DNA of 64,000 nucleotides from an uncultured delta proteobacterium (GTDB lineage Bacteria > Desulfobacterota > Desulfobaccia > Desulfobaccales > 0-14-0-80-60-11): contig CAWETI010000003.1 of NCBI GenBank assembly GCA_963812015.1, positions 2,080,001 to 2,144,000 on the forward strand. The letters run 5' to 3'. Of this stretch, positions 1 to 64,000 are shown piece by piece. The notes below the pieces were generated by a model. The model was not told the DNA's origin and made no database searches. It worked only from the letters and a program-made list of their open reading frames with translations. How positions within the stretch are numbered: the first letter of the stretch is position 1; the number at the start of each line of letters is the position of its first letter. Both the position numbers and the translations under genes were made by a program.

Positions 1-362
1 TCGCCATAGATCTCCGAGGTGGACGCCAGGAGGATGCGGGCCTTGACCCGCTTGGCCAGACCCAACATGTTCAGCGTCCCCAAGACGTTGGTCTTGATGG
101 TCTTCACCGGGTTGTATTGATAGTGCACCGGTGAGGCCGGACAGGCCAGGTGGTAGACCTGGTCGACCTCCAGCATGATGGGGTTCACCACGTCGTGGCG
201 GATCATTTCCAGCCGGGGATGGTCCCGCAGGTGGAGCAGGTTGGCCTTGGAGCCGGTAAAATAATTATCCAGGCAAAGAATCTCATGATCCTGGTTCAGC
301 AGGCGCTCCACCAGATGGGAGCCGATGAACCCCGCCCCTCCGGTGATCAAGATGCGGGCCAT
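1..362 (-). CDS. UDP-glucuronate decarboxylase-like NAD-dependent epimerase/dehydratase (5' part; runs off window start)
   Basis: Read manually on the minus strand: [22 protein letters not shown]...[44 protein letters not shown] upstream; not in the ORF track. Confidence 0.9.
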
Positions 363-666
363 GCACATTTCTCCTTTCAAGTCGCAACGTCGTGCCATTG
401 TAACCGGGTTTAGCCCTGAGGTAAATTCCCCGGGCACATTTTTCCCTTTTCCGGGGATTGACCAAACTGGGGGCATGCAGGCCTCCCAGGATCTGCTGTG
501 GGGGATGGATCGGCGCCGGCGGGCAGGCGAGGCCGCATTTAGCCGTTGCCACCGGAGAGTTTATCCCTTAAACTGGGGTTAATCCGCTTCGGGGGCCTGG
601 GTCACCCGGCAAGGCGGCCTGGACCAGAGCCCTCCCGAAGACCAATTTCCCCCAGAGGTTACGCTT

Positions 667-1239
667 ATGCATACGTCACCCGGCTTGCCGCAACCCTCGG
701 CGCCTGGCGGTGGACGCCGTATCGGCGCCCTGCTCATGGCATTGTTGTTCCTGTCCGCCTGCGCCCCCTCCAACCAAGCGGAAGAGGAACTCCGCAAGGA
801 GATGCAGGCGCTCAAGGCCCAAGTGGCCGCCATGCAGGAAAAGCTCAACCAGGTCCAGACCGGGCAGCAGGCCATTTTAGACCAGCTGAAGCAGCCGGCC
901 CTCGTGGCGGCGCCCCTGGCCCTGCCGGGCCAGCCCCCGGCCACCGCCACTCTGAGCGTGGCCCAACTCCTGGCCAGCAAGGACCGCTACCTGGGCGCTC
1001 GAGTGAAGGTCCTGGGCGCGGTGGGGCCGGTCATGGTCCATCATAAATCTCTCATGCTCAAGTCGCCCCAGGGCATGATTGAGGTGCTGTTCGGGAACCT
1101 TCCTGACCCGAAGCTCGTCCAGACCCTCTCTTCCACCCCCCTGGATAAACCCCTCACCGTAACGGGAGTGGTAAAACTGGGACCGGCCCGGGGAGCGGCG
1201 AGCCAGCTCCAGATCGACGCTGAGGCTGTGGAATTCTGA
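667..1239 (+). CDS. Hypothetical lipoprotein with coiled coil and possible OB-fold-like C-terminal domain
   Basis: Hydrophobic stretch ending in lipobox LSAC, then a Q/E/K-rich coiled coil; host-like codon usage. Confidence 0.7.
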   Translation: MHTSPGLPQPSAPGGGRRIGALLMALLFLSACAPSNQAEEELRKEMQALKAQVAAMQEKLNQVQTGQQAILDQLKQPALVAAPLALPGQPPATATLSVAQLLASKDRYLGARVKVLGAVGPVMVHHKSLMLKSPQGMIEVLFGNLPDPKLVQTLSSTPLDKPLTVTGVVKLGPARGAASQLQIDAEAVEF

Positions 1240-1274
1240 AGCTCGCCCAGCCTTGCAGCCCGACCTGGCGCACC

Positions 1275-2675
1275 GTGGGCCGGCGCCTGGTGGCCAAAAA
1301 GCCGGTGCACCCCGGTGCGGCCCCCGGGGTCGGCGCCCCCGCCCTGAGCCGCAGCCTCACCCGCCTTGACCTCATGGTCATCGGGGTGGCCCAGATCATC
1401 GGCGCCGGCATCTTCGTCATTTCCGGGGTGGGGGTGAAGATCGCCGGCCCGGGCCTCATCCTCTCCTTCCTTCTGGCTGGGGGGGCCTGCACCCTGGCGG
1501 CCCTGTGCTATGCCGAACTGGCCTCCATAATGCCCCAGGCGGGCAGCGCCTACTCTTACGCCTACGGGATTTTCGGGGAACTGGCCGCCTGGATCATCGG
1601 CTGGGACCTGATCCTGGAGTACGGCATGGGCGCCGCCACCGTGGCCGCGGGCTGGTCCTTCTACCTCCAGGACCTCCTTAAGGCCTCCGGCCTGGCCCTG
1701 CCCCACTGGGCCACCGGCCCGCCCTTCACCGAGCCGGGGCGCGTCATCAACCTCCCCGCCGCCCTGGTGGTCATGGGTTTCGCGGTGCTGTTGATCTTCC
1801 GCACCCGCTTCAATGCCCTCATCGCCCGGGGCCTGGTCCTTGTTAAGCTAGGGGTCATCGCTTTTATCCTGGCCCTGGGGGTTTTTTATATAAGGCCGGC
1901 TAACTGGACGCCCCTTATCCCCCATGGCGCCGGCAGCATCATCCAGGCCGCCTCTCTGGTGTTTTTCGCCTTCCTGGGCTTCGACGTCGTGGCCATCACC
2001 GCCGAGGAGTCTCGGAGGCCGGACCGGGACGTACCCTTCGGCATCATCGGTTCTCTCACCCTGTGCAGCCTCATCTATCTGGCGGTGGCTCTGGTCCTGG
2101 TGGGGATGGTGTCCTACACCCGGATCAACCCGGACGCCCCCTTCTCCACGGTCTTCCGGCAGGTGGGCCTGCCTTGGGCCGCGGACCTGGTGGGCTTAGG
2201 AGCCATCATCGGCATCACCAGCGTGCTCTATATGCTGCTGTTGGCCCAACCCCGGGTGCTTTTCGCCATGGCCCGGGACGGCCTGCTGCCGCCGGTGGTT
2301 GGGGTGCTCCATCCCCGCTACCACACCCCCCACCGCATGACCCTGCTCTGCGGCGCGGCCGTGGCCCTGGTGGGGTCCCTGACCCCCATCGCCAAGCTGG
2401 CCTTTCTCTGCAACATCGGCACCCTCTTCGCCTTCTTCTTGGTCTGCCTGGGGGTACTGGTGCTGAGGGTCACCCACCCTACCCTGCCCCGCCCCTTCCG
2501 GTGCCCCGCCGGCAAACTGGTGGCCGCGGCCGGCGCCCTGATCTGCCTGGCCCTGATGCTCTCCATGCCGGAAGGCTCCTGGCTGCGTCTGGTCCTGTGG
2601 CTGATATTGGGGCTGGCGGTCTACTTCCTTTACGCCTGGCGCTCCGGACGGTTTACGGCTGCTGCAGGAGAATAA
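1275..2675 (+). CDS. APC-family amino acid permease
   Basis: IIGAGIFV, CYAELAS, GSAYSYAY and FFAFLGFD motifs; about 12 TM segments. Confidence 0.92.
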   Translation: MGRRLVAKKPVHPGAAPGVGAPALSRSLTRLDLMVIGVAQIIGAGIFVISGVGVKIAGPGLILSFLLAGGACTLAALCYAELASIMPQAGSAYSYAYGIFGELAAWIIGWDLILEYGMGAATVAAGWSFYLQDLLKASGLALPHWATGPPFTEPGRVINLPAALVVMGFAVLLIFRTRFNALIARGLVLVKLGVIAFILALGVFYIRPANWTPLIPHGAGSIIQAASLVFFAFLGFDVVAITAEESRRPDRDVPFGIIGSLTLCSLIYLAVALVLVGMVSYTRINPDAPFSTVFRQVGLPWAADLVGLGAIIGITSVLYMLLLAQPRVLFAMARDGLLPPVVGVLHPRYHTPHRMTLLCGAAVALVGSLTPIAKLAFLCNIGTLFAFFLVCLGVLVLRVTHPTLPRPFRCPAGKLVAAAGALICLALMLSMPEGSWLRLVLWLILGLAVYFLYAWRSGRFTAAAGE

Positions 2676-2798
2676 TTTGTAAGTGGCCCCGGCTGCCTCC
2701 TGGCAATCCCGGGGCTTGACTGACCGGTAATACATAAAGATTTAGGCTGACCGTCATTGAATCGATATCAGATTAAATCTGACCTTGAAGGCCAAAAA

Positions 2799-4055
2799 TT
2801 AACCTGCCGGAGAAGATCTATCCGGTATGGCGCGATAAATCACCAAGCCAAACATTGCCAGCAAATAAAGGAGGCTTAACTGTAGCCCCGGCAACCATAT
2901 CGATAAAAAAGTCGCCATCCAACAAATGGCCAGAATTCTTTGTCCCGTCCGTCTCCCCGTTGAGACCTCCTCCCACCCTAACCAGGCAAAAGGAAGGGCA
3001 ATTAATGCTAAGTCATATTCAAAGGCAAACGGGGCGGTTAAAAAAATGGCTAACGTTAGACTTGAAGCTCGCAAAGGTAATGATACCCCCCTCCACCATA
3101 TCCAGGCCACTACCCCCATTGCTGCCAGGGCTATCGCTCCTTGCAAAACTTCCGTCATGGGCAATCCGGCCCCCAGGAAGCGGGCGCCAGCAAATATGGT
3201 CGGCATATTACTCCAATATTCTTTATGATACTTCAGCACCTCTGTAGCATAAGGAATGTTATGGAAAAATGCCTTCCAGGTAGCAATACCAAATACTATG
3301 AGGCTGATAAGAGCTAAACTGATAGCGCTTACTACAGCTCCAATCAAGGCTCGCCAGTTGCGCCCAGCCAAAAGGGCTACGGGTAGTAAAATCGCCAGTT
3401 GCGGTTTATAGCTGAGTACTCCTAATAACAATCCTCCCATAAAAGGGCGGGAGTCCAACAACAGCAAACCTCCCCCCAAAAGCATAGTCGATAAAAAACC
3501 ATTCTGCCCATAGAAGAGGTTATTAATTGCGGGGGGGAAGGCCAGGAACAACCAAGGGGTAAGACGATGGGGAGCTATGCGCCGAACCATCCACAGATAG
3601 CCATATAATGTCGATAAAATCCATAGTCCAAATGAAATACAATAGGGAAAGAGCGATAGAGGGATAACTATGATCAAGAAGGATGGCGGATAGTGCCAGG
3701 GACGTAATCCAACGTCAGCCCCTATAACTAATTTCTCCAGGACGTGTATCTTGGCAATTGAGTAAATTCCGGCCGGATCGCCCTGCAAGGCTAACTTGGA
3801 TGCGGCATAGAACGCCACGAAATCCGAACCGAGAGGCTTGCCCATCAGGTCGGTGAAGCCAGGTTTGGTCAGCAGGCCGGCTATGATCCAATAACAGCCA
3901 TACAGAAGGTATGGATATCCTCCCAAAAATGAGACAACCACGAACAAATATCTACTATACAGGTAGATTCGCTCTGATTCTGGCACCTTCAATCCAGCCA
4001 AGCAATCCACTTTTATGGACTTGACCAACTGCTTAATTTTCCCGGTCCCCTTCAT
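2799..4055 (-). CDS. GT87/DUF2029-like integral membrane glycosyltransferase (GT-C fold)
   Basis: GSDFVAFY, HYPP, GQNG, YKPQL and FEYDL motifs; multi-TM; lower GC than flanks. Confidence 0.8.
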   Translation of the reverse strand: MKGTGKIKQLVKSIKVDCLAGLKVPESERIYLYSRYLFVVVSFLGGYPYLLYGCYWIIAGLLTKPGFTDLMGKPLGSDFVAFYAASKLALQGDPAGIYSIAKIHVLEKLVIGADVGLRPWHYPPSFLIIVIPLSLFPYCISFGLWILSTLYGYLWMVRRIAPHRLTPWLFLAFPPAINNLFYGQNGFLSTMLLGGGLLLLDSRPFMGGLLLGVLSYKPQLAILLPVALLAGRNWRALIGAVVSAISLALISLIVFGIATWKAFFHNIPYATEVLKYHKEYWSNMPTIFAGARFLGAGLPMTEVLQGAIALAAMGVVAWIWWRGVSLPLRASSLTLAIFLTAPFAFEYDLALIALPFAWLGWEEVSTGRRTGQRILAICWMATFLSIWLPGLQLSLLYLLAMFGLVIYRAIPDRSSPAG

Positions 4056-4263
4056 ATGGCCATGTGCGATTTTTGCCGAGTTTCGCCGGCAGATTCAGGC
4101 TACTGCAAGATGGAGCCAGGCGAGATCGGCGGAATGGATAATTACCGGTCAAATTAATCACGGGTAAGATTGCGAATATGACCTGTTTCCACCAGGTAAT
4201 GGGCGTCATCCAAAGGCGCCCCCCTGGGTGCGGGGCGCCCTGGTCAATCGGTGACGCCAAAAC

Positions 4264-4866
4264 TCACATCGCACTGGGTTGAGCGGGAGCTTTGGTTGGG
4301 GATTTCTCCTCCTTGGGAGCCTCTTTGGGGGCCGGAGCCCGGCGGCGCGGGGCCGGTTTGGATGAATCCACCGGAGCGGCAGACAGGTATCGGGGCGGAA
4401 CATAGCCGATCAGGTTACTCTGTAGGTCCCGCACCTGGGCCCAACCGCTGGTGCCCACTCCCAGCATTTCCACCGCATCATTGAAATGCAGCATCGTGAG
4501 GACGTTGGCCTCCGGTCTGGGTTTGTCCCGGAGGGGAAGACTGCCAATATTGACATGGTAAGGAGGCTCAGTTTTGGCGCTCAGATCAGGACTGTAACTG
4601 AGCCAATTATTGGGTATCCAGCCCATTCCCGACTGCTCCGCCAGGCGTACCTTGGACCAGCCGTTATCCGTCCGCTCCAGGATGTCCACCTTATCGCCCT
4701 GATAAACCGTAAGTAACACCGCGCACCCGGCAGAAGGGCATTCCCGCAAGGGCGCCGAGGTCGGGATTATGTAGTAATAGCCGGAATAAGCCTGTACCAG
4801 GGAAGTGGCCAGCAACAACATCAGCGGGATCAGCAACACGGGGATAATAACTTTCCTCAGCCTCAT
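4264..4866 (-). CDS. Secreted protein with two bacterial SH3 domains
   Basis: Signal peptide; two repeats of LR..P......L..L...D.V.......GW..V......G(W/Y); SD GGAGGAGG before ATG 4866. Confidence 0.82.
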   Translation of the reverse strand: MRLRKVIIPVLLIPLMLLLATSLVQAYSGYYYIIPTSAPLRECPSAGCAVLLTVYQGDKVDILERTDNGWSKVRLAEQSGMGWIPNNWLSYSPDLSAKTEPPYHVNIGSLPLRDKPRPEANVLTMLHFNDAVEMLGVGTSGWAQVRDLQSNLIGYVPPRYLSAAPVDSSKPAPRRRAPAPKEAPKEEKSPTKAPAQPSAM

Positions 4867-5284
4867 GAATCCTCCTCCTGTTCCTCCCCAGCTCCTGCTT
4901 GCCTGGGGCGCTTCTGGGCCTTCAAGGTGGCGAACATGAAATTCATTAGGAATGGACACGTTAGTATGAGGGTAGGTGCGACGATCCATGGTAACGACCT
5001 CGGCGGTGATGCCAGAGTTTGCTCTAGAGCATACCACTATCGGCTAATTTTTAACAATGCCAAAGAGTTGAAGATACGATCTTCATATCTTAAACGGGCA
5101 GTGGTGAGGGAGAGAATTCCCTGAGATGGGAAGAGCCGATGGGGGGATCGTCGGCGGAGCACCAACCGGGGAAACTCCTGTCTTCCGGCCGAGTTAGGTG
5201 AAAGTGCCAAAGGAGGGGGTATTGAGGTTGGATCAGCTTATACCAGACCCCGGCTGGGATTATCTCATCATACCTTGACGATGA

Positions 5285-5833
5285 TTAGATCAATTCGGCA
5301 ATCGTGAACACCGCCTCCACGTCGACAACCTCTTGGGCTACCTTTTCTTTGCCCCCTTCCTGCCGGTCCACCAGGATGAGCACTTTGACCACCGCCAGGC
5401 CGAATTCCCGGGCCGCGGCCACGGCCCGCAAGACGGAGCCGCCGGTGGTGACGACATCCTCCACCACCACCACCCGGTCCCCGGGTTCCACATCCCCCAC
5501 CAGCACCCCCCCGGTGCCATGCTCCTTGGGCTTGTGGCGCACCGAAAAGGCATTGACGGGTTTGCCCTTCAGATAGCTGGTGAGCGAGATGGCGTGGGCG
5601 ATGGGGTCGGCCCCCATGGTGAGGCCGCCGATGGCATCCACCTTCAGGTCCCGGATCAGGTCGAAGCAGAGCTCCCCGATGAGGACTAGCCCCTGAGCGT
5701 TGTGGGTGGTAGGGCGGCAATCAATGTAGTACGGACTCTCCCGGCCCGATACCAGCTTGAAAGGCTTATCGGGGCTGTACCGAAAAGATTTTTCCCTGAG
5801 GAGTTCCAAGAGCTGCCGGCGCATTATCTCCAT
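5285..5833 (-). CDS. pyrE: Orotate phosphoribosyltransferase
   Basis: FKLVSGRESPYYIDCR; PRPP motif VVVVEDVVTTGGS. Confidence 0.95.
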   Translation of the reverse strand: MEIMRRQLLELLREKSFRYSPDKPFKLVSGRESPYYIDCRPTTHNAQGLVLIGELCFDLIRDLKVDAIGGLTMGADPIAHAISLTSYLKGKPVNAFSVRHKPKEHGTGGVLVGDVEPGDRVVVVEDVVTTGGSVLRAVAAAREFGLAVVKVLILVDRQEGGKEKVAQEVVDVEAVFTIAELI

Positions 5834-5928
5834 GCTCAACCCTCTCCTGCTTGCCTGGGCCTTCGGCCCCTTGATGGTAACGTCCCCTTTGCATTATCGA
5901 GACCGCGGACCGGCTGGTCTCTTACAGG

Positions 5929-6447
5929 CTATTTCCGATCTTTGAGTTGTTTGAGAAATTCCCGCAGCGCCTCCTTGGTGGAAGAAAAGGCGATGCGGGG
6001 CCAGGGGATCTCATTGAGCCCAAAAACCCGGGCCTCCAGGGTCTCATCCGCCGCAGTAAGCTCTCCGGAGACATACTCCGCCACGTACGCCGCGATGATG
6101 GTGCGGTGGTCCGGGTAGGAATAGATATTCAGCAACCGCAGGGGACGGACGGTCAGGCAGGTCTCCTCCTGGGTCTCCCGGACCACCGCTTCCTCCACCA
6201 CTTCCCCCAGGTCCACGAACCCGCCGGGCACCACCCAGAGCCCGTAGCCCGGCTCGATGGCCCGGCGCACCATGACCACGCCATCATCCATGGGGATCAC
6301 CGCCACCACCGACAGCTTGGGGTCCAGGTAAAAGATGAAGCCGCAGACGGTGCACACCAGACGCCGGGGCTCCCGGGGCTTGATCTGCCGTTTCTCCAGC
6401 CGGCCGCCGCATTGGGGGCAAAATTTATACAGCGATAAATCAAGCAT
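5929..6447 (-). CDS. NUDIX hydrolase with N-terminal Zn ribbon
   Basis: FCPQCG...CTVCG and Nudix box GGFVDLGEVVEEAVVRETQEE. Confidence 0.9.
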   Translation of the reverse strand: MLDLSLYKFCPQCGGRLEKRQIKPREPRRLVCTVCGFIFYLDPKLSVVAVIPMDDGVVMVRRAIEPGYGLWVVPGGFVDLGEVVEEAVVRETQEETCLTVRPLRLLNIYSYPDHRTIIAAYVAEYVSGELTAADETLEARVFGLNEIPWPRIAFSSTKEALREFLKQLKDRK

Positions 6448-6490
6448 GACTGCGCTCAGTAAGCAAATTTTATGGGTTGCCGGGATGGTT

Positions 6491-6904
6491 TTATTGAAAC
6501 AATAAACCCGACACCTTGATCTGGCCCCCCTGGCGGGAGAGCACCAGCTTAATCAGGACATCATCAGCGCTCTTGGCAAATCTGCCTTTCCAAAGGACCA
6601 CCGTGGTCTTTCCCTTCTCAAGGTAGCCTAAATAGCTGCGGGATTCGTAGCCGCCGATACTCTTGAGCATATCACCCCTTACGTGGGAAAAATTGTTTGG
6701 CGAGGTCACTTTTTTCATCCTATCGTCGAAATATTGGCAATATACTTCGCACTCGCCTTCATTTAACCCTTTCAGCACCGTATCCAGGATATGGTCGGCC
6801 ACGGCCTGCACCTCACGGTTGTCCTGGCCGACCGAATCCGCCGCCGCCGGCCAGGCCGCGCCCAAGGTCAACACGCCAATCAGCAGCAAGCTGATAAATT
6901 GCAT
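6491..6904 (-). CDS. Secreted hypothetical protein (DUF3887-like)
   Basis: Signal peptide; C-terminal KVSGLLFQ; SD GAGGAG. Confidence 0.65.
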   Translation of the reverse strand: MQFISLLLIGVLTLGAAWPAAADSVGQDNREVQAVADHILDTVLKGLNEGECEVYCQYFDDRMKKVTSPNNFSHVRGDMLKSIGGYESRSYLGYLEKGKTTVVLWKGRFAKSADDVLIKLVLSRQGGQIKVSGLLFQ

Positions 6905-7002
6905 GATCATCCGCTCCTCAGGGGTCACCCGGCTGATTCCTGGGATTCAGGGCCGCCTCATCCCCCTACCCTCTTCGCATTCCGGTTTTTCCGGCCCGCC
7001 CC

Positions 7003-7932
7003 TCATTCCAGGACAAAGGGCGCCGGGGTAAAGGTGAGCACGAACACCACGATGGTGATAATTCCCAGCACCCGGCGGCGCCGGTCCAGGGGCACCCAGT
7101 AAAGATACGGCGGCGGGTGGCGCCAGCCCAGAAAGGCTATGAGCGCCGCCCAAAACAGCCAGCCTTTCCAGTACACCAGCCCGCAGACCACCAGGAGACC
7201 GAGCACCCCCAGAGAAATATAGCGGTGATATTCAGGAAACAGGGCATAGGCCACGTGCCCCCCGTCCAGTTGCCCCACCGGTATCAGGTTGAGGGCCGTG
7301 ACCAAAAGACCGATCCAGCCGGCAAAAGCCACCGGATGGAGGATGACATTCTGGTGGGGCGTCAGGGACCCCAGGACCAGCCAGCTCAGCAGCTTGAACA
7401 GCAGAGGTTCCCCCAGAACCAGTCCTTCCTCTCCCCCGCCCGTGACGATTACGCGGGACAATTTCAGTCCCACCAGGATCACCGGGATGGCAACCAGGAC
7501 GCCGGTTAAAGGTCCGGCGCAGCCCACGTCCAGCAGGGCCCGCTTGTCTCTTATGGGGGAGCGGATGCGGATGAAGGCCCCAAAGGTGCCGATAATAAAG
7601 GGGATGGGCGGGGCCGGGATGAAGTAAGGCAGGGTCACGTCCAGGTGGTGCCGCCGTGATACCAGGTAGTGGCCCATTTCGTGAGTGCCCAGGATCAACA
7701 GCAGGGTGAAGGAAAACGGGATGCCCTTATAGAGCAGCCCGGGGGTCGCAAGAGGATTAACTCCCTGCTGGATGGCCCCGGCGATGACGGTGGTAACCAC
7801 CGTGGCCAGGAGCAAGCCCAGGTGCAGGAGGAGGCGCGGCGGCTTGGGAGCCGGCCAGGGCGGCATGAACTCCGGCTCCCGCCAGGGCTCCGGTTCCATC
7901 TCCGGGCTCCACCCTCTCTCCGCCGGCGTCAC
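7003..7932 (-). CDS. Site-2 protease (M50) family membrane metalloprotease
   Basis: HEMGH, AGP and NLIPVGQLDGGH motifs; start overlaps rluB stop (GTGA). Confidence 0.92.
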   Translation of the reverse strand: MTPAERGWSPEMEPEPWREPEFMPPWPAPKPPRLLLHLGLLLATVVTTVIAGAIQQGVNPLATPGLLYKGIPFSFTLLLILGTHEMGHYLVSRRHHLDVTLPYFIPAPPIPFIIGTFGAFIRIRSPIRDKRALLDVGCAGPLTGVLVAIPVILVGLKLSRVIVTGGGEEGLVLGEPLLFKLLSWLVLGSLTPHQNVILHPVAFAGWIGLLVTALNLIPVGQLDGGHVAYALFPEYHRYISLGVLGLLVVCGLVYWKGWLFWAALIAFLGWRHPPPYLYWVPLDRRRRVLGIITIVVFVLTFTPAPFVLE

Positions 7933-8654
7933 TTCAGATCCACCCCTGCCTTTAAGGCCGCCATCTCCCGCCCGGTGAGGTCCCGGAAGCTGCCCCGGGG
8001 CAGTCTCTCCAACCGCAGCGGGCCCACGGCGATACGCTTCAATTTCAACACCTCGTGGCCCACCTGACTCATCAGCCGTTTGATCAGATGATACCGCCCC
8101 TCATGCACGGTTACTTCCAAAACGGTTTTTTCCGGCTCCCGCTTGTTCACCTGCACTTCGGGGTAAACAGTCCGGCCCTCCAGTTCTATCCCGGCGGCCA
8201 GGCGCCGCAACGTCTCCCGGCTCACCTCCCCGGCCACGGTCACCCGATAGGTGCGAGGCACCTGATAACTGGGATGGGTCAGCCGGTAAGCCAATTCGCC
8301 GTCGTTGGTGAGGAGCAACAGGCCGGTGGCGTCGTAATCCAGGCGGCCGACGGGATAGAGCCGGCCCGCGCCCCGGCCCAACAAGTCCGTGACCACCCGC
8401 CGCCCCTGGGGGTCGCTGGTGGTGCAAACGTACCCGTAAGGCTTGTGAAGCATGACCGTCCGGAGCGCCGCGGTCACCTTGACCACACGCCCATCCACCT
8501 GGACTTCGTCCCGGTCGGGGTCGATCTTGACCCCCATAACCGTAACCACCTCACCGTTGACCGCCACCCGGCCGGCCTGGATATACTCCTCCGCCGCACG
8601 CCGGGAAACTACCCCGGCCCGGGATAAGAATTTTTGTAAGCGCTCGGTGGTCAT
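7929..8654 (-). CDS. rluB: 23S rRNA pseudouridine synthase (RluB/RsuA family)
   Basis: S4 domain ERLQKFLSRAGVVSRR; catalytic GRLD...GLLLLTNDG. Confidence 0.88.
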   Translation of the reverse strand: MTTERLQKFLSRAGVVSRRAAEEYIQAGRVAVNGEVVTVMGVKIDPDRDEVQVDGRVVKVTAALRTVMLHKPYGYVCTTSDPQGRRVVTDLLGRGAGRLYPVGRLDYDATGLLLLTNDGELAYRLTHPSYQVPRTYRVTVAGEVSRETLRRLAAGIELEGRTVYPEVQVNKREPEKTVLEVTVHEGRYHLIKRLMSQVGHEVLKLKRIAVGPLRLERLPRGSFRDLTGREMAALKAGVDLK

Positions 8655-8660
8655 GACAAT

Positions 8661-8756
8661 TGGGAAAAAAGGCGAAAAGGGGAAAAGGGGAAAAGGAAAA
8701 GATTCGTTGGTTCAATTTCTACAAAACCCTTTCCTCATTTTTCCCTTATTTTCCTC
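8661..8756. repeat. Inverted pair of degenerate octamer arrays (GGGGAAAA-like vs TTTTCC-like)
   Basis: gggaaaaaaggcgaaaaggggaaaaggggaaaaggaaaa followed by tttcctcatttttcccttattttcc. Confidence 0.65.
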
Positions 8757-9090
8757 GGAGAAACTCGTAAATTTCATTAACAGAGGGCACCACAAACGCG
8801 TCAGCATTGTCAGGGTTTGTATCAGATGCTATTCCCCTTAGCGACGGAATTAATCGCATCTTGAACGGATGGATTTCTTTTTTCGCCAATTCAGGGTTCA
8901 CATCAATCAATTCCATGAGAACGGCCTCTGCATCCTCACGACGCATGAAGAAACGGACTGGCTTTCTACCGGGATATCGGTTGTCAGGAATGATGACATA
9001 TTTTCCACTGCGAACGTCTTTAAGAACCCACGCCTCCGCGTTCTCGTCAAGTTCGGAAAGTATTACGTCCAAAGATAGAGGTTGTGTCAT
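8746..9090 (-). CDS. Hypothetical protein, lower GC
   Basis: 114-aa ORF with strong SD AAGGAGG, between trpS and rluB. Confidence 0.7.
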   Translation of the reverse strand: MTQPLSLDVILSELDENAEAWVLKDVRSGKYVIIPDNRYPGRKPVRFFMRREDAEAVLMELIDVNPELAKKEIHPFKMRLIPSLRGIASDTNPDNADAFVVPSVNEIYEFLRGK

Positions 9091-9139
9091 TTCATATCCT
9101 CCTTACCCCGGCATTAAATTGGACCTTAGCCAATTTGAT

Positions 9140-9174
9140 CACTGGCCACTGACCACAGGCCGCTGACTACTATC
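9140..9174. repeat. Degenerate heptamer array (CACTGRC-like)
   Basis: cactggc cactgac cacaggc cgctgac tactatc. Confidence 0.6.
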
Positions 9175-9198
9175 TCCCCCGGCCCTCCCCCCAATAGC

Positions 9199-10248
9199 CT
9201 AAGGAACCAACTGGAACTTTTGGTTAAATCCCACGGCGTCCCGGACTTCGGCCAGGGTCCGGCGGGCCTCTTCCCGGGCCCGGTTATTGCCCTGGTGCAT
9301 GATGTCCAGGACCTCGTCGGGGTGGGCTTCGTAATATCGCCGCCGTTCCTGGATGGGGGCCAGATTTTCCAGCAAAGCCTCGGCCAGCAGCTTTTTGCAA
9401 TCCACGCAGCCCAGTTTGGCGGCCCGGCATTCCGTAGTAATTTCCTCGATGCGCGCCTTGGGCAAATTGAGGCGATGGAAAGGAAAGGCCAGGCAGCGGT
9501 CCGGTTCGCCGGGGTCTTTCCGGAAGGGACGCTGGGTATCGGTGGTCATCTGGCGCACCTTTTGGGCCATCTCCGCCGGCGGGTCGCTCAGGTAGATACA
9601 GTTGCCGTAGCTCTTGCTCATCTTGCGGCCGTCGGTGCCCGTGAGTTTGGGAATCTCGGTGAGCAGGGCCTCCGGTTCCGGGAAAATGGGCCGGTACAGG
9701 TAGTTGAACCGCCGGGCGATCTCCCGGGTCATCTCCACGTGGGGCACCTGGTCCACCCCCACCGGCACCCCGGCGGCCTTGTACATCAGGATGTCAGCGG
9801 CCTGGAGCACCGGGTAGCCCAGAAAGCCGTAGGTGGCCAGGTCCTTGTGGGCCAACTGCTCCATCTGGTCCTTGTAGGTGGGGTTGCGCTCCAGCCAGGG
9901 CACCGGGGTAAACATGCCGAAGATCAGATAGAGTTCGGCATGCTCCCGAATGGCCGACTGCACAAAGATGGTGGACTTCTCCGGATCCAGGCCCACGCTC
10001 AGCCAATCCGTCACCATTTCCGGAATATAGCCGCTGATGAGCCCGGGGGTTTCGTATTCCGTGGTCAGGGCGTGCCAGTCGGCCACAAAGTAGAAGCACT
10101 GATAATCTTCCTGGAGGCGCATCCAGTTATACAGGGCCCCGTAATAGTTGCCCAGGTGCATCTTGCCGGTGGGGCGCATGCCGCTCAGGATGCGCTTCAG
10201 ATTTGGCTCTGTAGGGTTCTCAGGTCCACGTGAATCTTCAAATGCCAT
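9199..10248 (-). CDS. trpS: Tryptophan--tRNA ligase
   Basis: SGMRPTGKMHLGNY (HIGH), KMSKS and YPVLQAADIL. Confidence 0.97.
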   Translation of the reverse strand: MAFEDSRGPENPTEPNLKRILSGMRPTGKMHLGNYYGALYNWMRLQEDYQCFYFVADWHALTTEYETPGLISGYIPEMVTDWLSVGLDPEKSTIFVQSAIREHAELYLIFGMFTPVPWLERNPTYKDQMEQLAHKDLATYGFLGYPVLQAADILMYKAAGVPVGVDQVPHVEMTREIARRFNYLYRPIFPEPEALLTEIPKLTGTDGRKMSKSYGNCIYLSDPPAEMAQKVRQMTTDTQRPFRKDPGEPDRCLAFPFHRLNLPKARIEEITTECRAAKLGCVDCKKLLAEALLENLAPIQERRRYYEAHPDEVLDIMHQGNNRAREEARRTLAEVRDAVGFNQKFQLVP

Positions 10249-10614
10249 GCTTATTCCTAGATAATTTATTAAGGTCCTCAGGCTTCCGCCTGCGGCGACG
10301 CAGTCTCATCGTGAGGACTTACTGCCGCAACGAATAATGCCCATGAAAAATTTTTCAGGTAGGGTGGCCGTCCCTTGCCTGGCAGTGAACCGGCCCCGGT
10401 TGCATGGATACAAAATTACCTTAGGCAGGCCTCTTTTGCAAGTAGGTGGGCCAATATCCTCTTGAGGGGAGAGGATACCAGAATCTGATGCAAAACCCAG
10501 GTATTTCTGTCACCCTGGGCGCCGCACATGGCCTAGGTAATTGAAAAGACGAGATTCTGCGCGGCGCTCCGCCTGACAAATTCTTCGACCCAAAGGTGTT
10601 GTAATGGACGGTAA

Positions 10615-10905
10615 TCACTCATGGAGTGATGCCAAATAAGCGCTGAGTGAACTGATATCCTGGGAAGGCTCAAGTTCGTCTCCAGACCTGAGGTTAAGGA
10701 TTGCCACCCGGACGGGCTCATTCAGGGTGGTGGGAAAGCTGTCCCCGCTGGCGTCATGTACGGCGATATAGGCGCGCTTGCCTTGGTATTTTATCCATTT
10801 CGTATATGACGCTTTCCCGGCGCAACTTGCCGAGAGATTGAATCCATGGGTTTTCATCAATTCTTCGAGTTTCATCGGTTCATCTGACATGCTTTCAGAC
10901 CTCAT
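10615..10905 (-). CDS. Small hypothetical protein
   Basis: 96-aa ORF directly after the crotonase gene, same strand; contains LSASCAG. Confidence 0.6.
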   Translation of the reverse strand: MRSESMSDEPMKLEELMKTHGFNLSASCAGKASYTKWIKYQGKRAYIAVHDASGDSFPTTLNEPVRVAILNLRSGDELEPSQDISSLSAYLASLHE

Positions 10906-10936
10906 CCCGGGTTATGCTTAACAATCTCCGAGGGGA

Positions 10937-11713
10937 TTAGCGCTCCCGCCACTCCGGTTTTCTCTTCTCCAGAAAGGCCTTTACCCCTTCCTCCGCATCT
11001 TGCGTGCTGCACAGAGCGGCAAACCGGTCGCTCAACATGTCCAGGGCCTGATTATAGGGAACGTTTTGCATCCCGTAGATGCCGGCTTTGCCGGCCTGCA
11101 AGGCCAACGGGCTTTTGGCGGCCAGTTTGGCGGCCAATTCCAGAGTAGCTTCCTCCAGTTTATCAGGTGGCACGACCCGGTTGACCAGTCCCAGCCTTTG
11201 GGCCTCGGCGGCCGAGATAATATCTCCTGTGAGCACCATTTCCAGGGCCTTTTTTAGGCCGACATTGCGGGCCAGGGGCGCCGCCGGTCCGAGGCAGATG
11301 AGGCCGACATTGATGGCCGTGGTCCCAAATTTGGCATCCTCCGCGGCCACCGTCAGGTCACAGGCAAATGACAGGCCGGCGCCATTGGCCAGGGCATAGC
11401 CCTTAACTGAGGCAATCACCGGCTTCTTCATCTTGGCAATGGTGTGATTGTGCTCATCCATCAGGCGAATAAATTCACGGTACTCCTTGTTGGTTTTACC
11501 CTTGAATTCGTCCAGGGAAATACCTGTGGAGAAATGTTTGCCATTGGCGTCGATCACCACTACCCGGACCTCGGGATCCTTATCCATTTCCCAGAGGGAA
11601 TCATTGAGCTCCCGGGCAAAAGGTACGTTGAAAGTGTTCATTGCTTGCGGGCGATTCAACGTAATGAAGCCGATTTGATCCCGTTTTTCCACCATGACGT
11701 TGGTGTAGCTCAT
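10937..11713 (-). CDS. Enoyl-CoA hydratase/isomerase family protein
   Basis: ITLNRP..MN, KPVIASVKGYA and EGVKAFLEKRKP crotonase motifs. Confidence 0.92.
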   Translation of the reverse strand: MSYTNVMVEKRDQIGFITLNRPQAMNTFNVPFARELNDSLWEMDKDPEVRVVVIDANGKHFSTGISLDEFKGKTNKEYREFIRLMDEHNHTIAKMKKPVIASVKGYALANGAGLSFACDLTVAAEDAKFGTTAINVGLICLGPAAPLARNVGLKKALEMVLTGDIISAAEAQRLGLVNRVVPPDKLEEATLELAAKLAAKSPLALQAGKAGIYGMQNVPYNQALDMLSDRFAALCSTQDAEEGVKAFLEKRKPEWRER

Positions 11714-11763
11714 AACCCACTCTCCTTATTCTTTATTCTTTAGTTGAGAAAAAATACTCTAGT

Positions 11764-12366
11764 TCAGCTTGGTTTTCTCAAGCTCGCGAGATAAAAGTGT
11801 AGTTGGGCCATGGTATGCTGCCAAACGGCGGGATCTTTGCTTGAAGCATACAGGGGAGCCGCCCCGTTCAGTGAGATCACCATGAAATTGGCAATTTCGT
11901 CAAGATTGACCCCGTCCCTTAAAATTCCTTTCTGCTCCGCTTCTTCCAGCCACATACGTAACAATACGGCAAAGCCCTTGAAGCCTCTCAGAACCTGCTT
12001 GCTCATGTCCGGCGCCTGTCCGGCAAGTTCCACGAGGGAATTGAGCAAAAAACAGCCGCCCTCAAAAACCCCCGCGCCCAGGTAATTTCTCAGGCTGTTT
12101 TCCATGACCCGTTCAATCCGCATAAGGGGGTCGGGGATATCTCGCACTCCCTCTAAAACGATGCTCTTCCATATCCTGACGCATTCTTCATAGACCGCGT
12201 ACCAGATTTCTTGTTTGTTGCGGAAGTGGCCATAAAGCCCCCCTTTGGTCAGGCCGGCGGCTTTAACGATGTCAGATACGGAGGTATGGAAGTATCCCTT
12301 GACAGAAAAGAGCTGCATTGATTTTTCAATGATTTTTTGACGGGTTAGGTTTCCTTTGGTTGCCAT
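11764..12366 (-). CDS. TetR/AcrR family transcriptional regulator
   Basis: LFSVKGYFHTSVSDIVKAAGLTKGGLYGHFRNK HTH; GGC in C-terminal domain. Confidence 0.92.
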   Translation of the reverse strand: MATKGNLTRQKIIEKSMQLFSVKGYFHTSVSDIVKAAGLTKGGLYGHFRNKQEIWYAVYEECVRIWKSIVLEGVRDIPDPLMRIERVMENSLRNYLGAGVFEGGCFLLNSLVELAGQAPDMSKQVLRGFKGFAVLLRMWLEEAEQKGILRDGVNLDEIANFMVISLNGAAPLYASSKDPAVWQHTMAQLHFYLASLRKPS

Positions 12367-12390
12367 CGGGAAGCCCCTATATTATATTAA

Positions 12391-12436
12391 ACCGACCATT
12401 CGGTATTTTATTACCCCAGGAAACTTTGCTTGTCAA
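12391..12436 (-). promoter_or_regulatory. Putative sigma70 promoter with palindromic TetR operator ACCGA-N4-TCGGT
   Basis: TTGACA at 12436-12431 (minus); palindrome 12391-12404 just upstream of tetR. Confidence 0.5.
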
Positions 12437-12463
12437 GGGTGCGGTGAGCCAATCACTTCGGCT

Positions 12464-12988
12464 TTATTCGAGTCCTTCCACGTTCTCCTGAAACGGCTCC
12501 ACGCCCCAGCGGGCCAGGTCCTTGGGCGCCGCCATCTCCGCGGCCAGGCCGGCGCTCTCGATGATCAGGTTGCGGCAAAACAGGGCGTGATCCGTGCAAA
12601 GCCAGGTCTTGCGCCACTGGGAGGTCAACAGGCGGCATTGGGTGCTGCCGAAGCGCTGCTTGAATACGTTGGGCAACCGGTTGAACAGGCGGTAGAGGCC
12701 GGGGCTGCCGTACAGTTCCGCGGTGGCGGCCTTGGCATTGGTGGGCACCTCCCGGCGGCCATAGATCGCGCCCAGGGCCGCCATGGCCCCCACCAGGGAG
12801 CCGCAAGTATCGCCAAAGAGGCCGCCGCCGCCGCCAAAGCCGGTCATCAGGCACATGGTCTCATGGGGCAGGCCGGCGTCAATATGGGCCAGCACCGCCT
12901 CCAGTACGCATTCGGCGCAGTTCATGCCGGTCTTGAAGTTGCTCTTGGCCCGGGCTTTCACCTTGGCGATCACTTCTTCAGGGGTCAT
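12464..12988 (-). CDS. C-GCAxxG-C-C family putative redox protein
   Basis: NCAE, GFGGG, TCGSLVG, C..L and C motifs; SD AAGGAG before ATG 12988. Confidence 0.85.
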   Translation of the reverse strand: MTPEEVIAKVKARAKSNFKTGMNCAECVLEAVLAHIDAGLPHETMCLMTGFGGGGGLFGDTCGSLVGAMAALGAIYGRREVPTNAKAATAELYGSPGLYRLFNRLPNVFKQRFGSTQCRLLTSQWRKTWLCTDHALFCRNLIIESAGLAAEMAAPKDLARWGVEPFQENVEGLE

Positions 12989-13562
12989 CCGCATCTCCTT
13001 CATCCTGAAAACATTTAACAAAGCCGGTTAACTCCTCCAGCACCACCTTTGGGTCCCGGGTGGTATCCAGCCTGAGAAGCGGCCGGTCCTCCGGCATAAA
13101 CGGGTCGAAGTCCCGTATCTGATCCTCGAACAGCTCCACCCGGCCATCGGAGATGGCCTCGGGGTCAGTGAGCCGGATGCCCAGACGCTCGCGAGCCACG
13201 GCGGGCGGACACTCGCAGTAAACAAAAACGACCCGGGCCCCGCGCTCTTGAGCCAACTGCCGCACCCGGGCCCGCTCCGACGCCCGCTTATAGGACCCGT
13301 CCAGGATGACGTTCCGCCCCGCGGCCAGGTGTTCGGTGGCCTGGCGCAGCATCTCGTCGTAGGTGAGGGTGGAAAAATCCTCGCCATAGATGCCCTGACC
13401 AAAAGCCACGGGCACCCGGTCGGTGGGTTTGAGGCCCGCCAGCAGCTTGCGCACCGCGTCGCTGTGGATCACCGGCCATCCAAGGCTTGCGGCCAGGGCC
13501 CGGGAGCGGCTGCTTTTGCCGGTGCCCATGAGGCCGAAGACCACCACGATCAGGCGGCCCAT
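12978..13562 (-). CDS. AAA_33 / gluconokinase-like P-loop kinase
   Basis: GLMGTGKS Walker A, SDAVRK, VILDG and SD motifs. Confidence 0.85.
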   Translation of the reverse strand: MGRLIVVVFGLMGTGKSSRSRALAASLGWPVIHSDAVRKLLAGLKPTDRVPVAFGQGIYGEDFSTLTYDEMLRQATEHLAAGRNVILDGSYKRASERARVRQLAQERGARVVFVYCECPPAVARERLGIRLTDPEAISDGRVELFEDQIRDFDPFMPEDRPLLRLDTTRDPKVVLEELTGFVKCFQDEGDADDP

Positions 13563-14563
13563 CGTGCCCCCGCTTCGGCATACTCACCCGCCAGGCCGAA
13601 ATAGGCTCGGGCCGTGGTCAAGGCCTGGGCCCGGGCTTCCGGGGTCTGAGCCGGGTCCTGGGCGGTGAAGGCGTGGATCTTGCCCCGGACGTAGGCCCGG
13701 TAGCATTTATAAAAATCCAGCATCTGGAGCAATTCGGGGTCCCGGGAGGCCTCGGCGAAGCGCGCCACAAAATAGCGCCCCAGGTCCCGGAAACCGTGAA
13801 AGTCCAGGTCCATGGCCAGAAAATCAATGTCTGCGGCCACGTCACCATAGCGGAAGCGAGGATTAAATTCGATGCAATCAAAAATATAGATATGATCGGC
13901 CAAACAGATATTCTTCATGTGCAGATCGCCGTGGCAATCCCGGATGCGGCCTTCCCGGATGCGCTTGGCAAACAGGGCCCGGTGCCGGGCGAGAAAAGAC
14001 CGGGCAAAGTCGCGAATTTCCTCAAAGGATTCCCGGGGAAACATCTGCCCCGCCAGGGCTTCGGTCCGGGAAAAGTTTTCTTCATGATTGTAGGCGATGA
14101 TGGCGGGCTCCCCGAACTTGTTGATCCGGGGGCCGGTGGCCGCCTGCTCATAGAACGGCACCAGCCGGGCAATGATGCGGTCCAGGTGCTCCCGGCGCAA
14201 CTCGCCCCGGTCCGCCACCTCATCCATCATGCGGTCCTGGGGCATGCGTAACATCTTCAAGGCATAGTCCAGAGGCTGTCCCTGGCCGCCTACCCGCACC
14301 CGGCCCTGGGGGGCCGTGATGGCCTGGACCTCCAGGTAAATCTCGGGGCAGAGGCGGCGGTTGAGACTCAGTTCCTCCTGGAGATAGTGGTGGCGGCGGC
14401 CCAGGGTGGTGAAGTTCAAAAACCCCAGGTCCACCGGTTTCTTGACTTTGTAGGCGAAGCCATCGGTGAGAAAGACCCAGGAGATGTGCGTCTGGATTAA
14501 GGCGACCTCCCGGGTGGGCTCCGGGTAAGCCGCGGGGTCCAGTAAGGCTGTCACGAGGTCCAT
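13550..14563 (-). CDS. Aminoglycoside phosphotransferase-like protein (COG2187-type)
   Basis: THISWVFL, YKVKKPV, RDCHGDLH and FDCIEFN motifs. Confidence 0.88.
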   Translation of the reverse strand: MDLVTALLDPAAYPEPTREVALIQTHISWVFLTDGFAYKVKKPVDLGFLNFTTLGRRHHYLQEELSLNRRLCPEIYLEVQAITAPQGRVRVGGQGQPLDYALKMLRMPQDRMMDEVADRGELRREHLDRIIARLVPFYEQAATGPRINKFGEPAIIAYNHEENFSRTEALAGQMFPRESFEEIRDFARSFLARHRALFAKRIREGRIRDCHGDLHMKNICLADHIYIFDCIEFNPRFRYGDVAADIDFLAMDLDFHGFRDLGRYFVARFAEASRDPELLQMLDFYKCYRAYVRGKIHAFTAQDPAQTPEARAQALTTARAYFGLAGEYAEAGARWAA

Positions 14564-14672
14564 GATTTGAAATTAAGCATATTTATACAGCAGGCCAGGG
14601 GGGTCAAGACCGACCCAGATTATAGTCGAAAAGAGAGGGTAATAATTATGCGACCCTGTGCATCACCTAAAT

Positions 14673-15215
14673 TCATTGTTTCCTGCCCGAAGCCTTTTGA
14701 AGATATTGCATAAATTCTCGAGGAAATTGTAACCCTAAACTTTGGGCCTTATGAACATCTTCCCAGGCTTTGTCATATTCTCCCTTCCCGACATAGGCTG
14801 TTGCCCGACCTCCATAGGCTGCCACATGATTGGGGTTTATCTTTATGGCAGTAGTATAATCAGATATAGCCTGGTCTGGCATATCCTTCAAGCCATAGAC
14901 AGTTGCACGCCCCGTATAGGCCTTAAAACTCTTTGGGTCAAGCTTGATAGCCTGTTCAAAATCTGAGATTGCTAAGTCTAATTTTTCTGGTGGCTTAGAA
15001 TAGGCACTTCCCCGACCTATGTAGGCTTCAACAAGATTTGGATTTAAATGGATTGCTTGTGAAAATGCTTTTATAGCTTGGTTATATTGTCCTCTTATAT
15101 AGGAATTCTTGCCGTCATTAAAATAGTCATCGGCAGTTTTCTCCGCCGAGATTTGTGTTCCAATACTAATTAATGCAAGAATAGACAAAACGAAAAATGA
15201 AATTAACCATCTCAT
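14673..15215 (-). CDS. Secreted TPR-repeat protein, AT-rich
   Basis: Signal peptide plus about four TPR repeats (AI..F..AI.L.P...AY..RG). Confidence 0.85.
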   Translation of the reverse strand: MRWLISFFVLSILALISIGTQISAEKTADDYFNDGKNSYIRGQYNQAIKAFSQAIHLNPNLVEAYIGRGSAYSKPPEKLDLAISDFEQAIKLDPKSFKAYTGRATVYGLKDMPDQAISDYTTAIKINPNHVAAYGGRATAYVGKGEYDKAWEDVHKAQSLGLQFPREFMQYLQKASGRKQ

Positions 15216-15348
15216 TTTCTTCTCCTCGGTGATAATTAAATTAACAACCCTCTTAAATATTATTAATTAATTTACTTACAAAAAATAGATTTGCAATATA
15301 AATTAATTAAGATAGGCAAGAGTTATTCAAATTACTATTATAATTCAT

Positions 15349-15861
15349 TTATTCTCTATCAACGTTCGCTGGCTCCATTAGATATACTAATAAACGAATA
15401 AATAATAATAAGATTATTAATACTACTAATAATGATGCCCAAAATTTTTCTTCGATAAATATATATGTCCATATAATTATTACGATGTATGATAGAAATT
15501 CAGAATATTCAGGTTCATCAATCCAACTTCTCCTTTTAATAATTTTAGTAATTAAATCATCCGGAATATATTTTATTGAAAGTTTGTCATTTGTAATTGA
15601 GAAAACTATCTCGCTAGCAAATTTTCGTTGCCGAAATTGCCACCAAACAAAGAGGCAAATAAATATGAAGGATATAAACATAATTCGAGGTTTTTGAGCA
15701 GCACACAAAGCGTTTGCACTGTATATAAACCAAATTCCACCCAAATATAATGAAGTAGCGATCCATGCCATTTTTTCTTTATGATCGTGATACCTTCCAT
15801 AGTAATCTCTATAACTCAAGATGAAATTAGTTCTTACTTTTTCATCATTGTTGTTTGACAT
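15349..15861 (-). CDS. Very AT-rich hypothetical multi-TM membrane protein
   Basis: 170 aa with about 4 hydrophobic segments; HDHKEKMAW precedes the first TM. Confidence 0.6.
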   Translation of the reverse strand: MSNNNDEKVRTNFILSYRDYYGRYHDHKEKMAWIATSLYLGGIWFIYSANALCAAQKPRIMFISFIFICLFVWWQFRQRKFASEIVFSITNDKLSIKYIPDDLITKIIKRRSWIDEPEYSEFLSYIVIIIWTYIFIEEKFWASLLVVLIILLLFIRLLVYLMEPANVDRE

Positions 15862-15993
15862 TGAAAGCCGCCTTTAATAAACTAAAATTTTGTGGTATCC
15901 TTTGCCACCGCCGTTCCAAATTATCTTGTTAAAGTAATAATAGCAAAGAGTTAGCCTGAGAAACAATTTTTTAATGGATTCTTTGTATAATCC

Positions 15994-16581
15994 TCAGCCG
16001 GCCGCGGCGATTTCCTCGATTGTGCGGCCGGTGAGCACCGACCGGGGTTCGGTGGCCACGGGATTGCCCCGGGGGTCGGCGGCCTCGTCGTCCGCCTTCA
16101 CCAGGAGCCAGGATTCGTCCTTGCCGGTACGGAAGCGGGTCAGGGCGTAGCCGCCCTTAAGTTTGCGCCCCTCCAGCCAGACCTTGATATGCCCGTGCGC
16201 CACCGCCTGGCCCATGGGGATGGCCACCCCTTTTTTCTCCGTCAGGTTGCGGTAGGGGCCGGTGTCCCACACCAGCACCGTGCCGCCGCCGTATTCCCCG
16301 GCGGGGATGACCCCCTCGAAATCGGCGTACTCCAGGGGATGGTCTTCGGTGGGCACGGCCAGGCGCTTGTCTTTGGGATCGGTGGACGGGCCTTTGGGGA
16401 CCGCCCAGGATTTCAAGACCCCGTCCACTTCCAGGCGGAAGTCGTAGTGCAGATGGGTGGCGGCGTGCTTCTGGATGACGAAGATGGGCTCCGGGAAAGT
16501 CCGGGATTTTCTGGCCGCCGGCTCCGGGGTGCGGCTAAAATCCCGTTTTGCCAGGTAATCCTTAAGACTGCCATCGGTCAT
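15994..16581 (-). CDS. Stand-alone LigD 3'-phosphoesterase domain protein
   Basis: YLAKRDFSRTPEP, FVIQKHAATHLHYDFRLE, SWAVPKGP and TEDHPLEY. Confidence 0.92.
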   Translation of the reverse strand: MTDGSLKDYLAKRDFSRTPEPAARKSRTFPEPIFVIQKHAATHLHYDFRLEVDGVLKSWAVPKGPSTDPKDKRLAVPTEDHPLEYADFEGVIPAGEYGGGTVLVWDTGPYRNLTEKKGVAIPMGQAVAHGHIKVWLEGRKLKGGYALTRFRTGKDESWLLVKADDEAADPRGNPVATEPRSVLTGRTIEEIAAAG

Positions 16582-16727
16582 GACGGTTTTGCCTTTTTAA
16601 CGATAAGTTACCTCTAACATAAGCACCTGGGCCAATCCGGTCAATGGTTCCTCTGGGCCGATGGGACGGGGCGGCATGGAGCTTGAGAGGAAAAAAGGGC
16701 AGCTTCCCAAGAATAAAGCGCAGGGTA

Positions 16728-16757
16728 TTGACAATGATTATAAATGTAGTATATAAA
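16728..16757 (+). promoter_or_regulatory. Sigma70 promoter overlapped by a Fur/PerR-like 7-1-7 box
   Basis: TTGACA at 16728; TGACAAT-G-ATTATAA (16729-16743) matches TGATAAT-N-ATTATCA at 12/14 positions. Confidence 0.5.
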
Positions 16758-16793
16758 TATAAGATTTACTGAATATCAAGGGGGGCTACGGCC

Positions 16794-17078
16794 ATGCACT
16801 GCGCAACTTTGAAACCAGGGGTAGATTGTACGTTTATGTCCAAAAAAGGCTGTTCGTTCAACGGCGGCAGCTGTAAAACGGTAGTGACGGAATGTGAAGG
16901 CTGCGACCGGGTCTTGGGTTCCAACGGTAACTCTTTTTGTGCTTCTTTTCCTGACCCTGCCGCCAAGTGGCGCCGGGGGGCCTGTAATCTGGCCACCCAT
17001 GTGAAGGTTGAGAAAAAAGAGTCCGCCCAGAAGGTCAATCCTCTCAAGGCGTCCAAACGGCAAGCCGCCGGCCGCTAA
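16794..17078 (+). CDS. PxxKW family cysteine-rich protein
   Basis: Nine Cys; PAAKW..G.CNLATH; C-terminal KVNPLKASKR. Confidence 0.88.
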   Translation: MHCATLKPGVDCTFMSKKGCSFNGGSCKTVVTECEGCDRVLGSNGNSFCASFPDPAAKWRRGACNLATHVKVEKKESAQKVNPLKASKRQAAGR

Positions 17079-17095
17079 CCAGGCGCTGAACGGAC

Positions 17096-17138
17096 AGCGC
17101 GGCTCGACGCTTTTGCCGGCCGCGCTTTCCTTTTTTTA
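17096..17138 (+). terminator. Intrinsic terminator between convergent genes
   Basis: AGCGCGGC...GCCGCGCT stem followed by a T-rich tail. Confidence 0.65.
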
Positions 17139-17150
17139 TCCTACCCGTTT

Positions 17151-18347
17151 TTACTTCCCCAGCTTCGCCAAGGCTTCTTTGATCCGGCTCAATCCCGTGG
17201 CAATCCGTTCCCGGGACGTGGCATAGGAAAACCTCAGGCAGTTATCCTCTCCGAATTCGCCCCCGGGCACCGCGGCCAGCCGGGCTTCCTCCAGAAGATA
17301 GGCCGCCAGGGCCCCGGACCGGGATTGTCCCGGCTCCACCTTCAGCCGGCCGTAATACGCCGAAAAATTGGGAAAGATATAGAACGCCCCACCCGGCTTG
17401 ATGGTGGTGACCCCCGGGATATCCAAGACCCGTCGGTAGATGTCGTCCCGCCGCCAGGCAAACTCCGCCAGCATGTTTTTAACCGAGTCCTGAGGACCGC
17501 TCAGGGCCTCCACCGCCGCCTTCTGGGCAATGGAATTGGGGTTGGATGTGCTCTGGCTCTGCAGGGTGTCCGCCGCCTTGATCCCGGCTTCGGGGCCCGT
17601 CAGGTAGCCGATGCGCCAGCCGGTCATGGCATAGGCCTTGGACACCCCGTTGAAGACAAAGGTGCGAGCCTTGAGCTCCGGGGACAGCATGGCCATATTC
17701 ACGAATTTGGCGCCATCGAACAAGATTTTGTCGTAGATGTCGTCGGAAATGATGTAGAGCCCGGCTTCCAGCGCCACTTCCCCCAGGGCCGCCAGTTCGG
17801 CCTGGGTATAGACGCCGCCGGTGGGATTGGAGGGGCTGTTGATCACCAGGGCCTTGGTCCGGGGGGTGAGGGCGGCTTTGAGTTCCGCGGCCGTGAGCTT
17901 AAAGCCGTTGTCCTCCCGGGTGGGCACGACCACCGGCGTGGCTTCGGCCAGCAGGGCTATGGGCACATAGGAGACCCAAAACGGGGCCGGGATAATGACC
18001 TCATCACCTTTATCGAACAGCACCTGGAAGAGGTTGTAGAGGCTGTGCTTGCCGCCGCAGGACACCAGGATTTCGCTGGGCTTATAGCTCAAACCGTAAT
18101 CGGCCTGGAATTTGTTGGCGATGGCCGCCTTCAGTTCCGGGGTGCCTCCCACCGGGGTGTAGCGGGTAAAACCCTCCCGGATGGCCCGGATGGCGGCCTC
18201 CCGGATATTTTCAGGGGTGTCGAAATCCGGCTCCCCCACCCCGAAGTTGACTATGTCGACCCCCTGCGCCTTGAGCTGATTGGCCTTGGCATTCAGGGCC
18301 AGGGTGGCGGAAGGGGGAATCTGGCGAATACGGCGGGCAAGTTGCAT
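17151..18347 (-). CDS. PLP-dependent class I/II (aspartate) aminotransferase
   Basis: GEPDFDTP, NSPSNPTG and SKAYAMTGWRIGY. Confidence 0.93.
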   Translation of the reverse strand: MQLARRIRQIPPSATLALNAKANQLKAQGVDIVNFGVGEPDFDTPENIREAAIRAIREGFTRYTPVGGTPELKAAIANKFQADYGLSYKPSEILVSCGGKHSLYNLFQVLFDKGDEVIIPAPFWVSYVPIALLAEATPVVVPTREDNGFKLTAAELKAALTPRTKALVINSPSNPTGGVYTQAELAALGEVALEAGLYIISDDIYDKILFDGAKFVNMAMLSPELKARTFVFNGVSKAYAMTGWRIGYLTGPEAGIKAADTLQSQSTSNPNSIAQKAAVEALSGPQDSVKNMLAEFAWRRDDIYRRVLDIPGVTTIKPGGAFYIFPNFSAYYGRLKVEPGQSRSGALAAYLLEEARLAAVPGGEFGEDNCLRFSYATSRERIATGLSRIKEALAKLGK

Positions 18348-18482
18348 GGTTACTCCTTTGTGGATAGAATTTCCGGGTAGGGCGAGCTCGCGGGATCATC
18401 CGGCCTCGCCCCATTGCACGGCAACAATCTTTTGAAAAATATCCAACATTATGATAATTGTCAACTGCGGGAGGCCTGGCCG

Positions 18483-19331
18483 GTGAAGTCCGTCGCCATC
18501 ATCACCAAAAAATTCAAACCCGATGCCCTGGAGGCGGGCCGGGCCTTACAGGCCTGGCTCTACGCCCAGGGGGTAAAAGCCTGTCATTTTGAAAACGAGC
18601 CTGAACCCCATATTCCGCCTTTGCCCCCTGATGTTGATTTCATCGTGGTGATGGGGGGTGACGGCACCATCCTGAGCGTCGCCCGCCATTACGGCGAGAG
18701 GGGCGTGCCCGTCTTCGGGGTCAACCTGGGGGGCCTGGGGTTCCTCACGGAAATCTCCCTGGATGAGCTCTACCCCTGCATGGCCGAGCATGTGCTCACC
18801 GGCAAATTTGAGGTGGAAGAGCGCCTGATGCTCACCGTCACCCTGTTCCGCCAGGGACAGATCACCTGGCGGGAAAACGTCCTGAACGACGCGGTGATCA
18901 ACAAGGGGGCTCTCGCCCGCATCGCCGAGATGACTACCTGGATCGACGGGGAATACCTCACCGTCTACCGGGCCGACGGCCTCATCGTCGCCACCCCCAC
19001 CGGCTCCACCGCCTACAACCTGTCCGCCGGGGGACCCATTGTCTACCCCACCCTGCACCACCTCATCCTGCTGCCCATCTGCTCCCATACCCTGAGCAAC
19101 CGCCCCATCATCCTGCCGGACACGGTCACGGTCGCCGTCACCCTGGACGAAAAAGTCCAGGACGTCTACCTCACCTTGGACGGCCAGGTGGGCCGGTCCA
19201 TGGAGCCGGGCGACCGGGTGGAAATCCGCCGGGCTCCTTACCACCTGAAACTGGTGAAGTCACCCCACCGCAGCCACTTTGAAATCCTGCGCACCAAACT
19301 GGGCTGGGGCGAGTTGGGCGTTTGTAAGTAG
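18483..19331 (+). CDS. nadK: NAD+ kinase
   Basis: GGDGT, LGFL and DGLIVATPTGSTAYNLSAGGP; SD GGAGG before GTG 18483. Confidence 0.95.
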   Translation: MKSVAIITKKFKPDALEAGRALQAWLYAQGVKACHFENEPEPHIPPLPPDVDFIVVMGGDGTILSVARHYGERGVPVFGVNLGGLGFLTEISLDELYPCMAEHVLTGKFEVEERLMLTVTLFRQGQITWRENVLNDAVINKGALARIAEMTTWIDGEYLTVYRADGLIVATPTGSTAYNLSAGGPIVYPTLHHLILLPICSHTLSNRPIILPDTVTVAVTLDEKVQDVYLTLDGQVGRSMEPGDRVEIRRAPYHLKLVKSPHRSHFEILRTKLGWGELGVCK

Positions 19332-19386
19332 CAGGGGCCAGGGATCAGGGGTTAGGGGTTAGGGGCCGGTAGCCAGTGGTCAGGGT
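19331..19386. repeat. Heptamer array, left arm (YAGGGRY-like)
   Basis: caggggc cagggat caggggt taggggt taggggc cggtagc cagtggt cagggt, starting at the nadK stop. Confidence 0.8.
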
Positions 19387-19392
19387 TTTTAT

Positions 19393-19481
19393 CTCGTTCC
19401 CAAGCTTGGCTTGGGAACGCCTTGACTCGCCAAGCTCAGCTTGGCAACCATTTTCGTTCCCAAGTACAACTTGGGAACGAG
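19393..19481. repeat. Triple-hairpin REP/MITE-like element with 12-bp terminal inverted repeats
   Basis: CTCGTTCCCAAG...CTTGGGAACGAG ends; internal hairpins CGTTCCCAAG-CTTGG-CTTGGGAACG, GCCAAG-CTCAG-CTTGGC and CGTTCCCAAG-TACAA-CTTGGGAACG. Confidence 0.75.
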
Positions 19482-19618
19482 TGGAAAAAGGTTTCGGCTT
19501 CAAGAGCAGAAACTTTGGGGAATTTTCCCCGGGCCAAGAGGTCCCCAAAACCATTTTTTGACTGCGGTGGCCAAGGCTGCGGCGTAATCTCGAATAATTA
19601 TCGTTGGGCTGTAGAGAA

Positions 19619-20239
19619 ATGACCGAAGTCATAAAATTTCTAACTAGCGGTACATGGCAAGCCAACACTACCATCGCCATAGTATTCTTATTGGCCATGA
19701 CAGCGGCTATGATCTTTCTGGCGGCTTTCTTACAGGGTCGCGACGTCTCGTTTTGGGGATTCAAAATCGGCGCGCGTCCCCGAAGCGACAACTCCGCTAT
19801 GAGCCAACACGCTTTAATCGCCAAAGGCTACGCAAGGATCACCAAGCCTGATCGCGGGCAAAAGGTGCCGTGGAGCTTTGCTGTTGAAGGGACTTTCAGG
19901 GATCTCCCAGAGGGCTACGAACTGTGGATATTCACAACTGCTGGTTCGGGTTTGTCTTCTCGGTACTGGCCACAAGCCCGGGCTGCTACGCGGGATGATA
20001 ATGGAACATGGAGAAGCAATGTCTATGGCATTGGTGGTGATACAGGTGCCATAAGGACTTTTGGAATATTTCTTGTCGGCCATGATGGCCAGGTTCTCAT
20101 TGAATTCTGGAAGGCCGCAGGACAATCTGTTGCGGCTGGAGCCCCTTGGCTCCCTCTAACACGGCTGACCCAAGACATTTATAAATATCATGAGGTGGAT
20201 GTTGTTGTCGAGTCCGGCAAGCCCCAGCAAACAGCCTAA
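19619..20239 (+). CDS. Hypothetical membrane-anchored protein with beta-rich domain; integron-cassette-like boundaries
   Basis: N-terminal TM, YWPQ...GTW motif, lower GC; GTTGGGC 9 nt before the ATG and stop codon inside GCCTAAC. Confidence 0.7.
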   Translation: MTEVIKFLTSGTWQANTTIAIVFLLAMTAAMIFLAAFLQGRDVSFWGFKIGARPRSDNSAMSQHALIAKGYARITKPDRGQKVPWSFAVEGTFRDLPEGYELWIFTTAGSGLSSRYWPQARAATRDDNGTWRSNVYGIGGDTGAIRTFGIFLVGHDGQVLIEFWKAAGQSVAAGAPWLPLTRLTQDIYKYHEVDVVVESGKPQQTA

Positions 20240-20380
20240 CTGAGCGATATACTACAAAGGTAGTGATTCCCATAAGTGCAGAATAGAAAAAATAATTCAA
20301 GACATCGACTTTTCGTTGCCAATTTGGCTTCATTTTATGGGGCAGGTAGATAAATAGAAGCTGACTACCGATCATTTATA

Positions 20381-20412
20381 CTAATCCCTGGCCCCTGACC
20401 CCTAATCTCTGC
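20381..20412. repeat. Heptamer array, right arm (complementary to 19331-19362)
   Basis: ctaatccctggcccctgacccctaatctctgc, immediately before the fdhD ATG. Confidence 0.8.
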
Positions 20413-20414
20413 CT

Positions 20415-21233
20415 ATGGCTGATCCCTTCAAAGAATTCCCCGTCTGGCGCTACCGCCAGGGCCGGGTGGAAGCCGCCCGGGACCGGGTGGCGGTGGAAGA
20501 GCCCCTGCAAATTCGCCTGGGCGGCGAGCCGTTTCAGGTGCTGATGCGCCTGCCGGGCTGGGAAAAGGAACTGGCCCTGGGGTTTCTTTATACCGAAGGC
20601 ATCATCCAAAATCTCTCCGAGGTCATCACCATTCACTTCTGCGGTACCGGGACCGACCCCCTCCTGCCTCCCAACGTGGTGGACGTCAGCCTGACGGAAG
20701 TGGCCCTGGCCCGGCGGGGCCGCCGCCACCTGGAAGTATCCTATTCCAGTTGCGGCCTCTGTGCCAAGGAGGCGGTGAGCGAGATCTGCTTGAAGGTTCC
20801 CAAAGTGGCCGGCAACCTCACCGTTTCCCCGGCGGCGCTCTTTGCCCTCATGCACCGTCTCCAGGAGTCCCAGCCCATCTTTCAGGCCACGGGCGGGACC
20901 CACGCCGTGGCCCTGACCCGCCCCGACGGCGGGGGGTTCATCTCTGCCGAGGACGTGGGGCGCCATAACGCCATGGATAAGGTCATCGGCCGGGCCGTCC
21001 TCACCCGGCAGGACCTCACCGGCATGGTGGCCCTGCTCAGCGGCCGCATCAGCTTCGAAATGGCCCTCAAAACCATCCGCGCCGGCATCCCCATCCTGGC
21101 CGCAGTCTCGGCCCCTACCTCCATGGCCCTGGAACTGGCCCAGGAACTCAACCTCACCACCGTGGGCTTCCTCCGGAACCAGCGCCTCAATATCTACACC
21201 GCCCCGGAGCGGGTGGTGGAGGGAGGGCATTAG
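20415..21233 (+). CDS. fdhD: Formate dehydrogenase accessory sulfurtransferase
   Basis: EEPL, SSCGLC, TGGTHA, EDVGRHNAMDKVIG, SGRISFE and SAPTS. Confidence 0.95.
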   Translation: MADPFKEFPVWRYRQGRVEAARDRVAVEEPLQIRLGGEPFQVLMRLPGWEKELALGFLYTEGIIQNLSEVITIHFCGTGTDPLLPPNVVDVSLTEVALARRGRRHLEVSYSSCGLCAKEAVSEICLKVPKVAGNLTVSPAALFALMHRLQESQPIFQATGGTHAVALTRPDGGGFISAEDVGRHNAMDKVIGRAVLTRQDLTGMVALLSGRISFEMALKTIRAGIPILAAVSAPTSMALELAQELNLTTVGFLRNQRLNIYTAPERVVEGGH

Positions 21234-21235
21234 AC

Positions 21236-21340
21236 TTGGGAGAGGAGGCCAGGGGCCGACGGCCCCTGCCCCCTCTCCCAAACCCTCTCCCCCAACCCCC
21301 ATAAGAAAAGCAGGGGCGACCCGCCGGGCCGCCCCCTTAC
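21236..21340. repeat. GC-rich palindromic REP-like elements
   Basis: TTGGGAGAGG...CCTCTCCCAA hairpin, and GCAGGGGCGACCCGCCGGGCCGCCCCCTTAC (GTAG-REP-like). Confidence 0.6.
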
Positions 21341-21350
21341 AAAAAAACAA

Positions 21351-21392
21351 AAAACCGAAAACTGAAAACTGGAAACTGGAAACCGAAAACCG
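21351..21392. repeat. Six-unit heptamer array (RAAACYG)
   Basis: aaaaccg aaaactg aaaactg gaaactg gaaaccg aaaaccg, just after the Tim44 gene stop. Confidence 0.8.
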
Positions 21393-21396
21393 TCTT

Positions 21397-22404
21397 CTAA
21401 TCCGCCTGGTTGATGGCGGACAGTTGCCAGGGGTTATTGCCCACGGACCGGGTAAGGGTCCAGTATTCCTCGAACTTCACCGGCTCCGTTTTGCTCCCTT
21501 CCACTACCTGCCCGGTGCTTTCATCCACGTTATAGTCCAGGAGGTTGGCGTAAACGCGCGCCGTAATGAAGTCGGAGCCCGATTCCTGCCAGGCCTCGGT
21601 GATATCCACGGACCGCACCGCGATATTTTCCAGCCGGTTGATTTTTTTCTGGGCCTTGAGCTGGTCCGCGTCTTGCTGGAAAATCCGGTACATTTCATCG
21701 GTCAGCAGGTTTTTGACCGGGGCCATATCCCGGTTGGCCCAGGCCCCCTGAATCTTGAAGAAGGTATCCATGCACATATCCTGGAACTTGGCTTCGTCGA
21801 ATCCCGGGTCGAATTGCCGGATATTGGCCAGACCCTGCTCCAGGTCCCGGTCGCCCTGGGGCGCCGCGGCCTGGGGTTGGTCATACACCGGCGGAAAATG
21901 CGGCTGGGGGGGCAGTTCCACGGTGCCGCTGCTCTGGTAATACCCCGACGTGGCCTCGGCTTCCTGGCGCTTCTTCTTGATGTACCAATAAACCAGGTAG
22001 CCAATGCCCGCCAGCAGCAGAATATCCATCAGGCCGATGCCGCCCCCGCCGCCGCCCGCGGCGCCGCCGGAGGCCGACGGTCCGCCGAACAGGCTATGGA
22101 AGAGCATGCCGCCGGCCAGGCCACCCAGGAGGCCGCCGCCGAAGCTCCGCAGAAAGCCGCCTGAGGATGGCGCCGTGGCGCCCGGAAGCGGTGTCGATGG
22201 CCGGGTGGGATTGACAGATGGGGATGGCTGCGTGGGTCGGGGCGCGGTGTAGGGTGTGGGGGCCGACATGGACCGGGAGCCGCGGCTGCCCATGGACCCG
22301 CCGCCTCCCGCCCGGGCCCAGGCATCCACGTGGAAAGCCCAGGTACACAGGAACAACAGGGCAAAAAGGGTCAGGACACCTTTTGTCCAGGTTTTCAACA
22401 CCAT
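21397..22404 (-). CDS. Tim44 domain-containing membrane protein
   Basis: ARAGGGGSMGSRGSR N-terminus, Gly-rich TM region, C-terminal FEEYWT...WQLSAI. Confidence 0.9.
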   Translation of the reverse strand: MVLKTWTKGVLTLFALLFLCTWAFHVDAWARAGGGGSMGSRGSRSMSAPTPYTAPRPTQPSPSVNPTRPSTPLPGATAPSSGGFLRSFGGGLLGGLAGGMLFHSLFGGPSASGGAAGGGGGGIGLMDILLLAGIGYLVYWYIKKKRQEAEATSGYYQSSGTVELPPQPHFPPVYDQPQAAAPQGDRDLEQGLANIRQFDPGFDEAKFQDMCMDTFFKIQGAWANRDMAPVKNLLTDEMYRIFQQDADQLKAQKKINRLENIAVRSVDITEAWQESGSDFITARVYANLLDYNVDESTGQVVEGSKTEPVKFEEYWTLTRSVGNNPWQLSAINQAD

Positions 22405-22593
22405 AAGATTTCCTCCGAGTCAACTTCGGGTTATAGGCAAGTCTCTCAATACGCTTATTATTATATCGGTTCGGCCAGCGTAAATCACCACAATTCCCCT
22501 CATCGCCTCATCGCCAGAGCCCGGTGGGGTTAACGACCACCTCGCACCAGTCAAGCGAGCCGGGGCGACCGCCTGGCGGACCGTGGGCCGCTT

Positions 22594-23340
22594 CTATTTG
22601 ACCGGTTTGACCCCCAGCTTTTCCAACTCCCCGCAGCAGAGGGCGCTCCCCAGCCGGCAACCAGCCTGGTAATCGGCGATGGCCTTGTCCTGCTGCCCCA
22701 GGTGGTGCCGGTAAATATTGCCCCGGAAGAAATACGACAGCGCCAGGTCCGGCTGCAGGGAGATGGCGGTGGTAAAATCATCCACCGCCTTCTGGTATTC
22801 CCCCTGACAGAACCAGGCCATACCCCGCTTGTTAAACACCCAGGGGTCCCGGGGGGCCAGCCGGGCGGCCCGGTTGAGGTCGGCGATGGCCTCGGCGAAC
22901 TGGCCTTCCTGGGCCAGGCAGTCTCCCCTTTCCTTACAGGCCTCGGCGTTCCTGGGGTCACATTTCATGGCCTGGGTAAAGATCCAAATGGCCTCCGGGC
23001 GCCGTTCCAATGCCACCAGGATATTCCCCTTGGCCAGGAGGAACTTGACATTTTTGGGGTTGTCCGCCAGGGCCAGGTCCACATCCTCCAGGGCCTCTTT
23101 ATTGCGCCCCAGGCCATTCAGGGCCAGGGCCCGGTAATACCTGGCCTCCAACACCTGGGGATAGCGGTCCACGTATTCATTAAGCAGTTTCAGGGCCTCC
23201 TCGTTGCGCCCCGCCTTCTGGGCCTCCATCCCCTTGACCAGGAGGGCCTGCCCGGCCCAAGTCGGAACCGCCATGACCATCAGACAGAAGAGGGACATGA
23301 CAACCGTTCGCCGTGAAACCATTGCCGGTCTCCTTGCCAC
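22594..23340 (-). CDS. Secreted TPR-repeat protein
   Basis: Signal peptide plus multiple TPRs; exact start uncertain. Confidence 0.85.
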   Translation of the reverse strand: MARRPAMVSRRTVVMSLFCLMVMAVPTWAGQALLVKGMEAQKAGRNEEALKLLNEYVDRYPQVLEARYYRALALNGLGRNKEALEDVDLALADNPKNVKFLLAKGNILVALERRPEAIWIFTQAMKCDPRNAEACKERGDCLAQEGQFAEAIADLNRAARLAPRDPWVFNKRGMAWFCQGEYQKAVDDFTTAISLQPDLALSYFFRGNIYRHHLGQQDKAIADYQAGCRLGSALCCGELEKLGVKPVK

Positions 23341-23441
23341 CTTGCTGGCGCTCAGTATGATCGGCCCGGGCCAGGATAATAAAGGGCCACTGCCGGGGCA
23401 GATGACCCTTTATACCACAAATTGATTTTTCCCTTCCAGAC

Positions 23442-24287
23442 TTAATAACTACGCATGGCCCTCAGGCGCGCCACCCGCTCTTCAATGGGCGGGTGCGTGC
23501 TGAACAAGTTCATGAGGTTGCTGCCCGTCAGGGGGTTGACGATGAACATGTGGGCCGTGGCCGGGCTGGCGTTCATGGGGGCCCGCTGCACCCCCATGGA
23601 GAGCTTCTCCAGGGCCCGGGCCAGAGATTCGGGATTGTGGGCCAGGTGCGCCCCGGTCTCGTCCGCCAGGTATTCCCGGGACCGGGAGACCGCCATCTGG
23701 ATGAGCATGGCCGCGATGGGGGCGATGATGGACATCACCAAGACCCCGATAATGCCGCCTCCTTCGTCATCGTCCCGGCCCCCGCCAAAGATGGCGCCGA
23801 ACCGGGCCATGTCCGCCAGGATCATGATGGCCCCGGCCATGGTGGCGGCGATGGTGGAAATCAGGATGTCCCGGTTCCGGACGTGGCCGATCTCGTGGGC
23901 CAGCACCCCTTTTAATTCCACGGGGGTAAGCAAGCGCATGATCCCTTCAGTGGCCGCCACCGCGGCGTGGTCCGGGTTGCGGCCCGTGGCAAAGGCATTG
24001 GGGGAGTCGTCCGGAATAATGTAGACCCGGGGTTTGGGGATGCCGGCCTCCCGGGCCAGTTCCTCAACGATTTGGTGCAGTTGGGGGGCATCCGCCGGGG
24101 TCACTTCCTGGGCGCCGTACATCTTCAGCACGATCTTGTCGGAGAACCAGTAGCTGAAGAAGTTCATGCCCAGGGCCAAGAGAAAGGCCAGATACATGCC
24201 GGAGCGCCCGCCTAAAAGTCTCCCGATGACGATGAGAAAAGCGGTCATGCCGGCCAGCAACAGCACCGTTTTAATGCGGTTTTCCAT
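23442..24287 (-). CDS. htpX: Zinc metalloprotease HtpX
   Basis: [24 protein letters not shown] and FSTHPP. Confidence 0.95.
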
Positions 24288-24385
24288 AAATCTTACTCCC
24301 AACCCAACCGAGGTCCGCCCATGCCGGGAAACTCGTCAGGTTTAGATCTCTCTTTGTAGACGGCGATTTTCCTTAAATAGTAAAA

Positions 24386-25150
24386 TCAGTCATGATTCTT
24401 GTCAATAGAATCCGGCGGCCCACCTGGATGGATAACATAAAGAAAATATTCCTGATTCCCCTTGGGGCCCTTCAAGGGCGAGGGAAAAGCCGGACTCACT
24501 TGAAAGCCCAGATCGGTGGCTGCCGCAGCCACCTTTTGGACCGCCGCCCGTTGCATCTCTGGGTCCCGGACCACCCCGCCTTTGCCCACCTGGCCTTTGC
24601 CCACTTCGAATTGGGGTTTTACCAGGGCCACGATCTCCCCCCCGGGCCGGAGCCATTGCAGGATTTTCGGAAGCACCAGGGTCAGGGAGATGAAGGACAG
24701 GTCCAGGGTGGCCAAATCAATGGGCTCGGGGATGGCTTCTTTGGGCAGGTGGCGGATGTTGACGCGCTCCAGCACCACCACCCGGGGGTCGTGCCTGAGG
24801 CCGGCGTCCAGCTGCCCATAGCCCACATCTACGGCATAGACTTTCCGGACGCCCCGGGTCAGGAGGCAGTGGGTGAAGCCCCCGGTGGAGGCCCCCGTAT
24901 CCAGAGCCGTCTTGCCGGCGGGGGAGATCTCAAAATGGTCCAAGGCCCCGGCCAGTTTCTCTCCGCCCCGGCTGACAAAGGGGGGCGACTCCTTCAAGGT
25001 GACCTGGATTGCATCCGGCACCAGGGTGCCGGCCTTGGCCGCACTGGCCCCCTCCACCTGCACCCTTCCGGCCAGGATCAAGGCCTGGGCCTGGGCCCGG
25101 CTTTTGGCCAGGCCTCGCACCACCAGCAGTTGGTCGAGTCGCGTTTTCAT
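24386..25150 (-). CDS. tlyA: TlyA family RNA methyltransferase
   Basis: RLDQLLV..GL, FVSRGGEKL, GASTGGFT, LVKPQFE and GPKGNQEY. Confidence 0.93.
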   Translation of the reverse strand: MKTRLDQLLVVRGLAKSRAQAQALILAGRVQVEGASAAKAGTLVPDAIQVTLKESPPFVSRGGEKLAGALDHFEISPAGKTALDTGASTGGFTHCLLTRGVRKVYAVDVGYGQLDAGLRHDPRVVVLERVNIRHLPKEAIPEPIDLATLDLSFISLTLVLPKILQWLRPGGEIVALVKPQFEVGKGQVGKGGVVRDPEMQRAAVQKVAAAATDLGFQVSPAFPSPLKGPKGNQEYFLYVIHPGGPPDSIDKNHD

Positions 25151-25661
25151 CTGCACCTCGCCCTGGCTCGGCGTTGACAAAATATTTACCCTGCGGCCGC
25201 CCTGATGTCACCCTGCATGGCGCTCTAGTCAAGACCGGCCCAATCCAATTCAGCCTCCAGGTCGCCTAGCGCCTGGCAGGCGTACCGGTTAACCCTTGGG
25301 GAAAATTCTATCATGAATCGGCTGACCGCAGGAATTTTCGCGATAGTTGACCTACCGGTGTTCCGGCCTTCCGCACCCCTTCATCCAGGCATTGCCCCCA
25401 TCAAACCCGCCCTTCGGGGCGATGCCGAACCTCGCGGCAGTTCTTCTGAATTTGAGGAAGGTGCGGGGCTTGGCACGATAGGTGGGCATCAGCGGGGCAT
25501 GGCGGAATGGTCCAGGAGAAAATAACAAAAACCAGAAGCTGCATGGCTCCTTCAGGATGTACCGGGGCAATAAAGTCCCGTTTATCTCACCCGCAACGGT
25601 CCTCTGGATGACGGGCCCGGGAGGCGAAATAGCCGCGGCCGCGGTCAGCCTGCGCCTGGAG

Positions 25662-26219
25662 CTAACTCGAGTAGGTTTGCCGATCTTTGAACATCCGGTA
25701 CTGGACCGCGTACCCGAAGCCCCCCAGCACCAGCACCGCCACGACCGCCAGGAAGTTGGCCCCCCCGCCCTTAAAGGCCAAGGCCGGGAAAAGCAAGCCC
25801 AGGCCCAAGACTATCTGCACGGCGCCGCTGAAGGCGGTGGATAGCATCACGAAGAGATCCCGGGCGTGATAGAACATAAACCCCACGAGCACCGCCCCCA
25901 GCCCCCCCAGCACGATCACCACTCCCTGGGAGGCATTCAGGGCCAGGCCCAATGAGCTCAAGATCATGAGGCCCAAGGCCGCCCCAATCACGATGACGCT
26001 GACACTCCAGAGGGGATAGGCGAGCACCGCCAGGACCACCGCGGCCCCGCCGCCGATCACCAGGGCCAGCCATGGATAGCCGGCCGGGACGAAGGACTGG
26101 CCAAGCACGTAGCCATAGATCAAGCCGGCCAGGACCAAGAAAATGCGGAATAATGGGTAGCCATAAAAACAACTGGCCAGACCGACGAGGATAGCGGCGA
26201 TGCCAAACCATGCATCCAT
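25662..26219 (-). CDS. DUF4203/TMEM198-like membrane protein
   Basis: CFYGYPLFR near the N-terminus, STAFSGA and G..VQ at the C-terminus; about 6 TM. Confidence 0.75.
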   Translation of the reverse strand: MDAWFGIAAILVGLASCFYGYPLFRIFLVLAGLIYGYVLGQSFVPAGYPWLALVIGGGAAVVLAVLAYPLWSVSVIVIGAALGLMILSSLGLALNASQGVVIVLGGLGAVLVGFMFYHARDLFVMLSTAFSGAVQIVLGLGLLFPALAFKGGGANFLAVVAVLVLGGFGYAVQYRMFKDRQTYSS

Positions 26220-26533
26220 GGGCAGGGTTCCTTTCTGGTGTCTCACCGAAGATTATGCCGCAGGTTGCCTCGGCCGGTCTCGATTTTGAGCCTGGAGCCG
26301 CTTGGCCCGAGGTTTGACGGTGATGGTGGACAAACTATGACCAATTTTTTCCCAGCTCCTCCGGCTTTTTACCTGAATCGCATCGCCCCGGGCCATCTCG
26401 GTAAGGCCCGGCTATCCGGCCGCATAACTCACGATGGTCAAAAGACGCGATGAGCCGCCGGGTGAATTAAGGCCCACCCGGCAAAACTCCTGGTTCTCTC
26501 AGAACCCTCAAGCAGGCCCGGGACTCCCTATCC

Positions 26534-26908
26534 TTACAACAGCTGCTCTTTCACCAGGTATTCCATGGACCGCTGGGCATAGGTGGTCATGGTGCTGATC
26601 ATCCAGGTGAGATGGGACTGGATGTCGGCGTACATGCTGGCGTCGGCCATCCCGATGATGCCCTTCATCACCGTTTGCACCCGGGTCATGTCGGGGTGGT
26701 CGATCTGTATCTGGGTCAGGTTGACCTCCTGCTCCAGGCCTTTGAGAAAATCCAGGAAGAGCCGGCCGGCCCCTTCCCGTTCCTGCCCATCCATCTGGAT
26801 CACGGTGGTGAGCAGGCGGGATGCGAGGATAAGCTCCGCTTTCACCCGGTCGGCAAAATGAAACGTCAGAATAGCCTGTCGCCGGTTGGCCGGGAAGGCT
26901 TCAGCCAT
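26534..26908 (-). CDS. Hypothetical helical protein
   Basis: SD GGAGGTG before ATG 26908; host-like codon usage. Confidence 0.7.
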   Translation of the reverse strand: MAEAFPANRRQAILTFHFADRVKAELILASRLLTTVIQMDGQEREGAGRLFLDFLKGLEQEVNLTQIQIDHPDMTRVQTVMKGIIGMADASMYADIQSHLTWMISTMTTYAQRSMEYLVKEQLL

Positions 26909-27047
26909 ATCGTCACCTCCGATTAATCTGCCGCTCAATTTACCATATCTGCAGTGCCGCCACAACCTGGGGCCGGCGGCCCGAGACGGCCACCCCGGTT
27001 GGCCGATTCAGCTCGATCCCCGCCGGGAGGATTCACCCTGCCCACCC

Positions 27048-28481
27048 TTAAGAGGCTGAACTTTTGGGAAAGACCTCCGGTAAGGCGGTCAAGTCGGGAG
27101 TGGCAGAGATATTTTGCTTCTTGATCTTCTCCAGCAGGGTGGTGCGGTTGAGGTGGAGGAGTTGAGCCGCCCGGCTTTTTACCCAGTCGCTCTGGCGCAA
27201 AGCCTTGAGGATCAGGTTCCGTTCGAAGGCCTGGACCGCGTCGGTAAAATGGATGCCCTGGGCCGGGAATCCCTCGGCCTCTTCTTGAGCGGGAAGGATG
27301 AGCCGCTGAAACCTCTCGGGCAGGTCGGACACCTCAATGACTTCGCCTTCGGTCAGGATGATCAGGCGTTCCACCAGGTTTTCCAACTCCCGGACGTTCC
27401 CGGGCCAGGGATGCTGCAAGAGCAGGTCCTGGGCCGCGGCGCTGATACGCTTGAGGGGCTTTTTCTTGGTGCGGCTATACACCTGGAGAAAGTGCTGCAA
27501 CAGCAGCGGGATATCGGAGACCCGCTCCCGCAGGGGCGGAACCTGGATGGGAATGACATTGAGGCGGTAGAACAAATCCTCCCGGAACCGGTTCTGGCGC
27601 ACCAGTTCTTCCAGGTCCCGATTGGTGGCGGCGATCACCCGGATATCCACCCGCATCGTCTTGATGCCGCCGATTCTTTCAAAGGAGTGATCCTGGAGGA
27701 CCCGGAGGATCTTCACCTGGAGGCCGGGGCTCATCTCCGAGATCTCGTCCAAAAAGATCGTGCCGCCGCTAGCCTGCTCAAAGCGGCCGATCCGGGTGCG
27801 CACCGCATGGGTAAAGGCGCCCCGTTCGTGCCCAAAGAGCTCGCTCTCAAGCAGTTCTTCGGGGATGGCGGCGCAGTTTACCGGGATCAGGGGTCCCTCC
27901 CGACGGCAACTGTTATAATGGATGGCCCGGGCGATGAGTTCCTTGCCGGTGCCGGATTCACCCAGGATCAAGACGGTGCTGTCGGTATCCGCCACCTTAC
28001 GGATCAGATCAAAGACCCGGGTTATGGCGTGGCTGTCGCCCACCATGTTGGCGAAACCGTACCGCCGGTGGAGTTGTTTCTTCAGGTGGACATTCTCCCA
28101 TTTAAGGCGGCGGTGCTCCAGGGCCCGGGCCACCACCAGGCGGAGTTCGGTGGGGTCCACGGGTTTGGTGAAGTAATCATAGGCCCCCTGGCGCATGGCG
28201 GACACCGCGTTGGTGATGGTGCCGTAACCGGTGATGATGATGCACGGGCAGTCGGGCTGTTCCCGCCTCAGGTATTTCAGCAGTTCCATGCCGCCCAGGC
28301 CGGGTAAGGCCAGGTCGCTGAGCACCAGGTCAAAGGCCTGCTCTTTCAGGCAAAGCAAGCCCTGTTCCCCATCGGCGGCGGAGGTTACTGCGTAGCCTTC
28401 GGCCGCCAAAATCTCTTTCAAGCTCTGGAGCAGGGCCGGATCATCATCCACCACCAGGATGGAGGCGTTATCCCGTTTCAT
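27048..28481 (-). CDS. Sigma-54-dependent response regulator (NtrC/AtoC type)
   Basis: Receiver domain, GESGTGKE, GAFTHA, WPGNVRELEN and Fis-type HTH. Confidence 0.95.
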   Translation of the reverse strand: MKRDNASILVVDDDPALLQSLKEILAAEGYAVTSAADGEQGLLCLKEQAFDLVLSDLALPGLGGMELLKYLRREQPDCPCIIITGYGTITNAVSAMRQGAYDYFTKPVDPTELRLVVARALEHRRLKWENVHLKKQLHRRYGFANMVGDSHAITRVFDLIRKVADTDSTVLILGESGTGKELIARAIHYNSCRREGPLIPVNCAAIPEELLESELFGHERGAFTHAVRTRIGRFEQASGGTIFLDEISEMSPGLQVKILRVLQDHSFERIGGIKTMRVDIRVIAATNRDLEELVRQNRFREDLFYRLNVIPIQVPPLRERVSDIPLLLQHFLQVYSRTKKKPLKRISAAAQDLLLQHPWPGNVRELENLVERLIILTEGEVIEVSDLPERFQRLILPAQEEAEGFPAQGIHFTDAVQAFERNLILKALRQSDWVKSRAAQLLHLNRTTLLEKIKKQNISATPDLTALPEVFPKSSAS

Positions 28482-28640
28482 AAAAGATCTCCCACAGTTA
28501 GTAAAGGATACACCAAATTCCCCCGAGTGTCAATAAAATGACATACCCCAAACTCTTTCTTAATAAGGCGCGCGGGAAAAGGGTTGACTTGGAAAAAATA
28601 ATATTGTTATGCTGTGACAACCCTTGCGTGAGGAGAACTA

Positions 28641-29204
28641 GTGTTACCTACTCTTGCTGTAATTTTATGGGCTTATGGAATGTACGCCCTGCTTTCCTAT
28701 ATTTCCCAGCGCAAGGGCGGCCATCTCCGAAGTCGCAGCCGTTGGCGTAAGCTTACCTGGCTTACCGTAGTGGGTAGTGTCGGCGCCGGAGTGGGGGTCC
28801 TCTGCTGGTGCTGCCTCTCCCCCGACAAGAGTGATCACCGGCTGAAACTTACCGGTTTTCTAGGAACCGTATATGCCGAGGGCTGGCCGGACCGGGTAGA
28901 TCAGGGTCAGTATCCGCCAGTCAAAAGCCAGAACCAAGGGTCAGGGGAACAGCCGGTTTATGCCTTGTTGCACCCGGAGACCCCGGTAAGCCAGTTCGAG
29001 CCGGAAAAGAAACTTCCCAAACCCAGACCGGGCCGGGCCGCCAAGCAGGGGTCTTCGGTCCACGCCCAGGATAAGGCCGGTAAAACCACCAAGGCCACCA
29101 AAGCCACGGCCCCACCGTCTAAAAAGGACAAAGTGGCCGCCAAGAGCCACGCCGATAAAAAGCGGCCTTCGGCGGCGCGAGGCAAGCCGGCCAATGCCGG
29201 TTAG
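28641..29204 (+). CDS. Hypothetical membrane-anchored protein with Lys/Ala-rich tail
   Basis: TM segments, then a low-complexity basic tail; start uncertain. Confidence 0.5.
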   Translation: MLPTLAVILWAYGMYALLSYISQRKGGHLRSRSRWRKLTWLTVVGSVGAGVGVLCWCCLSPDKSDHRLKLTGFLGTVYAEGWPDRVDQGQYPPVKSQNQGSGEQPVYALLHPETPVSQFEPEKKLPKPRPGRAAKQGSSVHAQDKAGKTTKATKATAPPSKKDKVAAKSHADKKRPSAARGKPANAG

Positions 29205-29348
29205 CAACCTGAAAGCCGCCACCCGGCGCCGGGTTGACCCACAGCCACTGTGATCCGCCACTTACCGAGACATCCGGAAGTTTTTTCCTTAAAAGCCTGG
29301 AAGCGGGGCCTCCGGCTGAAGCCGCAGCCGCGCCTGGCAGGGTAACCG

Positions 29349-30941
29349 TTGCCCCAGGTCTCAGCCACCCAGACGGGCACCATCGCCCGGGCCGCAGGCA
29401 CGGTCAGCGTCGCGGTGTTAGCCAGCCGGATTCTGGGGCTGGTGCGGGAACAAGTCTTTGCCGCGCTCTTTGGGGCCGGCTACGCCTTTGACGCCTTCGT
29501 CGTCGCCTTCCGGATTCCCAACCTCCTGCGGGACCTGTTTGCCGAAGGGGCCTTGAGCTCCGCCTTCGTCACGGTGTTCACCGATTACGATCAGCGCCTG
29601 GGGGCCGAGAAGACCTGGCGGCTGGCCAATAACGTGATCTTTTGCTTCACCCTGTTCCTGAGCCTGGTGGTCATGGCGGGGATGTGGTTCTCCCCGGAGA
29701 TCGTGAGGTTCATGGCCCCGGAATTCGGGGCGGTGCCAGGGAAGCTTCCCCTCACCACCCTGATGACCAGGATCATGTTCCCCTTCCTGGTGCTGGTGTC
29801 CCTGGCGGCCCTGGCCATGGGGGTCCTCAACACCAAAGGGAAATTCTTTGTCCCCTCCCTGTCCTCCAGTTTTTTCAATCTAGGCTCCATCGTCGCCGGG
29901 GTCGGCCTGAGCCTGGCGGCTCCCCGGTTAGGGATGGCCCCCATCGTCGGCATGGCCTGGGGCGCCCTGATCGGGGGTGGGTTGCAACTGGCGGTGCAGT
30001 TGCCCCTCCTGTGGCGGGTGGGATTTCGGATAAAACTCGTCCTGGACTTCAAAGAACCGGGGTTGCTGCGGGTCCTCAAGTTGATGCTGCCCGCGGTGGT
30101 GGGCCTGTCCGCTACTCAGATCAATAACTTTATCAATACGTTCTATGCCTCCAGTTGCGCCCAGGGCAGCGTTTCCTGGCTCAATTACGCTTACCGGTTG
30201 TTCCACCTGCCCATGGGCCTGTTCGGCGTAGCCCTGATGGTGGCTACCCTGCCGCTGGTCTCCCGCCACGCGGCCAATCATGACCTGCCCGCCCTCCAGG
30301 AAGCCCTGCAATCTTCCCTGTCCCTGGCCATCCTGGTTACCCTGCCCGCGGCCTGCGGCTTGATCTTTCTGGCCCAGCCCATCATTGCCCTCATTTATCA
30401 ACACGGCCTGTTCAGCGCCGTGGATACCCAGCAGACGGCCGCGGCCCTGGCGTTGTACGCCCTGGGGCTGGTGGCTTTTGCCGGGGTCAAGATCATGGTC
30501 CCGGTCTTTTATGCCCTGGATGACACCCGGATACCGGTGGTGGGCTCCTTTCTGACGGTGGGCGCCAACCTGCTCTTTATCCACCTCTTCCTTTCGCCCC
30601 TGCAACACCGGGCCATCGCCTTATCCACTTCCTTGAGCGTGATGGTAAATTTTCTCTTTCTCGCCGCGGTGCTCTATCGCAAACTGTCCGGTTTCAAGGT
30701 GGGCGGTCTCGTCCTCAAGCTCCTTAAGGTGGCCGGGGCCAGCTTGATTATGGGCCTGGCGGTATATTGGCTCTACCCCGTCGCCACCGCCTGGCTGGGA
30801 TCGGGCCTGTTGGGACGGACTTTGGGTTTGGGCGGGGTGATCGCCATAGGCCTGGGCCTCTATGTGGTTGTGGTGTCACAGTTGCGCATTCCGGAATTCC
30901 AGGAGATCGTGCGGCATGTACGAAGCAAGCTTAGCCGTTAA
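29349..30941 (+). CDS. murJ: Lipid II flippase MurJ
   Basis: SRILGLVRE, AFRIPNLLRDLFAEGALSSAF and FYALDDTRIP. Confidence 0.95.
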   Translation: MPQVSATQTGTIARAAGTVSVAVLASRILGLVREQVFAALFGAGYAFDAFVVAFRIPNLLRDLFAEGALSSAFVTVFTDYDQRLGAEKTWRLANNVIFCFTLFLSLVVMAGMWFSPEIVRFMAPEFGAVPGKLPLTTLMTRIMFPFLVLVSLAALAMGVLNTKGKFFVPSLSSSFFNLGSIVAGVGLSLAAPRLGMAPIVGMAWGALIGGGLQLAVQLPLLWRVGFRIKLVLDFKEPGLLRVLKLMLPAVVGLSATQINNFINTFYASSCAQGSVSWLNYAYRLFHLPMGLFGVALMVATLPLVSRHAANHDLPALQEALQSSLSLAILVTLPAACGLIFLAQPIIALIYQHGLFSAVDTQQTAAALALYALGLVAFAGVKIMVPVFYALDDTRIPVVGSFLTVGANLLFIHLFLSPLQHRAIALSTSLSVMVNFLFLAAVLYRKLSGFKVGGLVLKLLKVAGASLIMGLAVYWLYPVATAWLGSGLLGRTLGLGGVIAIGLGLYVVVVSQLRIPEFQEIVRHVRSKLSR

Positions 30942-31132
30942 GGGACAGGGAGGGCAGGTGGCGAACTGGACCGGGCCGCATCTGCCATTTATTATCAAAT
31001 TCTCGATTCTGGCCGATAGATTCTTTAGAACTCAGGCTGATGCGGGGAGGTGGGTCCTTGGATCGGCCCAGCCGTCAACCGTCCCGCGGGTGCGGCTGCA
31101 TGAGGCGATTTTGAGCCTAAGGAATCTAACCG

Positions 31133-32080
31133 GTGACTCGGTGTCGGAAACTATTCCGGCGGACCTTCTTTGGCGTCGTCCTGGCCCTGGGGCTTTTTGC
31201 CGTCCCGGCGGTTTCCCAGCCCGTGCATATTATCCTGCCGATAAAGTTGCCGCTGTTTCCTCTCCAGATACCGTCAGTGCCCTTAAACGAGACCGTCATC
31301 CGCATTCCCATGACCGTCTCCCGCCCCCCCGGCGTTCAGCGTCTCAACCTGGAGGCGACTCTGTACCGGCCATCCGGCCCCGGCCCGTTCCCGCTGGTGG
31401 TGCTGAGCCACGGCACCTCCCGAGACCCCTGGCAGCGAGTGGGAAGGCGTCTCCGCTATGACGCCCAGAGCTGGAAATTCGTCAGCATGGGATTCGCCGT
31501 GGTGATCCCCATGCGCCGCGGCTACGGCCATTCAGAGGGAGATTACGCCGAAGGCGATGGTCTCTGTGGGCACTCCTATTTTTATGAGGCCGGGCTGCAA
31601 TCGGCCAGGGATCTGCGGGCCACCGTGGAGTATGTGTCGACCCTCCCCGGCATTGACCCGCAACGCCTGGTGCTGGTGGGCCACTCCAGCGGCGGTTTCG
31701 CCTCGCTGATCCTGGCCAGCCAGGGATTGCCGGGGGTGCGGGGAGTAATTAATTTTGCTGGGGGGCGCGGTTCCACGGCGCACCAGAACTGTTCGCCTGA
31801 TAAGTTGATCGAGGCCTGTGGCCTGGCTGGGCGCACCACCCGGGTGCCCACCCTCTGGGTCTATTCGCAAAATGATTCGTATTTCCCTCCCCGGTTGGCC
31901 AGGGAGATGTCCGCCGCCTTCCGCCAGGCCGGAGGCTGGGTCGAATTCGTCATGCTCCCACCCTTTGCCGAAGAAGGGCATTATCTGTTCACGGACGTGC
32001 GGGGGTTGGACCTATGGACGCAGGCGGTCAACCGGTTTCTCAACGGTCTCGGGTTCCCCGGGTCGATGCCGCGACCTTAA
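31133..32080 (+). CDS. Secreted dienelactone hydrolase-like alpha/beta hydrolase
   Basis: GPFPLVVLSHG, RRGYG, nucleophile motif GHSSGG, ND and GH. Confidence 0.85.
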   Translation: MTRCRKLFRRTFFGVVLALGLFAVPAVSQPVHIILPIKLPLFPLQIPSVPLNETVIRIPMTVSRPPGVQRLNLEATLYRPSGPGPFPLVVLSHGTSRDPWQRVGRRLRYDAQSWKFVSMGFAVVIPMRRGYGHSEGDYAEGDGLCGHSYFYEAGLQSARDLRATVEYVSTLPGIDPQRLVLVGHSSGGFASLILASQGLPGVRGVINFAGGRGSTAHQNCSPDKLIEACGLAGRTTRVPTLWVYSQNDSYFPPRLAREMSAAFRQAGGWVEFVMLPPFAEEGHYLFTDVRGLDLWTQAVNRFLNGLGFPGSMPRP

Positions 32081-32095
32081 GTGAGGAGGCTCTTT

Positions 32096-32743
32096 ATGGA
32101 CCCAGCCGAGAAGATCGGCCCCATCTTAAAGCTGCTGGATAAGTATTACGGGGACGCTCATGTTACCCTGGACTTCACCAATCCCCTGGAGTTGCTGGTC
32201 GCCACGGTGCTGAGCGCCCAGTGTACCGATGTCCGGGTCAACAAGGTCACCCCGGCCATCTTCAAGCAGTACCCCAGCGCGGCCCACTACGCCGACGCCG
32301 ACCTTACGGACCTGGAGCAGGCCATCTATACCACCGGCTTCTACCACCAGAAGGCCAAGAGCCTTAAAGCCCTCTGCCAGGCCCTGGTTTTGGAGTTCGG
32401 CGGCCAGGTGCCCCCTTCCCTGAATGACCTGGTGAAACTGCCGGGGATCGGCCGCAAGACGGCCAACGTCATCCTGGGCAACGCCTTCGGCATCCCGGGC
32501 CTCGTGGTGGACACCCACATGAGCCGGGTATCCCAACGCCTGGGGCTGACCCGCCAGAAAGACCCGGTAAAGATCGAGTTCGACCTGATGCCCCTGGTGC
32601 CCCAGGAGCGCTGGGTGAAATTTTCCCACCAGATGATCGCGCATGGCCGGCACGTCTGCTCCGCCAAAAAGCCCGACTGTCTTCACTGCCCCTTGCGGCC
32701 CTATTGCGATTACGGGGCCAAGGCCATGAGCCAGGCGGCTTGA
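32096..32743 (+). CDS. nth: Endonuclease III
   Basis: LSAQCTD, LPGIGRKTANV, VDTH and C-X6-C-X2-C-X5-C [4Fe-4S] motif. Confidence 0.96.
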   Translation: MDPAEKIGPILKLLDKYYGDAHVTLDFTNPLELLVATVLSAQCTDVRVNKVTPAIFKQYPSAAHYADADLTDLEQAIYTTGFYHQKAKSLKALCQALVLEFGGQVPPSLNDLVKLPGIGRKTANVILGNAFGIPGLVVDTHMSRVSQRLGLTRQKDPVKIEFDLMPLVPQERWVKFSHQMIAHGRHVCSAKKPDCLHCPLRPYCDYGAKAMSQAA

Positions 32744-32803
32744 CATGCCGAGAAATTCGTGCCATAAGACGAAAAACAGCGGCTGAGAGGGAGGTCTGAA
32801 ACC

Positions 32804-33220
32804 ATGCAGAGACAATGGCGGCTCAAATTGGCGGCAGTGGTGGTGGCCATGGCGATGGCGGCTGGTTGCGCCGCAACCGTATTCATGGGGCTCGGGGGTC
32901 TGACAGCGCTGGGGTCGTATAAATGGGTGGAAGGCACCATGGAAAAAGACTACCCCCGGCCCATGCAGGAAACCTTCAACGCTTGCCTGGAAGCCGCGAG
33001 AAAGCTGAACCTAAACGTTACCGGTCAGCAGTATACCCCGGCGCAATCCAGGATCGATGCGGTGACCCAGGACAACACCGCGGTCAAAGTGGAGTTGGGC
33101 TCCCGGCCCAACGAGATCACCACCGTCAAGATCCGCTTCGGCATGATGGGCAACGCCGACTGGTCCGCCTATTACCACCGCCAGATCATGCGAATTTTGC
33201 GCATCCCGGACCAGCCGTAA
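32804..33220 (+). CDS. DUF3568-like lipoprotein
   Basis: Lipobox AAGC; T.VKIRFG..G motif. Confidence 0.75.
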   Translation: MQRQWRLKLAAVVVAMAMAAGCAATVFMGLGGLTALGSYKWVEGTMEKDYPRPMQETFNACLEAARKLNLNVTGQQYTPAQSRIDAVTQDNTAVKVELGSRPNEITTVKIRFGMMGNADWSAYYHRQIMRILRIPDQP

Positions 33221-33294
33221 GCAAGCGCGCCGGCCATCAGGCGGGGAGTCGGGGGATGGGGTAGGCGGCTTTCCTTGTTCTCTGAAAAAGATTG

Positions 33295-33325
33295 AAGGCC
33301 GGAAGTTTCGACTTCCGGCCTTTTT
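33295..33325 (+). terminator. Intrinsic terminator
   Basis: AAGGCCGGAAGT-TTCG-ACTTCCGGCCTT followed by T run. Confidence 0.85.
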
Positions 33326-33425
33326 GGTTCATCTCATCCAGGGAGTTGGGAGGGGAGCCGTAAGGGTGGTGAGCGCATCGCCCCAACACCCCGGTCCTCC
33401 CCCTAAGAATTTATCGTCTCTCCCC

Positions 33426-34544
33426 TCACAGCAGCCGCGCGGTGCGGATGGCCTCGCAGATGGCCGGGGGCAGCTTTTTGCCGGCCAGGTTGCCCCGTCT
33501 GCCGGTGTGGGCCGGGTGCTCGGGGTTGCAGGGGTACTCGCCGCACTCCTCGCACACCAGCATGCTGCCCTTGCCGTACATGGTCCAGATAAGGTCCACG
33601 ATGTTCCGGATGCGCGCCATGTTGCCCCGCACCAGCTCCGGCATGCCCTCTACCGTCTTAAATTCCGCCGCGAACTCCGCGGCGCATTCCAGGAACCGGA
33701 AAATCTTGGCCAGGAGCGACACGGACCAGGAAAAGGCGTCGGCGATTTCTTCCGCAAAGTCCAGGGCCTTCTCCTGCCTCTCCTTCAGGAAGGCTTCGGT
33801 CTCGTCTTCCCGGATCTCCTGCATGAACAGGCTGGCCAGGGATTTGGAAACCTCGCCCACCTCTTCCAGTAGGTGGAAGGCTATTTCCTGAACGGATAAC
33901 ACTTCTATATTATTGGCAAATATCGTATTAAGCATCTCCGCCATGCCTCTCATAGAAGCGGGTTTTTTGCGGGCCCGGGTTCTCCGGGCATATTCGTGGA
34001 CGCACTCCTTGGTAAACTTCTTGAAGTTTTCGTCCCGGTACTCCACCTCCTTGCTGGCCGCCAGACAGGTGCAGTAGGGATTGGCCTTAAAAAATGCGTT
34101 GATTTCCCGCATCTTCTGGGAGATCAGGAGCGACACCGCCGCCGTGGGCTGGCAGTGGGCGTGAATCCAGCGCCCCAAGCACACCGGGCAGACCCCGGGA
34201 TACTTGAACCAGACGATATCCGAGGGGGTGGTGTTGATATAGGGGACGAGTTTCACCGCGTCGGTGGAGTTCTTGGACGGCTCTTGGGTGACCCGCCGGG
34301 CGAAGGTGAGCCACCACACCACTACCTCCCCCAGTTCCCTGGCCACCTTGTGCCAGCGATTTTTCCGCACCTCTTCGCAGACCTCGGTGGCGTGGGACAA
34401 CACGTGAATCCAGACCAGCCAGATGGGGCGGTCTTTGTCCTGGGGCCAGATGCTGCCAATGACCTGGGCGTACTCTTCGATGGACGCCTCATCGGGATTT
34501 AACAGGATATTGGTGGCCAGTGGTTCAGCCCGTAAGATATTCAT
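33426..34544 (-). CDS. Tandem-domain MazG-like (all-alpha NTP pyrophosphohydrolase) protein with Cys motifs
   Basis: C-domain HLLEEVGEVS...EEIADAFSW; N-domain SHATEVCEEVRK...ELGEVVVW; YPGVCPVC...CTC and CEECGEYPC. Confidence 0.7.
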   Translation of the reverse strand: MNILRAEPLATNILLNPDEASIEEYAQVIGSIWPQDKDRPIWLVWIHVLSHATEVCEEVRKNRWHKVARELGEVVVWWLTFARRVTQEPSKNSTDAVKLVPYINTTPSDIVWFKYPGVCPVCLGRWIHAHCQPTAAVSLLISQKMREINAFFKANPYCTCLAASKEVEYRDENFKKFTKECVHEYARRTRARKKPASMRGMAEMLNTIFANNIEVLSVQEIAFHLLEEVGEVSKSLASLFMQEIREDETEAFLKERQEKALDFAEEIADAFSWSVSLLAKIFRFLECAAEFAAEFKTVEGMPELVRGNMARIRNIVDLIWTMYGKGSMLVCEECGEYPCNPEHPAHTGRRGNLAGKKLPPAICEAIRTARLL

Positions 34545-34783
34545 TTTCAAAACCTCCTGAAGGAGTTCTCCCCTTCGTTTTTCCCTATTTTAGGAAAACC
34601 TCATTGTGTGCCTGATTATTTGGAAAATCTGCCGGTGGTGGCTAAAGGTCAGTCGATGATGCCGGACTCGGCTCCGCAAGCGTGTTTAATGCAGACTTGT
34701 GGAATATAGCATTTCTGGGCCGTCCGGTCAAGGACTCTCCCGTTAGCATTCGGTAAGAACTTGTGGTGGCCGCGGGGGTGGGC

Positions 34784-35797
34784 TCAGAATTGTTTCAGGA
34801 ACCGCAGGTCGTTATCGAAGAAGAGGCGGATGTCGTCAATTCCGTACTTCAGCATGGCGATGCGTTCGATGCCCAGCCCGAAGGCAAAGCCGGTGTAGAT
34901 TTCCGGATCGTAGCCCACGGCCTCGAACACCGCGGGGTGGACCATACCGGAGCCCAGGACCTCCAGCCAACCCGTGGCCTTGCACACCCGGCAGCCGTGG
35001 CCGCTGCACATGACGCATTCGATGTCCACTTCGGCGCTGGGTTCGGTGAAGGGAAAGTAGCTGGGGCGGAAGCGCACCCCCACCTCCGGGCCAAACATCT
35101 GGTGTACGAAGGCGGTGAGGACCCCCTTAAGGTCGGCAAAGGTCACCGCCTTATCCACCAGCAGGCCCTCCACCTGGTGAAACATGGGGGAGTGGGTGAT
35201 GTCCGAATCCCGGCGATAGACCTTCCCCGGGGCGATAATGCGCACCGGCGGCTGGCGCTGTTCCATGGTGCGGATCTGCATGGGGGAGGTGTGAGTCCGG
35301 AGCAACACCTGGTCATTGAAATAAAAGGTGTCCTGCATGTCCCGGGCCGGGTGGTCCGGAGGCAGGTTGAGGGCTTCGAAGTTGTACCAGTCCAATTCCA
35401 CCTCGGGGCCTTCCACCGCCTCAAAGCCTAAATGCAGGAAGATATCGCAGACCTCCGCCATGATGCGGTTCAACGGATGGAGCCGACCCCGGGGGAGGCG
35501 CCGCCCCGGCAGGGTGACGTCCACGGTGGCGGTGGCGGCCCGGCGGGCGGCCGCCTTCAAGGCGCCCAAGGCCTGATCCAGGGCTGCTTCCAAAGCCTCC
35601 TTGGCCCGGTTGGCTTCCTGGCCGACCTGGCGCCGGACCTCCGGGTCCAGTCCCCCGAGACTGCGCAGAACACCAGTCAGGGCCCCTTTGCGCCCCAGGT
35701 ATTTCACCCGGAGGATCTCCAGATCATCGGGGCTGCCTGCCCCCCGGATCGCCTGGAGCGCCGCGGTTTCAAGATCTTTGACTGCCTCGGAGGTCAT
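34784..35797 (-). CDS. pheS: Phenylalanine--tRNA ligase alpha subunit
   Basis: [35 protein letters not shown] and [13 protein letters not shown]. Confidence 0.97.
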
Positions 35798-35800
35798 GAT

Positions 35801-35970
35801 CAGTAGCCAGTAGTCAGGAGCCGGATGGTCAGCGATCATAGCCAGTAATCATTGATGGGGACCGCTGGAAAAGACAGGGAGAGTTTAGGAGAACTTTTTT
35901 GCCTTTCCTGTGCAGGGGCACCGCGGAGCAGTTCATCAACTGCTAACTGGCTACTGACTACTGGCTACTG
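35801..35970. repeat. Inverted heptamer arrays with a perfect 17-bp inverted repeat spanning the rplT-pheS gap
   Basis: CAGTAGCCAGTAGTCAG (35801-35817) and CTGACTACTGGCTACTG (35954-35970). Confidence 0.85.
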
Positions 35971-36317
35971 CCACTCCGGGCGATTTCCGCCACCCGGGCG
36001 AAGCCCTGGGGGTCGACGATCGCCATGTCGGCCAGGACCTTGCGGTCCAGGTTGATCTGGGCCTTTTTCAGGCCGCCGATGAATTTGCTGTAGGACATGC
36101 CCAGGGGCCGCAGGGCGGCATTGATACGCACTATCCACAGGGCCCGGAATTCCCGCTTCCGAACCTTGCGGTCCCGGTAAGCGAAGGTCAAGGCCCGCTC
36201 TACGGCTTCTCGGGCGGAGCGATAGAGCCGGCGGCGGCCGCTGCGGAAGCCCTTGGCCATCCCCAGCCATTTATTCCGGCGCCCCCGGGAGGCGACGCTT
36301 TTCTTAACGCGTGGCAT
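35958..36317 (-). CDS. rplT: 50S ribosomal protein L20
   Basis: MPRVK...[23 protein letters not shown]...LDRKVLAD. Confidence 0.98.
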
Positions 36318-36332
36318 AACGAACTCCTAATT

Positions 36333-36530
36333 TCAGAGATAAGGCAACAGGCGCTGGAGACTCTTGGTCTCGGCCTGGGACAAGTAGGCCGCCTGGCGCA
36401 ATTGCCGCTTGCGCTTGGCGGACTTGCTGGTCAAAATGTGGCTGTGGTAGGGCTGCTTGTGCTTCAGGCGGCCGTTGCCCGTGGCCTTGAAGCGTTTGGC
36501 TGCCCCCCGATGACTCTTCATTTTCGGCAT
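36333..36530 (-). CDS. rpmI: 50S ribosomal protein L35
   Basis: [15 protein letters not shown]...[12 protein letters not shown]. Confidence 0.97.
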
Positions 36531-36543
36531 GGTTAACCTCACA

Positions 36544-36591
36544 TGATGCTAACACTGCCGGCCGCCAGGCAGGCGGCCGGGTAGAGTATCA
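36544..36591 (-). promoter_or_regulatory. Candidate L20-binding ribosomal leader hairpin upstream of rpmI
   Basis: TGATACT...CCGGCCGCC-TGCCT-GGCGGCCGG...AGCATCA, ending just before the rpmI SD. Confidence 0.45.
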
Positions 36592-36734
36592 GTTTCCTGA
36601 AGCTGATCTTTGATCAACGTACAAATTTATATTTTATACTCTTTTCACCGGATTTTCACAACATTTCTGCAAAAAAATCCTTTTCCCGCGCACCCGTGCG
36701 CTGGATCAGTAGTTCCCTCGGCAACGGCTCACAA

Positions 36735-37247
36735 CTACTTGGGGGTAACGATCATGGAGAGGTTCCGGCCTTCCAGCTTGGGATTCTGCTCCACGGTCCC
36801 CACATCCGCCAGGGCTTCGGCCATCAGGGTCAGAAGGCGAAAGCCGCGGTCCGTGTGGGCGATTTCCCGGCCCCGGAAAATCACCGAGATCTTGACCTTG
36901 TCGCCCTCAGCTAAAAACCGCCGGGTATTCTTCAACTTGAAGCCCATGTCGTGCTCTTCGATCTTGGGCCGGACCTTGATTTCCTTAACCTGGATCGTGG
37001 TGGCTTTACGCCGGGCTTCCTGCAGTTTCTTGCTCTGCTCGTACTTGAACTTCCCAAAATCCATGATGCGGCATACCGGCGGGGCGGCCTGGGGCGCAAC
37101 CTCCACCAGGTCCAGGTGCGCCTCCGCTGCCAGTGCTAGAGCCTCTTTGATGGGCATAACGCCGACCTGCTGCCCGTCGGCGCTGATAAGCCGCACCTCC
37201 GGCACCCTGATCTGCTCGTTAATCCTTATTCTTTGCTGCTTCTGGAT
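36735..37247 (-). CDS. infC: Translation initiation factor IF-3 (probable ATC start)
   Basis: RINEQIRVPEVRLI, DLVEVAP and PPVCRIMDFGKFKY; SD GGAGGTG is correctly spaced for ATC at 37247, not for GTG at 37256. Confidence 0.95.
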   Translation of the reverse strand: MQKQQRIRINEQIRVPEVRLISADGQQVGVMPIKEALALAAEAHLDLVEVAPQAAPPVCRIMDFGKFKYEQSKKLQEARRKATTIQVKEIKVRPKIEEHDMGFKLKNTRRFLAEGDKVKISVIFRGREIAHTDRGFRLLTLMAEALADVGTVEQNPKLEGRNLSMIVTPK

Positions 37248-37265
37248 GGCCGTCACCTCCTGGGA

Positions 37266-39185
37266 TTATGAAGATTGAGCGGGGGACGGGGTCCGGGATT
37301 CATCCTTGAGGCGCTGAATAAACGCCTCCAGGGGAACGCCCTTCAACTCCGTGCCATCCCGCAGACGGGGCGCCAGGGTGCGGTCAGCCGCTTCCCGGTC
37401 CCCCATGATAACCATATAGGGAATTTTCTGTCCCTGGGCTTCTCTGATCTTATAGCGCAAGGTTTCCTGCCGGGCATCCACTTCAACCCGCAGGTCCGCA
37501 TCCCACAGCGCCCTGGCCACCTCCTGGGCATAGGCATGCACCCGGTCGGTGATGGGCAGGAGGATGACCTGGACCGGGGCCAGCCAGACCGGGAAGGCCC
37601 CGGCGAAGTGCTCGATGAGGACTCCCATGAAGCGCTCCAGGGAGCCCAGGATCACCCGGTGCAGCATCACCGGGCGGTGGCGTTCTCCGTCCGGGCCCAC
37701 GTAGGTGAGATCGAAGCGCTCCGGCAGGGTGAAATCGCACTGAATGGTGGCGCATTGCCAGCGCCGCTGCAGGGCGTCCTTGAGCTTGATATCGATTTTG
37801 GGGCCGTAGAAGGCGCCTTCCCCGGCGCAGATGTCGTAAGGCAGCCCCCGGGTCTTGAGCGCCCCCATGAGGGCGTTGGTGGCCAGGTCCCACTCGGCAT
37901 CGGTGCCGATGGATTTTTCCGGCCGGGTGGACAGCTCCATTTCGTATTCGAAACCGAAAATCCCCATGACTTCGGCCACGAACTCCAGGACCCCCAGGAT
38001 TTCACTTTCCACCTGCTCCGGCATGCACAAGATATGGGCATCGTCCTGGGTGAACTGGCGCACCCGGGTGAGGCCGTGCAACACCCCGGAGCGCTCGTGA
38101 CGCAACACGGTGCCCAGCTCGAAGTAGCGCAGGGGCAGTTCCCGGTAACTCCGGATCTGGGATTTATAAATCAGCATGTGGGCCAGGCAGTTCATGGGCT
38201 TGATGCCGTACATCTGGCCTTCCACTTCGGTGAAATACATGTTGTCCCGGTAGTTGTCCCAATGGCCGGAGCGTTTCCACAGCTCGGCCTTGAGCATCTG
38301 GGGGCCCATGACCATCTGGTAGCCCCGTTTGAGATGCTCCCGGCGCTCGAAATTCTCGATGAGGCTCCGGAGCAGCGCGCCTTTGGGGTGGTAGATCACC
38401 ATCCCCGGCCCGGCTTCCTCTTCAATGCTGAACAGCCCCAACTCCCGGCCCAAACGGCGGTGGTCCCGGCGTTTGGCTTCCTCCAGGAGTTCCAGGTAGT
38501 GCGTCAGTTCCTCCCCGGTGGCAAAGGCCGTGCCATAGATGCGCTGCAGCATGGGCCGGCGCTCGTCCCCCCGCCAGTAAGCCCCCGAGGTGGCGGTGAG
38601 CTTGAAGGCCTTGATATACCCGGTGGAAGGGATGTGGGGCCCCCGGCAGAGATCGATGAAACTTCCCTGCTGATAGAGGCTCACCTTCTCCTGGGGTATC
38701 TCCTCCAGGAGTTCCACCTTGTAAGCTTCGCCTTCGCTCTGGAAATAGTGGATCGCCTGCTCCCGGCTCATGTCGTCCCGCCGGAAGGGCTGATCCTTGG
38801 CGGTCAACTCGGCCATCTGGGCTTCAATTTTGGCCAGGTCTTCCGGCGTAAAGGGCTCGGGCACGTCAAAGTCATAATAGAAGCCCGCTTCGATGGCCGG
38901 GCCGATGGCCACTTTGACCCCGGGAAACAGGTTTCGGACCGCCTCGGCCATCAGGTGCGCCGCGGAGTGACGCATGATCTCCAGACCCTCGGGGCTATCC
39001 AGGCGGATGGGGACGATGGTGCAATCCTGCGTGAGCGGACGGGACAGGTCCACCATGCCCCCATCGATCCTGGCCGCCACTACCTGGGCCTCGGCGGCTA
39101 CGTCCAGGGCCTGCAAGGCCTGGGCGACCGTAGCCCCTTGTTCCAGGGTAGTGGTGGGACCGTGAGCCAGCGTGACTTCGATCAT
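37266..39185 (-). CDS. thrS: Threonine--tRNA ligase
   Basis: [35 protein letters not shown] and GAFYGPKID. Confidence 0.98.
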
Positions 39186-39198
39186 GTTTCGCCTCAAT

Positions 39199-39241
39199 AA
39201 AAAAGGCATCTCGGGCGTCGCAAGGACCCCTCCCAGATGCC
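39199..39241 (-). terminator. Terminator-like hairpin directly upstream of thrS
   Basis: GGCATCT...AGATGCC stem followed by TTTTTT on the minus strand. Confidence 0.55.
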
Positions 39242-39662
39242 GTCAGATACTCAATTATGTTACATACGTTTGAAATTCAAGGGGTTGCCGTTAAATTCCT
39301 CTAGCTCGACCTCAGGGCCATCTGACAGATGCAAGTTCGCAGATTATTTCTCATAAATACCTGTGTTTGTCAAGAAATTTTCGGGGTGCGCCCAACTTAC
39401 CGGAGGCCGGGGAGCACTTGAGCGACCTCTACGCCGAGGCCAAGGCCGAGCATGAGGCCGGAGCGGCCTCCCCGGAGAAACCAAGTTATCCTGAATAGGC
39501 TGAATCTCACGGTCGGGGCGGTTGGCGGGTTTGCCGGCAGGTGTGAGCCGAAGGCCGGGGACGCTGACCCGGGGAGTTGGGGCGAAAAAAAGGTGAGTCT
39601 CTGGTTTTCCGGGGCGGCTCTCCCGGCGCCGGGCCGGCTGGGGCCGCTGCACCGGCTCCCGG

Positions 39663-39995
39663 TTAAATCAGGGCCATGAGCATCGATTGCAGCGCGGTCT
39701 CCATGACGGCGCGAGCCAGGACGCCAACCAGCCCGTCTCCCTGGCTGGCCGGGACCCGGGCAGATTTCTTGAGAAAGCCGGCGTCTCGCAAAAGACTCAG
39801 GATTCGGTCCTGGGAGATTTGTCTCGCATTATAGAGAATGAGGACATTGCCGGTAATTGGGTTGGCGTTCACGTCATCGATGCCGTGAGAACTGAGCAAG
39901 TACCTGGTGACCTCCGCGGCAATTGCCGGGGAGCCTTTAACAAGGCTGATCTTAATTCTCATCCGGCCATCCAGGGCATGTAAGTAATCAGTCAT
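39663..39995 (-). CDS. HMA2-like domain protein
   Basis: HALDGRMRIK and GIDDVNANPITGNVLILY; SD GGAGG. Confidence 0.8.
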   Translation of the reverse strand: MTDYLHALDGRMRIKISLVKGSPAIAAEVTRYLLSSHGIDDVNANPITGNVLILYNARQISQDRILSLLRDAGFLKKSARVPASQGDGLVGVLARAVMETALQSMLMALI

Positions 39996-40164
39996 ATTGT
40001 TTTACCTCCCCCCCTTATGTTGTCTTTATTATTGCTCCCCTAAATTAAGATCAAATTATATTATTGTTTAAATTGTGTTAAATCTTTAAGGCCCACAGTA
40101 ACGCCCACCAATGACGAATGGCGGGATCAATCTGGTGACGAGGCAATGGCGTCTGGAAGGGGGG

Positions 40165-40329
40165 TCAGGCTATCAGGTCCTCATAGGAAGCGGCCGCACC
40201 ATATTTGGCCACAAACGCTTCGGCTTCAGCCCGCAGAGCCTGGGGATCAGGCGCCTTGCCGGTGATCTTCACAAAAATTTCGCTCAAATAGCGGCTGATC
40301 CGTTCAACAGCTTCCTGCTCGGCTTGCAT
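40165..40329 (-). CDS. Small hypothetical protein (54 aa)
   Basis: SD GGAGG before ATG 40329; MQAEQEAVERISRYLSEIF... Confidence 0.55.
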   Translation of the reverse strand: MQAEQEAVERISRYLSEIFVKITGKAPDPQALRAEAEAFVAKYGAAASYEDLIA

Positions 40330-40622
40330 GGCGATGCCTCCTGGTTTTCGGGGATAATCAGCCCCCCATCCGTTTATTCGGGACAGAAAGTTCTCTCCCC
40401 TCAAAGCCCTTGTCAGGTATTATCTCCGGTCATTGTTTTGGGATGGCTTAATCGAGGTTAAAAGTAGGTTAAGGGATGGAGGCAGGGTTAATGGGGCGAT
40501 TTAAGGGGAAAATCAAGACTGGCTGGGAAACCGGGAGCCGGGGAGAAGAAGGCCATGAGCCGCACTGGAGTTACGCCGGAGGCGTTCGAGCTTGGGAAGA
40601 GAACGCGTACAGCAATGAGAAG

Positions 40623-43600
40623 TTATTTGATCCGGGAAGCGTCCAGGAAATCCCGGACCTTTTTTATCAGGTCCATGGGCTTGAATGGCTTGGGGAGGAA
40701 AGGCTGGGATGGTTCTGGAACGCCATATGGGGCCAGGTCGCGGTCCGGGTAGCCCGACATGAAGAACACCTTCATGTCAGGATACAGAGGGGCCAGTCGG
40801 GTAGCCAATTCTAGTCCGCTCATGTGAGGCATCACCACATCGGTTACCATGAGGTGAATCGGCCCCTGATGCCGTTCACAGAGCAACAGGGCCTCGCCCC
40901 CGTCCCGGGCCTCCAAGACCTTGTAACCATACAGGCGGAAAAACCGGCACAGCAAAGTTCTGAGGGCATCCTCATCTTCCACCACCAGTATGGTTTCCGA
41001 TCCTTCCGGCTTAGCCGCGGGGGTCATCTGGTCCCTGGGGGCCACCGCCGCCGTCTCGAAGCGCGGCAGATAGAGGGTGAAGCTGGTGCCCTCACCGACC
41101 CGACTCTCCACGTCAATATAACCGCCGTTTTGTTTGACAATCCCATACACCATGGACAGCCCTAAACCGGTGCCCTTGCCCACTTCTTTCGTGGTGAAAA
41201 ACGGCTCAAAAATGTGCGTCAGGGTCTCCGCATCCATACCGGCGCCGGTGTCGCGCACCGTCAGCCTCACGTAACGCCCCGGCGGAGCCACCACAGCGTG
41301 GCCTTGATAACGGGTGGCAAACTCGATATTGGCCGTCTCCAGGGTGAGCCGGCCCCCGGTGGGCATGGCATCCCGGGCGTTGACCGCCAGGTTCATGATG
41401 ATCTGGGTGATCTGCCCGGGGTCAGCTCTCACCAGCCCCACATCGGGGCCGGCCGCGATTTCCAGGTCGATATCTTCCCCGATGAGGCGTCGCAGCATCT
41501 TTTCCACGTCGGCCACCACCCGGTCGAGGTGGAACACTTGGGGCTGCATTATCTGCTGGCGGCTGAAAGCCAGCAACTGTTGGGTCAGGGACGCGGCGCG
41601 TTCGGTGGCCGTGAGGATATGTTCGCTATATCTATAGAGCGGGTCATCTTTCATCAGGGCAGTCCGCATGAGTTCGCCGTAGCCCATGATGGCCATCAAG
41701 AGGTTGTTGAAGTCATGGGCCACGCCGCCGGCCAACCGGCCTACCGCCTCCATCTTTTGGGACTGCAGCAACTGGGCTTCCAGGGCCTTGCGCTCCGTGA
41801 TGTCGATTCCCAGTTCCAGGACCATGGGGGAGCCGTCAATATCGGCAAAGGGGTAATTGTAGATATGGTAGGTTTGCCCCTGGGGGCTGGTCCACTCCCA
41901 GTTTTTGGGTTTCTGGGACTCAAGGACCTCCACGTTCGGGCAATTTTTACAAGGTTTCTGGCGACCGCGTAATATCTCGAAACATTTTTTGGCCCCCGGT
42001 TCACCAAAGATTTCCTTAAAAATGCGATTAACAAAGGGTATGGTGTAGTCTGGGGCCAGAAGTCAGACGTAGGCCGGCAGCACGTCCAGGAGGGAAAAGA
42101 ACCGCTGGCGCTCCTTTTGCAGTGTGGTTTCCGCCTCTTTGCGTGCCGTGATGTCAAATAAGACGCCGCTGACGAAATCAACCTTTCCAGCAGCATCGCA
42201 AAATATCTGACCCCGGGCTTGAATCCAGCAAATATCGCCGTCTTTTTCCCGGATGCGGTATTCCCGTACGTAAGAATGGTCCCCTTTGAGGGCCTCAATA
42301 AGGCTGTGGCGGACCTTAACCAGGTCCTCCGGGAGGATCAGATCGCACCATTTGAGCTTCCGGGAGTCAAATTCTGTTTTCCCATAACCGGTGAGGGCTT
42401 CTACTTTGTGGTCGAAGAAATCGATGCTCCAATCCGCATATCCTTTAAAAATCACGGCCGGGATTTGATTGACCAGCATCTGGTACTGATTTTCACTCTC
42501 TTTGAGGGCCTCCTCAGCCAGCCGGCGCGCCGTGATGTCCCTCCAGGCGCCGGTGACTTCCACCGGATTGCCGTCCTGGTCCCGCATCAGCTTGACCTCA
42601 TCGCACATCCAGCGGTAGGCGCCATCCTTAGCCAGGAAGCGGTATTCCAGGCTCTGATGGTCCTCTGGCCACGGGAACTTAAGCTGTTCCAGAATTCGGG
42701 GACGATCTTCGGGGTGAAGGTGATTGATCCAGAAACGGGGATCTTCCAGGAAGTCCCGGGGTTCCCAGCCCACCTGGGCCTTGATGTTTTCACTCACATA
42801 GGTGGGCGCGAAATCGCTTCCGGCTTCACAGGTATAAATGGCCGCCGGGCTGGAGGCCAGCAACTGCTCCAGCCGCGCCTTGGTTTTCATGGGCTCGGTG
42901 ACATCGATGGCAGTGATACCGATCAGGACCGGCGACCCATCCGGACCGGCGATGGGAAACCGGTAGGCAGCCCAGTGATGCACTCCGTCGGGATGGGGCA
43001 ACGGCCCCAGGGTCTGCAACGCCTCCCCGCTCTCCAGGATCATCCGGTCCTGCGCCCTGAATCTCTCGGCGACATGCGGGGGCCAGAGGTCATCGGTGGT
43101 TTTTCCCAGCCACTCCTCCCGGGTTTTGTGAAATGCCCGTTCCCAGGCGGGGTTGACAAACAGGTAGCGCCCCTCCAGATCCCGGATGACGGCCACGCTG
43201 GGCAGGTGCCTCATGAAGGCGGTAAACAACCCCTGGCTCTCTTGCAACTCCCGTTCTGCCTGCTTCAGTTGGCTGATGTCGGTGACGGAGGTGTGGCAGA
43301 CCGGTGACCCATTGATATCTGCCACGGCGAGGCTATCCAGTCGGGCGTAAAAATTGCCCCCGTCCCGGCCTTTCAGTCTGATCTCACAGTGCTGTTGCCC
43401 CGGTTCCTGGAAAACCCGTTTGAGGAAGAGGCGGAAGAGTTCACTATCGTCAACTTCCATGAAGAGCTGGAAGGCCCGGGTGATCAGGCGATCCCGGTTT
43501 ACCCCCAATTGGTTGGCTGCGGTCAGGTTAATTTGCCGGATCAGGCCGGATTTATCCAGAGTCAGAAAGCCCACCGGGGAGAAGTCATAAAAATCACGAT

Positions 43601-43814
43601 ATCTTTTGGATGAGGCTTCCAAGGATGCCTGAGACTCCCGTAATGCCTCATTTTGCATTTCCAGCTCAAGTTGATGCACTTGCAATTCATGGAGCATCGC
43701 CCTGATTGCCTCGGGGCTCAACTCCTGCAACCCGGGTGCTTCCAATTGCAGCCTGGCTTCGGCCCTTTTCCGGAGGTCCCGGGTCTCCTGGGGGGGTCTC
43801 CTGTCCTTTACCAT
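40623..43814 (-). pseudogene. Multi-PAS hybrid sensor histidine kinase/receiver interrupted by one in-frame TGA (nonsense mutation, sequence error or recoding)
   Basis: ORFs 42063-43817 and 40623-41933 are in the same frame. The 43 codons between them read openly (LPAYV*LLAPDYTIPFVNRIFKEIFGEPGAKKCFEILRGRQKPCKNCPN). H-box GVAHDFNN, FFTTK..GKGTGLGL and a receiver domain follow. Confidence 0.75.
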
Positions 43815-44717
43815 CACTCACTCCTCGTGGTAGGCAAAGCGCTCTTGAAATTGGCAGGGCGGGGAGCAGAGGCTAGGTTGCCATGGGTACCCCGGCGTTG
43901 CGGGCAAGCATGATTGCCTAACCTCCATCAGGCTGGGAGGTTCAGCCTCGAACCCTTACCGGCCCGCAACCGGTGCATCGGTTGAATGCCCCAAGAGATT
44001 AATTTGTCTCCAGGGTAAATAAAGCCGCCGGAAACAGAGAGGTTGGCCTCCTTGGCCCTGGGTTCGCTTTCCAGGCCCGCGTGCCGGCTGGGGAAGGCAG
44101 GAAAAATAGCGGGACACGTGGGCCGGAGCAAGGCTGCTTGAAGTGATTACCCTTAATTTACTTATTGATTTGTCTTAGATTGTCAAGTGATTTTTAGGAC
44201 GGTGCGACTAGCCAAGGATGGTCGGCGGGAGCTTTAAGCGGGGGGCGACTTCATTCGCCTGGCCGGGCGGTCAATTTGTAACCCACGCATCCTTTGCACC
44301 AGACATGCCGGAGTGAGCCCAAAGAGTGCTCTGCCGAGCACCAGTCCGCCTCTCCCGGGAGAGGCGGGGGTTGGACAGGCAGCCCTCCCCCCGGTATTGG
44401 ATCAACGTGAGTGGTGCCCTTGTCTTATGGTGGCTGATAGAGACGCCCATCAACTCATCCACCACAACCAAACCATTGACAGCAGGGACGGGAACTGGCA
44501 TATCTCTTGTCATAAAGGAGGGGATGAGTTCTTAAGCCGGGGCCCCTTTTTCGCTGTCTCCATAACCTCCTCAGGAGAGTGTTGCCCTCGACCCTGCCAG
44601 GAATGCTGATCAGAAGTTAGCGGGACACCCGGGTAAGGAGTGCGTCGGGGAAGGCGCCTCAAAGAAAAGTGCTCTCATGGTGCCCCCAAGGGAAAGATAA
44701 GGTAGAATATCCTTAGT

Positions 44718-44793
44718 GCGCCTGTAGCTCAGGGGACAGAGCAACGGACTTCTAATCCGTCGGTCGGAGGTTCGAATCCTCCCAGGCGCGCCA
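44718..44793 (+). tRNA. tRNA-Arg(TCT)
   Basis: GCGCCTG/CAGGCGC acceptor stem, GCTC/GAGC D-stem, ACGGA-CTTCTAA-TCCGT anticodon arm, GGAGG-TTCGAAT-CCTCC T-arm, encoded CCA. Confidence 0.97.
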
Positions 44794-44823
44794 GTTATAT
44801 CAAGTAGTTATGTAATTTAGTTA

Positions 44824-46011
44824 TTATCTATTGTTCACTTGGTCAACGATATGGTCAACACTTTGCAGAATATGACTATCCAACCACTCGGTATATTGCC
44901 TCATGGCCTGGTGCAGATCATCCTCAGAGGGGGCCATATAGTGAACGTCCATACCTTGAAGGGAATGGCCTAAGATCGTATCCCGATACACCTTATCAAC
45001 TCCCGCACTCAGCATATTGGTTTTGACCGTCCGCCGTATATCGTGGAAGGTGATGCCGTTTTGCTGATCCTGCCCGTATGGTATCCCGGCCTTACCACAA
45101 GCTGATATAAACGATTTCTTAATCCCGCCGGCAGTCACGATGGGCTCATGGTGATAGGTGAGCACTAAATCATGGTGGATTGCCCGCGTGATGTCTGCAA
45201 GCACTCGCTTGACTTGATGGTTAATCGGTATCACCTTGGCCTTGCGCTCTTTGGTGAGGTCTGCGGGTAGTCTGATAACCCACTTCTCCCGGTCGATATG
45301 GGACCATTGTAGCGCCCGGAGTTCTCCGGTCCTCATGCCAGTATTGAAGGCTAAGATAAGAAAAGCTCTTAGATGATCAGGCGCCACGGCCACTATCTTA
45401 AGATATTCCTCAATGGTGAGGGTTCGCTTCCTGGCATTAGCCGCCTTTTTCAGTTTCCGTTTTACTGTCCTAAATGCCTTGACCGTCCGGCCGTCCACCA
45501 GGTCATTATCGAAGGCTTTGGTGACCATTGTCTTGACCAGGGATATTTCCATGTCAACGGTAGCGGGGGCTCGGCCATCTTCTTCTCTCTTGTCCTGGTA
45601 CTCTTCGAGGTCCAGAGGTTTTAAGCTGCTCACGATCCGGTTTCCAAATACCCGGTTAAAATTGGCGATTCCCTGCTTGATTCGGGTATAGGAAGAAAGT
45701 TTCTTGACCGGGCTCAAGTCAAGATACCACTCCGCAAGCTCGGTGAAGGTCATGCGCTCCGATGGTACTTTTTCCAGAATACCGGGATTCTCATATTTTT
45801 GGGCCTTGCGCTTGCCCTCTGCGGCCTTTGCTTCCTTAATGAGATACCCCACAACCTCCCGGCGCTGCGTGCCGTTGGCGAGCCGGTAATTAACCCAGTA
45901 GCGGACCTTTTTTGATCCCTTGGCCTTAACCAGGTCTGCCCCGCAAACACAAATCCGATTCTTGACCGCTTGCTTCTTGTGGCATACGGGGCACTCAGCT
46001 AAGATCGCCAT
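44824..46011 (-). CDS. Tyrosine recombinase/integrase with N-terminal Cys4 motif
   Basis: TGMRTGEL, TK, FHDIRRT, LGH and HY catalytic residues intact; N-terminal CPVC...CVCG. Confidence 0.93.
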   Translation of the reverse strand: MAILAECPVCHKKQAVKNRICVCGADLVKAKGSKKVRYWVNYRLANGTQRREVVGYLIKEAKAAEGKRKAQKYENPGILEKVPSERMTFTELAEWYLDLSPVKKLSSYTRIKQGIANFNRVFGNRIVSSLKPLDLEEYQDKREEDGRAPATVDMEISLVKTMVTKAFDNDLVDGRTVKAFRTVKRKLKKAANARKRTLTIEEYLKIVAVAPDHLRAFLILAFNTGMRTGELRALQWSHIDREKWVIRLPADLTKERKAKVIPINHQVKRVLADITRAIHHDLVLTYHHEPIVTAGGIKKSFISACGKAGIPYGQDQQNGITFHDIRRTVKTNMLSAGVDKVYRDTILGHSLQGMDVHYMAPSEDDLHQAMRQYTEWLDSHILQSVDHIVDQVNNR

Positions 46012-46210
46012 GGTCTTTCTCCTTGTGTCCGGATTCCTTCGTTATCCGATGCTCCAGAGCCTCCAGGGCCAGAGGTAGGACGGGAGTGGGAACCTGAACC
46101 CCTCGCTCCCATCTACTAACGGTCATTACATCGACACCTAACGCCTGGGCCAGCTTGGTTTGGGTCAGGGCCCACCGTTTTCGCCATTCGGTTAGATCGC
46201 GTCCCTTCAT
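45995..46210 (-). CDS. XRE-family HTH protein overlapping the integrase start
   Basis: LTQTKLAQALGVDVMTVSRWERG. Confidence 0.88.
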   Translation of the reverse strand: MKGRDLTEWRKRWALTQTKLAQALGVDVMTVSRWERGVQVPTPVLPLALEALEHRITKESGHKEKDHGDLS

Positions 46211-46244
46211 GGTCTTATTATAGTCGTTACGCCTATACTGTCAA
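46211..46244 (-). promoter_or_regulatory. Consensus sigma70 promoter giving a leaderless HTH-integrase transcript, with internal operator
   Basis: TTGACA-16 nt-TATAAT-6 nt-ATG; TATAG-N9-CTATA inverted repeat spanning the spacer and -10. Confidence 0.75.
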
Positions 46245-47624
46245 GCGATAAAGTGTTTTTTTTGATATGCTTCCCTTATTCTCGTGTCACCCCTGTCCTC
46301 CAAAAATAGTTGCTGTATTTTCCAGTAGATAATGGGGACACGTATTTGGGGGGGGGACACGTCCGTTCGTGTCCGGCAGGGAACGTCGATGCGGAAGGAG
46401 GGGGGCGCTCAATCGCCCGCTCCCCAGGCCGGCCTGGCCAGACCCAGCCGTCCCTGCCCCGTGGGGACCGCCGCCGCACCCATGGCCCCGCCGGCCAGAC
46501 CCAGGGGTGCAGGGGGCAGAACCAGGGAACCGGAACAGGCCCAATAGCAGCTGGTCCCGAGCATAGCGCCGGACATTCTTTCTTGTGGTCGCCGCCCACC
46601 GCTGCCCTCGGACCTCGGTCGGCCAGTCGTCCGGTCTCGCCCCCGCCTCGCCCAAGCACCCCCCAGCCGCCCCCCCCTCTGCGCCCACGCCCATACCCCT
46701 AATCGCCGCCCGACACCGCCTGCCCGCGGGCCTCCCCTGCCGCGACCCGAATCGCGCCCCAGCCCCAGGCCCGGAACCGGAACCCGGAAACGGAAGGTGG
46801 TCCCCCCCTTACATCAATGCTCCGAGCGGACATTTTTTCATAAAATCATTCCCCGGGAAAAAACTCCCCCTGTGGCGGGACCAGCCCAAAAAATTTCATA
46901 TGAAAAATTCTTCTGGGATTTAGATGATGGTGGCCATAACGAAGGCGTTGGCGCCGGCAGTTGCCACTCCAGTGGGGAGGCCCATATAAGGATTGATGGA
47001 AAATTCCCACCACCGAAGGCTAAACGCAAGACCCGCGACAAAGTAGCGGCCTACGAGCGGGTATCGGGCCGGACGATGAGGAAGGCGATGGTTGCGGGGG
47101 AAAGTTCGGCCTGTTCCAGGGCGTTTTGATGTACACGGAGGGGGGCCATTGCCGTGTCCCGCCCCGGAGACAAAACCGCCGTTTGTTTCTACCTCGGGAT
47201 TCGCCTCTTCCGGGCTCCTGCGGAGAACACCTTTTGCCCCACCGACCTTACCCTTGGATTCTCCTTTCCGTGGGCGTGGCGGGGCTGTGAGTGGCCCTGA
47301 GCGCAGTCGATTTATCTTGTTTGGTGGAGGTCTTGGGGGCATCTCAGGTTGCCGGTACCCCAGGCGAGCGAGATCGGCCAGGAGAAGGGCGACGGCACCC
47401 GGGCCGATTTCTTCCAGCCTGCTGCTTCCGGCGCCAACACCGCCCGGTCTCGCACCCGTGGGCTTGAGTCTGAGTCGGAAACCGGAACACCTGGGGATAG
47501 CCCTCCCCCCCAAGTCGATGTGATCTCCAATCCCCTTTGCAGGGGTTCTGATATACGAACCATAAGGAAAAATTAACGAAAGACCGTATAGTGGCAACGT
47601 ATAGGGAAAAGGTTGTATAGGGTG

Positions 47625-47686
47625 AAAAAGGGAAAGCCACGAACGCTCTTTTCCAGTCTTCTGACCGGATCAGGCCTTCGTGGCTT
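47625..47686 (-). terminator. Terminator-like hairpin after the His-rich peptide; 5' arm overlaps a GCC-ACGAA-GGC hairpin
   Basis: AAGCCACGAA...TTCGTGGCTT followed by TCCCTTTTT. Confidence 0.65.
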
Positions 47687-47714
47687 AATTCTTTAGCAGA
47701 TTCGCGGCTTTCCG

Positions 47715-47876
47715 TTAATGACAGCAGGTGTGCCCGTGTTGGTGATGCCCATCGTCATGGGCGTGCTCATGGGAATGTTCCGTAGCCTCGTGACTATGCT
47801 CATGACCGTCATGGCTATGGGACGCCCCTTCGTGCCGGTGTTCGTGCTCATGTTTGTCCTTGGAATGGCAACACAT
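47715..47876 (-). CDS. 53-aa His-rich, CCH-capped metal-binding peptide (Hpn-like)
   Basis: MCCHSKDKHEHEHRHEGASHSHDGHEHSHEATEHSHEHAHDDGHHQHGHTCCH (19 His, 4 Cys); SD AGGAGG 8 nt upstream; below the ORF-track size cutoff. Confidence 0.85.
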   Translation of the reverse strand: MCCHSKDKHEHEHRHEGASHSHDGHEHSHEATEHSHEHAHDDGHHQHGHTCCH

Positions 47877-47906
47877 CTTTCATCCCTCCTTTCCCTCTTT
47901 TCTATC

Positions 47907-47935
47907 AAGATAAACTGCCTCTTATCTCATGTCAA
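47907..47935 (-). promoter_or_regulatory. Sigma70 promoter of the His-rich peptide with an AGATAA-N8-TTATCT inverted repeat
   Basis: TTGACA-tgagataagaggcagtt(17 nt)-TATCTT on the minus strand. Confidence 0.6.
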
Positions 47936-48033
47936 TTGGACCAGCTTAGAATTAATTAACCAAGATTATGCAACCAACTTGACCAACTCTATCAAAAATT
48001 GATCTTAGGGACCTTTTCTCTGAGAGGCTGTGT

Positions 48034-48885
48034 CTAATCAGTGCTTAAGCGAAACGCCAGGGGGATTTCAATGGTCAACTTCTGACGGTTCAGGTCGGCG
48101 GGGAATGGAGGAAAGTGACCAACCTTGCGAATGGTTTCTTTGGCAGCTTCATCCAGCAGATCTTGCCCCGAGGAGCGGCTGATTCGGGAGGATTCGATCT
48201 GGCCCCCGGAGCCGATGGTAAATACCATGACCACTACCCCCTGGAGTTGGCGGCGGCGGGCCATGAGGGGATAATCTTTCTGTTTTTCCAGGAGTTGGCG
48301 GACCACCTTTAGATAGCCCTGGAGCGCCGAACCGGCCCCGGAGCCCGGCCCCTGGCCTTGGCCAATACCACCGCCGGCCCCGGTCCCCCGTCCCCCGCCC
48401 TGGCCCCCCGCGCCTGTGCCCGAAAGGCCACCCGGGACGCCCGGGCCACTGGCCCTGCTGCTGGTGATCGCGGTATCCGAGGGTTTAGCCCTGGTGATCG
48501 CGGGTGGCGGCGCCGGTGCAAGGATTACCGGGGCTACACTGGGTTCCAGCGGTGGCGGTGGAGCCAGCTTGATCTTGGGCGGCTTTGGAGGTTTGGCCGG
48601 AGGTTTATGGGGTGCGGGGGGTTGCGACGGCTTAGGCGCGACGGCATCTGGCCTAGTCACCGGGCTGGGCCGACCGCCGCCGCCACCGGCGGGGCCTGGC
48701 TTGAAGGGTACCAGGGTAATGGCTTCCACCGGGACCACCACTTTCGGCTTCGGGGGTATTTGGTGGAAGACCGCCACCACGGTGGCCACGATAAGGCCAT
48801 GGACCAGTAGGGAACCCAGCGCTCCCCAGAGAAACGCTCCCCGGGGATTCCAGGCCCCGCCCACTTGCTGATAACCCCAGGCCAT
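48034..48885 (-). CDS. tonB: Energy transducer TonB
   Basis: TM with SLLVH, Pro-rich linker, C-terminal YPLMARRRQLQG...SSG..LLD.AA. Confidence 0.9.
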   Translation of the reverse strand: MAWGYQQVGGAWNPRGAFLWGALGSLLVHGLIVATVVAVFHQIPPKPKVVVPVEAITLVPFKPGPAGGGGGRPSPVTRPDAVAPKPSQPPAPHKPPAKPPKPPKIKLAPPPPLEPSVAPVILAPAPPPAITRAKPSDTAITSSRASGPGVPGGLSGTGAGGQGGGRGTGAGGGIGQGQGPGSGAGSALQGYLKVVRQLLEKQKDYPLMARRRQLQGVVVMVFTIGSGGQIESSRISRSSGQDLLDEAAKETIRKVGHFPPFPADLNRQKLTIEIPLAFRLSTD

Positions 48886-48889
48886 TTGG

Positions 48890-49285
48890 CTACTTTTGCT
48901 CCACCTCGATGCCGATGCGCTGCACCTTAAGACCCCGGAGGCGGTCCATCACTTCGATGAGGCGACCGTGGCGGGTGTCGGTATCCGCGGCGATGATGGC
49001 TTGAGGTTCCTTGCCCTGTTGCTGGGCGGTGAACACCTTCTCGAAATCGCCATCCTGCGCCAGCTTGACCCCGTTGACCGCGATGTGGCCCTCCCGGTCT
49101 ATGCTGATGATGATGGGGACGCTCTCCAGTTTGTTGGCCTGGGCGGCCTTGGGCAGGGCGATGGCGAAGGTGCGGGGCATCATCACCGTGGCCGTCAACA
49201 GAAAGATGATGAGGATGACCAGGACGATGTCCACGAAGGGGGTCATGTTGATCTCGGTAATGGGCCCGTGGATGTGGCCTTTCAT
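48890..49285 (-). CDS. exbD: Biopolymer transport protein ExbD
   Basis: EINMTPFVDIVLVILIIFLLTA; I.AD....HG.LI.VMD. Confidence 0.92.
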   Translation of the reverse strand: MKGHIHGPITEINMTPFVDIVLVILIIFLLTATVMMPRTFAIALPKAAQANKLESVPIIISIDREGHIAVNGVKLAQDGDFEKVFTAQQQGKEPQAIIAADTDTRHGRLIEVMDRLRGLKVQRIGIEVEQK

Positions 49286-49977
49286 GCCAGCCTCCCCGCC
49301 TGGCGGGCAGCCTTGAACAGTTCCGCATCCGGGAGAGCGATCTCCCCGGTCCCGGCGGCGCCGTCCAGATGGGCCAGGAGCAGCTGCTCCAGAAACCGGG
49401 AACGCTCCTGGACCACGTGCAGGCGACGGTGGAAAAAGTTGTACATCACCACCGCGGGGATGGCCACCAGCAGGCCAATGGCGGTGGCCACCAGGGCTTC
49501 GGCGATGCCGGCCATGACTGCGGGGCCTCCGCCCCCCTCGGTCAGGGCCAGGTCCTTGAAGGCATGCATGATGCCCAGGACGGTGCCGAACAAGCCGATG
49601 AAAGGGGCGTTGGCTCCCAGGGTGCCCAGAAAGCTCAAGCGCCGCCCCAGGAAGAGGCCGACTCGGAGCCGCTCGCCTTCCATGAGGTCCTGGACCGCGC
49701 TCTTGCCCCGGGGAATCTCTTTGAGGCCCGCCAACAGCACCCGGGCTTCCAAACCGGATTCGGCCTCGCAGCGGGAAACGACCTGAGGCCAGTCGCCTTG
49801 TTTGAGAGCGGGTTCGATCTCGGCCACAAAGCGGTCCGGGTCAAAGCGACAGCGGTAAAAGGTTAGGGCCTTGTCGATCATGATCGCCACGGAAGCGACG
49901 CTCAAGCCCAGGAGCAGCCACAGCACCCAGGCGCTGCCGCCCAGAGCCATATTGAGCAGGGCCTTGGTTATATCCAT
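49282..49977 (-). CDS. exbB: MotA/TolQ/ExbB proton channel protein
   Basis: APFIGLFGTVLGIM and GIAEALVATAIGLLVAIPAVV.YN; SD GGAGG before ATG 49977. Confidence 0.92.
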   Translation of the reverse strand: MDITKALLNMALGGSAWVLWLLLGLSVASVAIMIDKALTFYRCRFDPDRFVAEIEPALKQGDWPQVVSRCEAESGLEARVLLAGLKEIPRGKSAVQDLMEGERLRVGLFLGRRLSFLGTLGANAPFIGLFGTVLGIMHAFKDLALTEGGGGPAVMAGIAEALVATAIGLLVAIPAVVMYNFFHRRLHVVQERSRFLEQLLLAHLDGAAGTGEIALPDAELFKAARQAGRLA

Positions 49978-49988
49978 GCATCCTCCCG

Positions 49989-50139
49989 AAAAAAAACAAG
50001 CCATGCGGCTGCGGTCCTTCCGGGCCGCGGTTGCCTTCATGGCTTGGATTTACGTTATTGAGCTGGTTAGTTCGATCTTCAGGGAGTTCAATCTCCCTGG
50101 ATGGCAGAAATTATAGTTCTCCTCGGCATCGGATGTCAA
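49989..50139 (-). promoter_or_regulatory. exbB promoter and attenuator-like leader (twin hairpins plus terminator)
   Basis: TTGACA-18-TATAAT; CAGGGAG-ATTGAA-CTCCCTG; 36 nt; GCC-ATGAA-GGC overlapping terminator CAAGCCATG...CATGGCTTG-T8. Confidence 0.7.
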
Positions 50140-50210
50140 CCAGAATCGTTTTTCAGGCTCCCCCGGTGCAAACGATGGCTTGCTTGATTTCCTCCCCTTT
50201 GGAATATTGC

Positions 50211-50356
50211 TTGACAGCAAATCCGGAAGGCGCTATATAAATTTGAAATTATCGGGGGGCATGAAGCCTCACCGTTTAGATTAGATTCCCAAAAAGCTTT
50301 TTAATGACCACGAAGGTCTGGCGGCAGAACGCCGCCCGATATTTGTGGTTTTTTTT
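50211..50356 (+). promoter_or_regulatory. TBDR operon promoter and attenuator-like leader (twin hairpins plus terminator)
   Basis: TTGACA-17-TATATA; GGGGC-ATGAA-GCCTC; 35 nt; GACC-ACGAA-GGTC overlapping terminator ACCACGAA...GGCGGC/GCCGCC...TTTGTGGT plus T run. Confidence 0.7.
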
Positions 50357-50561
50357 CGCCCGGTTTAGCCGGAGGTATTAAGGGCCAGCCGGGAGAGATG
50401 TTAACCAAAAGTAAGTAGGTAGGAATAGGAAGGGGGGGCGGCACCCCGGCAAGAGTCCCAGCCCCCCCTTCAGACCAATCCTCATTGCGGCAAGATCGGC
50501 CCGGTTTCTTTCTACCAGAACCAGGGCCGAGACGCAAACCGAAAGCGGAAGGAGAATAAAA

Positions 50562-52937
50562 ATGCGTCGATGGCTCTGGTGCGCAGCGATTTGTGGATTC
50601 TCGTGCTTATTGATCCTGGGATTACAGTCGCAAGCGCGGGCTCAAGAAGTGGAAGAAAAGGTCAAGGTCTTGGCCCCGGAAGAGGGCCAGAAGGGGGAAC
50701 CCCCGGCTACCGTCCAGACTGAAGGCCAAAAAGCGGAAACTCCGACTCCCGCCCCGGCTCCCAAGGAAAAAGCGGAGGCCCTGGAGAAGATCGTGGTGAC
50801 GGCCACCAGGACCGAGAGGAATCCGGACGACGTCCCGGCCAGCATTACGATCATCACCAAAGATGACATTAAGAAACAGAACATCCAGACGGTGGACGAG
50901 GCCCTGGCCCAGGTCCCCGGGGCCTTCGACCGCCGGGGCAAGGGCTGGCAAGACACCCTGGCTAACGTGAATCTCCGGGGCTTCCCGGGCGATAACCAGA
51001 AACGCACCCTGATCCTCTTGGACGGCCAGAATATCTCCACCGCTTACACCAACAACGTGGTCTGGAACAGCATGCCGGTGGAAAATATCGAGCGCATCGA
51101 AGTGATCCGGGGGCCGTTTTCCGCCCTCTACGGCGGCAGCGCCATGGGCGGGGTCATCAATATCATCACCAAGACCCCCCAGAAACTGGAAATGCTGGCC
51201 CAGGGCAGTTACGGCACCTATGATGCCTGGACCTCTTACCTGGGGGCGGGGGACCGCCTGTGGGATAAAGTGAGCATCCAGGTAGGGTTCAATTCTCGTA
51301 TCACCACCGGCTACCCCACCAGCCTGGTGCAAAAAACGACCGCCGCCTTAGCCACTACGACCAAAACCAATGTGGTGGGCTGGCAGCCTACCTTAACCAC
51401 CACCGGCACCCCCACGAACACCATCGGCAACACCGGCGATAATAACTGGAAGGATTACAGCTTCAACGGCAAAATCAGCTGGGATATCGCCCCGGGCCAT
51501 AAGGTCACCTTCAGCACCCTGCAGAGCTGGTACGACTATGGCTATGCCAGGTACAATTCCTACTTGAACAATTCAGCCACCGGCGCCAGGGTGACTAGTG
51601 GGACCGTGGGCTTGTTCGGCACCAATACGCAGTTCAGCAGTCTCACCCAAGGCGCCTTCTTGAGCGGCGATGGCCAGAATCAAACCCAGGTTTACAACCT
51701 GAATTCCGAACACAAGCTCACGGAGACCACCAAAGTCAAGGTCCATGCCGGCCTGGTGAACCAGCCGGACAACTGGTACACCACGCCCAGTTCCTCCAGC
51801 GCCCTGACGACGTTCGGCGGCGGCCCGGGGACCGTGTCCAGCACTCCCAGTCAGAATTGGGTGGGGGAGGTGCAGGTGGACCAGGCCATCGGACAGAAGC
51901 AGCAGTTGGTGGGCGGCCTCTCCTATAATGCCGGCTGGGCGCGCAACTCGCAATATAACCTGTACGACTGGCGGAGCCCTGGCTCGCATATAAACTTCAG
52001 CTCGCTGGGCGGCGGCCGGGACAGCAATATCGGGGCCTATCTTCAGGACGAAATCGCCTGGCATCCCAAGTTCAATACGGTGCTGGGGGTGCGGTTGGAT
52101 CGGTGGGAGACCTTTGGGGGCAGTTACATGAAAGCCACCGGCACTCCTATTGTGGACCTCCCCAGCCGGGACCAAACTGCGGTCAGCCCCAAGCTCGCCG
52201 CGCTCTACCGCCCCTGGGAGTGGATGACTTGGAAGGCCTCGGTGGGCCGCTCCTTCCGGGCCCCCAATATTTACGAACTCTACGTCACCTGGCAGTCCAG
52301 CACCGGCACCCTGTATAAGAGCAACCCCGATCTTAAACCCGAGACCGCCCTCTCCTGGGAGATCGGCACCACCCTGAAACCCTTTAAAGGGACCACGTTC
52401 ACCGCCACCTATTTTCAAAATTTCGTCAATGACTTGATTTACCGGACTACTGATCCTGCCGATCCAACGGGCAAGACCCAGAACTATTTTAATGCCGCCA
52501 AGGCCCAGATTCGAGGGGTGGAGATAGAAATTAACCAGAAGCTCTGGTCCTGGCTGGAAGTCTTCGGCAACACCACCCTGGTGGACCCCAGGATCAAGGA
52601 AAACCCCTATAATCCGATTTCGGTGGGCAAAAATCTCACCTATACCCCCCGGCAGCAATTCAACTTTGGGGTCACGGCTACATACTGGAAGGTCAAGGCC
52701 AACCTTTCAGGCCGCTATAACAGCCGACTGTCGACCCGGGACGACAACGGCGATTCTGTCTATGGGGTTTACGGCGCCTATGATCCCTTCTTCACCTTGG
52801 ACTCCAAAATAATCTTTAGCCCCGTGAAGTATGTGGACATGTCCTTTGCGGTAGATAACATGCTCAACCGGGAATACTACTACTATTACCGCACTCCCGG
52901 CCGGACCATCTGGACCATGCTGACGCTTAAATATTGA
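50562..52937 (+). CDS. TonB-dependent outer-membrane receptor
   Basis: Signal peptide, EKIVVTATRTE TonB box region, IERIEVIRGPFSALYGGSAMGGVINIITK plug, FRAPNIYELY, NPDLKPE and terminal aromatic residue. Confidence 0.95.
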   Translation: MRRWLWCAAICGFSCLLILGLQSQARAQEVEEKVKVLAPEEGQKGEPPATVQTEGQKAETPTPAPAPKEKAEALEKIVVTATRTERNPDDVPASITIITKDDIKKQNIQTVDEALAQVPGAFDRRGKGWQDTLANVNLRGFPGDNQKRTLILLDGQNISTAYTNNVVWNSMPVENIERIEVIRGPFSALYGGSAMGGVINIITKTPQKLEMLAQGSYGTYDAWTSYLGAGDRLWDKVSIQVGFNSRITTGYPTSLVQKTTAALATTTKTNVVGWQPTLTTTGTPTNTIGNTGDNNWKDYSFNGKISWDIAPGHKVTFSTLQSWYDYGYARYNSYLNNSATGARVTSGTVGLFGTNTQFSSLTQGAFLSGDGQNQTQVYNLNSEHKLTETTKVKVHAGLVNQPDNWYTTPSSSSALTTFGGGPGTVSSTPSQNWVGEVQVDQAIGQKQQLVGGLSYNAGWARNSQYNLYDWRSPGSHINFSSLGGGRDSNIGAYLQDEIAWHPKFNTVLGVRLDRWETFGGSYMKATGTPIVDLPSRDQTAVSPKLAALYRPWEWMTWKASVGRSFRAPNIYELYVTWQSSTGTLYKSNPDLKPETALSWEIGTTLKPFKGTTFTATYFQNFVNDLIYRTTDPADPTGKTQNYFNAAKAQIRGVEIEINQKLWSWLEVFGNTTLVDPRIKENPYNPISVGKNLTYTPRQQFNFGVTATYWKVKANLSGRYNSRLSTRDDNGDSVYGVYGAYDPFFTLDSKIIFSPVKYVDMSFAVDNMLNREYYYYYRTPGRTIWTMLTLKY

Positions 52938-52956
52938 TGGGGGCGGCACACGACTG

Positions 52957-53949
52957 ATGACTGGCAGAAACTTTATAATCTCCCGATGGGCCTGGGTGAT
53001 GGGCGGATTGGTGCTGCTCCTGGGCCTCAGCGGGACCATCCTGGGGACCTCCACCGAGAGGCCCGGCCCGGGGGGAGCCCCGGGGCAAAACCTCTCCCGG
53101 GAAGCCCACCGGGTGGTCCTCTTCGAATGTTACGAAACCGTTGCGGCCCTCCAGGCCTGGGATCGCGTCGTCGGGATTTCCCGCTATGCCTATGACAATG
53201 ACCTCCTGAAGCGGCTGCTGCCCCATCTCCGGCAGATTCCCTCGCCTGGCTCCGGCTTCGACGTCAACCTGGAGGCCTTGCTGGCCGTTAAGCCTGACCT
53301 GGTGGTGACCTGGACGCGCAAGCCGGAAACCCTTGAGCACCTGAAACGCCAGGGAATTCCGGTACTCACGTTTTATCCCGAAAGCCTGGTTGACCTGTAC
53401 CGGGAACTCCAGCAATTGGGCCAGGTGTTAGGCCAGGAGGCTCGGGCCCGGGAGGTAGCGGGCTCCATGGCCCGGAGCCTGGCCGCCCTGCAAGCGCGCC
53501 TGGCCGGGGTGCCGGAAGAATCCTGGCCCCGGGTGGCATGGCTGTGGGGCAAACCCACCACCATCAATGGGAACCGAGGAGTGATGGCCGAGTTGATCCG
53601 GATGGCCGGGGGCCGCAACGTGGGTGCGCATCTGGATAGTTTGAACCAGGAAATCTCCATGGAGACCATCATCGGGCTGTCTCCTCAAGTGCTGGCCATT
53701 TGGGGCTCGGCCTCCTATACCGCCCAGGACCTGCTCCGGGACCCCAAGTGGTCCTCCACCCCGGCAGTACAAAGCCAGCGGGTATTCAAGGCGGCCCGGG
53801 TCTCCACCTGGTCACCCCGGGCGGTGGTGCTGGCCTGGTGGCTGGGTCACTGCTTTCATCCCCAGGTGATTTCCGCGGTCGACTGGCGTCAGGCCGCCGA
53901 CGACATTTACCGGCAGTGTTTCGGGATTCCCTATGAGGAAGGCCCATGA
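52957..53949 (+). CDS. BtuF/FecB-type periplasmic binding protein
   Basis: DRVVGIS, NLEALLAVKPDLV, AGGRN, ISMETI and TPAVQSQRVF. Confidence 0.88.
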   Translation: MTGRNFIISRWAWVMGGLVLLLGLSGTILGTSTERPGPGGAPGQNLSREAHRVVLFECYETVAALQAWDRVVGISRYAYDNDLLKRLLPHLRQIPSPGSGFDVNLEALLAVKPDLVVTWTRKPETLEHLKRQGIPVLTFYPESLVDLYRELQQLGQVLGQEARAREVAGSMARSLAALQARLAGVPEESWPRVAWLWGKPTTINGNRGVMAELIRMAGGRNVGAHLDSLNQEISMETIIGLSPQVLAIWGSASYTAQDLLRDPKWSSTPAVQSQRVFKAARVSTWSPRAVVLAWWLGHCFHPQVISAVDWRQAADDIYRQCFGIPYEEGP

Positions 53950-54947
53950 GGAGTAACTCCTGGCTCTACTGGGGGTTGATCCTATCGCCCCTGCCAGTGT
54001 TTCTCCTGGCCCTTCAGGTGGGAGCGTATCCCGTCTCCTTGTCCGACCTGTGGCGCCTGCTGGCTCTAACCCCCAGCCAATCGCCTCTGCCGGAGCAGAT
54101 CCGGGCCATCATCGTGGACGTGCGGTTGCCCCGGATTGTCCTGGCCATGCTGGTGGGGCTGTCCCTGTCGGTCTCCGGCGCCACCTTGCAGGCGGTGTTC
54201 CGCAATCCTCTGGTGGACGCCTTCATCCTGGGCCTTTCCGCGGGCGCCGCCTTCGGTTGCGCCGTGACCGTAGCCTGGCTGCCCATGGTGCCCATCCAGG
54301 TAGGGGCCTTTGTCTGCGGTCTGGTTGCCGCGGTGCTGACCTTTACTATGGCTCGCATCCGGGGGGAAGTGCCGACCCTGTCGCTGATTCTGGCCGGCGT
54401 GGTGGTGTCCGCCTTTTTCACCGCCCTGGTCTCCATTATCAAGTTTCTGGTGGACCCCATGAAGCTGGCCAGCATTGTGTTCTGGCTCATGGGTAGCCTG
54501 GCCCTGGCGGACTGGCCTTCGGTTATCAAGGTCCTTCCCTGGATGGCGGCGGGGGTCGCCATTCCCTGGCTGGGGCGCTGGCGCCTTAATGCCCTGTCCA
54601 TGGGGGATGCTGAGGCCAAGGCCCTAGGAGTTGACGTGGCCCGGGAACGGGGTCTATTTATCCTGGCCGCCTCCGTAGCCGTAGCCGCGGCGGTGTCAGT
54701 GAGCGGCATCATCGGCTGGGTGGGACTGATGATCCCCCACATCGTGCGCATGGCGGTGGGGCCGGACCATCGCCGGGTGATACCTCTGTCCATGGCCGCC
54801 GGGGCCAGTTTCCTGGCCCTGTCCGATACCGTGGCCCGCTCTACGGCTTCGGGGGAAATCCCTGTGGGGATTATCACCACTTTGGCCGGCGCCCCCTTTT
54901 TCATCTACCTGATGAAAAAAGGCGGTCAGGATTCCTGGAAGGCATGA
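53946..54947 (+). CDS. FecCD/BtuC-type ABC permease
   Basis: VRLPRI, QAVFRNPLV, FWLMGSL, SGIIGWVGLMIPH and EIPVGIIT. Confidence 0.93.
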   Translation: MRSNSWLYWGLILSPLPVFLLALQVGAYPVSLSDLWRLLALTPSQSPLPEQIRAIIVDVRLPRIVLAMLVGLSLSVSGATLQAVFRNPLVDAFILGLSAGAAFGCAVTVAWLPMVPIQVGAFVCGLVAAVLTFTMARIRGEVPTLSLILAGVVVSAFFTALVSIIKFLVDPMKLASIVFWLMGSLALADWPSVIKVLPWMAAGVAIPWLGRWRLNALSMGDAEAKALGVDVARERGLFILAASVAVAAAVSVSGIIGWVGLMIPHIVRMAVGPDHRRVIPLSMAAGASFLALSDTVARSTASGEIPVGIITTLAGAPFFIYLMKKGGQDSWKA

Positions 54948-55711
54948 TCCGGGCCCGCGACCTCCATCTGCGTCTCAACGGGCGAGGCATCCTGAACGGC
55001 GTGAGCCTCGCGGCCCATCCCGGGGAGGTCACGGTGATCGTGGGGCCCAACGGCTCCGGCAAGACCACCCTGATGTTGTGCCTGAGCGGGCAGTTGACGC
55101 CGGACCGGGGGGCCATTACCCTGGCGGACCACAATCTTAATGGCCTCAAACGCCGTACCCTGGCCCGGATATTGGCCACCGTGCCCCAGGAGCACCATCC
55201 CGTATTTCCTTATGCGGTGCGGGAGGTGATCCTCCTGGGCCGGGTCGCCCGGGTGGGTTATTGGTCGCAACCCGGACCCCGAGATCTGGCGGTGGTGGAG
55301 GAAGTTCTCAATCTGCTGCATCTTCAGCTCCTGGCGGACAAGCCCTATACTCACATCAGCGGCGGGGAGCGGCAACTGGTGCTCATCGGTCGGGCGTTAG
55401 CCCAGGAGCCGCAAATCCTCCTGTTGGACGAACCCACTAGCCACCTGGATTTTAAAAACCAGGTGCTGATCCTGAAGCTGATCCGGGAGTTGGCTAAAAA
55501 CCAGGGACTGACGGTGCTGCTCACCCTGCACGACCCCAACCTGGCGCTGCTCTTTGCCGACCGTGTGGCTCTCCTGGATGAGGGGCGGGTGGTGGCTGAG
55601 GGGACTCCCGTCGAGGTCATACACCCTGAGGCAATGGCCTCGCTCTACGGCATCCCGGTGGAAATGCTGGCCCAGGGAGATAAACGACTGCTGTACCCCA
55701 AACTGACATGA
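54944..55711 (+). CDS. FecE/BtuD-type ABC ATPase
   Basis: GPNGSGKTT, SGGERQ, LLLDEPTSHLD and LHDPNLA. Confidence 0.93.
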   Translation: MIRARDLHLRLNGRGILNGVSLAAHPGEVTVIVGPNGSGKTTLMLCLSGQLTPDRGAITLADHNLNGLKRRTLARILATVPQEHHPVFPYAVREVILLGRVARVGYWSQPGPRDLAVVEEVLNLLHLQLLADKPYTHISGGERQLVLIGRALAQEPQILLLDEPTSHLDFKNQVLILKLIRELAKNQGLTVLLTLHDPNLALLFADRVALLDEGRVVAEGTPVEVIHPEAMASLYGIPVEMLAQGDKRLLYPKLT

Positions 55712-56541
55712 TCGCCATTTCGAACCTGACCAAGTATTACAGGAGTATCCTGGCCCTGGAAGATCTGACCCTGGAGATCGGGGCGGGGGAAGTCTTCGGG
55801 CTACTGGGTCCCAACGGCGCGGGCAAGACCACCACCATCAAGATCCTCACCGCCCTGGCCTTTCCTACCCGGGGGACCGCCCGGATCGCCGGCTTCGACG
55901 TGGTCAGGGAGCGCCCCCAGCTGAAACCCCTCATCGCCGTTTGCCCTCAAGAGATCAACCTGGACCGGGAACTCACCGCGTTTGAAAACCTCTGGTTTTA
56001 TGGCCGTCTGTTTAAGGTTCCGGAGATCTCCCGCCGCATTATGGAACTCTTGGAATGGGCCCAGTTGGAACAGCGGGCCTATGACCGGGTTAAAGGTTTT
56101 TCCGGCGGCATGCAGCGGCGTTTGTTGATTGCCCGGGCGCTCATGTCCCGCCCCCGGGTGCTCTTCCTGGATGAGCCCACCGTGGGCCTGGACCCCCAGA
56201 TTCGGCGGCAACTGTGGGACATGATCCGGCAACTTCAGGGCGAAGGGATAACGATTCTCCTGACCACCCACTACATCGAGGAAGCCGAATCGCTCTGCGG
56301 CCGGGTAGGCGTCCTTAATAAGGGCCGTCTTATCGCCCTGGATTCCCCCCAAAACCTCACCGCCGGGGTGGGCGGCTATGTGGTGGAATCCGTGAACGGC
56401 GCTCGGCGGTCCTATACCTTAGTGAAAGACCGGGAAGCTGCCTACGCCAGGGCTCAAGAGGAGACCGCGGGCGTGCTTATCCGCCAGGCCAACCTGGAGG
56501 ATGTCTTTATTCAGCTTACGGGGGAGCGCCTGAGCCAATGA
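55708..56541 (+). CDS. ABC-2 (DrrA/NodI-like) exporter ATPase
   Basis: [38 protein letters not shown] and [10 protein letters not shown]. Confidence 0.92.
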
Positions 56542-57284
56542 CCATGAACTGGGCCACCATCTTTTTAAAGGACATGCTCCTGTTTCAGCGGCGGCTGCTC
56601 CGGCTGGGGTATGTGATGTCCACGCTGTTTGCCCCCCTGCTCTATCTGGTGGCCTTCGGTCTGGGGTTGGGCAAGCAGGTGGCCATGCGCAGCGGGGTAA
56701 CCTATCTGGATTTTCTCCTGCCCGGGTTAGTGGCTATGAGTTCCATGACCAACTCCTATACCTGGGTGGCTAACAGCCTGAACATGGGCCGCCTCTACTT
56801 CCGCACCTTTCAGATTTATCTGCAGGCGCCGGTGTCTCCCTGGGAGATCGTCGCCGGCCAGACCCTGGCCGGCATGGTTCGGGGCCTGTTTGCCGCCTCG
56901 GTGATCCTGGGCCTGGGATTGGTCCTGGGGACCCATTTGCATTTCACCCTGTTCTTTGTGCTGGGGCTGCTGCTTAACGGCCTGGTTTTCGCCGCCTTCG
57001 GGGTGGTGGTGGGTCTCAAATCCAAATCCCATGAGGATACCGCCACTTTCACCAATTTTTTCATACTCCCCATGGCTTTTTTCTGCGGCACCTTTTTCCC
57101 TGTGGACTCCATGCCCTGGTGGGCCCAGAAGATCATCTATCTGCTGCCCTTGACCCATACCAACCAGTTGCTGCGGTCGCCTGTCTGGGGTTCGGAAACT
57201 ATGGTTTCTCTGGTCTTGTTGGGTGCAGCCGCCGGTTTCTGCATAGCCCTATCCATCCTGTTCATCCGGAGGTACAGCGAATGA
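56538..57284 (+). CDS. ABC-2 type exporter permease
   Basis: YLDFLLPGL, PMAFFCGTFFP...P.W and LPLTH. Confidence 0.9.
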   Translation: MTMNWATIFLKDMLLFQRRLLRLGYVMSTLFAPLLYLVAFGLGLGKQVAMRSGVTYLDFLLPGLVAMSSMTNSYTWVANSLNMGRLYFRTFQIYLQAPVSPWEIVAGQTLAGMVRGLFAASVILGLGLVLGTHLHFTLFFVLGLLLNGLVFAAFGVVVGLKSKSHEDTATFTNFFILPMAFFCGTFFPVDSMPWWAQKIIYLLPLTHTNQLLRSPVWGSETMVSLVLLGAAAGFCIALSILFIRRYSE

Positions 57285-60200
57285 CGGATTCGCTCATTAA
57301 AGGCGTGGCCATAATGTGGAACGCTTATGTGCCCACTCTGGTCAGCGCAGCCCGGGAATTTCCCTGGATAGATCTGAAGGTCTATTCCCACCGCCTGGTG
57401 GGGGAAAACCCGGAAGTCCTGGACCGGGCCTTGCAAGATATGGAGTCCGCCCAATTTATCCTGCTTTATCGCACTCCTGACGCCTTCTGGGAGAGCGTGG
57501 ACCAGCGACTCAAGCAACTGGCGGACCACGTTCCCCTCATCTCCACCGGCGGTGACCCTTCCCTGTGGACCCTGTCGTCGGTGAATCTTGAGATCGCCGC
57601 CAATGCCTCTAATTACATTATCCGTAACGGCCTGGAGAACTTCCGGCGCCTGCTGGCCTATCTCGGCAAAGAGGTCCTGGGCCGGGAACTGGAGGTTCTG
57701 CCGCCCCAGGAGCTTCCCTGGGAAGGGTTCTATCACCCCCGGGCCCAGGGACATTTTGAGCGTCTGGAAGATTACCTGGCCTGGTACCGGGACCAGGGCT
57801 GGTCCCAAGAGCCCCTGGTGGGGATGATGTTCTCCCGGGGGGATTGGGTCACCCCCAACCTGGAACTGGAAGATTATCTCATCCAAGCCTTGGAGGCTCG
57901 GGGTCTGGGGGTGATCCCGGTGTTCTACTATTCCTTCAAAGACGAGAATCTGGGAAACCGGAGCGGCGAAGAGATCATCCGGGATTATTTCCTGAACCAC
58001 GAGGGCCGCCCCCGGATCGCGGCGCTCATCAAGCTCACTGCCTTTCTCCTGGCCAGCCGGCGGGGCACCGGCCGCGACCCGTCCACGGCCCGCCCTGGCC
58101 AGGCATTATTGGCGCAACTCGACGTGCCGGTGATCCAACCCCTCACCTCGTATTACAAGACCACGGCCCAATGGGAGGCAGACCCCCAGGGGCTGGGGGC
58201 CGAAGTGGGCTGGAGCCTGGCCCTGCCGGAATTCGAGGGGGTCATCGAGCCATTGATGGTGGCCGCAGGGCTCTCCCACGAGGAATTGGGGGCCGAACTC
58301 ATCGCCGGTCGGGGACCCATCCCTAACCGGGCGGATCACCTGGCGGAACGGTTGGCGCGCTGGGTCCGCCTGCGGCAGAAAACCTCGACGGCACGCAAGG
58401 TGGCCATCATCCTGCACAACAACCCTTGCGCCTCGGTGGAGGCCTCGGTGGGGGCCGGGGCCCACCTGGACACTTTGGAAAGCACGGCTCGAATCCTCCA
58501 GACCCTGAAGCGGGCGGGATATGCCATTGAGAATCCCCCCGCGGACGGCAAAGAACTCATCGACACCATCATGGGCCGAAAGGCCATCAGCGAGTTCCGT
58601 TGGACCACGGTGGAGGAAATCATCAGCAAGGGGGGCCACCTGGCCCTGGTGCCGGAAGCTGACTACCGCGCCTGGTTCGGCCTCCTTCCGTCCACCCTGC
58701 AGGCGCGCCTCATCGAAGCCTGGGGCGAGCCCCCCGGCCAGGCCCAAAACGGCATCCCCGCGGCGATGGTCCACCAGGGACAGATCGTGGTCACCGGCGT
58801 GCTTTTTGGGAACGCGGTGGTCTGCGTCCAGCCCAAGCGGGGCTGCGCCGGGGCGCGGTGTGACGGCCGGGTTTGCAAAATCCTCCACGACCCGGATGTG
58901 CCGCCGCCCCACCAATATCTGGCCACTTACCATTATCTGGATAAAGGGTTCGGCGCTGATGTGGTCCTGCACGTGGGCACCCACGGCAACCTGGAGTTTC
59001 TGCCGGGAAAGACCGTGGGGCTGTCCGGGGGTTGCTGCCCCGACGCCGTCCTGGGTCATCTGCCCCATCTTTATATCTACAACGCCGACAACCCGCCGGA
59101 AGGCACCATGGCCAAGCGCCGCAGCTACGGGGTCCTGGTGGACCATATGCAGACGGTGATGACCTCCTCCGGCCTCTATGATGAACTGGGCGAGTTGGAC
59201 CGGCTGCTGGGAGAATACGAGCGTTTGAAGGACTTGGAACCGGGCCGGGCTCACCTGGTGGAGCACCTGATCCTGGAGACCCTGGAGAAGAGCCGCCTCA
59301 ACCAGCAATTGTCCCTGACCCCGGAGATTTCTTTCGATGAGACGGTGCGCCGCATTCATGAGAGCCTGTCGGTGCTGCGCAACACCGCTCTCCCCGATGG
59401 CATGCACATCTTCGGGGAATTGCCCCAGGGGGAACGGCGGGCTGATTTTCTCCACGCCATCCTGCGCTTTCCCGGCGGAGGCCCCTCCTGGCGGCGACTC
59501 CTGGCCCGGTTGCTGAAGCTCAATCTGGAAGACGACGAATCGGGACGGGCCGCGGAGGCCGTGGACCAGGCCGGGCGTACTCTTATCAGCCGTTGGCTGG
59601 CGGCCCCGGAGCAGAACCTTACGTCCTTGATCCGGGAAATCGCTCCGGAAGCGGACCTGGATGCCCTCGAAAGCGACCTGGCCTTCTTCGATACCCGGCT
59701 CCAGGACCTGGTGGACCGGCTGGAGGCTTCCCGGGAGATGGAGGCGCTGCTCCGGGGGTTCGCCGGCGGCTATATCCCCCCCGGACCCTCCGGCCTCATC
59801 ACCCGGGGCCGGGACGACGTCCTGCCCACGGGCCGGAATTTTTACACCCTGGACCCCCAGCGGGTGCCCAGCCGCACCGCCTGGGAGGTGGGGCAGCGCC
59901 TGGGCCAAGCCCTCCTGGACAAATACTTCACCGAAACCGGGGAGTTTCCGGAAAACGTCGCCCTCTTCTGGATGGCCAACGACATCATGTGGGCCGACGG
60001 CGAAGGCATGGCCCAGATTATGTACCTGTTGGGGGTGAAACCCCGCTGGCTAAGCAACGGCCGGGTCCAGGGGTTCGATATCATTCCCTTAAGTGAACTC
60101 AACCGCCCCCGCATCGACGTGACGGTAAGGGTGTCGGGTATCACCCGGGACAATTTCCCCAACTGCGTGGAGTTACTGGATGAAGCCATCCAGGCGGTGG

Positions 60201-61153
60201 CGGCCCTGCCGGAAGACCCCGCCCAAAATTTGGTCCGGCGCCACAGCCTGGAACTCATGGAGAAACTTGGCCACAACCCCGGGGACGGCGCGGCCTGGCG
60301 CCAGGCCACCTATCGCATCTTCGCCAGCAAACCCGGCACCTACTCCGCCGGCACCCAACTGGCGGTGTACGCCTCCGCCTGGCAGGAGGAGACGGACCTG
60401 GCCCAGGTCTTCCTCTACTGGAACAGCTATGCCTACGGCAAAGATGTCTTCGGCGCCGAAGCCGCTCCGTCCCTGGCCCACGCCCTGAGCCACGCCTCGG
60501 TGACCTACAACAAGGCCGTCACCGATGAGTACGATCTGTTCGGCTGCTGTTCTTATTTTGGCAACCACGGCGGCCTCACCGCCGCGGCCCGGCACCTGTC
60601 CGGCAAAGAGGTCAAGACCTATTTCGGCGACACCCGGGACCCGGAACGGGTGACGGTGCGCCATTTGTCCGAGGAAATCCGGCGGGTGGCCCGGGCCAAG
60701 CTCTTGAACCCCAAGTGGATCGACGGCATGAAGAACCACGGCTACAAGGGCGCCGGCGAGATCAGCAAACGGGTGGGGCGGGTCTACGGCTGGGAAGCCA
60801 CCACCCAGGAAGTGGATGACTGGATCTTTGACGATATCACCCGGACCTTCGTCCTCAACCCGGAAAACCGGGAGTTCTTCCAGAAGGAAAATCCCTGGGC
60901 CCTGGAGGAGATCGCCCGGCGCCTGCTGGAGGCCGAGCAGCGGGGTCTCTGGCAGGCCGATCCCGAAGTCCTGGCGGAACTGAAGCAGCTCTACGTGGAG
61001 GTCGAAGGCTGGCTGGAAGAAAATATGGGAGAGGCCGCGGGGGGCCATTTTCAGGGTGGGGCCGTGGACGTGGTCACCGCCGACGAGGTGGAAACCTGGA
61101 AAGCGGCCCTGCACAAGACCCTGGGGACAATCTTCACCGGAGGTAAGAAATGA
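57281..61153 (+). CDS. CobN/magnesium chelatase H family subunit
   Basis: [54 protein letters not shown] and RLLEA..RGLW; ATG 57281 overlaps the permease stop (ATGA). Confidence 0.93.
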
Positions 61154-63111
61154 CGCTATCTCGATCTGTATATCCGTTTGGGGCCATCGTCGGGCAGGAA
61201 CGGTTGAAAAAATCCCTGATCCTGAACGCCATCAATCCCCGCCTGGGCGGGGTGCTGATCCGGGGGGAGAAAGGTACCGCCAAGTCCACCGCGGCCCGGG
61301 GCCTGGCGGAGTTGCTGCCTCCCATCCGGGTGGTGGCCGACTGCCCCTTCCACTGTGACCCCGGCGAGCCCGAGCAGTGCTGCGATTCCTGCCGGAAACG
61401 GGGGGTCCAGGACGCCCTGCCCACCCGGGAGCGGCCCATGCCGGTGGTGGACCTGCCCCTGGGCACCACCGAGGACCGGCTCCTGGGAACCATCGACCTG
61501 GAGAAGGCCATCAAGACCGGGGAGAAACATTTTGAACCGGGCATTCTGGCTGCCGCCCATCGCGGCATCCTCTATGTGGATGAGGTCAACCTGCTGGACG
61601 ACCACCTGGTGGATGTCCTCCTGGATGCCGCAGCCATGGGGGTGAACGTGGTGGAGCGGGAGGGTATCTCCTTCACCCACCCGGCCCGGTTCATCCTGGT
61701 GGGCACCATGAACCCGGAAGAGGGCGAGCTTCGCCCCCAACTCCTGGACCGCTTCGGGCTTTGCGTGGAAATCGGCGGGTTAAAAGACCCGCAGGCCCGC
61801 ATGGAGGTGGTGGAGCGCCTCCTGGACTATGAAGAAGCCCCCGAATTGTTTATCAATCAGTGGCAACCGGAGCAGGAACGGCTGCGCCAATCCATCACTG
61901 CGGCCCGGGAGCGTCTGGCGGCGGTAAACTTCGCCAAAGACATGCTGAATCTGATCACCACCATCTGCCTGGATCAGGGAGTGGATGGCCACCGGGCCGA
62001 CATTTATATGCTCAAGACGGCCCGCACCCTGGCGGCCTTCCACGAGCGCCAGGAAGTCACCGAAGACGATGTCCGGGAGGCCGCGGAGCTGGTGCTCCCC
62101 CACCGGCTGCGCCGCCAACCCTTCAGCGAAGCCCAGATGGATCAGGAAAAGCTGGAGGAGAGTATCCGCAAACACCAGCAGCAGCACGAACCGCCACCGC
62201 CATCAGATTCTCCGCCCCCGGAGGAACCTCCTCCCCCTCCCCCATCCGAGACGCCTCCGGGAAGCGGGGAAATTTCCTTTGAGGCCGGCTCCCCCTTCCC
62301 GGTGCGCCCCCTGGACCTGCCCCACGACCGCCAGCCCAAGGAGTCCAAGGGCCGTCGCACCCGGGCCGTCACCAACGACCGCAGCGGCCGTTACGTGCGG
62401 GCGGCCATGACCCCGGCGGGGCCGCCGGACCTGGCCTTGGACGCCACCCTCCGGGCCGCCGCCCCTTATCAGCCCGTGCGGGACAAAGGCAACCTGGCCG
62501 TGGCCATTGCTGAGTCCGATCTGCGTCACAAGGTCAGAGAAAAGCGCATCGGCCACCACATCCTGTTCGTGGTGGACGCCAGCGGCTCCATGGGGGCCAA
62601 TCAACGCATGGTGGAAACCAAAGGCGCCATCCTCTCCCTCCTCCTGGACGCCTACCAGAAGCGGGAGCGGGTGGGGCTGGTGGTCTTTCGGGGGGAGCAG
62701 GCCCACCTGACGCTGCCCTTTACCCACAGCATCGAGCAGGCCCGGAACTGCCTGGAGGACCTCCCCACCGGGGGCAAGACGCCGCTCCCCCGGGCCCTGC
62801 AACTGGCTCACGAAGTGATTCAGCGGGAGAAGCTCAAACATCCTAAGGATGCCTTTCTCCTGGTGCTCATCTCCGACGGCAAACCCAATATCAGCCTGGG
62901 AGGCGGCTCTGCCCTGGCCGACACCCAAGAGATGGCGGCGCATCTCCGGGGCCTGGGCGCCAACTCCCTGGTGCTGGACACCGAGGCCGGGTTCCTCAAT
63001 CTCAGTTGCCTTCCCCAGGTGGCCGCCGAACTTAAGGGAAAATACTACAAAATCGAGGACATCCGGGCCTCAGAAGTCGTGGCCCGCATCGACGAGATCA
63101 TGGTCGGGTAA
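61150..63111 (+). CDS. ChlI/ChlD-type chelatase AAA+ / vWA fusion subunit
   Basis: [46 protein letters not shown], Pro-rich linker, MIDAS DASGSM and SDG. Confidence 0.93.
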
Positions 63112-63122
63112 GGTCTAGGCGG

Positions 63123-63998
63123 CTAAGTCGCGGCCTTTGGCCGGCGCTCCTTCCTGGGTCCCTTGGAGTGGGAAAGCTCCCCGGCGCGGCCTCGTTCCGC
63201 TTTAAGGCGCTCCAGGAGCATGGCGGCGGGCTCAAAGTCCCGGCCTTCCCGGCGGGCCAGTTCGGCTTCGGTGGGCACCAGCTCCCCCCGGAAGGCCTTG
63301 GCCAGGACAGCCTGGGTGAGCTTCTCGGCCCGGGCCGTGGCCATGGCCACCCGCGCCTCGATGGCGTCGGCCAACCGGAACAGGGCCTCCACCCGGCGGA
63401 CGATTTCGTGTTGTTCGGCGAAAGGAGGAAGAGGGATGAACACATCGCTCAAAATGGCAATGTTAATATTTTTCTGGGCCGTAGCCGGAGCAAGTTCCGC
63501 TAAATTGTTGCGGGCCATGCGGACGCAATAATCCGAAAATTTGGGATTACAGAGATTATCGTCGCAAATGAGGCCTACGACGCTATCCGGGAAGCAGGCC
63601 GGATAAGTCAGAATCGCTGAAGCTGCAATGTTCGCCGCAATAGAAATAACCACCGTTCCGGCAGGCCAGAGGCGACTTTGGGCAAGCCCTGCCTCGCTGT
63701 ATGTCTGTTTGTGTGTGGTGATTTCCCCATTTGATTGCGCCACATCTCCGGTTTGAATGAAAGGATAGGGACCACCATAGAGATGTGCCGCATCACGAGG
63801 ACGATGCCGGGATTTGCCGCGATTCAACTCCCCCAGAAATGGGAGACGAACCCATTGCCACTCATCCGGGGTGTCCGAAAGAGTCATACGGTCAACAGAA
63901 CCCGGCTCAAGGTTGGCTGGGGGCCTGTGAACTCTACGACCTTCCAAGGTTGCCTGCTGACATTCCGTCCTGTAAAGGGATTGGCGCTTTTTAGTGAT
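63123..63998 (-). CDS. hsdS: Type I restriction-modification specificity subunit (3' part; frame open to window end)
   Basis: P.EWQWVRL, AQKNIN, IPLPPFAEQHEIVRRVE and AVLAKAFRGELVP; no in-frame stop up to the window end. Confidence 0.9.
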   Translation of the reverse strand: MTKKRQSLYRTECQQATLEGRRVHRPPANLEPGSVDRMTLSDTPDEWQWVRLPFLGELNRGKSRHRPRDAAHLYGGPYPFIQTGDVAQSNGEITTHKQTYSEAGLAQSRLWPAGTVVISIAANIAASAILTYPACFPDSVVGLICDDNLCNPKFSDYCVRMARNNLAELAPATAQKNINIAILSDVFIPLPPFAEQHEIVRRVEALFRLADAIEARVAMATARAEKLTQAVLAKAFRGELVPTEAELARREGRDFEPAAMLLERLKAERGRAGELSHSKGPRKERRPKAAT

Positions 63999-64000
63999 TC

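Follow-up and report, generated by a model that had tools for sequence, protein, structure and literature searches.

Why would a bacterium join a CobN-family chelatase subunit to a TonB-dependent receptor, an importer and an ABC-2 transporter in a single operon? The original prediction for this 64-kb stretch of DNA (the window) was that a metallo-tetrapyrrole is imported and stripped of its metal, the free macrocycle exported and the metal buffered in a small peptide. All of the genes that it named are present and lie together. The + strand operon encodes a TonB-dependent receptor (TBDR; 50562..52937) that reaches none of the cut-offs set for B12, heme or siderophore receptors, a class III periplasmic binding protein (52957..53949) whose best solved relative is H. 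pylori CeuE/NiuB, a FecCD-type permease (53946..54947; PF01032), the importer ATPase (54944..55711), a DrrA/NodI-like ABC-2 ATPase (55708..56541), an ABC-2 permease (56538..57284) from a family with members also found away from cobN, a cytoplasmic CobN-family subunit of a Cys-rich clade (57281..61153), and a ChlI/ChlD AAA+-vWA fusion (61150..63111; TIGR02442, 810.7 bits, cut-off 779.45). The tight coupling described for these genes, mostly through ATGA overlaps, is borne out by 4-nt overlaps of this kind at six of the seven junctions, the remaining one being a 19-nt gap. Walker A/B, arginine-finger and MIDAS motifs are all present in the ChlI/ChlD fusion, as in a class I chelatase motor. A programmed frameshift in chlD giving a separate ChlI was considered and discarded, since the linker holds no slippery site common to six copies.

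Divergently placed on the - strand, as predicted, are exbB (49282..49977; PF01618), exbD (48890..49285; PF02472), tonB (48034..48885; PF03544) and a gene for a His/Cys-rich peptide (47715..47876). The start of exbB is most likely at 49977, 3′ of a terminator, rather than at 50040. No cob/cbi ring-synthesis genes occur within the window, and the reported absence of a cobalamin riboswitch also holds, in that the sole Rfam match at gathering score in the window is a tRNA and a search of positions 46000-51000 at E ≤ 10 gave no credible match.

The CobN-like protein, like other members of its clade, passes NF004646 (PRK05989.2-4; 1793.4 bits, cut-off 1468). It scores under the canonical CobN model TIGR02257 (806.1 bits, cut-off 822.05) and under the ChlH/BchH model (782.8 versus 829). 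Phylogenetic analysis places it in a distinct clade of anaerobes (support 100), apart from canonical CobN, BchH and HmuS and sister to biosynthetic CobN (support 93-97); members above the cut-off occur in 24 of 301 genomes of the phylum, and the clade extends to Bacillota, Fibrobacterota, Nitrospirota and methanogens. The claim of a non-biosynthetic CobN is upheld by this separate position and by B12 genes elsewhere in the genome. These genes (cbiK, cbiA/C/L/D/ET/F/G, cobD, cbiB and cobS) lie mostly behind B12 riboswitches, and the presence of cbiK, which the original prediction had proposed to look for, indicates that host B12 is made via the CbiK/CbiD route. Separate genes for B12-controlled uptake and for CbiZ remodelling are also present, and cob/cbi genes are close to only 3 of 79 clade loci.

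Structure comparison with PDB 7C6O gave a TM of 0.81, and the full chelatase fold and cavity residues are kept. His568 and Glu607 align with H554 and E593 of CobN (9UK9) and are both retained, whereas the Co-site Asp (D1100 of 9UK9) is replaced by Cys1090, which is invariant in 97 of 97 clade sequences and belongs to a set of six clade-specific invariant cysteines (Cys383/522/527/532/1089/1090). CobNST and CobN-ChlID (PDB 7C6O, 9UK9; bioRxiv 10.64898/2026.07.21.739949) share with this locus the fold, the metal-site His and Glu and an AAA+/vWA partner; the locus differs from them in the Asp-to-Cys exchange, five further invariant cysteines, the lack of a cob cluster and a CbiK-route host. Bacteroidota HmuYRSTUV with HmuS/BtuS (PMC12583661, PMC6460266; PDB 9D26) likewise couples a TonB receptor to a CobN-fold protein with the conserved cavity His, and both those systems and this locus have been proposed to salvage metal from an imported ring. 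HmuS establishes that a CobN fold is able to remove metal, in an NADH-dependent reaction for which no ChlI/D-type motor is described (PMC12583661). HmuS is membrane-anchored and accompanied by HmuT/U, whereas the locus here has an inner-membrane importer, a ChlI/D motor, nickel-type control and no hydrophobic membrane helix predicted in the CobN-like protein (a C-terminal helix is predicted in 5/5 HmuS-like paralogues). The second cavity His of HmuS (LSLDHxxEFMGG motif) is also missing, being Ser here and Cys in 80/97 clade sequences when the position is mapped by counting from the motif end, with B. theta HmuS outside the alignment.

Evidence on the metal comes from the control of the locus. 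The main-operon leader (50256..50356, + strand) contains two A(N)GAA-pentaloop hairpins (50256-50270 and 50306-50318) and an intrinsic terminator, whose 5′ arm overlaps the second hairpin. The exbB arm, downstream of a sigma-70 promoter (50110..50139, - strand; 12/12 matches), begins with a leader of the same type (49989..50099, - strand), in which hairpin 1 (50099-50080) is followed by hairpin 2 (50043-50033) overlapping a terminator that runs to 49989. This twin-hairpin/terminator element at the head of both arms was overlooked in the original prediction. Protein-dependent antiterminators of the ANTAR type have dual hairpins with hexaloops and go with an ANTAR protein encoded in the same genome. 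The leader resembles them in having a pair of hairpins with conserved loops and an overlap between hairpin 2 and an intrinsic terminator; it differs in its pentaloop, its spacing (mostly 27-38 nt) and its absence from Rfam; a PF03861 (ANTAR) search of the host genome gave no match, nor did control genomes, and the leader loops mostly have five bases. Directly 5′ of the receptor start lies a second conserved structured element (50425..50560, + strand), which co-occurs with the receptor's family. At another clade locus (L155), no credible riboswitch turned up in Rfam searches of the region of the leader and this second element.

Across the phylum, the leader pattern was found in 95 of 301 genomes (reversed-pattern control, 4), where it precedes nikM/cbiM, cooT-DUF3842 and TonB-receptor genes. 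Among 62 ORFs behind the leader are 14 TonB receptors, 8 CbiM/NikM, 7 DUF4198 and 3 DUF3842 proteins, and neither ring-synthesis enzymes nor iron-specific families. DUF3842 is encoded in 89/95 leader-bearing genomes and NikR in 14/95. Twenty further clade loci were surveyed: nine carry the leader, all in DUF3842 genomes; five carry a NikR-type operator, all in NikR genomes; and one carries a B12 riboswitch alone. These operators deviate from the published delta-proteobacterial NikR site at 0-1 positions, and only such sites were counted because the 2-mismatch pattern occurred at control level. In clade locus L067, nikR lies immediately 5′ of the receptor. A palindrome at L315 was dropped as a NikR site, as it falls inside the receptor gene. 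The leader is probably read by DUF3842, with CooT; DUF3842 had no PDB match with an E-value under 0.5, and an Atlas query with it returned DUF3842 clusters only. The leader could sense cobalt instead, since CbiM-family genes carry cobalt too.

Given that the leader and NikR-type control at clade loci point to nickel, this is most likely the metal handled, and a role in nickel acquisition, by whatever mechanism, is likely. Of the cargoes originally offered (corrinoid, heme or F430), regulation favours the nickel option over corrinoid and heme. Our best guess at the full mechanism, offered tentatively, is that an imported tetrapyrrole, for example F430, loses its nickel in an ATP-driven step. 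Nickel shortage would permit terminator read-through on both arms; the TonB system and class III ABC importer would deliver a nickel macrocycle to the cytoplasm, for which F430, the methanogen cofactor, or a Ni-tetrapyrrole akin to it is the best candidate; the central cavity of the Cys-rich CobN subunit would accommodate this macrocycle, and ATP used by the ChlI/D motor would move nickel to a His/Glu/thiolate site. Released nickel could then serve maturation of hydrogenase and CO dehydrogenase, and the host encodes NiFe hydrogenases and CODH-family genes; searches of its genome found neither NikR nor MCR. The ABC-2 pair, in this lineage also a stand-alone gene pair, may expel the emptied ring, and the peptide probably serves the lineage as a general metal store and is a passenger at the locus. 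On the F430 reading, the thiolate-rich site, possibly with a metal or Fe-S centre, would extract the nickel, the antiterminator may take the place of NikR across roughly one third of the phylum, and the second RNA element may sense the cargo. That MCR-less anaerobes take F430 nickel, through a class I enzyme run in reverse and under an RNA antiterminator read by DUF3842/CooT, is doubtful when all of its parts are taken jointly.

Expression data for a methanogen protein are relevant here. CobN1 of Methanothermobacter marburgensis goes up ~330-fold when Ni is limiting and down when Fe is, has no cob-cluster role and is assigned no function in that study (PMC12350162); it is a possible orthologue of the window's CobN, which it resembles in size and annotation (143 versus 143.7 kDa, both annotated CobN). 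The CobN-annotated proteins that methanogens and strict anaerobes encode outside cob clusters form an openly unexplained group (PMC12583661). Our literature search, which covered few subscription papers, found no description of the clade's function, the leader, a DUF3842 role or F430 scavenging.

As to cargo, the receptor is 66-69% identical to receptors ahead of HmuS/BtuS-type paralogues, a kinship that would fit tetrapyrrole-like cargo. Scores against BtuB, BtuF and BtuC models lie under their cut-offs (174.5 of 599.7, 49.9 of 234 and 261.3 of 461), and the receptor's best NCBIfam score, to a heme-receptor model, does so too (212.6 of 316.85). A scan of metagenomes using the receptor as query gave no relatives. 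Among 23 PDB matches, the binding protein is closest to CeuE (E 5.7e-33; BtuF, 1e-11). Because this nearest solved relative binds Ni-(His)2, the match is one point against tetrapyrrole cargo; the two CeuE His residues in the aligned stretch have no counterpart in the binding protein. Helicobacter NiuBDE (CeuE/FecDE; PMC5140060; PDB 4INO, 4LS3) likewise pairs a class III binding protein and a FecCD permease with a TonB receptor, and takes up nickel under nickel control; it is without a chelatase, whereas the locus here has one, under RNA leader control in a NikR-less genome and with the CeuE His pair not kept.

The CeuE relationship suggests that the operon could scavenge nickel from a non-tetrapyrrole chelate such as Ni-His2 or a metallophore, with CobN and ChlI/D driving ATP-dependent nickel release, storage or loading. 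Nickel-type regulation would fit this equally well, and the six cysteines would make a plausible soft-metal site; we nevertheless consider it unlikely in view of the complete chelatase fold with its cavity residues, a receptor family common to HmuS/BtuS-type operons and the missing CeuE histidines. Nickel removal itself has to be set against the fact that characterised ChlI/D- or CobS/T-coupled enzymes all insert metal. A forward chelatase would put nickel (or cobalt) into, or swap it in, an imported or self-made ring, yielding a novel bacterial Ni-tetrapyrrole that the ABC-2 pair perhaps exports. AAA+-driven class I enzymes are known solely as inserters, the clade's sister group is biosynthetic, and in one genome (G027) tetrapyrrole-methylase-like genes stand under the same leader. 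This is still quite improbable: cob/cbi genes are rare near clade loci, the host is without MCR, and a new cofactor using scarce nickel would suit a starvation regulon less.

Counter-evidence to the nickel mechanism is also found in B12 riboswitches, which head clade loci L163, L316 and L309, the last of these with the leader alongside in tandem. With the Ni/Co specificity of the CbiM family and a B12-riboswitch btuB operon beside a second copy of the locus, they would suit BtuS-like cobalt/corrinoid salvage, in which the leader senses cobalt, or nickel and cobalt, and the operon strips or remodels corrinoids. We give this a low probability, as NikR-type operators take the leader's place in NikR genomes, the genome has its own B12-controlled uptake and CbiZ remodelling genes, and the receptor and binding protein fall far under BtuB/BtuF cut-offs. 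Heme-iron acquisition in the style of hmu operons, for which the receptor's top model, albeit sub-cut-off, and the HmuS precedent could be cited, is very improbable: the protein lies outside the HmuS clade, membrane anchors and HmuT/HmuU are lacking, and no iron-specific family follows the leader. An ordinary cobaltochelatase of de novo B12 synthesis is what the annotation (cobaltochelatase CobN, NF004646) and the sister position to canonical CobN would imply, and we disfavour it as scarcely credible, with cbiK-route genes elsewhere, CobN missing in 15/17 genus relatives searched (found in 2/17) and the Co-site Asp replaced by Cys.

The predicted association is supported by the neighbourhood survey: receptor, importer, ABC-2 pair and ChlI/D all accompany CobN in 12 of 20 well-flanked bacterial clade loci. 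The exporter, which had been the key argument, fares less well. Close homologues of the ABC-2 pair occur in 14/17 genus relatives and adjoin cobN in one of the 23 loci listed; among 41 relatives, 31 have the pair and 12 any CobN. The pair is absent from 4/20 flanked bacterial clade loci and frequent without cobN, and it is not a dedicated part of the chelatase locus.

Nor does the peptide hold up as a component of the system, being present in 0/79 clade loci and in 17/17 genus relatives, although one relative does carry a copy next to the locus. Its 53 residues include 19 His and 4 Cys, with Cys-Cys at both ends. The gene has its own sigma-70-like promoter (47907..47935, - strand; a similar site lies upstream in relatives), 157 nt behind tonB, and its terminator (47625..47686, - strand) contains the conserved pentaloop hairpin that is also found in the leaders. 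A function as RNA decoy rather than protein was rejected, as most changes hit the third base of codons and pN/pS across 28 distinct copies is 0.052. Hpn-type nickel storage peptides are short and His-rich, have Cys-Cys pairs and bind nickel. The peptide has the His-rich composition given above, is under purifying selection and has no Pfam match; its gene is a core gene of the lineage, and the product likely serves as a general metal store.

These results link a large CobN-like clade to nickel via two different control systems and give it a residue-level signature, so that an enzyme group of unexplained function gains a testable role; in genomes like these, 'cobN' is not to be taken as B12 synthesis. 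If F430 is the cargo, the locus would be a route by which nickel is recycled within methanogenic communities, and would reveal the first biological fate of F430 and the first ATP-driven de-chelatase.

The whole locus sits inside a 32-kb element integrated at a tRNA-Arg(TCT) gene (44718..44793, + strand; Rfam match), which forms its left end and is followed by the element's tyrosine integrase (44824..46011, - strand; PF00589); a 51-bp repeat of the 3′ part of the tRNA gene was found 32 kb away, outside the window. The second copy of the locus in the same genome, 76% identical, lies within another tRNA island and has the B12-riboswitch btuB operon directly 3′.

The eight plus-strand and four minus-strand genes of the original prediction were all confirmed in the window, with ATGA overlaps at six of the seven junctions of the main operon, which runs from a TonB-dependent receptor (50562-52937, +) to CobN (57281-61153, +) and a ChlI/D-vWA fusion (61150-63111, +). 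The block adjoins an integrase at a tRNA-Arg gene, and the far end of the element, 32 kb away, is marked by a 51-bp repeat matching the end of the tRNA gene. The genome has a second copy of the operon in a different tRNA island; the CobN of this copy is 76% identical, cooT and DUF3842 adjoin the copy, and the His/Cys-rich peptide gene (hereafter His peptide) is missing from it. Since CobN was found in 2 of 17 same-genus genomes searched, we regard the module as accessory cargo. The locus is genuine and accessory and most likely serves nickel acquisition through a variant chelatase whose metal site has been rewired: the outline of the original prediction stands, narrowed to nickel, and peptide storage and macrocycle export are not supported as parts of one system. 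Also part of the element (46200-47600 and 63123-64000; locus L014) are a GC-rich non-coding stretch that is repeated at several genome sites, a type I restriction-modification set directly after chlD, and primase- and excisionase-like genes. A third ChlI/D fusion in the host, 66% identical, stands alone without cobN (G000 C3:1736588-1738573; L007).

A role for the window CobN in B12 synthesis is very unlikely, given B12 genes elsewhere in the genome, its NF004646 membership, and its separate clade. The original prediction had named cbiK and cbiX as genes to look for elsewhere, and the host encodes cbiK, together with an operon of cbiA, C, L, D, ET, F, G, cobD, and cbiB, as well as cobS and a btuB operon that includes a BtuF-CbiZ fusion. 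Five B12 riboswitches lie at host B12 synthesis or uptake loci and none at the window operon copy; no cob/cbi ring gene was found in the window, nor any riboswitch by Rfam search. Against NF004646, the Cys-rich CobN family of anaerobes, the window CobN reaches 1793 bits, above the cut-off of 1468, and it falls below the cut-offs of the TIGR02257 and BchH models. Trees were built with FastTree (59 rows) and IQ-TREE (26 of those rows); their references were taken from plasmid records and recognised by gene neighbourhood, and their HmuS-like rows were other than B. theta HmuS. Consistent with the proposal that it is not a biosynthetic CobN, the protein groups with sequences from Desulfobacterota, Bacillota, Fibrobacterota, and methanogens in a clade of its own (support 100), separate from BchH and HmuS-like rows and sister to a group holding four CobN references (support 93-97). 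Some loci (L166, L163, L093, L309) carry a second, cysteine-free CobN of this sister group alongside the Cys-rich one, and in about ten phylum genomes the clade cobN exists as two genes divided near residue 775-800 (L300-L302, L318-L323), with the cysteine motifs retained.

The structure model of the window CobN (residues 104-1280; pLDDT 87.7, pTM 0.91) has a class I chelatase fold, with a TM-score of 0.81 against M. tuberculosis CobN. According to the CobSTN preprint (bioRxiv 10.64898/2026.07.21.739949), residues H554, E593, and D1100 of structure 9UK9 mark the positions of two Co ions; aligned with that chain, these residues correspond to His568, Glu607, and Cys1090 of the window CobN. All 97 clade sequences compared (rows 1-97 of a 100-row alignment, excluding three sister-group rows) share cysteines 383, 522, 527, 532, 1089, and 1090, which the references lack, and three of the six lie in a stretch that maps, as judged from sequence alignment, to the gating loop of domain III. 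At position 1091, the counterpart of the second HmuS cavity His, 80 of the 97 have Cys and the window CobN has Ser. Unlike five HmuS-like paralogues of relatives, each with a predicted membrane helix or signal, the window CobN has neither by prediction. Together with the invariant cysteines, this suggests a cytoplasmic enzyme with a thiolate-rich site that would suit a soft metal. Motor and MIDAS motifs of the ChlI/D fusion are intact.

Upstream of the receptor lie a promoter-like site and a leader (50256-50356, +) made up of an A(N)GAA-loop hairpin, a spacer, and a second such hairpin overlapping the 5′ arm of a terminator. On the exbB arm, a separate copy of the leader (49989-50099, -) follows a perfect promoter, so that the exbB start shifts to 49977. 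Of 87 pattern matches, 67 had hairpin 1 in front of them (mean of 19 for shuffles), and in 23 hand-picked leaders it showed two-sided changes in six of seven pairs and a covariation score reached by 0 of 500 shuffles and lower in slid controls; the leader terminator was base-paired in 94.7% of cells. We found the pattern in 36 of 41 relatives, against 0 for the control, and in 95 of 301 phylum genomes, where the control matched in 4. We scanned 62 of the 99 first or second ORFs behind it, and these comprised 14 TonB receptors, 8 CbiM/NikM, 7 DUF4198 (presumably NikK), 4 TonB, 4 binding proteins, 3 DUF3842, 3 porins, 2 flavin-reductase-like proteins, one each of PDGLE (which we take to be NikN), CobN, FmdE, and transposase, and 13 with no family match. 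DUF3842 is encoded in 89 and NikR in 14 of the 95 leader genomes, and NikR in 128 of the 206 leader-less ones, an association inflated by kinship. Across the phylum DUF3842 and NikR are nearly exclusive (NikR in 13 of 116 DUF3842 genomes). The host genome has NiFe hydrogenases, CODH-family genes, and two DUF3842-cooT pairs (G000 C2:1659957-1660626 and C2:1087792-1088392; L005); it has no NikR match and no MCR.

NF004646 exceeded 1000 bits in 37 of the 301 genomes (24 over the cut-off, the others split or partial), and upstream DNA was taken for 20 of these. The leader heads the operon at nine of the 20 loci, all in DUF3842 genomes and one with a B12 riboswitch in addition, and five others, each in a NikR genome lacking DUF3842, carry a site that departs by 0-1 mismatch from the NikR consensus of PMC545781. 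One locus has a B12 riboswitch only, and at five no control element was found, two of these having no coverage of the upstream DNA. Two unrelated control systems therefore point to nickel at 14 of the 20 loci, and a minority points to cobalt or B12. At L067, nikR lies directly before the receptor, the sole nikR among 99 loci, and a further clade locus (L163) lies behind a B12 riboswitch. A NikR-like site with 2 mismatches precedes a gene resembling B12-independent methionine synthase (L327, G132 C1:497974); matches with that many mismatches are as frequent as in the control.

In PMC12350162, M. marburgensis CobN1, a possible clade relative, climbs under Ni limitation from about 7e6 to 2.4e9 and is lowered about fivefold by Fe limitation, while CobN2 falls. 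HmuS strips Fe from heme according to PMC12583661, which calls the function of CobN-annotated clusters of methanogens and anaerobes unclear; according to PMC6460266, metalloporphyrin salvage was predicted for BtuS, and the passages considered from PMC3087415, PMC10846266, and PMC11247825 give no function for the Cys-rich CobN clade. On a Runella plasmid (L178:1-11010), a receptor, a urease-accessory-like gene, hmuT/U-like genes, and an HmuS-like cobN lie between hypF and hypCDE, a further tie of the fold to nickel.

Evidence on the cargo is split between a ring-type and a Ni-(His)2-type ligand. The receptor is 66-69% identical to three receptors heading HmuS/BtuS-type operons of relatives, two of them behind B12 riboswitches. 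F430 is the only abundant biological Ni-tetrapyrrole known, and many clade carriers are methanogens or anaerobes of methanogen-type habitats. The binding protein has as its best solved relative H. pylori CeuE/NiuB (E 6e-33, vs. 1e-11 for BtuF, with heme binders weaker), which binds Ni-(His)2 according to PMC5140060; however, the two CeuE His residues in the aligned stretch have no counterparts in the binding protein. In genome G027, a tetrapyrrole-methylase-family protein with an apparent signal peptide follows a TonB receptor under the pentaloop leader (L158, L161, L162).

The original prediction also placed an exporter and a metal-storing peptide in the system. In a survey of 79 non-independent loci, 34 with flanks of 5 kb or more upstream and 3 kb or more downstream were kept and 45 dropped. 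Among 20 bacterial loci, the receptor was present in 16, FecCD permease in 17, ABC-2 permease in 16, and ChlI/D in 19; these four occurred together in 12, and the His peptide in none. The same loci had exb/tonB in 8 and cob/cbi genes in 3, and 14 archaeal loci had FecCD in 8, ABC-2 in 4, and ChlI/D in 8. Macrocycle export is not supported as part of the system: the ABC-2 permease occurs in 31 of 41 relatives (14 of 17 of the genus), adjoins cobN in 1 of 23 loci shown (1.5-kb flanks), and has a third, stand-alone copy in the host. ABC-2 systems are not necessarily exporters (CcmAB, NosFY). The His peptide (47876-47715, -) is a real protein (pN/pS 0.052 over 28 distinct copies) with a promoter of its own, found in 33 of 41 relatives and 17 of 17 of the genus, often beside nikM/cbiM genes, and in one genome (G028) beside a clade locus. 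It is a probable lineage-wide store outside the module. In most copies its terminator (47625-47686, -; L182-L210) bears the same pentaloop hairpin as the leaders, with no gene behind it; this hairpin may stabilise the mRNA, extend its 3′ end in a regulated way, or titrate the reader protein.

A second conserved structured RNA, not in Rfam, lies directly before the receptor ribosome site (50425-50560, +; z -3.6); across 12 copies, two-sided changes affect 8 of its 14 consensus pairs. Receptors of this family have the element in front of them under the pentaloop leader, a B12 riboswitch (L026), or neither (L156), and it is possibly a cargo-sensing or translation element.

Follow-up and report, generated by a model that had tools for sequence, protein, structure and literature searches.

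The stretch of DNA analysed here (64,000 nt, hereafter the window) carries on its minus strand the genes exbB, exbD and tonB followed by a gene of 53 codons that encodes a His/Cys-rich peptide (MCCHSKDKHEHEHRHEGASHSHDGHEHSHEATEHSHEHAHDDGHHQHGHTCCH; 53 aa, 19 His, 4 Cys). Divergent from them lies an operon that comprises genes for a TonB-dependent receptor, a Peripla_BP_2 binding protein, a FecCD permease, two ABC ATPases, an ABC-2 permease, CobN and a ChlI/ChlD-VWA fusion, the CobN exceeding the equivalog threshold of the NCBIfam model for cobaltochelatase CobN. The start of exbB is probably the ATG at 49977 and not the longest-ORF start at 50040, which lies within the terminator of a leader RNA that precedes the gene. 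The features of the locus are collected in Table 1.

Table 1. Genes, signals and RNA elements at the peptide locus (positions are those of the window)
Feature	Position	Strand	Basis
Conserved 3' RNA element, starting at the stop codon of the peptide gene	47613..47717	minus	Fold, alignment, consensus structure
His/Cys-rich microprotein gene, 53 codons (MCCH...CCH)	47715..47876	minus	Translation of the window
Shine-Dalgarno sequence AGGAGG	47885..47890	minus	8 nt 5' of the ATG
Promoter-like site TTGACA-17-TATCTT of the peptide gene	47907..47935	minus	Consensus scan
Inverted repeat AGATAA-N8-TTATCT over the -10 region	47908..47927	minus	AGATAA 47927-47922, TTATCT 47913-47908
tonB, directly upstream of the peptide gene	48034..48885	minus	Pfam TonB_C, 4.9e-19
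exbD	48890..49285	minus	Pfam ExbD, 3.5e-26
exbB	49282..49977	minus	Pfam MotA_ExbB
Leader-type RNA element before exbB-exbD-tonB	49993..50106	minus	R2, 47.6 bits
Leader-type RNA element before the TonB-dependent receptor/ABC/CobN operon	50247..50356	plus	R2, 64.3 bits
Divergent receptor/ABC/CobN operon	50562..63111	plus	Pfam

The peptide gene had been proposed in a first-pass annotation of the letters alone, and most of what was said there of its structure agrees with our results. The translation matches exactly (53 aa with 19 His, beginning with MCCH and ending in CCH), the strong Shine-Dalgarno sequence and the gene's own promoter-like site were both recovered, and the terminator-like hairpin expected downstream is found in the 111 nt 3' of the stop codon, whose predicted fold is a long hairpin with CUUUUUC behind it (-39.7 kcal/mol; z = -5.4 relative to shuffled sequences). 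The signals recur at homologous loci: a Shine-Dalgarno-like sequence is present within the last 16 nt of the upstream region at 49 of the 51 bacterial loci, and a promoter-like site (TTGAYN-16..18-TWNNNT) lies 53-67 nt upstream of the ATG at 41 of them. With a promoter-like site, a Shine-Dalgarno sequence and a terminator of its own, the gene thus looks independently expressed. The metatranscriptome contigs of one run (word share 0.05) were mostly 85-95% alike to the genome and therefore derive from relatives; they yielded no usable match over the peptide gene and speak neither for nor against its transcription.

The inverted repeat over the promoter is also present as described, with its two arms 8 nt apart, but its proposed function as an operator for a Fur, Zur or NikR-family metalloregulator was rejected, since just 3 of the 51 bacterial upstream regions have a comparable repeat; the one in the window is probably due to chance. 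Control of the gene by NikR was rejected as well, no NikR (NikR_C) being found in the 99.86%-complete own genome, which encodes six Fur-family proteins.

A conserved protein-coding gene under purifying selection

Homologues of the peptide were sought by a six-frame search over 41 genomes (the window's own and 40 relatives) and by a pattern search. The six-frame search detected full-length open copies in 33 of the 41 genomes at E <= 4e-13, far more than chance would give, with matches that span residues 1-53 or 1-52 without stops and open frames of mostly 53-65 aa; the remaining genomes gave one weak match and, in seven cases, none. Other reading frames over the gene are often open too, owing to its composition. 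The peptide is present in all 17 other species of the source genus, and the own genome encodes a second copy (G000:C3:1061395-1061553) that is 81% identical. The pattern scan, with one genome per species, yielded 64 loci, most of them in Desulfobaccales/Desulfobacca MAGs, some in Nitrospira/Nitrospiraceae and Thermodesulfovibrionales (forms of 52-53 aa), and four in Methanothrix/Methanotrichaceae, where a 38-aa form keeps both ends.

An intact MCCH...CC frame was found at 56 of the 65 loci examined, and seven further loci, likewise intact, carry Q, T or N at residue 4. One of the 65 has a possible GTG start, and in L079 the amino end is missing. At several loci the chain ends in K, R or Q. The CCH that had been noted at both ends is thus not constant throughout the family, in which only the two Cys pairs of these motifs are invariant (C2, C3, C51 and C52 in 29 of 29 aligned members). 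Across 20 close members 29 columns are invariant, and across the 29 members including distant ones 15 (Met1, both Cys pairs, eleven His and one Glu).

For the analysis of selection we used 50 distinct coding sequences of 162 nt, with dN/dS taken from 235 unsaturated pairs. Variable columns number 23, 22 and 52 at codon positions 1, 2 and 3, respectively (each of 54), mean pS is 0.84, mean pN 0.15 and median dN/dS 0.10, and CAT and CAC swap freely in the genes (505 vs 450). Judged from these alignments, the third-position variability and the dN/dS of 0.10 are the signature of a translated frame, and the ORF is shown to be a real, conserved protein-coding gene under purifying selection.

Genomic neighbourhood and a shared RNA element

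The neighbours of the peptide gene were surveyed with Pfam on 206 ORFs from 32 loci and then tallied by tblastn over 66 loci; because all loci are kin, the counts are descriptive and not independent. The tonB context of the window belongs to a minority (ExbB, ExbD or TonB near the peptide at 5 of the 66 loci, the window included). The commonest neighbours are genes of ECF-type Ni/Co importers (CbiM at 32 loci, CbiQ at 33), and the peptide gene often directly follows cbiO, as does the second copy in the own genome. Further neighbours are DUF4198 (22 loci), a convergent CbiK (18) and TonB-dependent receptors (10), and the genes seen downstream of the peptide gene are mostly convergent or absent. 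An uptake gene lies within 6 kb of the peptide at 53 loci and none was seen at the other 13; where the sequence extends at least 4 kb to either side (41 loci), an uptake gene is present at 35 and CbiM/CbiQ at 27. A recurrent neighbour of 155-177 aa matches the 'NikL family nickel/cobalt ECF transporter subunit' below its cut-off (65 and 41 against 100 bits), so that the layout at many loci reads DUF4198 - CbiM - NikL-like - CbiQ - CbiO and in the Nitrospirota receptor - DUF4198 - DUF4198 - NikL-like - peptide. In the account of Zhang et al. 2009 (PMC2667541), the CbiM/CbiQ/CbiO importer family is known for Ni/Co; some exceptions aside, NikK/NikL are assigned to the uptake of nickel and CbiN to that of cobalt. 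A fusion of CbiM with PDGLE gave a faint CbiN-like match. At L029 and L089 a Fur-family gene is found no more than about 1 kb from the peptide, at L049 one stands about 6 kb off, and ZnuA is near at L089 and L084; the four archaeal loci have no Ni/Co-importer neighbour, and one of them has ZnuA alone nearby.

A second line of evidence concerns CooT, a small nickel chaperone of CO dehydrogenase whose Cys2 binds nickel, as described in PMC6006190. In a paralogous cluster of the own genome (G000:C2, L103) the order is leader - exbB - exbD - tonB - DUF3842 - CooT, and the 63-codon CooT gene holds the position that the His/Cys-rich peptide takes in the window. The relative G027, whose genome is complete, has no peptide gene, and there too the leader RNA precedes TonB - CooT - methyltransferase. 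The own genome encodes acetyl-CoA synthase (ACS), HypA and CooT, and a demand for nickel is therefore expected.

The 3' end of the peptide gene forms an RNA element, in which a long stem (GGAAAGCC.CG / CGUGGCUUUCC) with a U tract encloses an invariant AGCCACGAAGG and a covarying hairpin. Conservation over the approximately 100 nt between stop codon and U tract equals that of the coding part, even between Desulfobaccales and Nitrospirota. RNAalifold returned an outer stem of 11 bp (GGAAAGCCACG with CGUGGCUUUCC) and two hairpins, one of them a small GCC-ACGAA-GGC hairpin, with double changes in 8 of the 20 pairs of the consensus structure. When 60 bacterial and four archaeal sources were searched with a covariance model of this element (R1), it matched the 3' end of the peptide gene in all 60 bacterial ones, at 42-112 bits, and in none of the archaeal ones, and two more bacterial loci that lay outside the R1 search show the element in the alignment. 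On its predicted fold, the 3' element at least terminates the peptide transcript.

R1 also matched, weakly (17-32 bits), the leaders of neighbouring operons, whose form is a shorter relative of the 3' element. In these leaders a promoter-like site is followed by a hairpin with an AUGAA-type loop, about 30 nt, RCCAYGAAGGY, an inner hairpin, a complementary YRUGGY arm and a U run; the leader of exbB, for instance, has a UUGAA-loop hairpin, a CCAUGAAGG core, a terminator stem and U8. A second model (R2), built from 31 leaders, found seven in the own genome: the two of the window (before the receptor/CobN operon and before exbB-exbD-tonB), one before cbiMNQO upstream of the second peptide copy, and those before the paralogous receptor/ABC operon, the paralogous exbB operon, a further receptor and a 358-aa unknown protein. 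In the leader alignment 90.7% of the cells pair (vs 82.6% in shuffles and at most 54% with the partners slid) and 10 of the 16 pairs show double changes, figures that are biased towards structure because the rows were chosen with the help of a model. The leader occurs in 38 of the 41 genomes, including six that lack the peptide, which is therefore dispensable for the regulon; G020 has the peptide and no leader match.

At the gathering score, Rfam 15 reported only a tRNA-Arg over the whole window and did not match the RNA elements, and no Rfam family was found at E <= 10 on 47560-47960 or 49940-50570, the two regions that hold the three elements of the window. Like the cobalamin (RF00174) and NiCo riboswitches, the element leads genes for receptors, ABC importers, CbiMNQO and CobN and ends in a terminator; an identity of the leaders with the cobalamin riboswitch was nevertheless rejected, given the lack of an RF00174 match at E <= 10. 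The known NiCo riboswitch turns on efflux, not uptake. Five ordinary cobalamin riboswitches (RF00174) are present elsewhere in the own genome, where they precede receptor/BtuF-like, CbiK (one), permease/amidase-like and HMA genes and, as far as ORF translations read by eye indicate, none stands before CbiMNQO. The shared RNA element is probably regulatory, and it ties the peptide gene to the adjacent locus and to cbiMNQO. A link of the peptide to metal uptake and to the adjacent genes, as surmised in the first-pass annotation, is thus borne out by the Ni/Co-importer neighbours and by an RNA element common to the tonB/receptor/CobN locus.

Relation to known metal-binding proteins

The peptide matched no Pfam or NCBIfam family (Pfam: none at E <= 0.01), no PDB chain matched the family in a profile-based sequence search, and five of five exact stand-alone family sequences were absent from a collection of 15 billion proteins. 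When 1.84 billion representatives were searched with a profile, only nine matched at E <= 0.001, most of them shortened or partial and, by eye and at the protein level only, out of frame. The scarcity of matches in both collections agrees with the statement of the first-pass annotation that the ORF track misses the gene. In two of the nine (P0006, P0007) a relative of the His-rich module forms an amino-terminal extension of an HMA domain and has no Cys pairs; one source labels these proteins 'copper chaperone'. Relatives of the module also occur as tandem duplications of about 102 aa, again without Cys pairs, and both the duplications and the fusions would fit a metal-binding module. A word-indexed protein search gave only two weak candidates and therefore could not define the family, and the nearest clusters in the ESM Atlas, which we treat as a lead only, are two 53-aa entries named 'hypothetical protein' (scores 0.94 and 0.91). 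In the open-access literature searched, we found no description of the peptide family or of the associated RNA element. The peptide family is thus read as new and non-homologous but of a known protein type: it would act in the manner of Hpn, CooJ or CooT, the nickel handlers, without belonging to their families.

The closest analogue in kind is Hpn, of which the peptide is, on the best reading and judged by the Pfam, NCBIfam and PDB searches, an analogue and not a homologue. As described in PMC4671568, Hpn has 60 aa, accounts for about 2% of the protein of the cell, takes up 5 Ni per monomer (Kd 7.1 uM), is NikR-induced and confined to gastric Helicobacter, and has two Cys pairs and His residues that mostly stand in stretches. 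The peptide shares with Hpn and Hpn-2 (PMC4671568) the small size, the very high His content, two Cys pairs, the link to nickel supply and the fact of being often unannotated, as well as, presumably, the cytoplasmic location. However, its His residues alternate as H-x-H with acidic residues (the longest run being 2), its Cys pairs stand at the very ends, it is distributed over Desulfobaccales, Nitrospirota and Methanothrix, and its own genome has no detected NikR. The description of the peptide as Hpn-like, with which the first-pass annotation began, holds for the composition; it does not extend to His runs, to the taxonomic range or to any relative in Pfam, NCBIfam or the PDB.

His-rich segments are also known from larger proteins. 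The His-rich tails of HypB, UreE, SlyD and HspA hold several Ni(II) with micromolar affinity and serve in Ni-enzyme maturation. In CooJ, 16 His are accompanied by 4 Ni per monomer according to PMC6006190. These segments resemble the peptide in their richness in His, but they are tails or domains of larger folded proteins, whereas the peptide, of 53 aa, has a gene to itself, and both its spacing and the Cys pairs at its ends are conserved. CooT itself (PF10133) is likewise small and has a Cys at position 2, which is a nickel ligand in CooT (PMC6006190) and invariant in the peptide, and CooT takes the equivalent position after tonB in the paralogous operon of the own genome and in G027; the peptide, however, has no Pfam CooT match, and CooT has seven strands and a single Ni per dimer and is not rich in His. 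With HMA metallochaperones (CopZ-like) the family is connected through P0006 and P0007, although the window's peptide has neither an HMA domain nor a CxxC motif.

An AlphaFold2 model computed from a 29-sequence alignment shows a four-strand beta meander (mean pLDDT 68.6, pTM 0.35). In this model, which is of moderate confidence, the H-x-H alternation on the four strands would line the His residues along one face.

Possible role and competing explanations

It seems fairly probable that the peptide handles nickel, possibly cobalt, in the cytoplasm. The neighbouring TonB-dependent and CbiM/NikM-type importers would bring in the metal, which the peptide would buffer, store or pass on. Met1 is predicted to be removed, Cys being a small second residue, and its removal would leave H2N-Cys-Cys-His at the start of the peptide. 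An ATCUN-type Ni/Cu site calls for an unblocked amino terminus and a His at position 3 of the mature chain. By analogy with Cys2 of CooT, the Cys-Cys-His terminus may form a square-planar Ni(II) site of amine, amide, thiolate and imidazole ligands, and the many His, Asp and Glu residues may provide further, weaker sites. The Cys pairs at the two ends might also, as the first-pass annotation suggested, close the peptide around one metal site in common. The seven loci with Q, T or N as residue 4 imply that the C-C-H start is not family-wide.

We favour nickel over cobalt because of the DUF4198 - CbiM - NikL-like - CbiQ - CbiO layout at many loci, because CooT shares the RNA-marked regulon in two genomes, and because the cobalamin genes of the own genome use ordinary cobalamin riboswitches. 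Several observations count against the nickel (or cobalt) reading: the CobN of the window is named a cobaltochelatase, and the CbiM+PDGLE fusion is faintly CbiN-like; the DUF4198 protein Zcp binds zinc, and a few loci have Fur-family or ZnuA neighbours; and 13 of the 66 loci show no uptake neighbour, while the archaeal loci have no Ni/Co importer. A bolder proposal, which we regard as rather unlikely as a whole, is that a single RNA sensor in two orientations balances uptake against sequestration. The terminator of the 5' leader would shut the importers when nickel (or cobalt) is plentiful, and the same ligand-dependent fold at the 3' end of the mRNA would stabilise the transcript and raise the level of the peptide, which would then represent a new class of Ni-binding microproteins with an amino-terminal Cys-Cys-His hook in bacteria and Methanothrix.

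Among the other explanations, a zinc or unspecific divalent-metal buffer of the zinc-starvation response appears unlikely. Clusters of a TonB-dependent receptor and CobN-like genes are Zur-regulated in some proteobacteria, and His and Cys bind Zn well. Fur-family genes stand beside the peptide at L029 and L089 and ZnuA near it at L089 and L084, and in PMC12663993 the sole characterised DUF4198 protein, Zcp, is presented as a Zur-regulated zinc-binding/capture protein, which also binds Co, Ni and Cu in vitro. Against zinc, CbiM/CbiQ/CbiO are the commonest neighbours (CbiM/CbiQ at 27 of the 41 loci with flanks of at least 4 kb), a NikL-like subunit is present, CooT belongs to the same RNA-marked regulon, and none of the seven leader-marked operons of the own genome contains a typical zinc-regulon gene such as ZnuABC. 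A transcript that acts mainly as RNA, with the 3' element as a decoy, sponge or trans-acting regulator for the factor or ligand of the leaders and the peptide as secondary, would explain why the element is conserved like the coding part with AGCCACGAAGG invariant, why it is found at 60 of 60 bacterial copies searched and why its core is common to the leaders of seven operons of the own genome. We nevertheless consider it quite improbable, as the coding frame is under strong purifying selection and has a strong Shine-Dalgarno sequence, all four archaeal copies of the peptide lack the element, and six genomes have leaders and no peptide gene.

A copper or general heavy-metal chaperone or detoxifier might be suggested by P0006 and P0007, in which a related His-rich module is joined to an HMA (CxxC) domain and which one source labels 'copper chaperone', and by the X-X-His amino terminus, which also binds Cu(II); with no copper efflux or resistance genes among the annotated neighbours and HMA fusions that lack the Cys pairs, we think it very unlikely. 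Still less probable is a precursor of a modified, metallophore-like peptide (RiPP): the peptide is small and Cys/His-rich, and genes for a B12-binding radical SAM protein and a methyltransferase lie a few kb off at L009, L031 and L050, but across the 66 loci no modifying enzyme is consistently adjacent, no exporter is paired with the gene, and conservation runs over the whole length without a split into leader and core. Least of all do we expect the gene to be untranslated, either as a chance ORF in a non-coding RNA or as a His-codon leader peptide for attenuation. The low-complexity composition, the often open other frames and the terminator that directly follows are what such a gene would show; the codon-position pattern, the dN/dS of 0.10 and the start and stop kept in 33 of 41 relatives argue against it, and with downstream genes mostly convergent or absent there is nothing to attenuate.

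The small His-rich nickel handlers have so far been detailed mainly from gastric Helicobacter and from the tails of maturation factors. If the stand-alone conserved family described here is indeed of this kind, the buffering of cytoplasmic nickel or cobalt by microproteins would be more widespread than thought, and a metal-binding peptide of this size would offer a compact natural scaffold. Its gene is a clear example of a conserved gene overlooked by gene callers. The carriers have a metabolism that is heavy in nickel and corrinoids (sulfate reducers with the acetyl-CoA pathway, Nitrospirota and acetoclastic methanogens), and the RNA element that marks the regulon, for which Rfam has no match, could in organisms that lack NikR be the control of nickel uptake that has long been missing.

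Leader RNA of the uptake operons

A conserved leader RNA of about 107 nt lies upstream of TonB-dependent uptake operons and cbiMNQO operons and recurs in 38 of the 41 relatives. It is built from a hairpin with an AUGAA loop, a CCAYGAAGG core, an inner hairpin, and a terminator arm followed by a U tract; it had no match in Rfam, and we regard it as a candidate riboswitch or attenuator.

Leader RNAs and tandem His-rich paralogues (G000, the genome of the window; G008 and G038, relatives)
Feature	Location	Strand
Leader RNA	window 49993-50106	-
Leader RNA	window 50247-50356	+
Leader RNA	G000:C3:1058211-1058314	
Leader RNA	G000:C2:741875-741980	
Leader RNA	G000:C2:1659515-1659623	
Leader RNA	G000:C2:1662643-1662756	
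Leader RNA	G000:C2:1662897-1663005	
~102-aa tandem paralogue	L028 about 6800-7307 (G008:C9)	
~102-aa tandem paralogue	L027 about 13000-13600 (G038:C45)	

The start of exbB assigned from the longest ORF (50040) falls within the leader terminator (region 49975-50040), and translation more probably begins at the ATG at 49977, which follows GGGAGG. On the forward strand, a G/C-rich stem (window about 50440-50500) stands between the leader terminator and the start codon of the receptor gene. This stem, composed of a G run, GCGGCACCCCGGCAAGAGTCCCAG and a C run, is almost unchanged in the paralogous receptor leader of contig C2 and may be a second regulatory element.

The leader also marks four TonB-dependent receptor genes in the complete genome of a relative, G027 (L112, L113, L115 and L116), each followed by a gene of the tetrapyrrole methylase family (DUF4198 accompanies two of these four loci and a flavin reductase one). 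These systems may take a metal-tetrapyrrole or a chelate as their substrate.

Relatives of the His-rich peptide and HMA domains

Paralogues of about 102 aa carry two His-rich modules in tandem and lack the terminal Cys pairs, and in two proteins (P0006 and P0007) a His-rich module is joined to an HMA domain. At G000:C2:282304-282489 and downstream, one of the five cobalamin riboswitches stands ahead of a small HMA-domain ORF with a CxxC motif; the position of the riboswitch ahead of this ORF hints at an HMA chaperone linked to cobalt.

Surroundings of the cluster

Immediately downstream of the peptide terminator, window 47355-47600 is a non-coding, dispersed repeat, copies of which (77-83% identical) occur at several further sites in the genome. 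RNA contigs from a wetland metatranscriptome, 85-95% alike, span window 46800-47600, and the whole of 46276-47600 contains only implausible ORFs.

Window 44718-46210 holds a tRNA-Arg(TCT) with a tyrosine integrase and a small HTH gene after it, and at the distal end of the CobN operon there is a type I restriction S subunit (window 63123-63947). An integrase is also found near the paralogous cluster in contig C2. The peptide/tonB/receptor/CobN cluster may reside on an integrated island.
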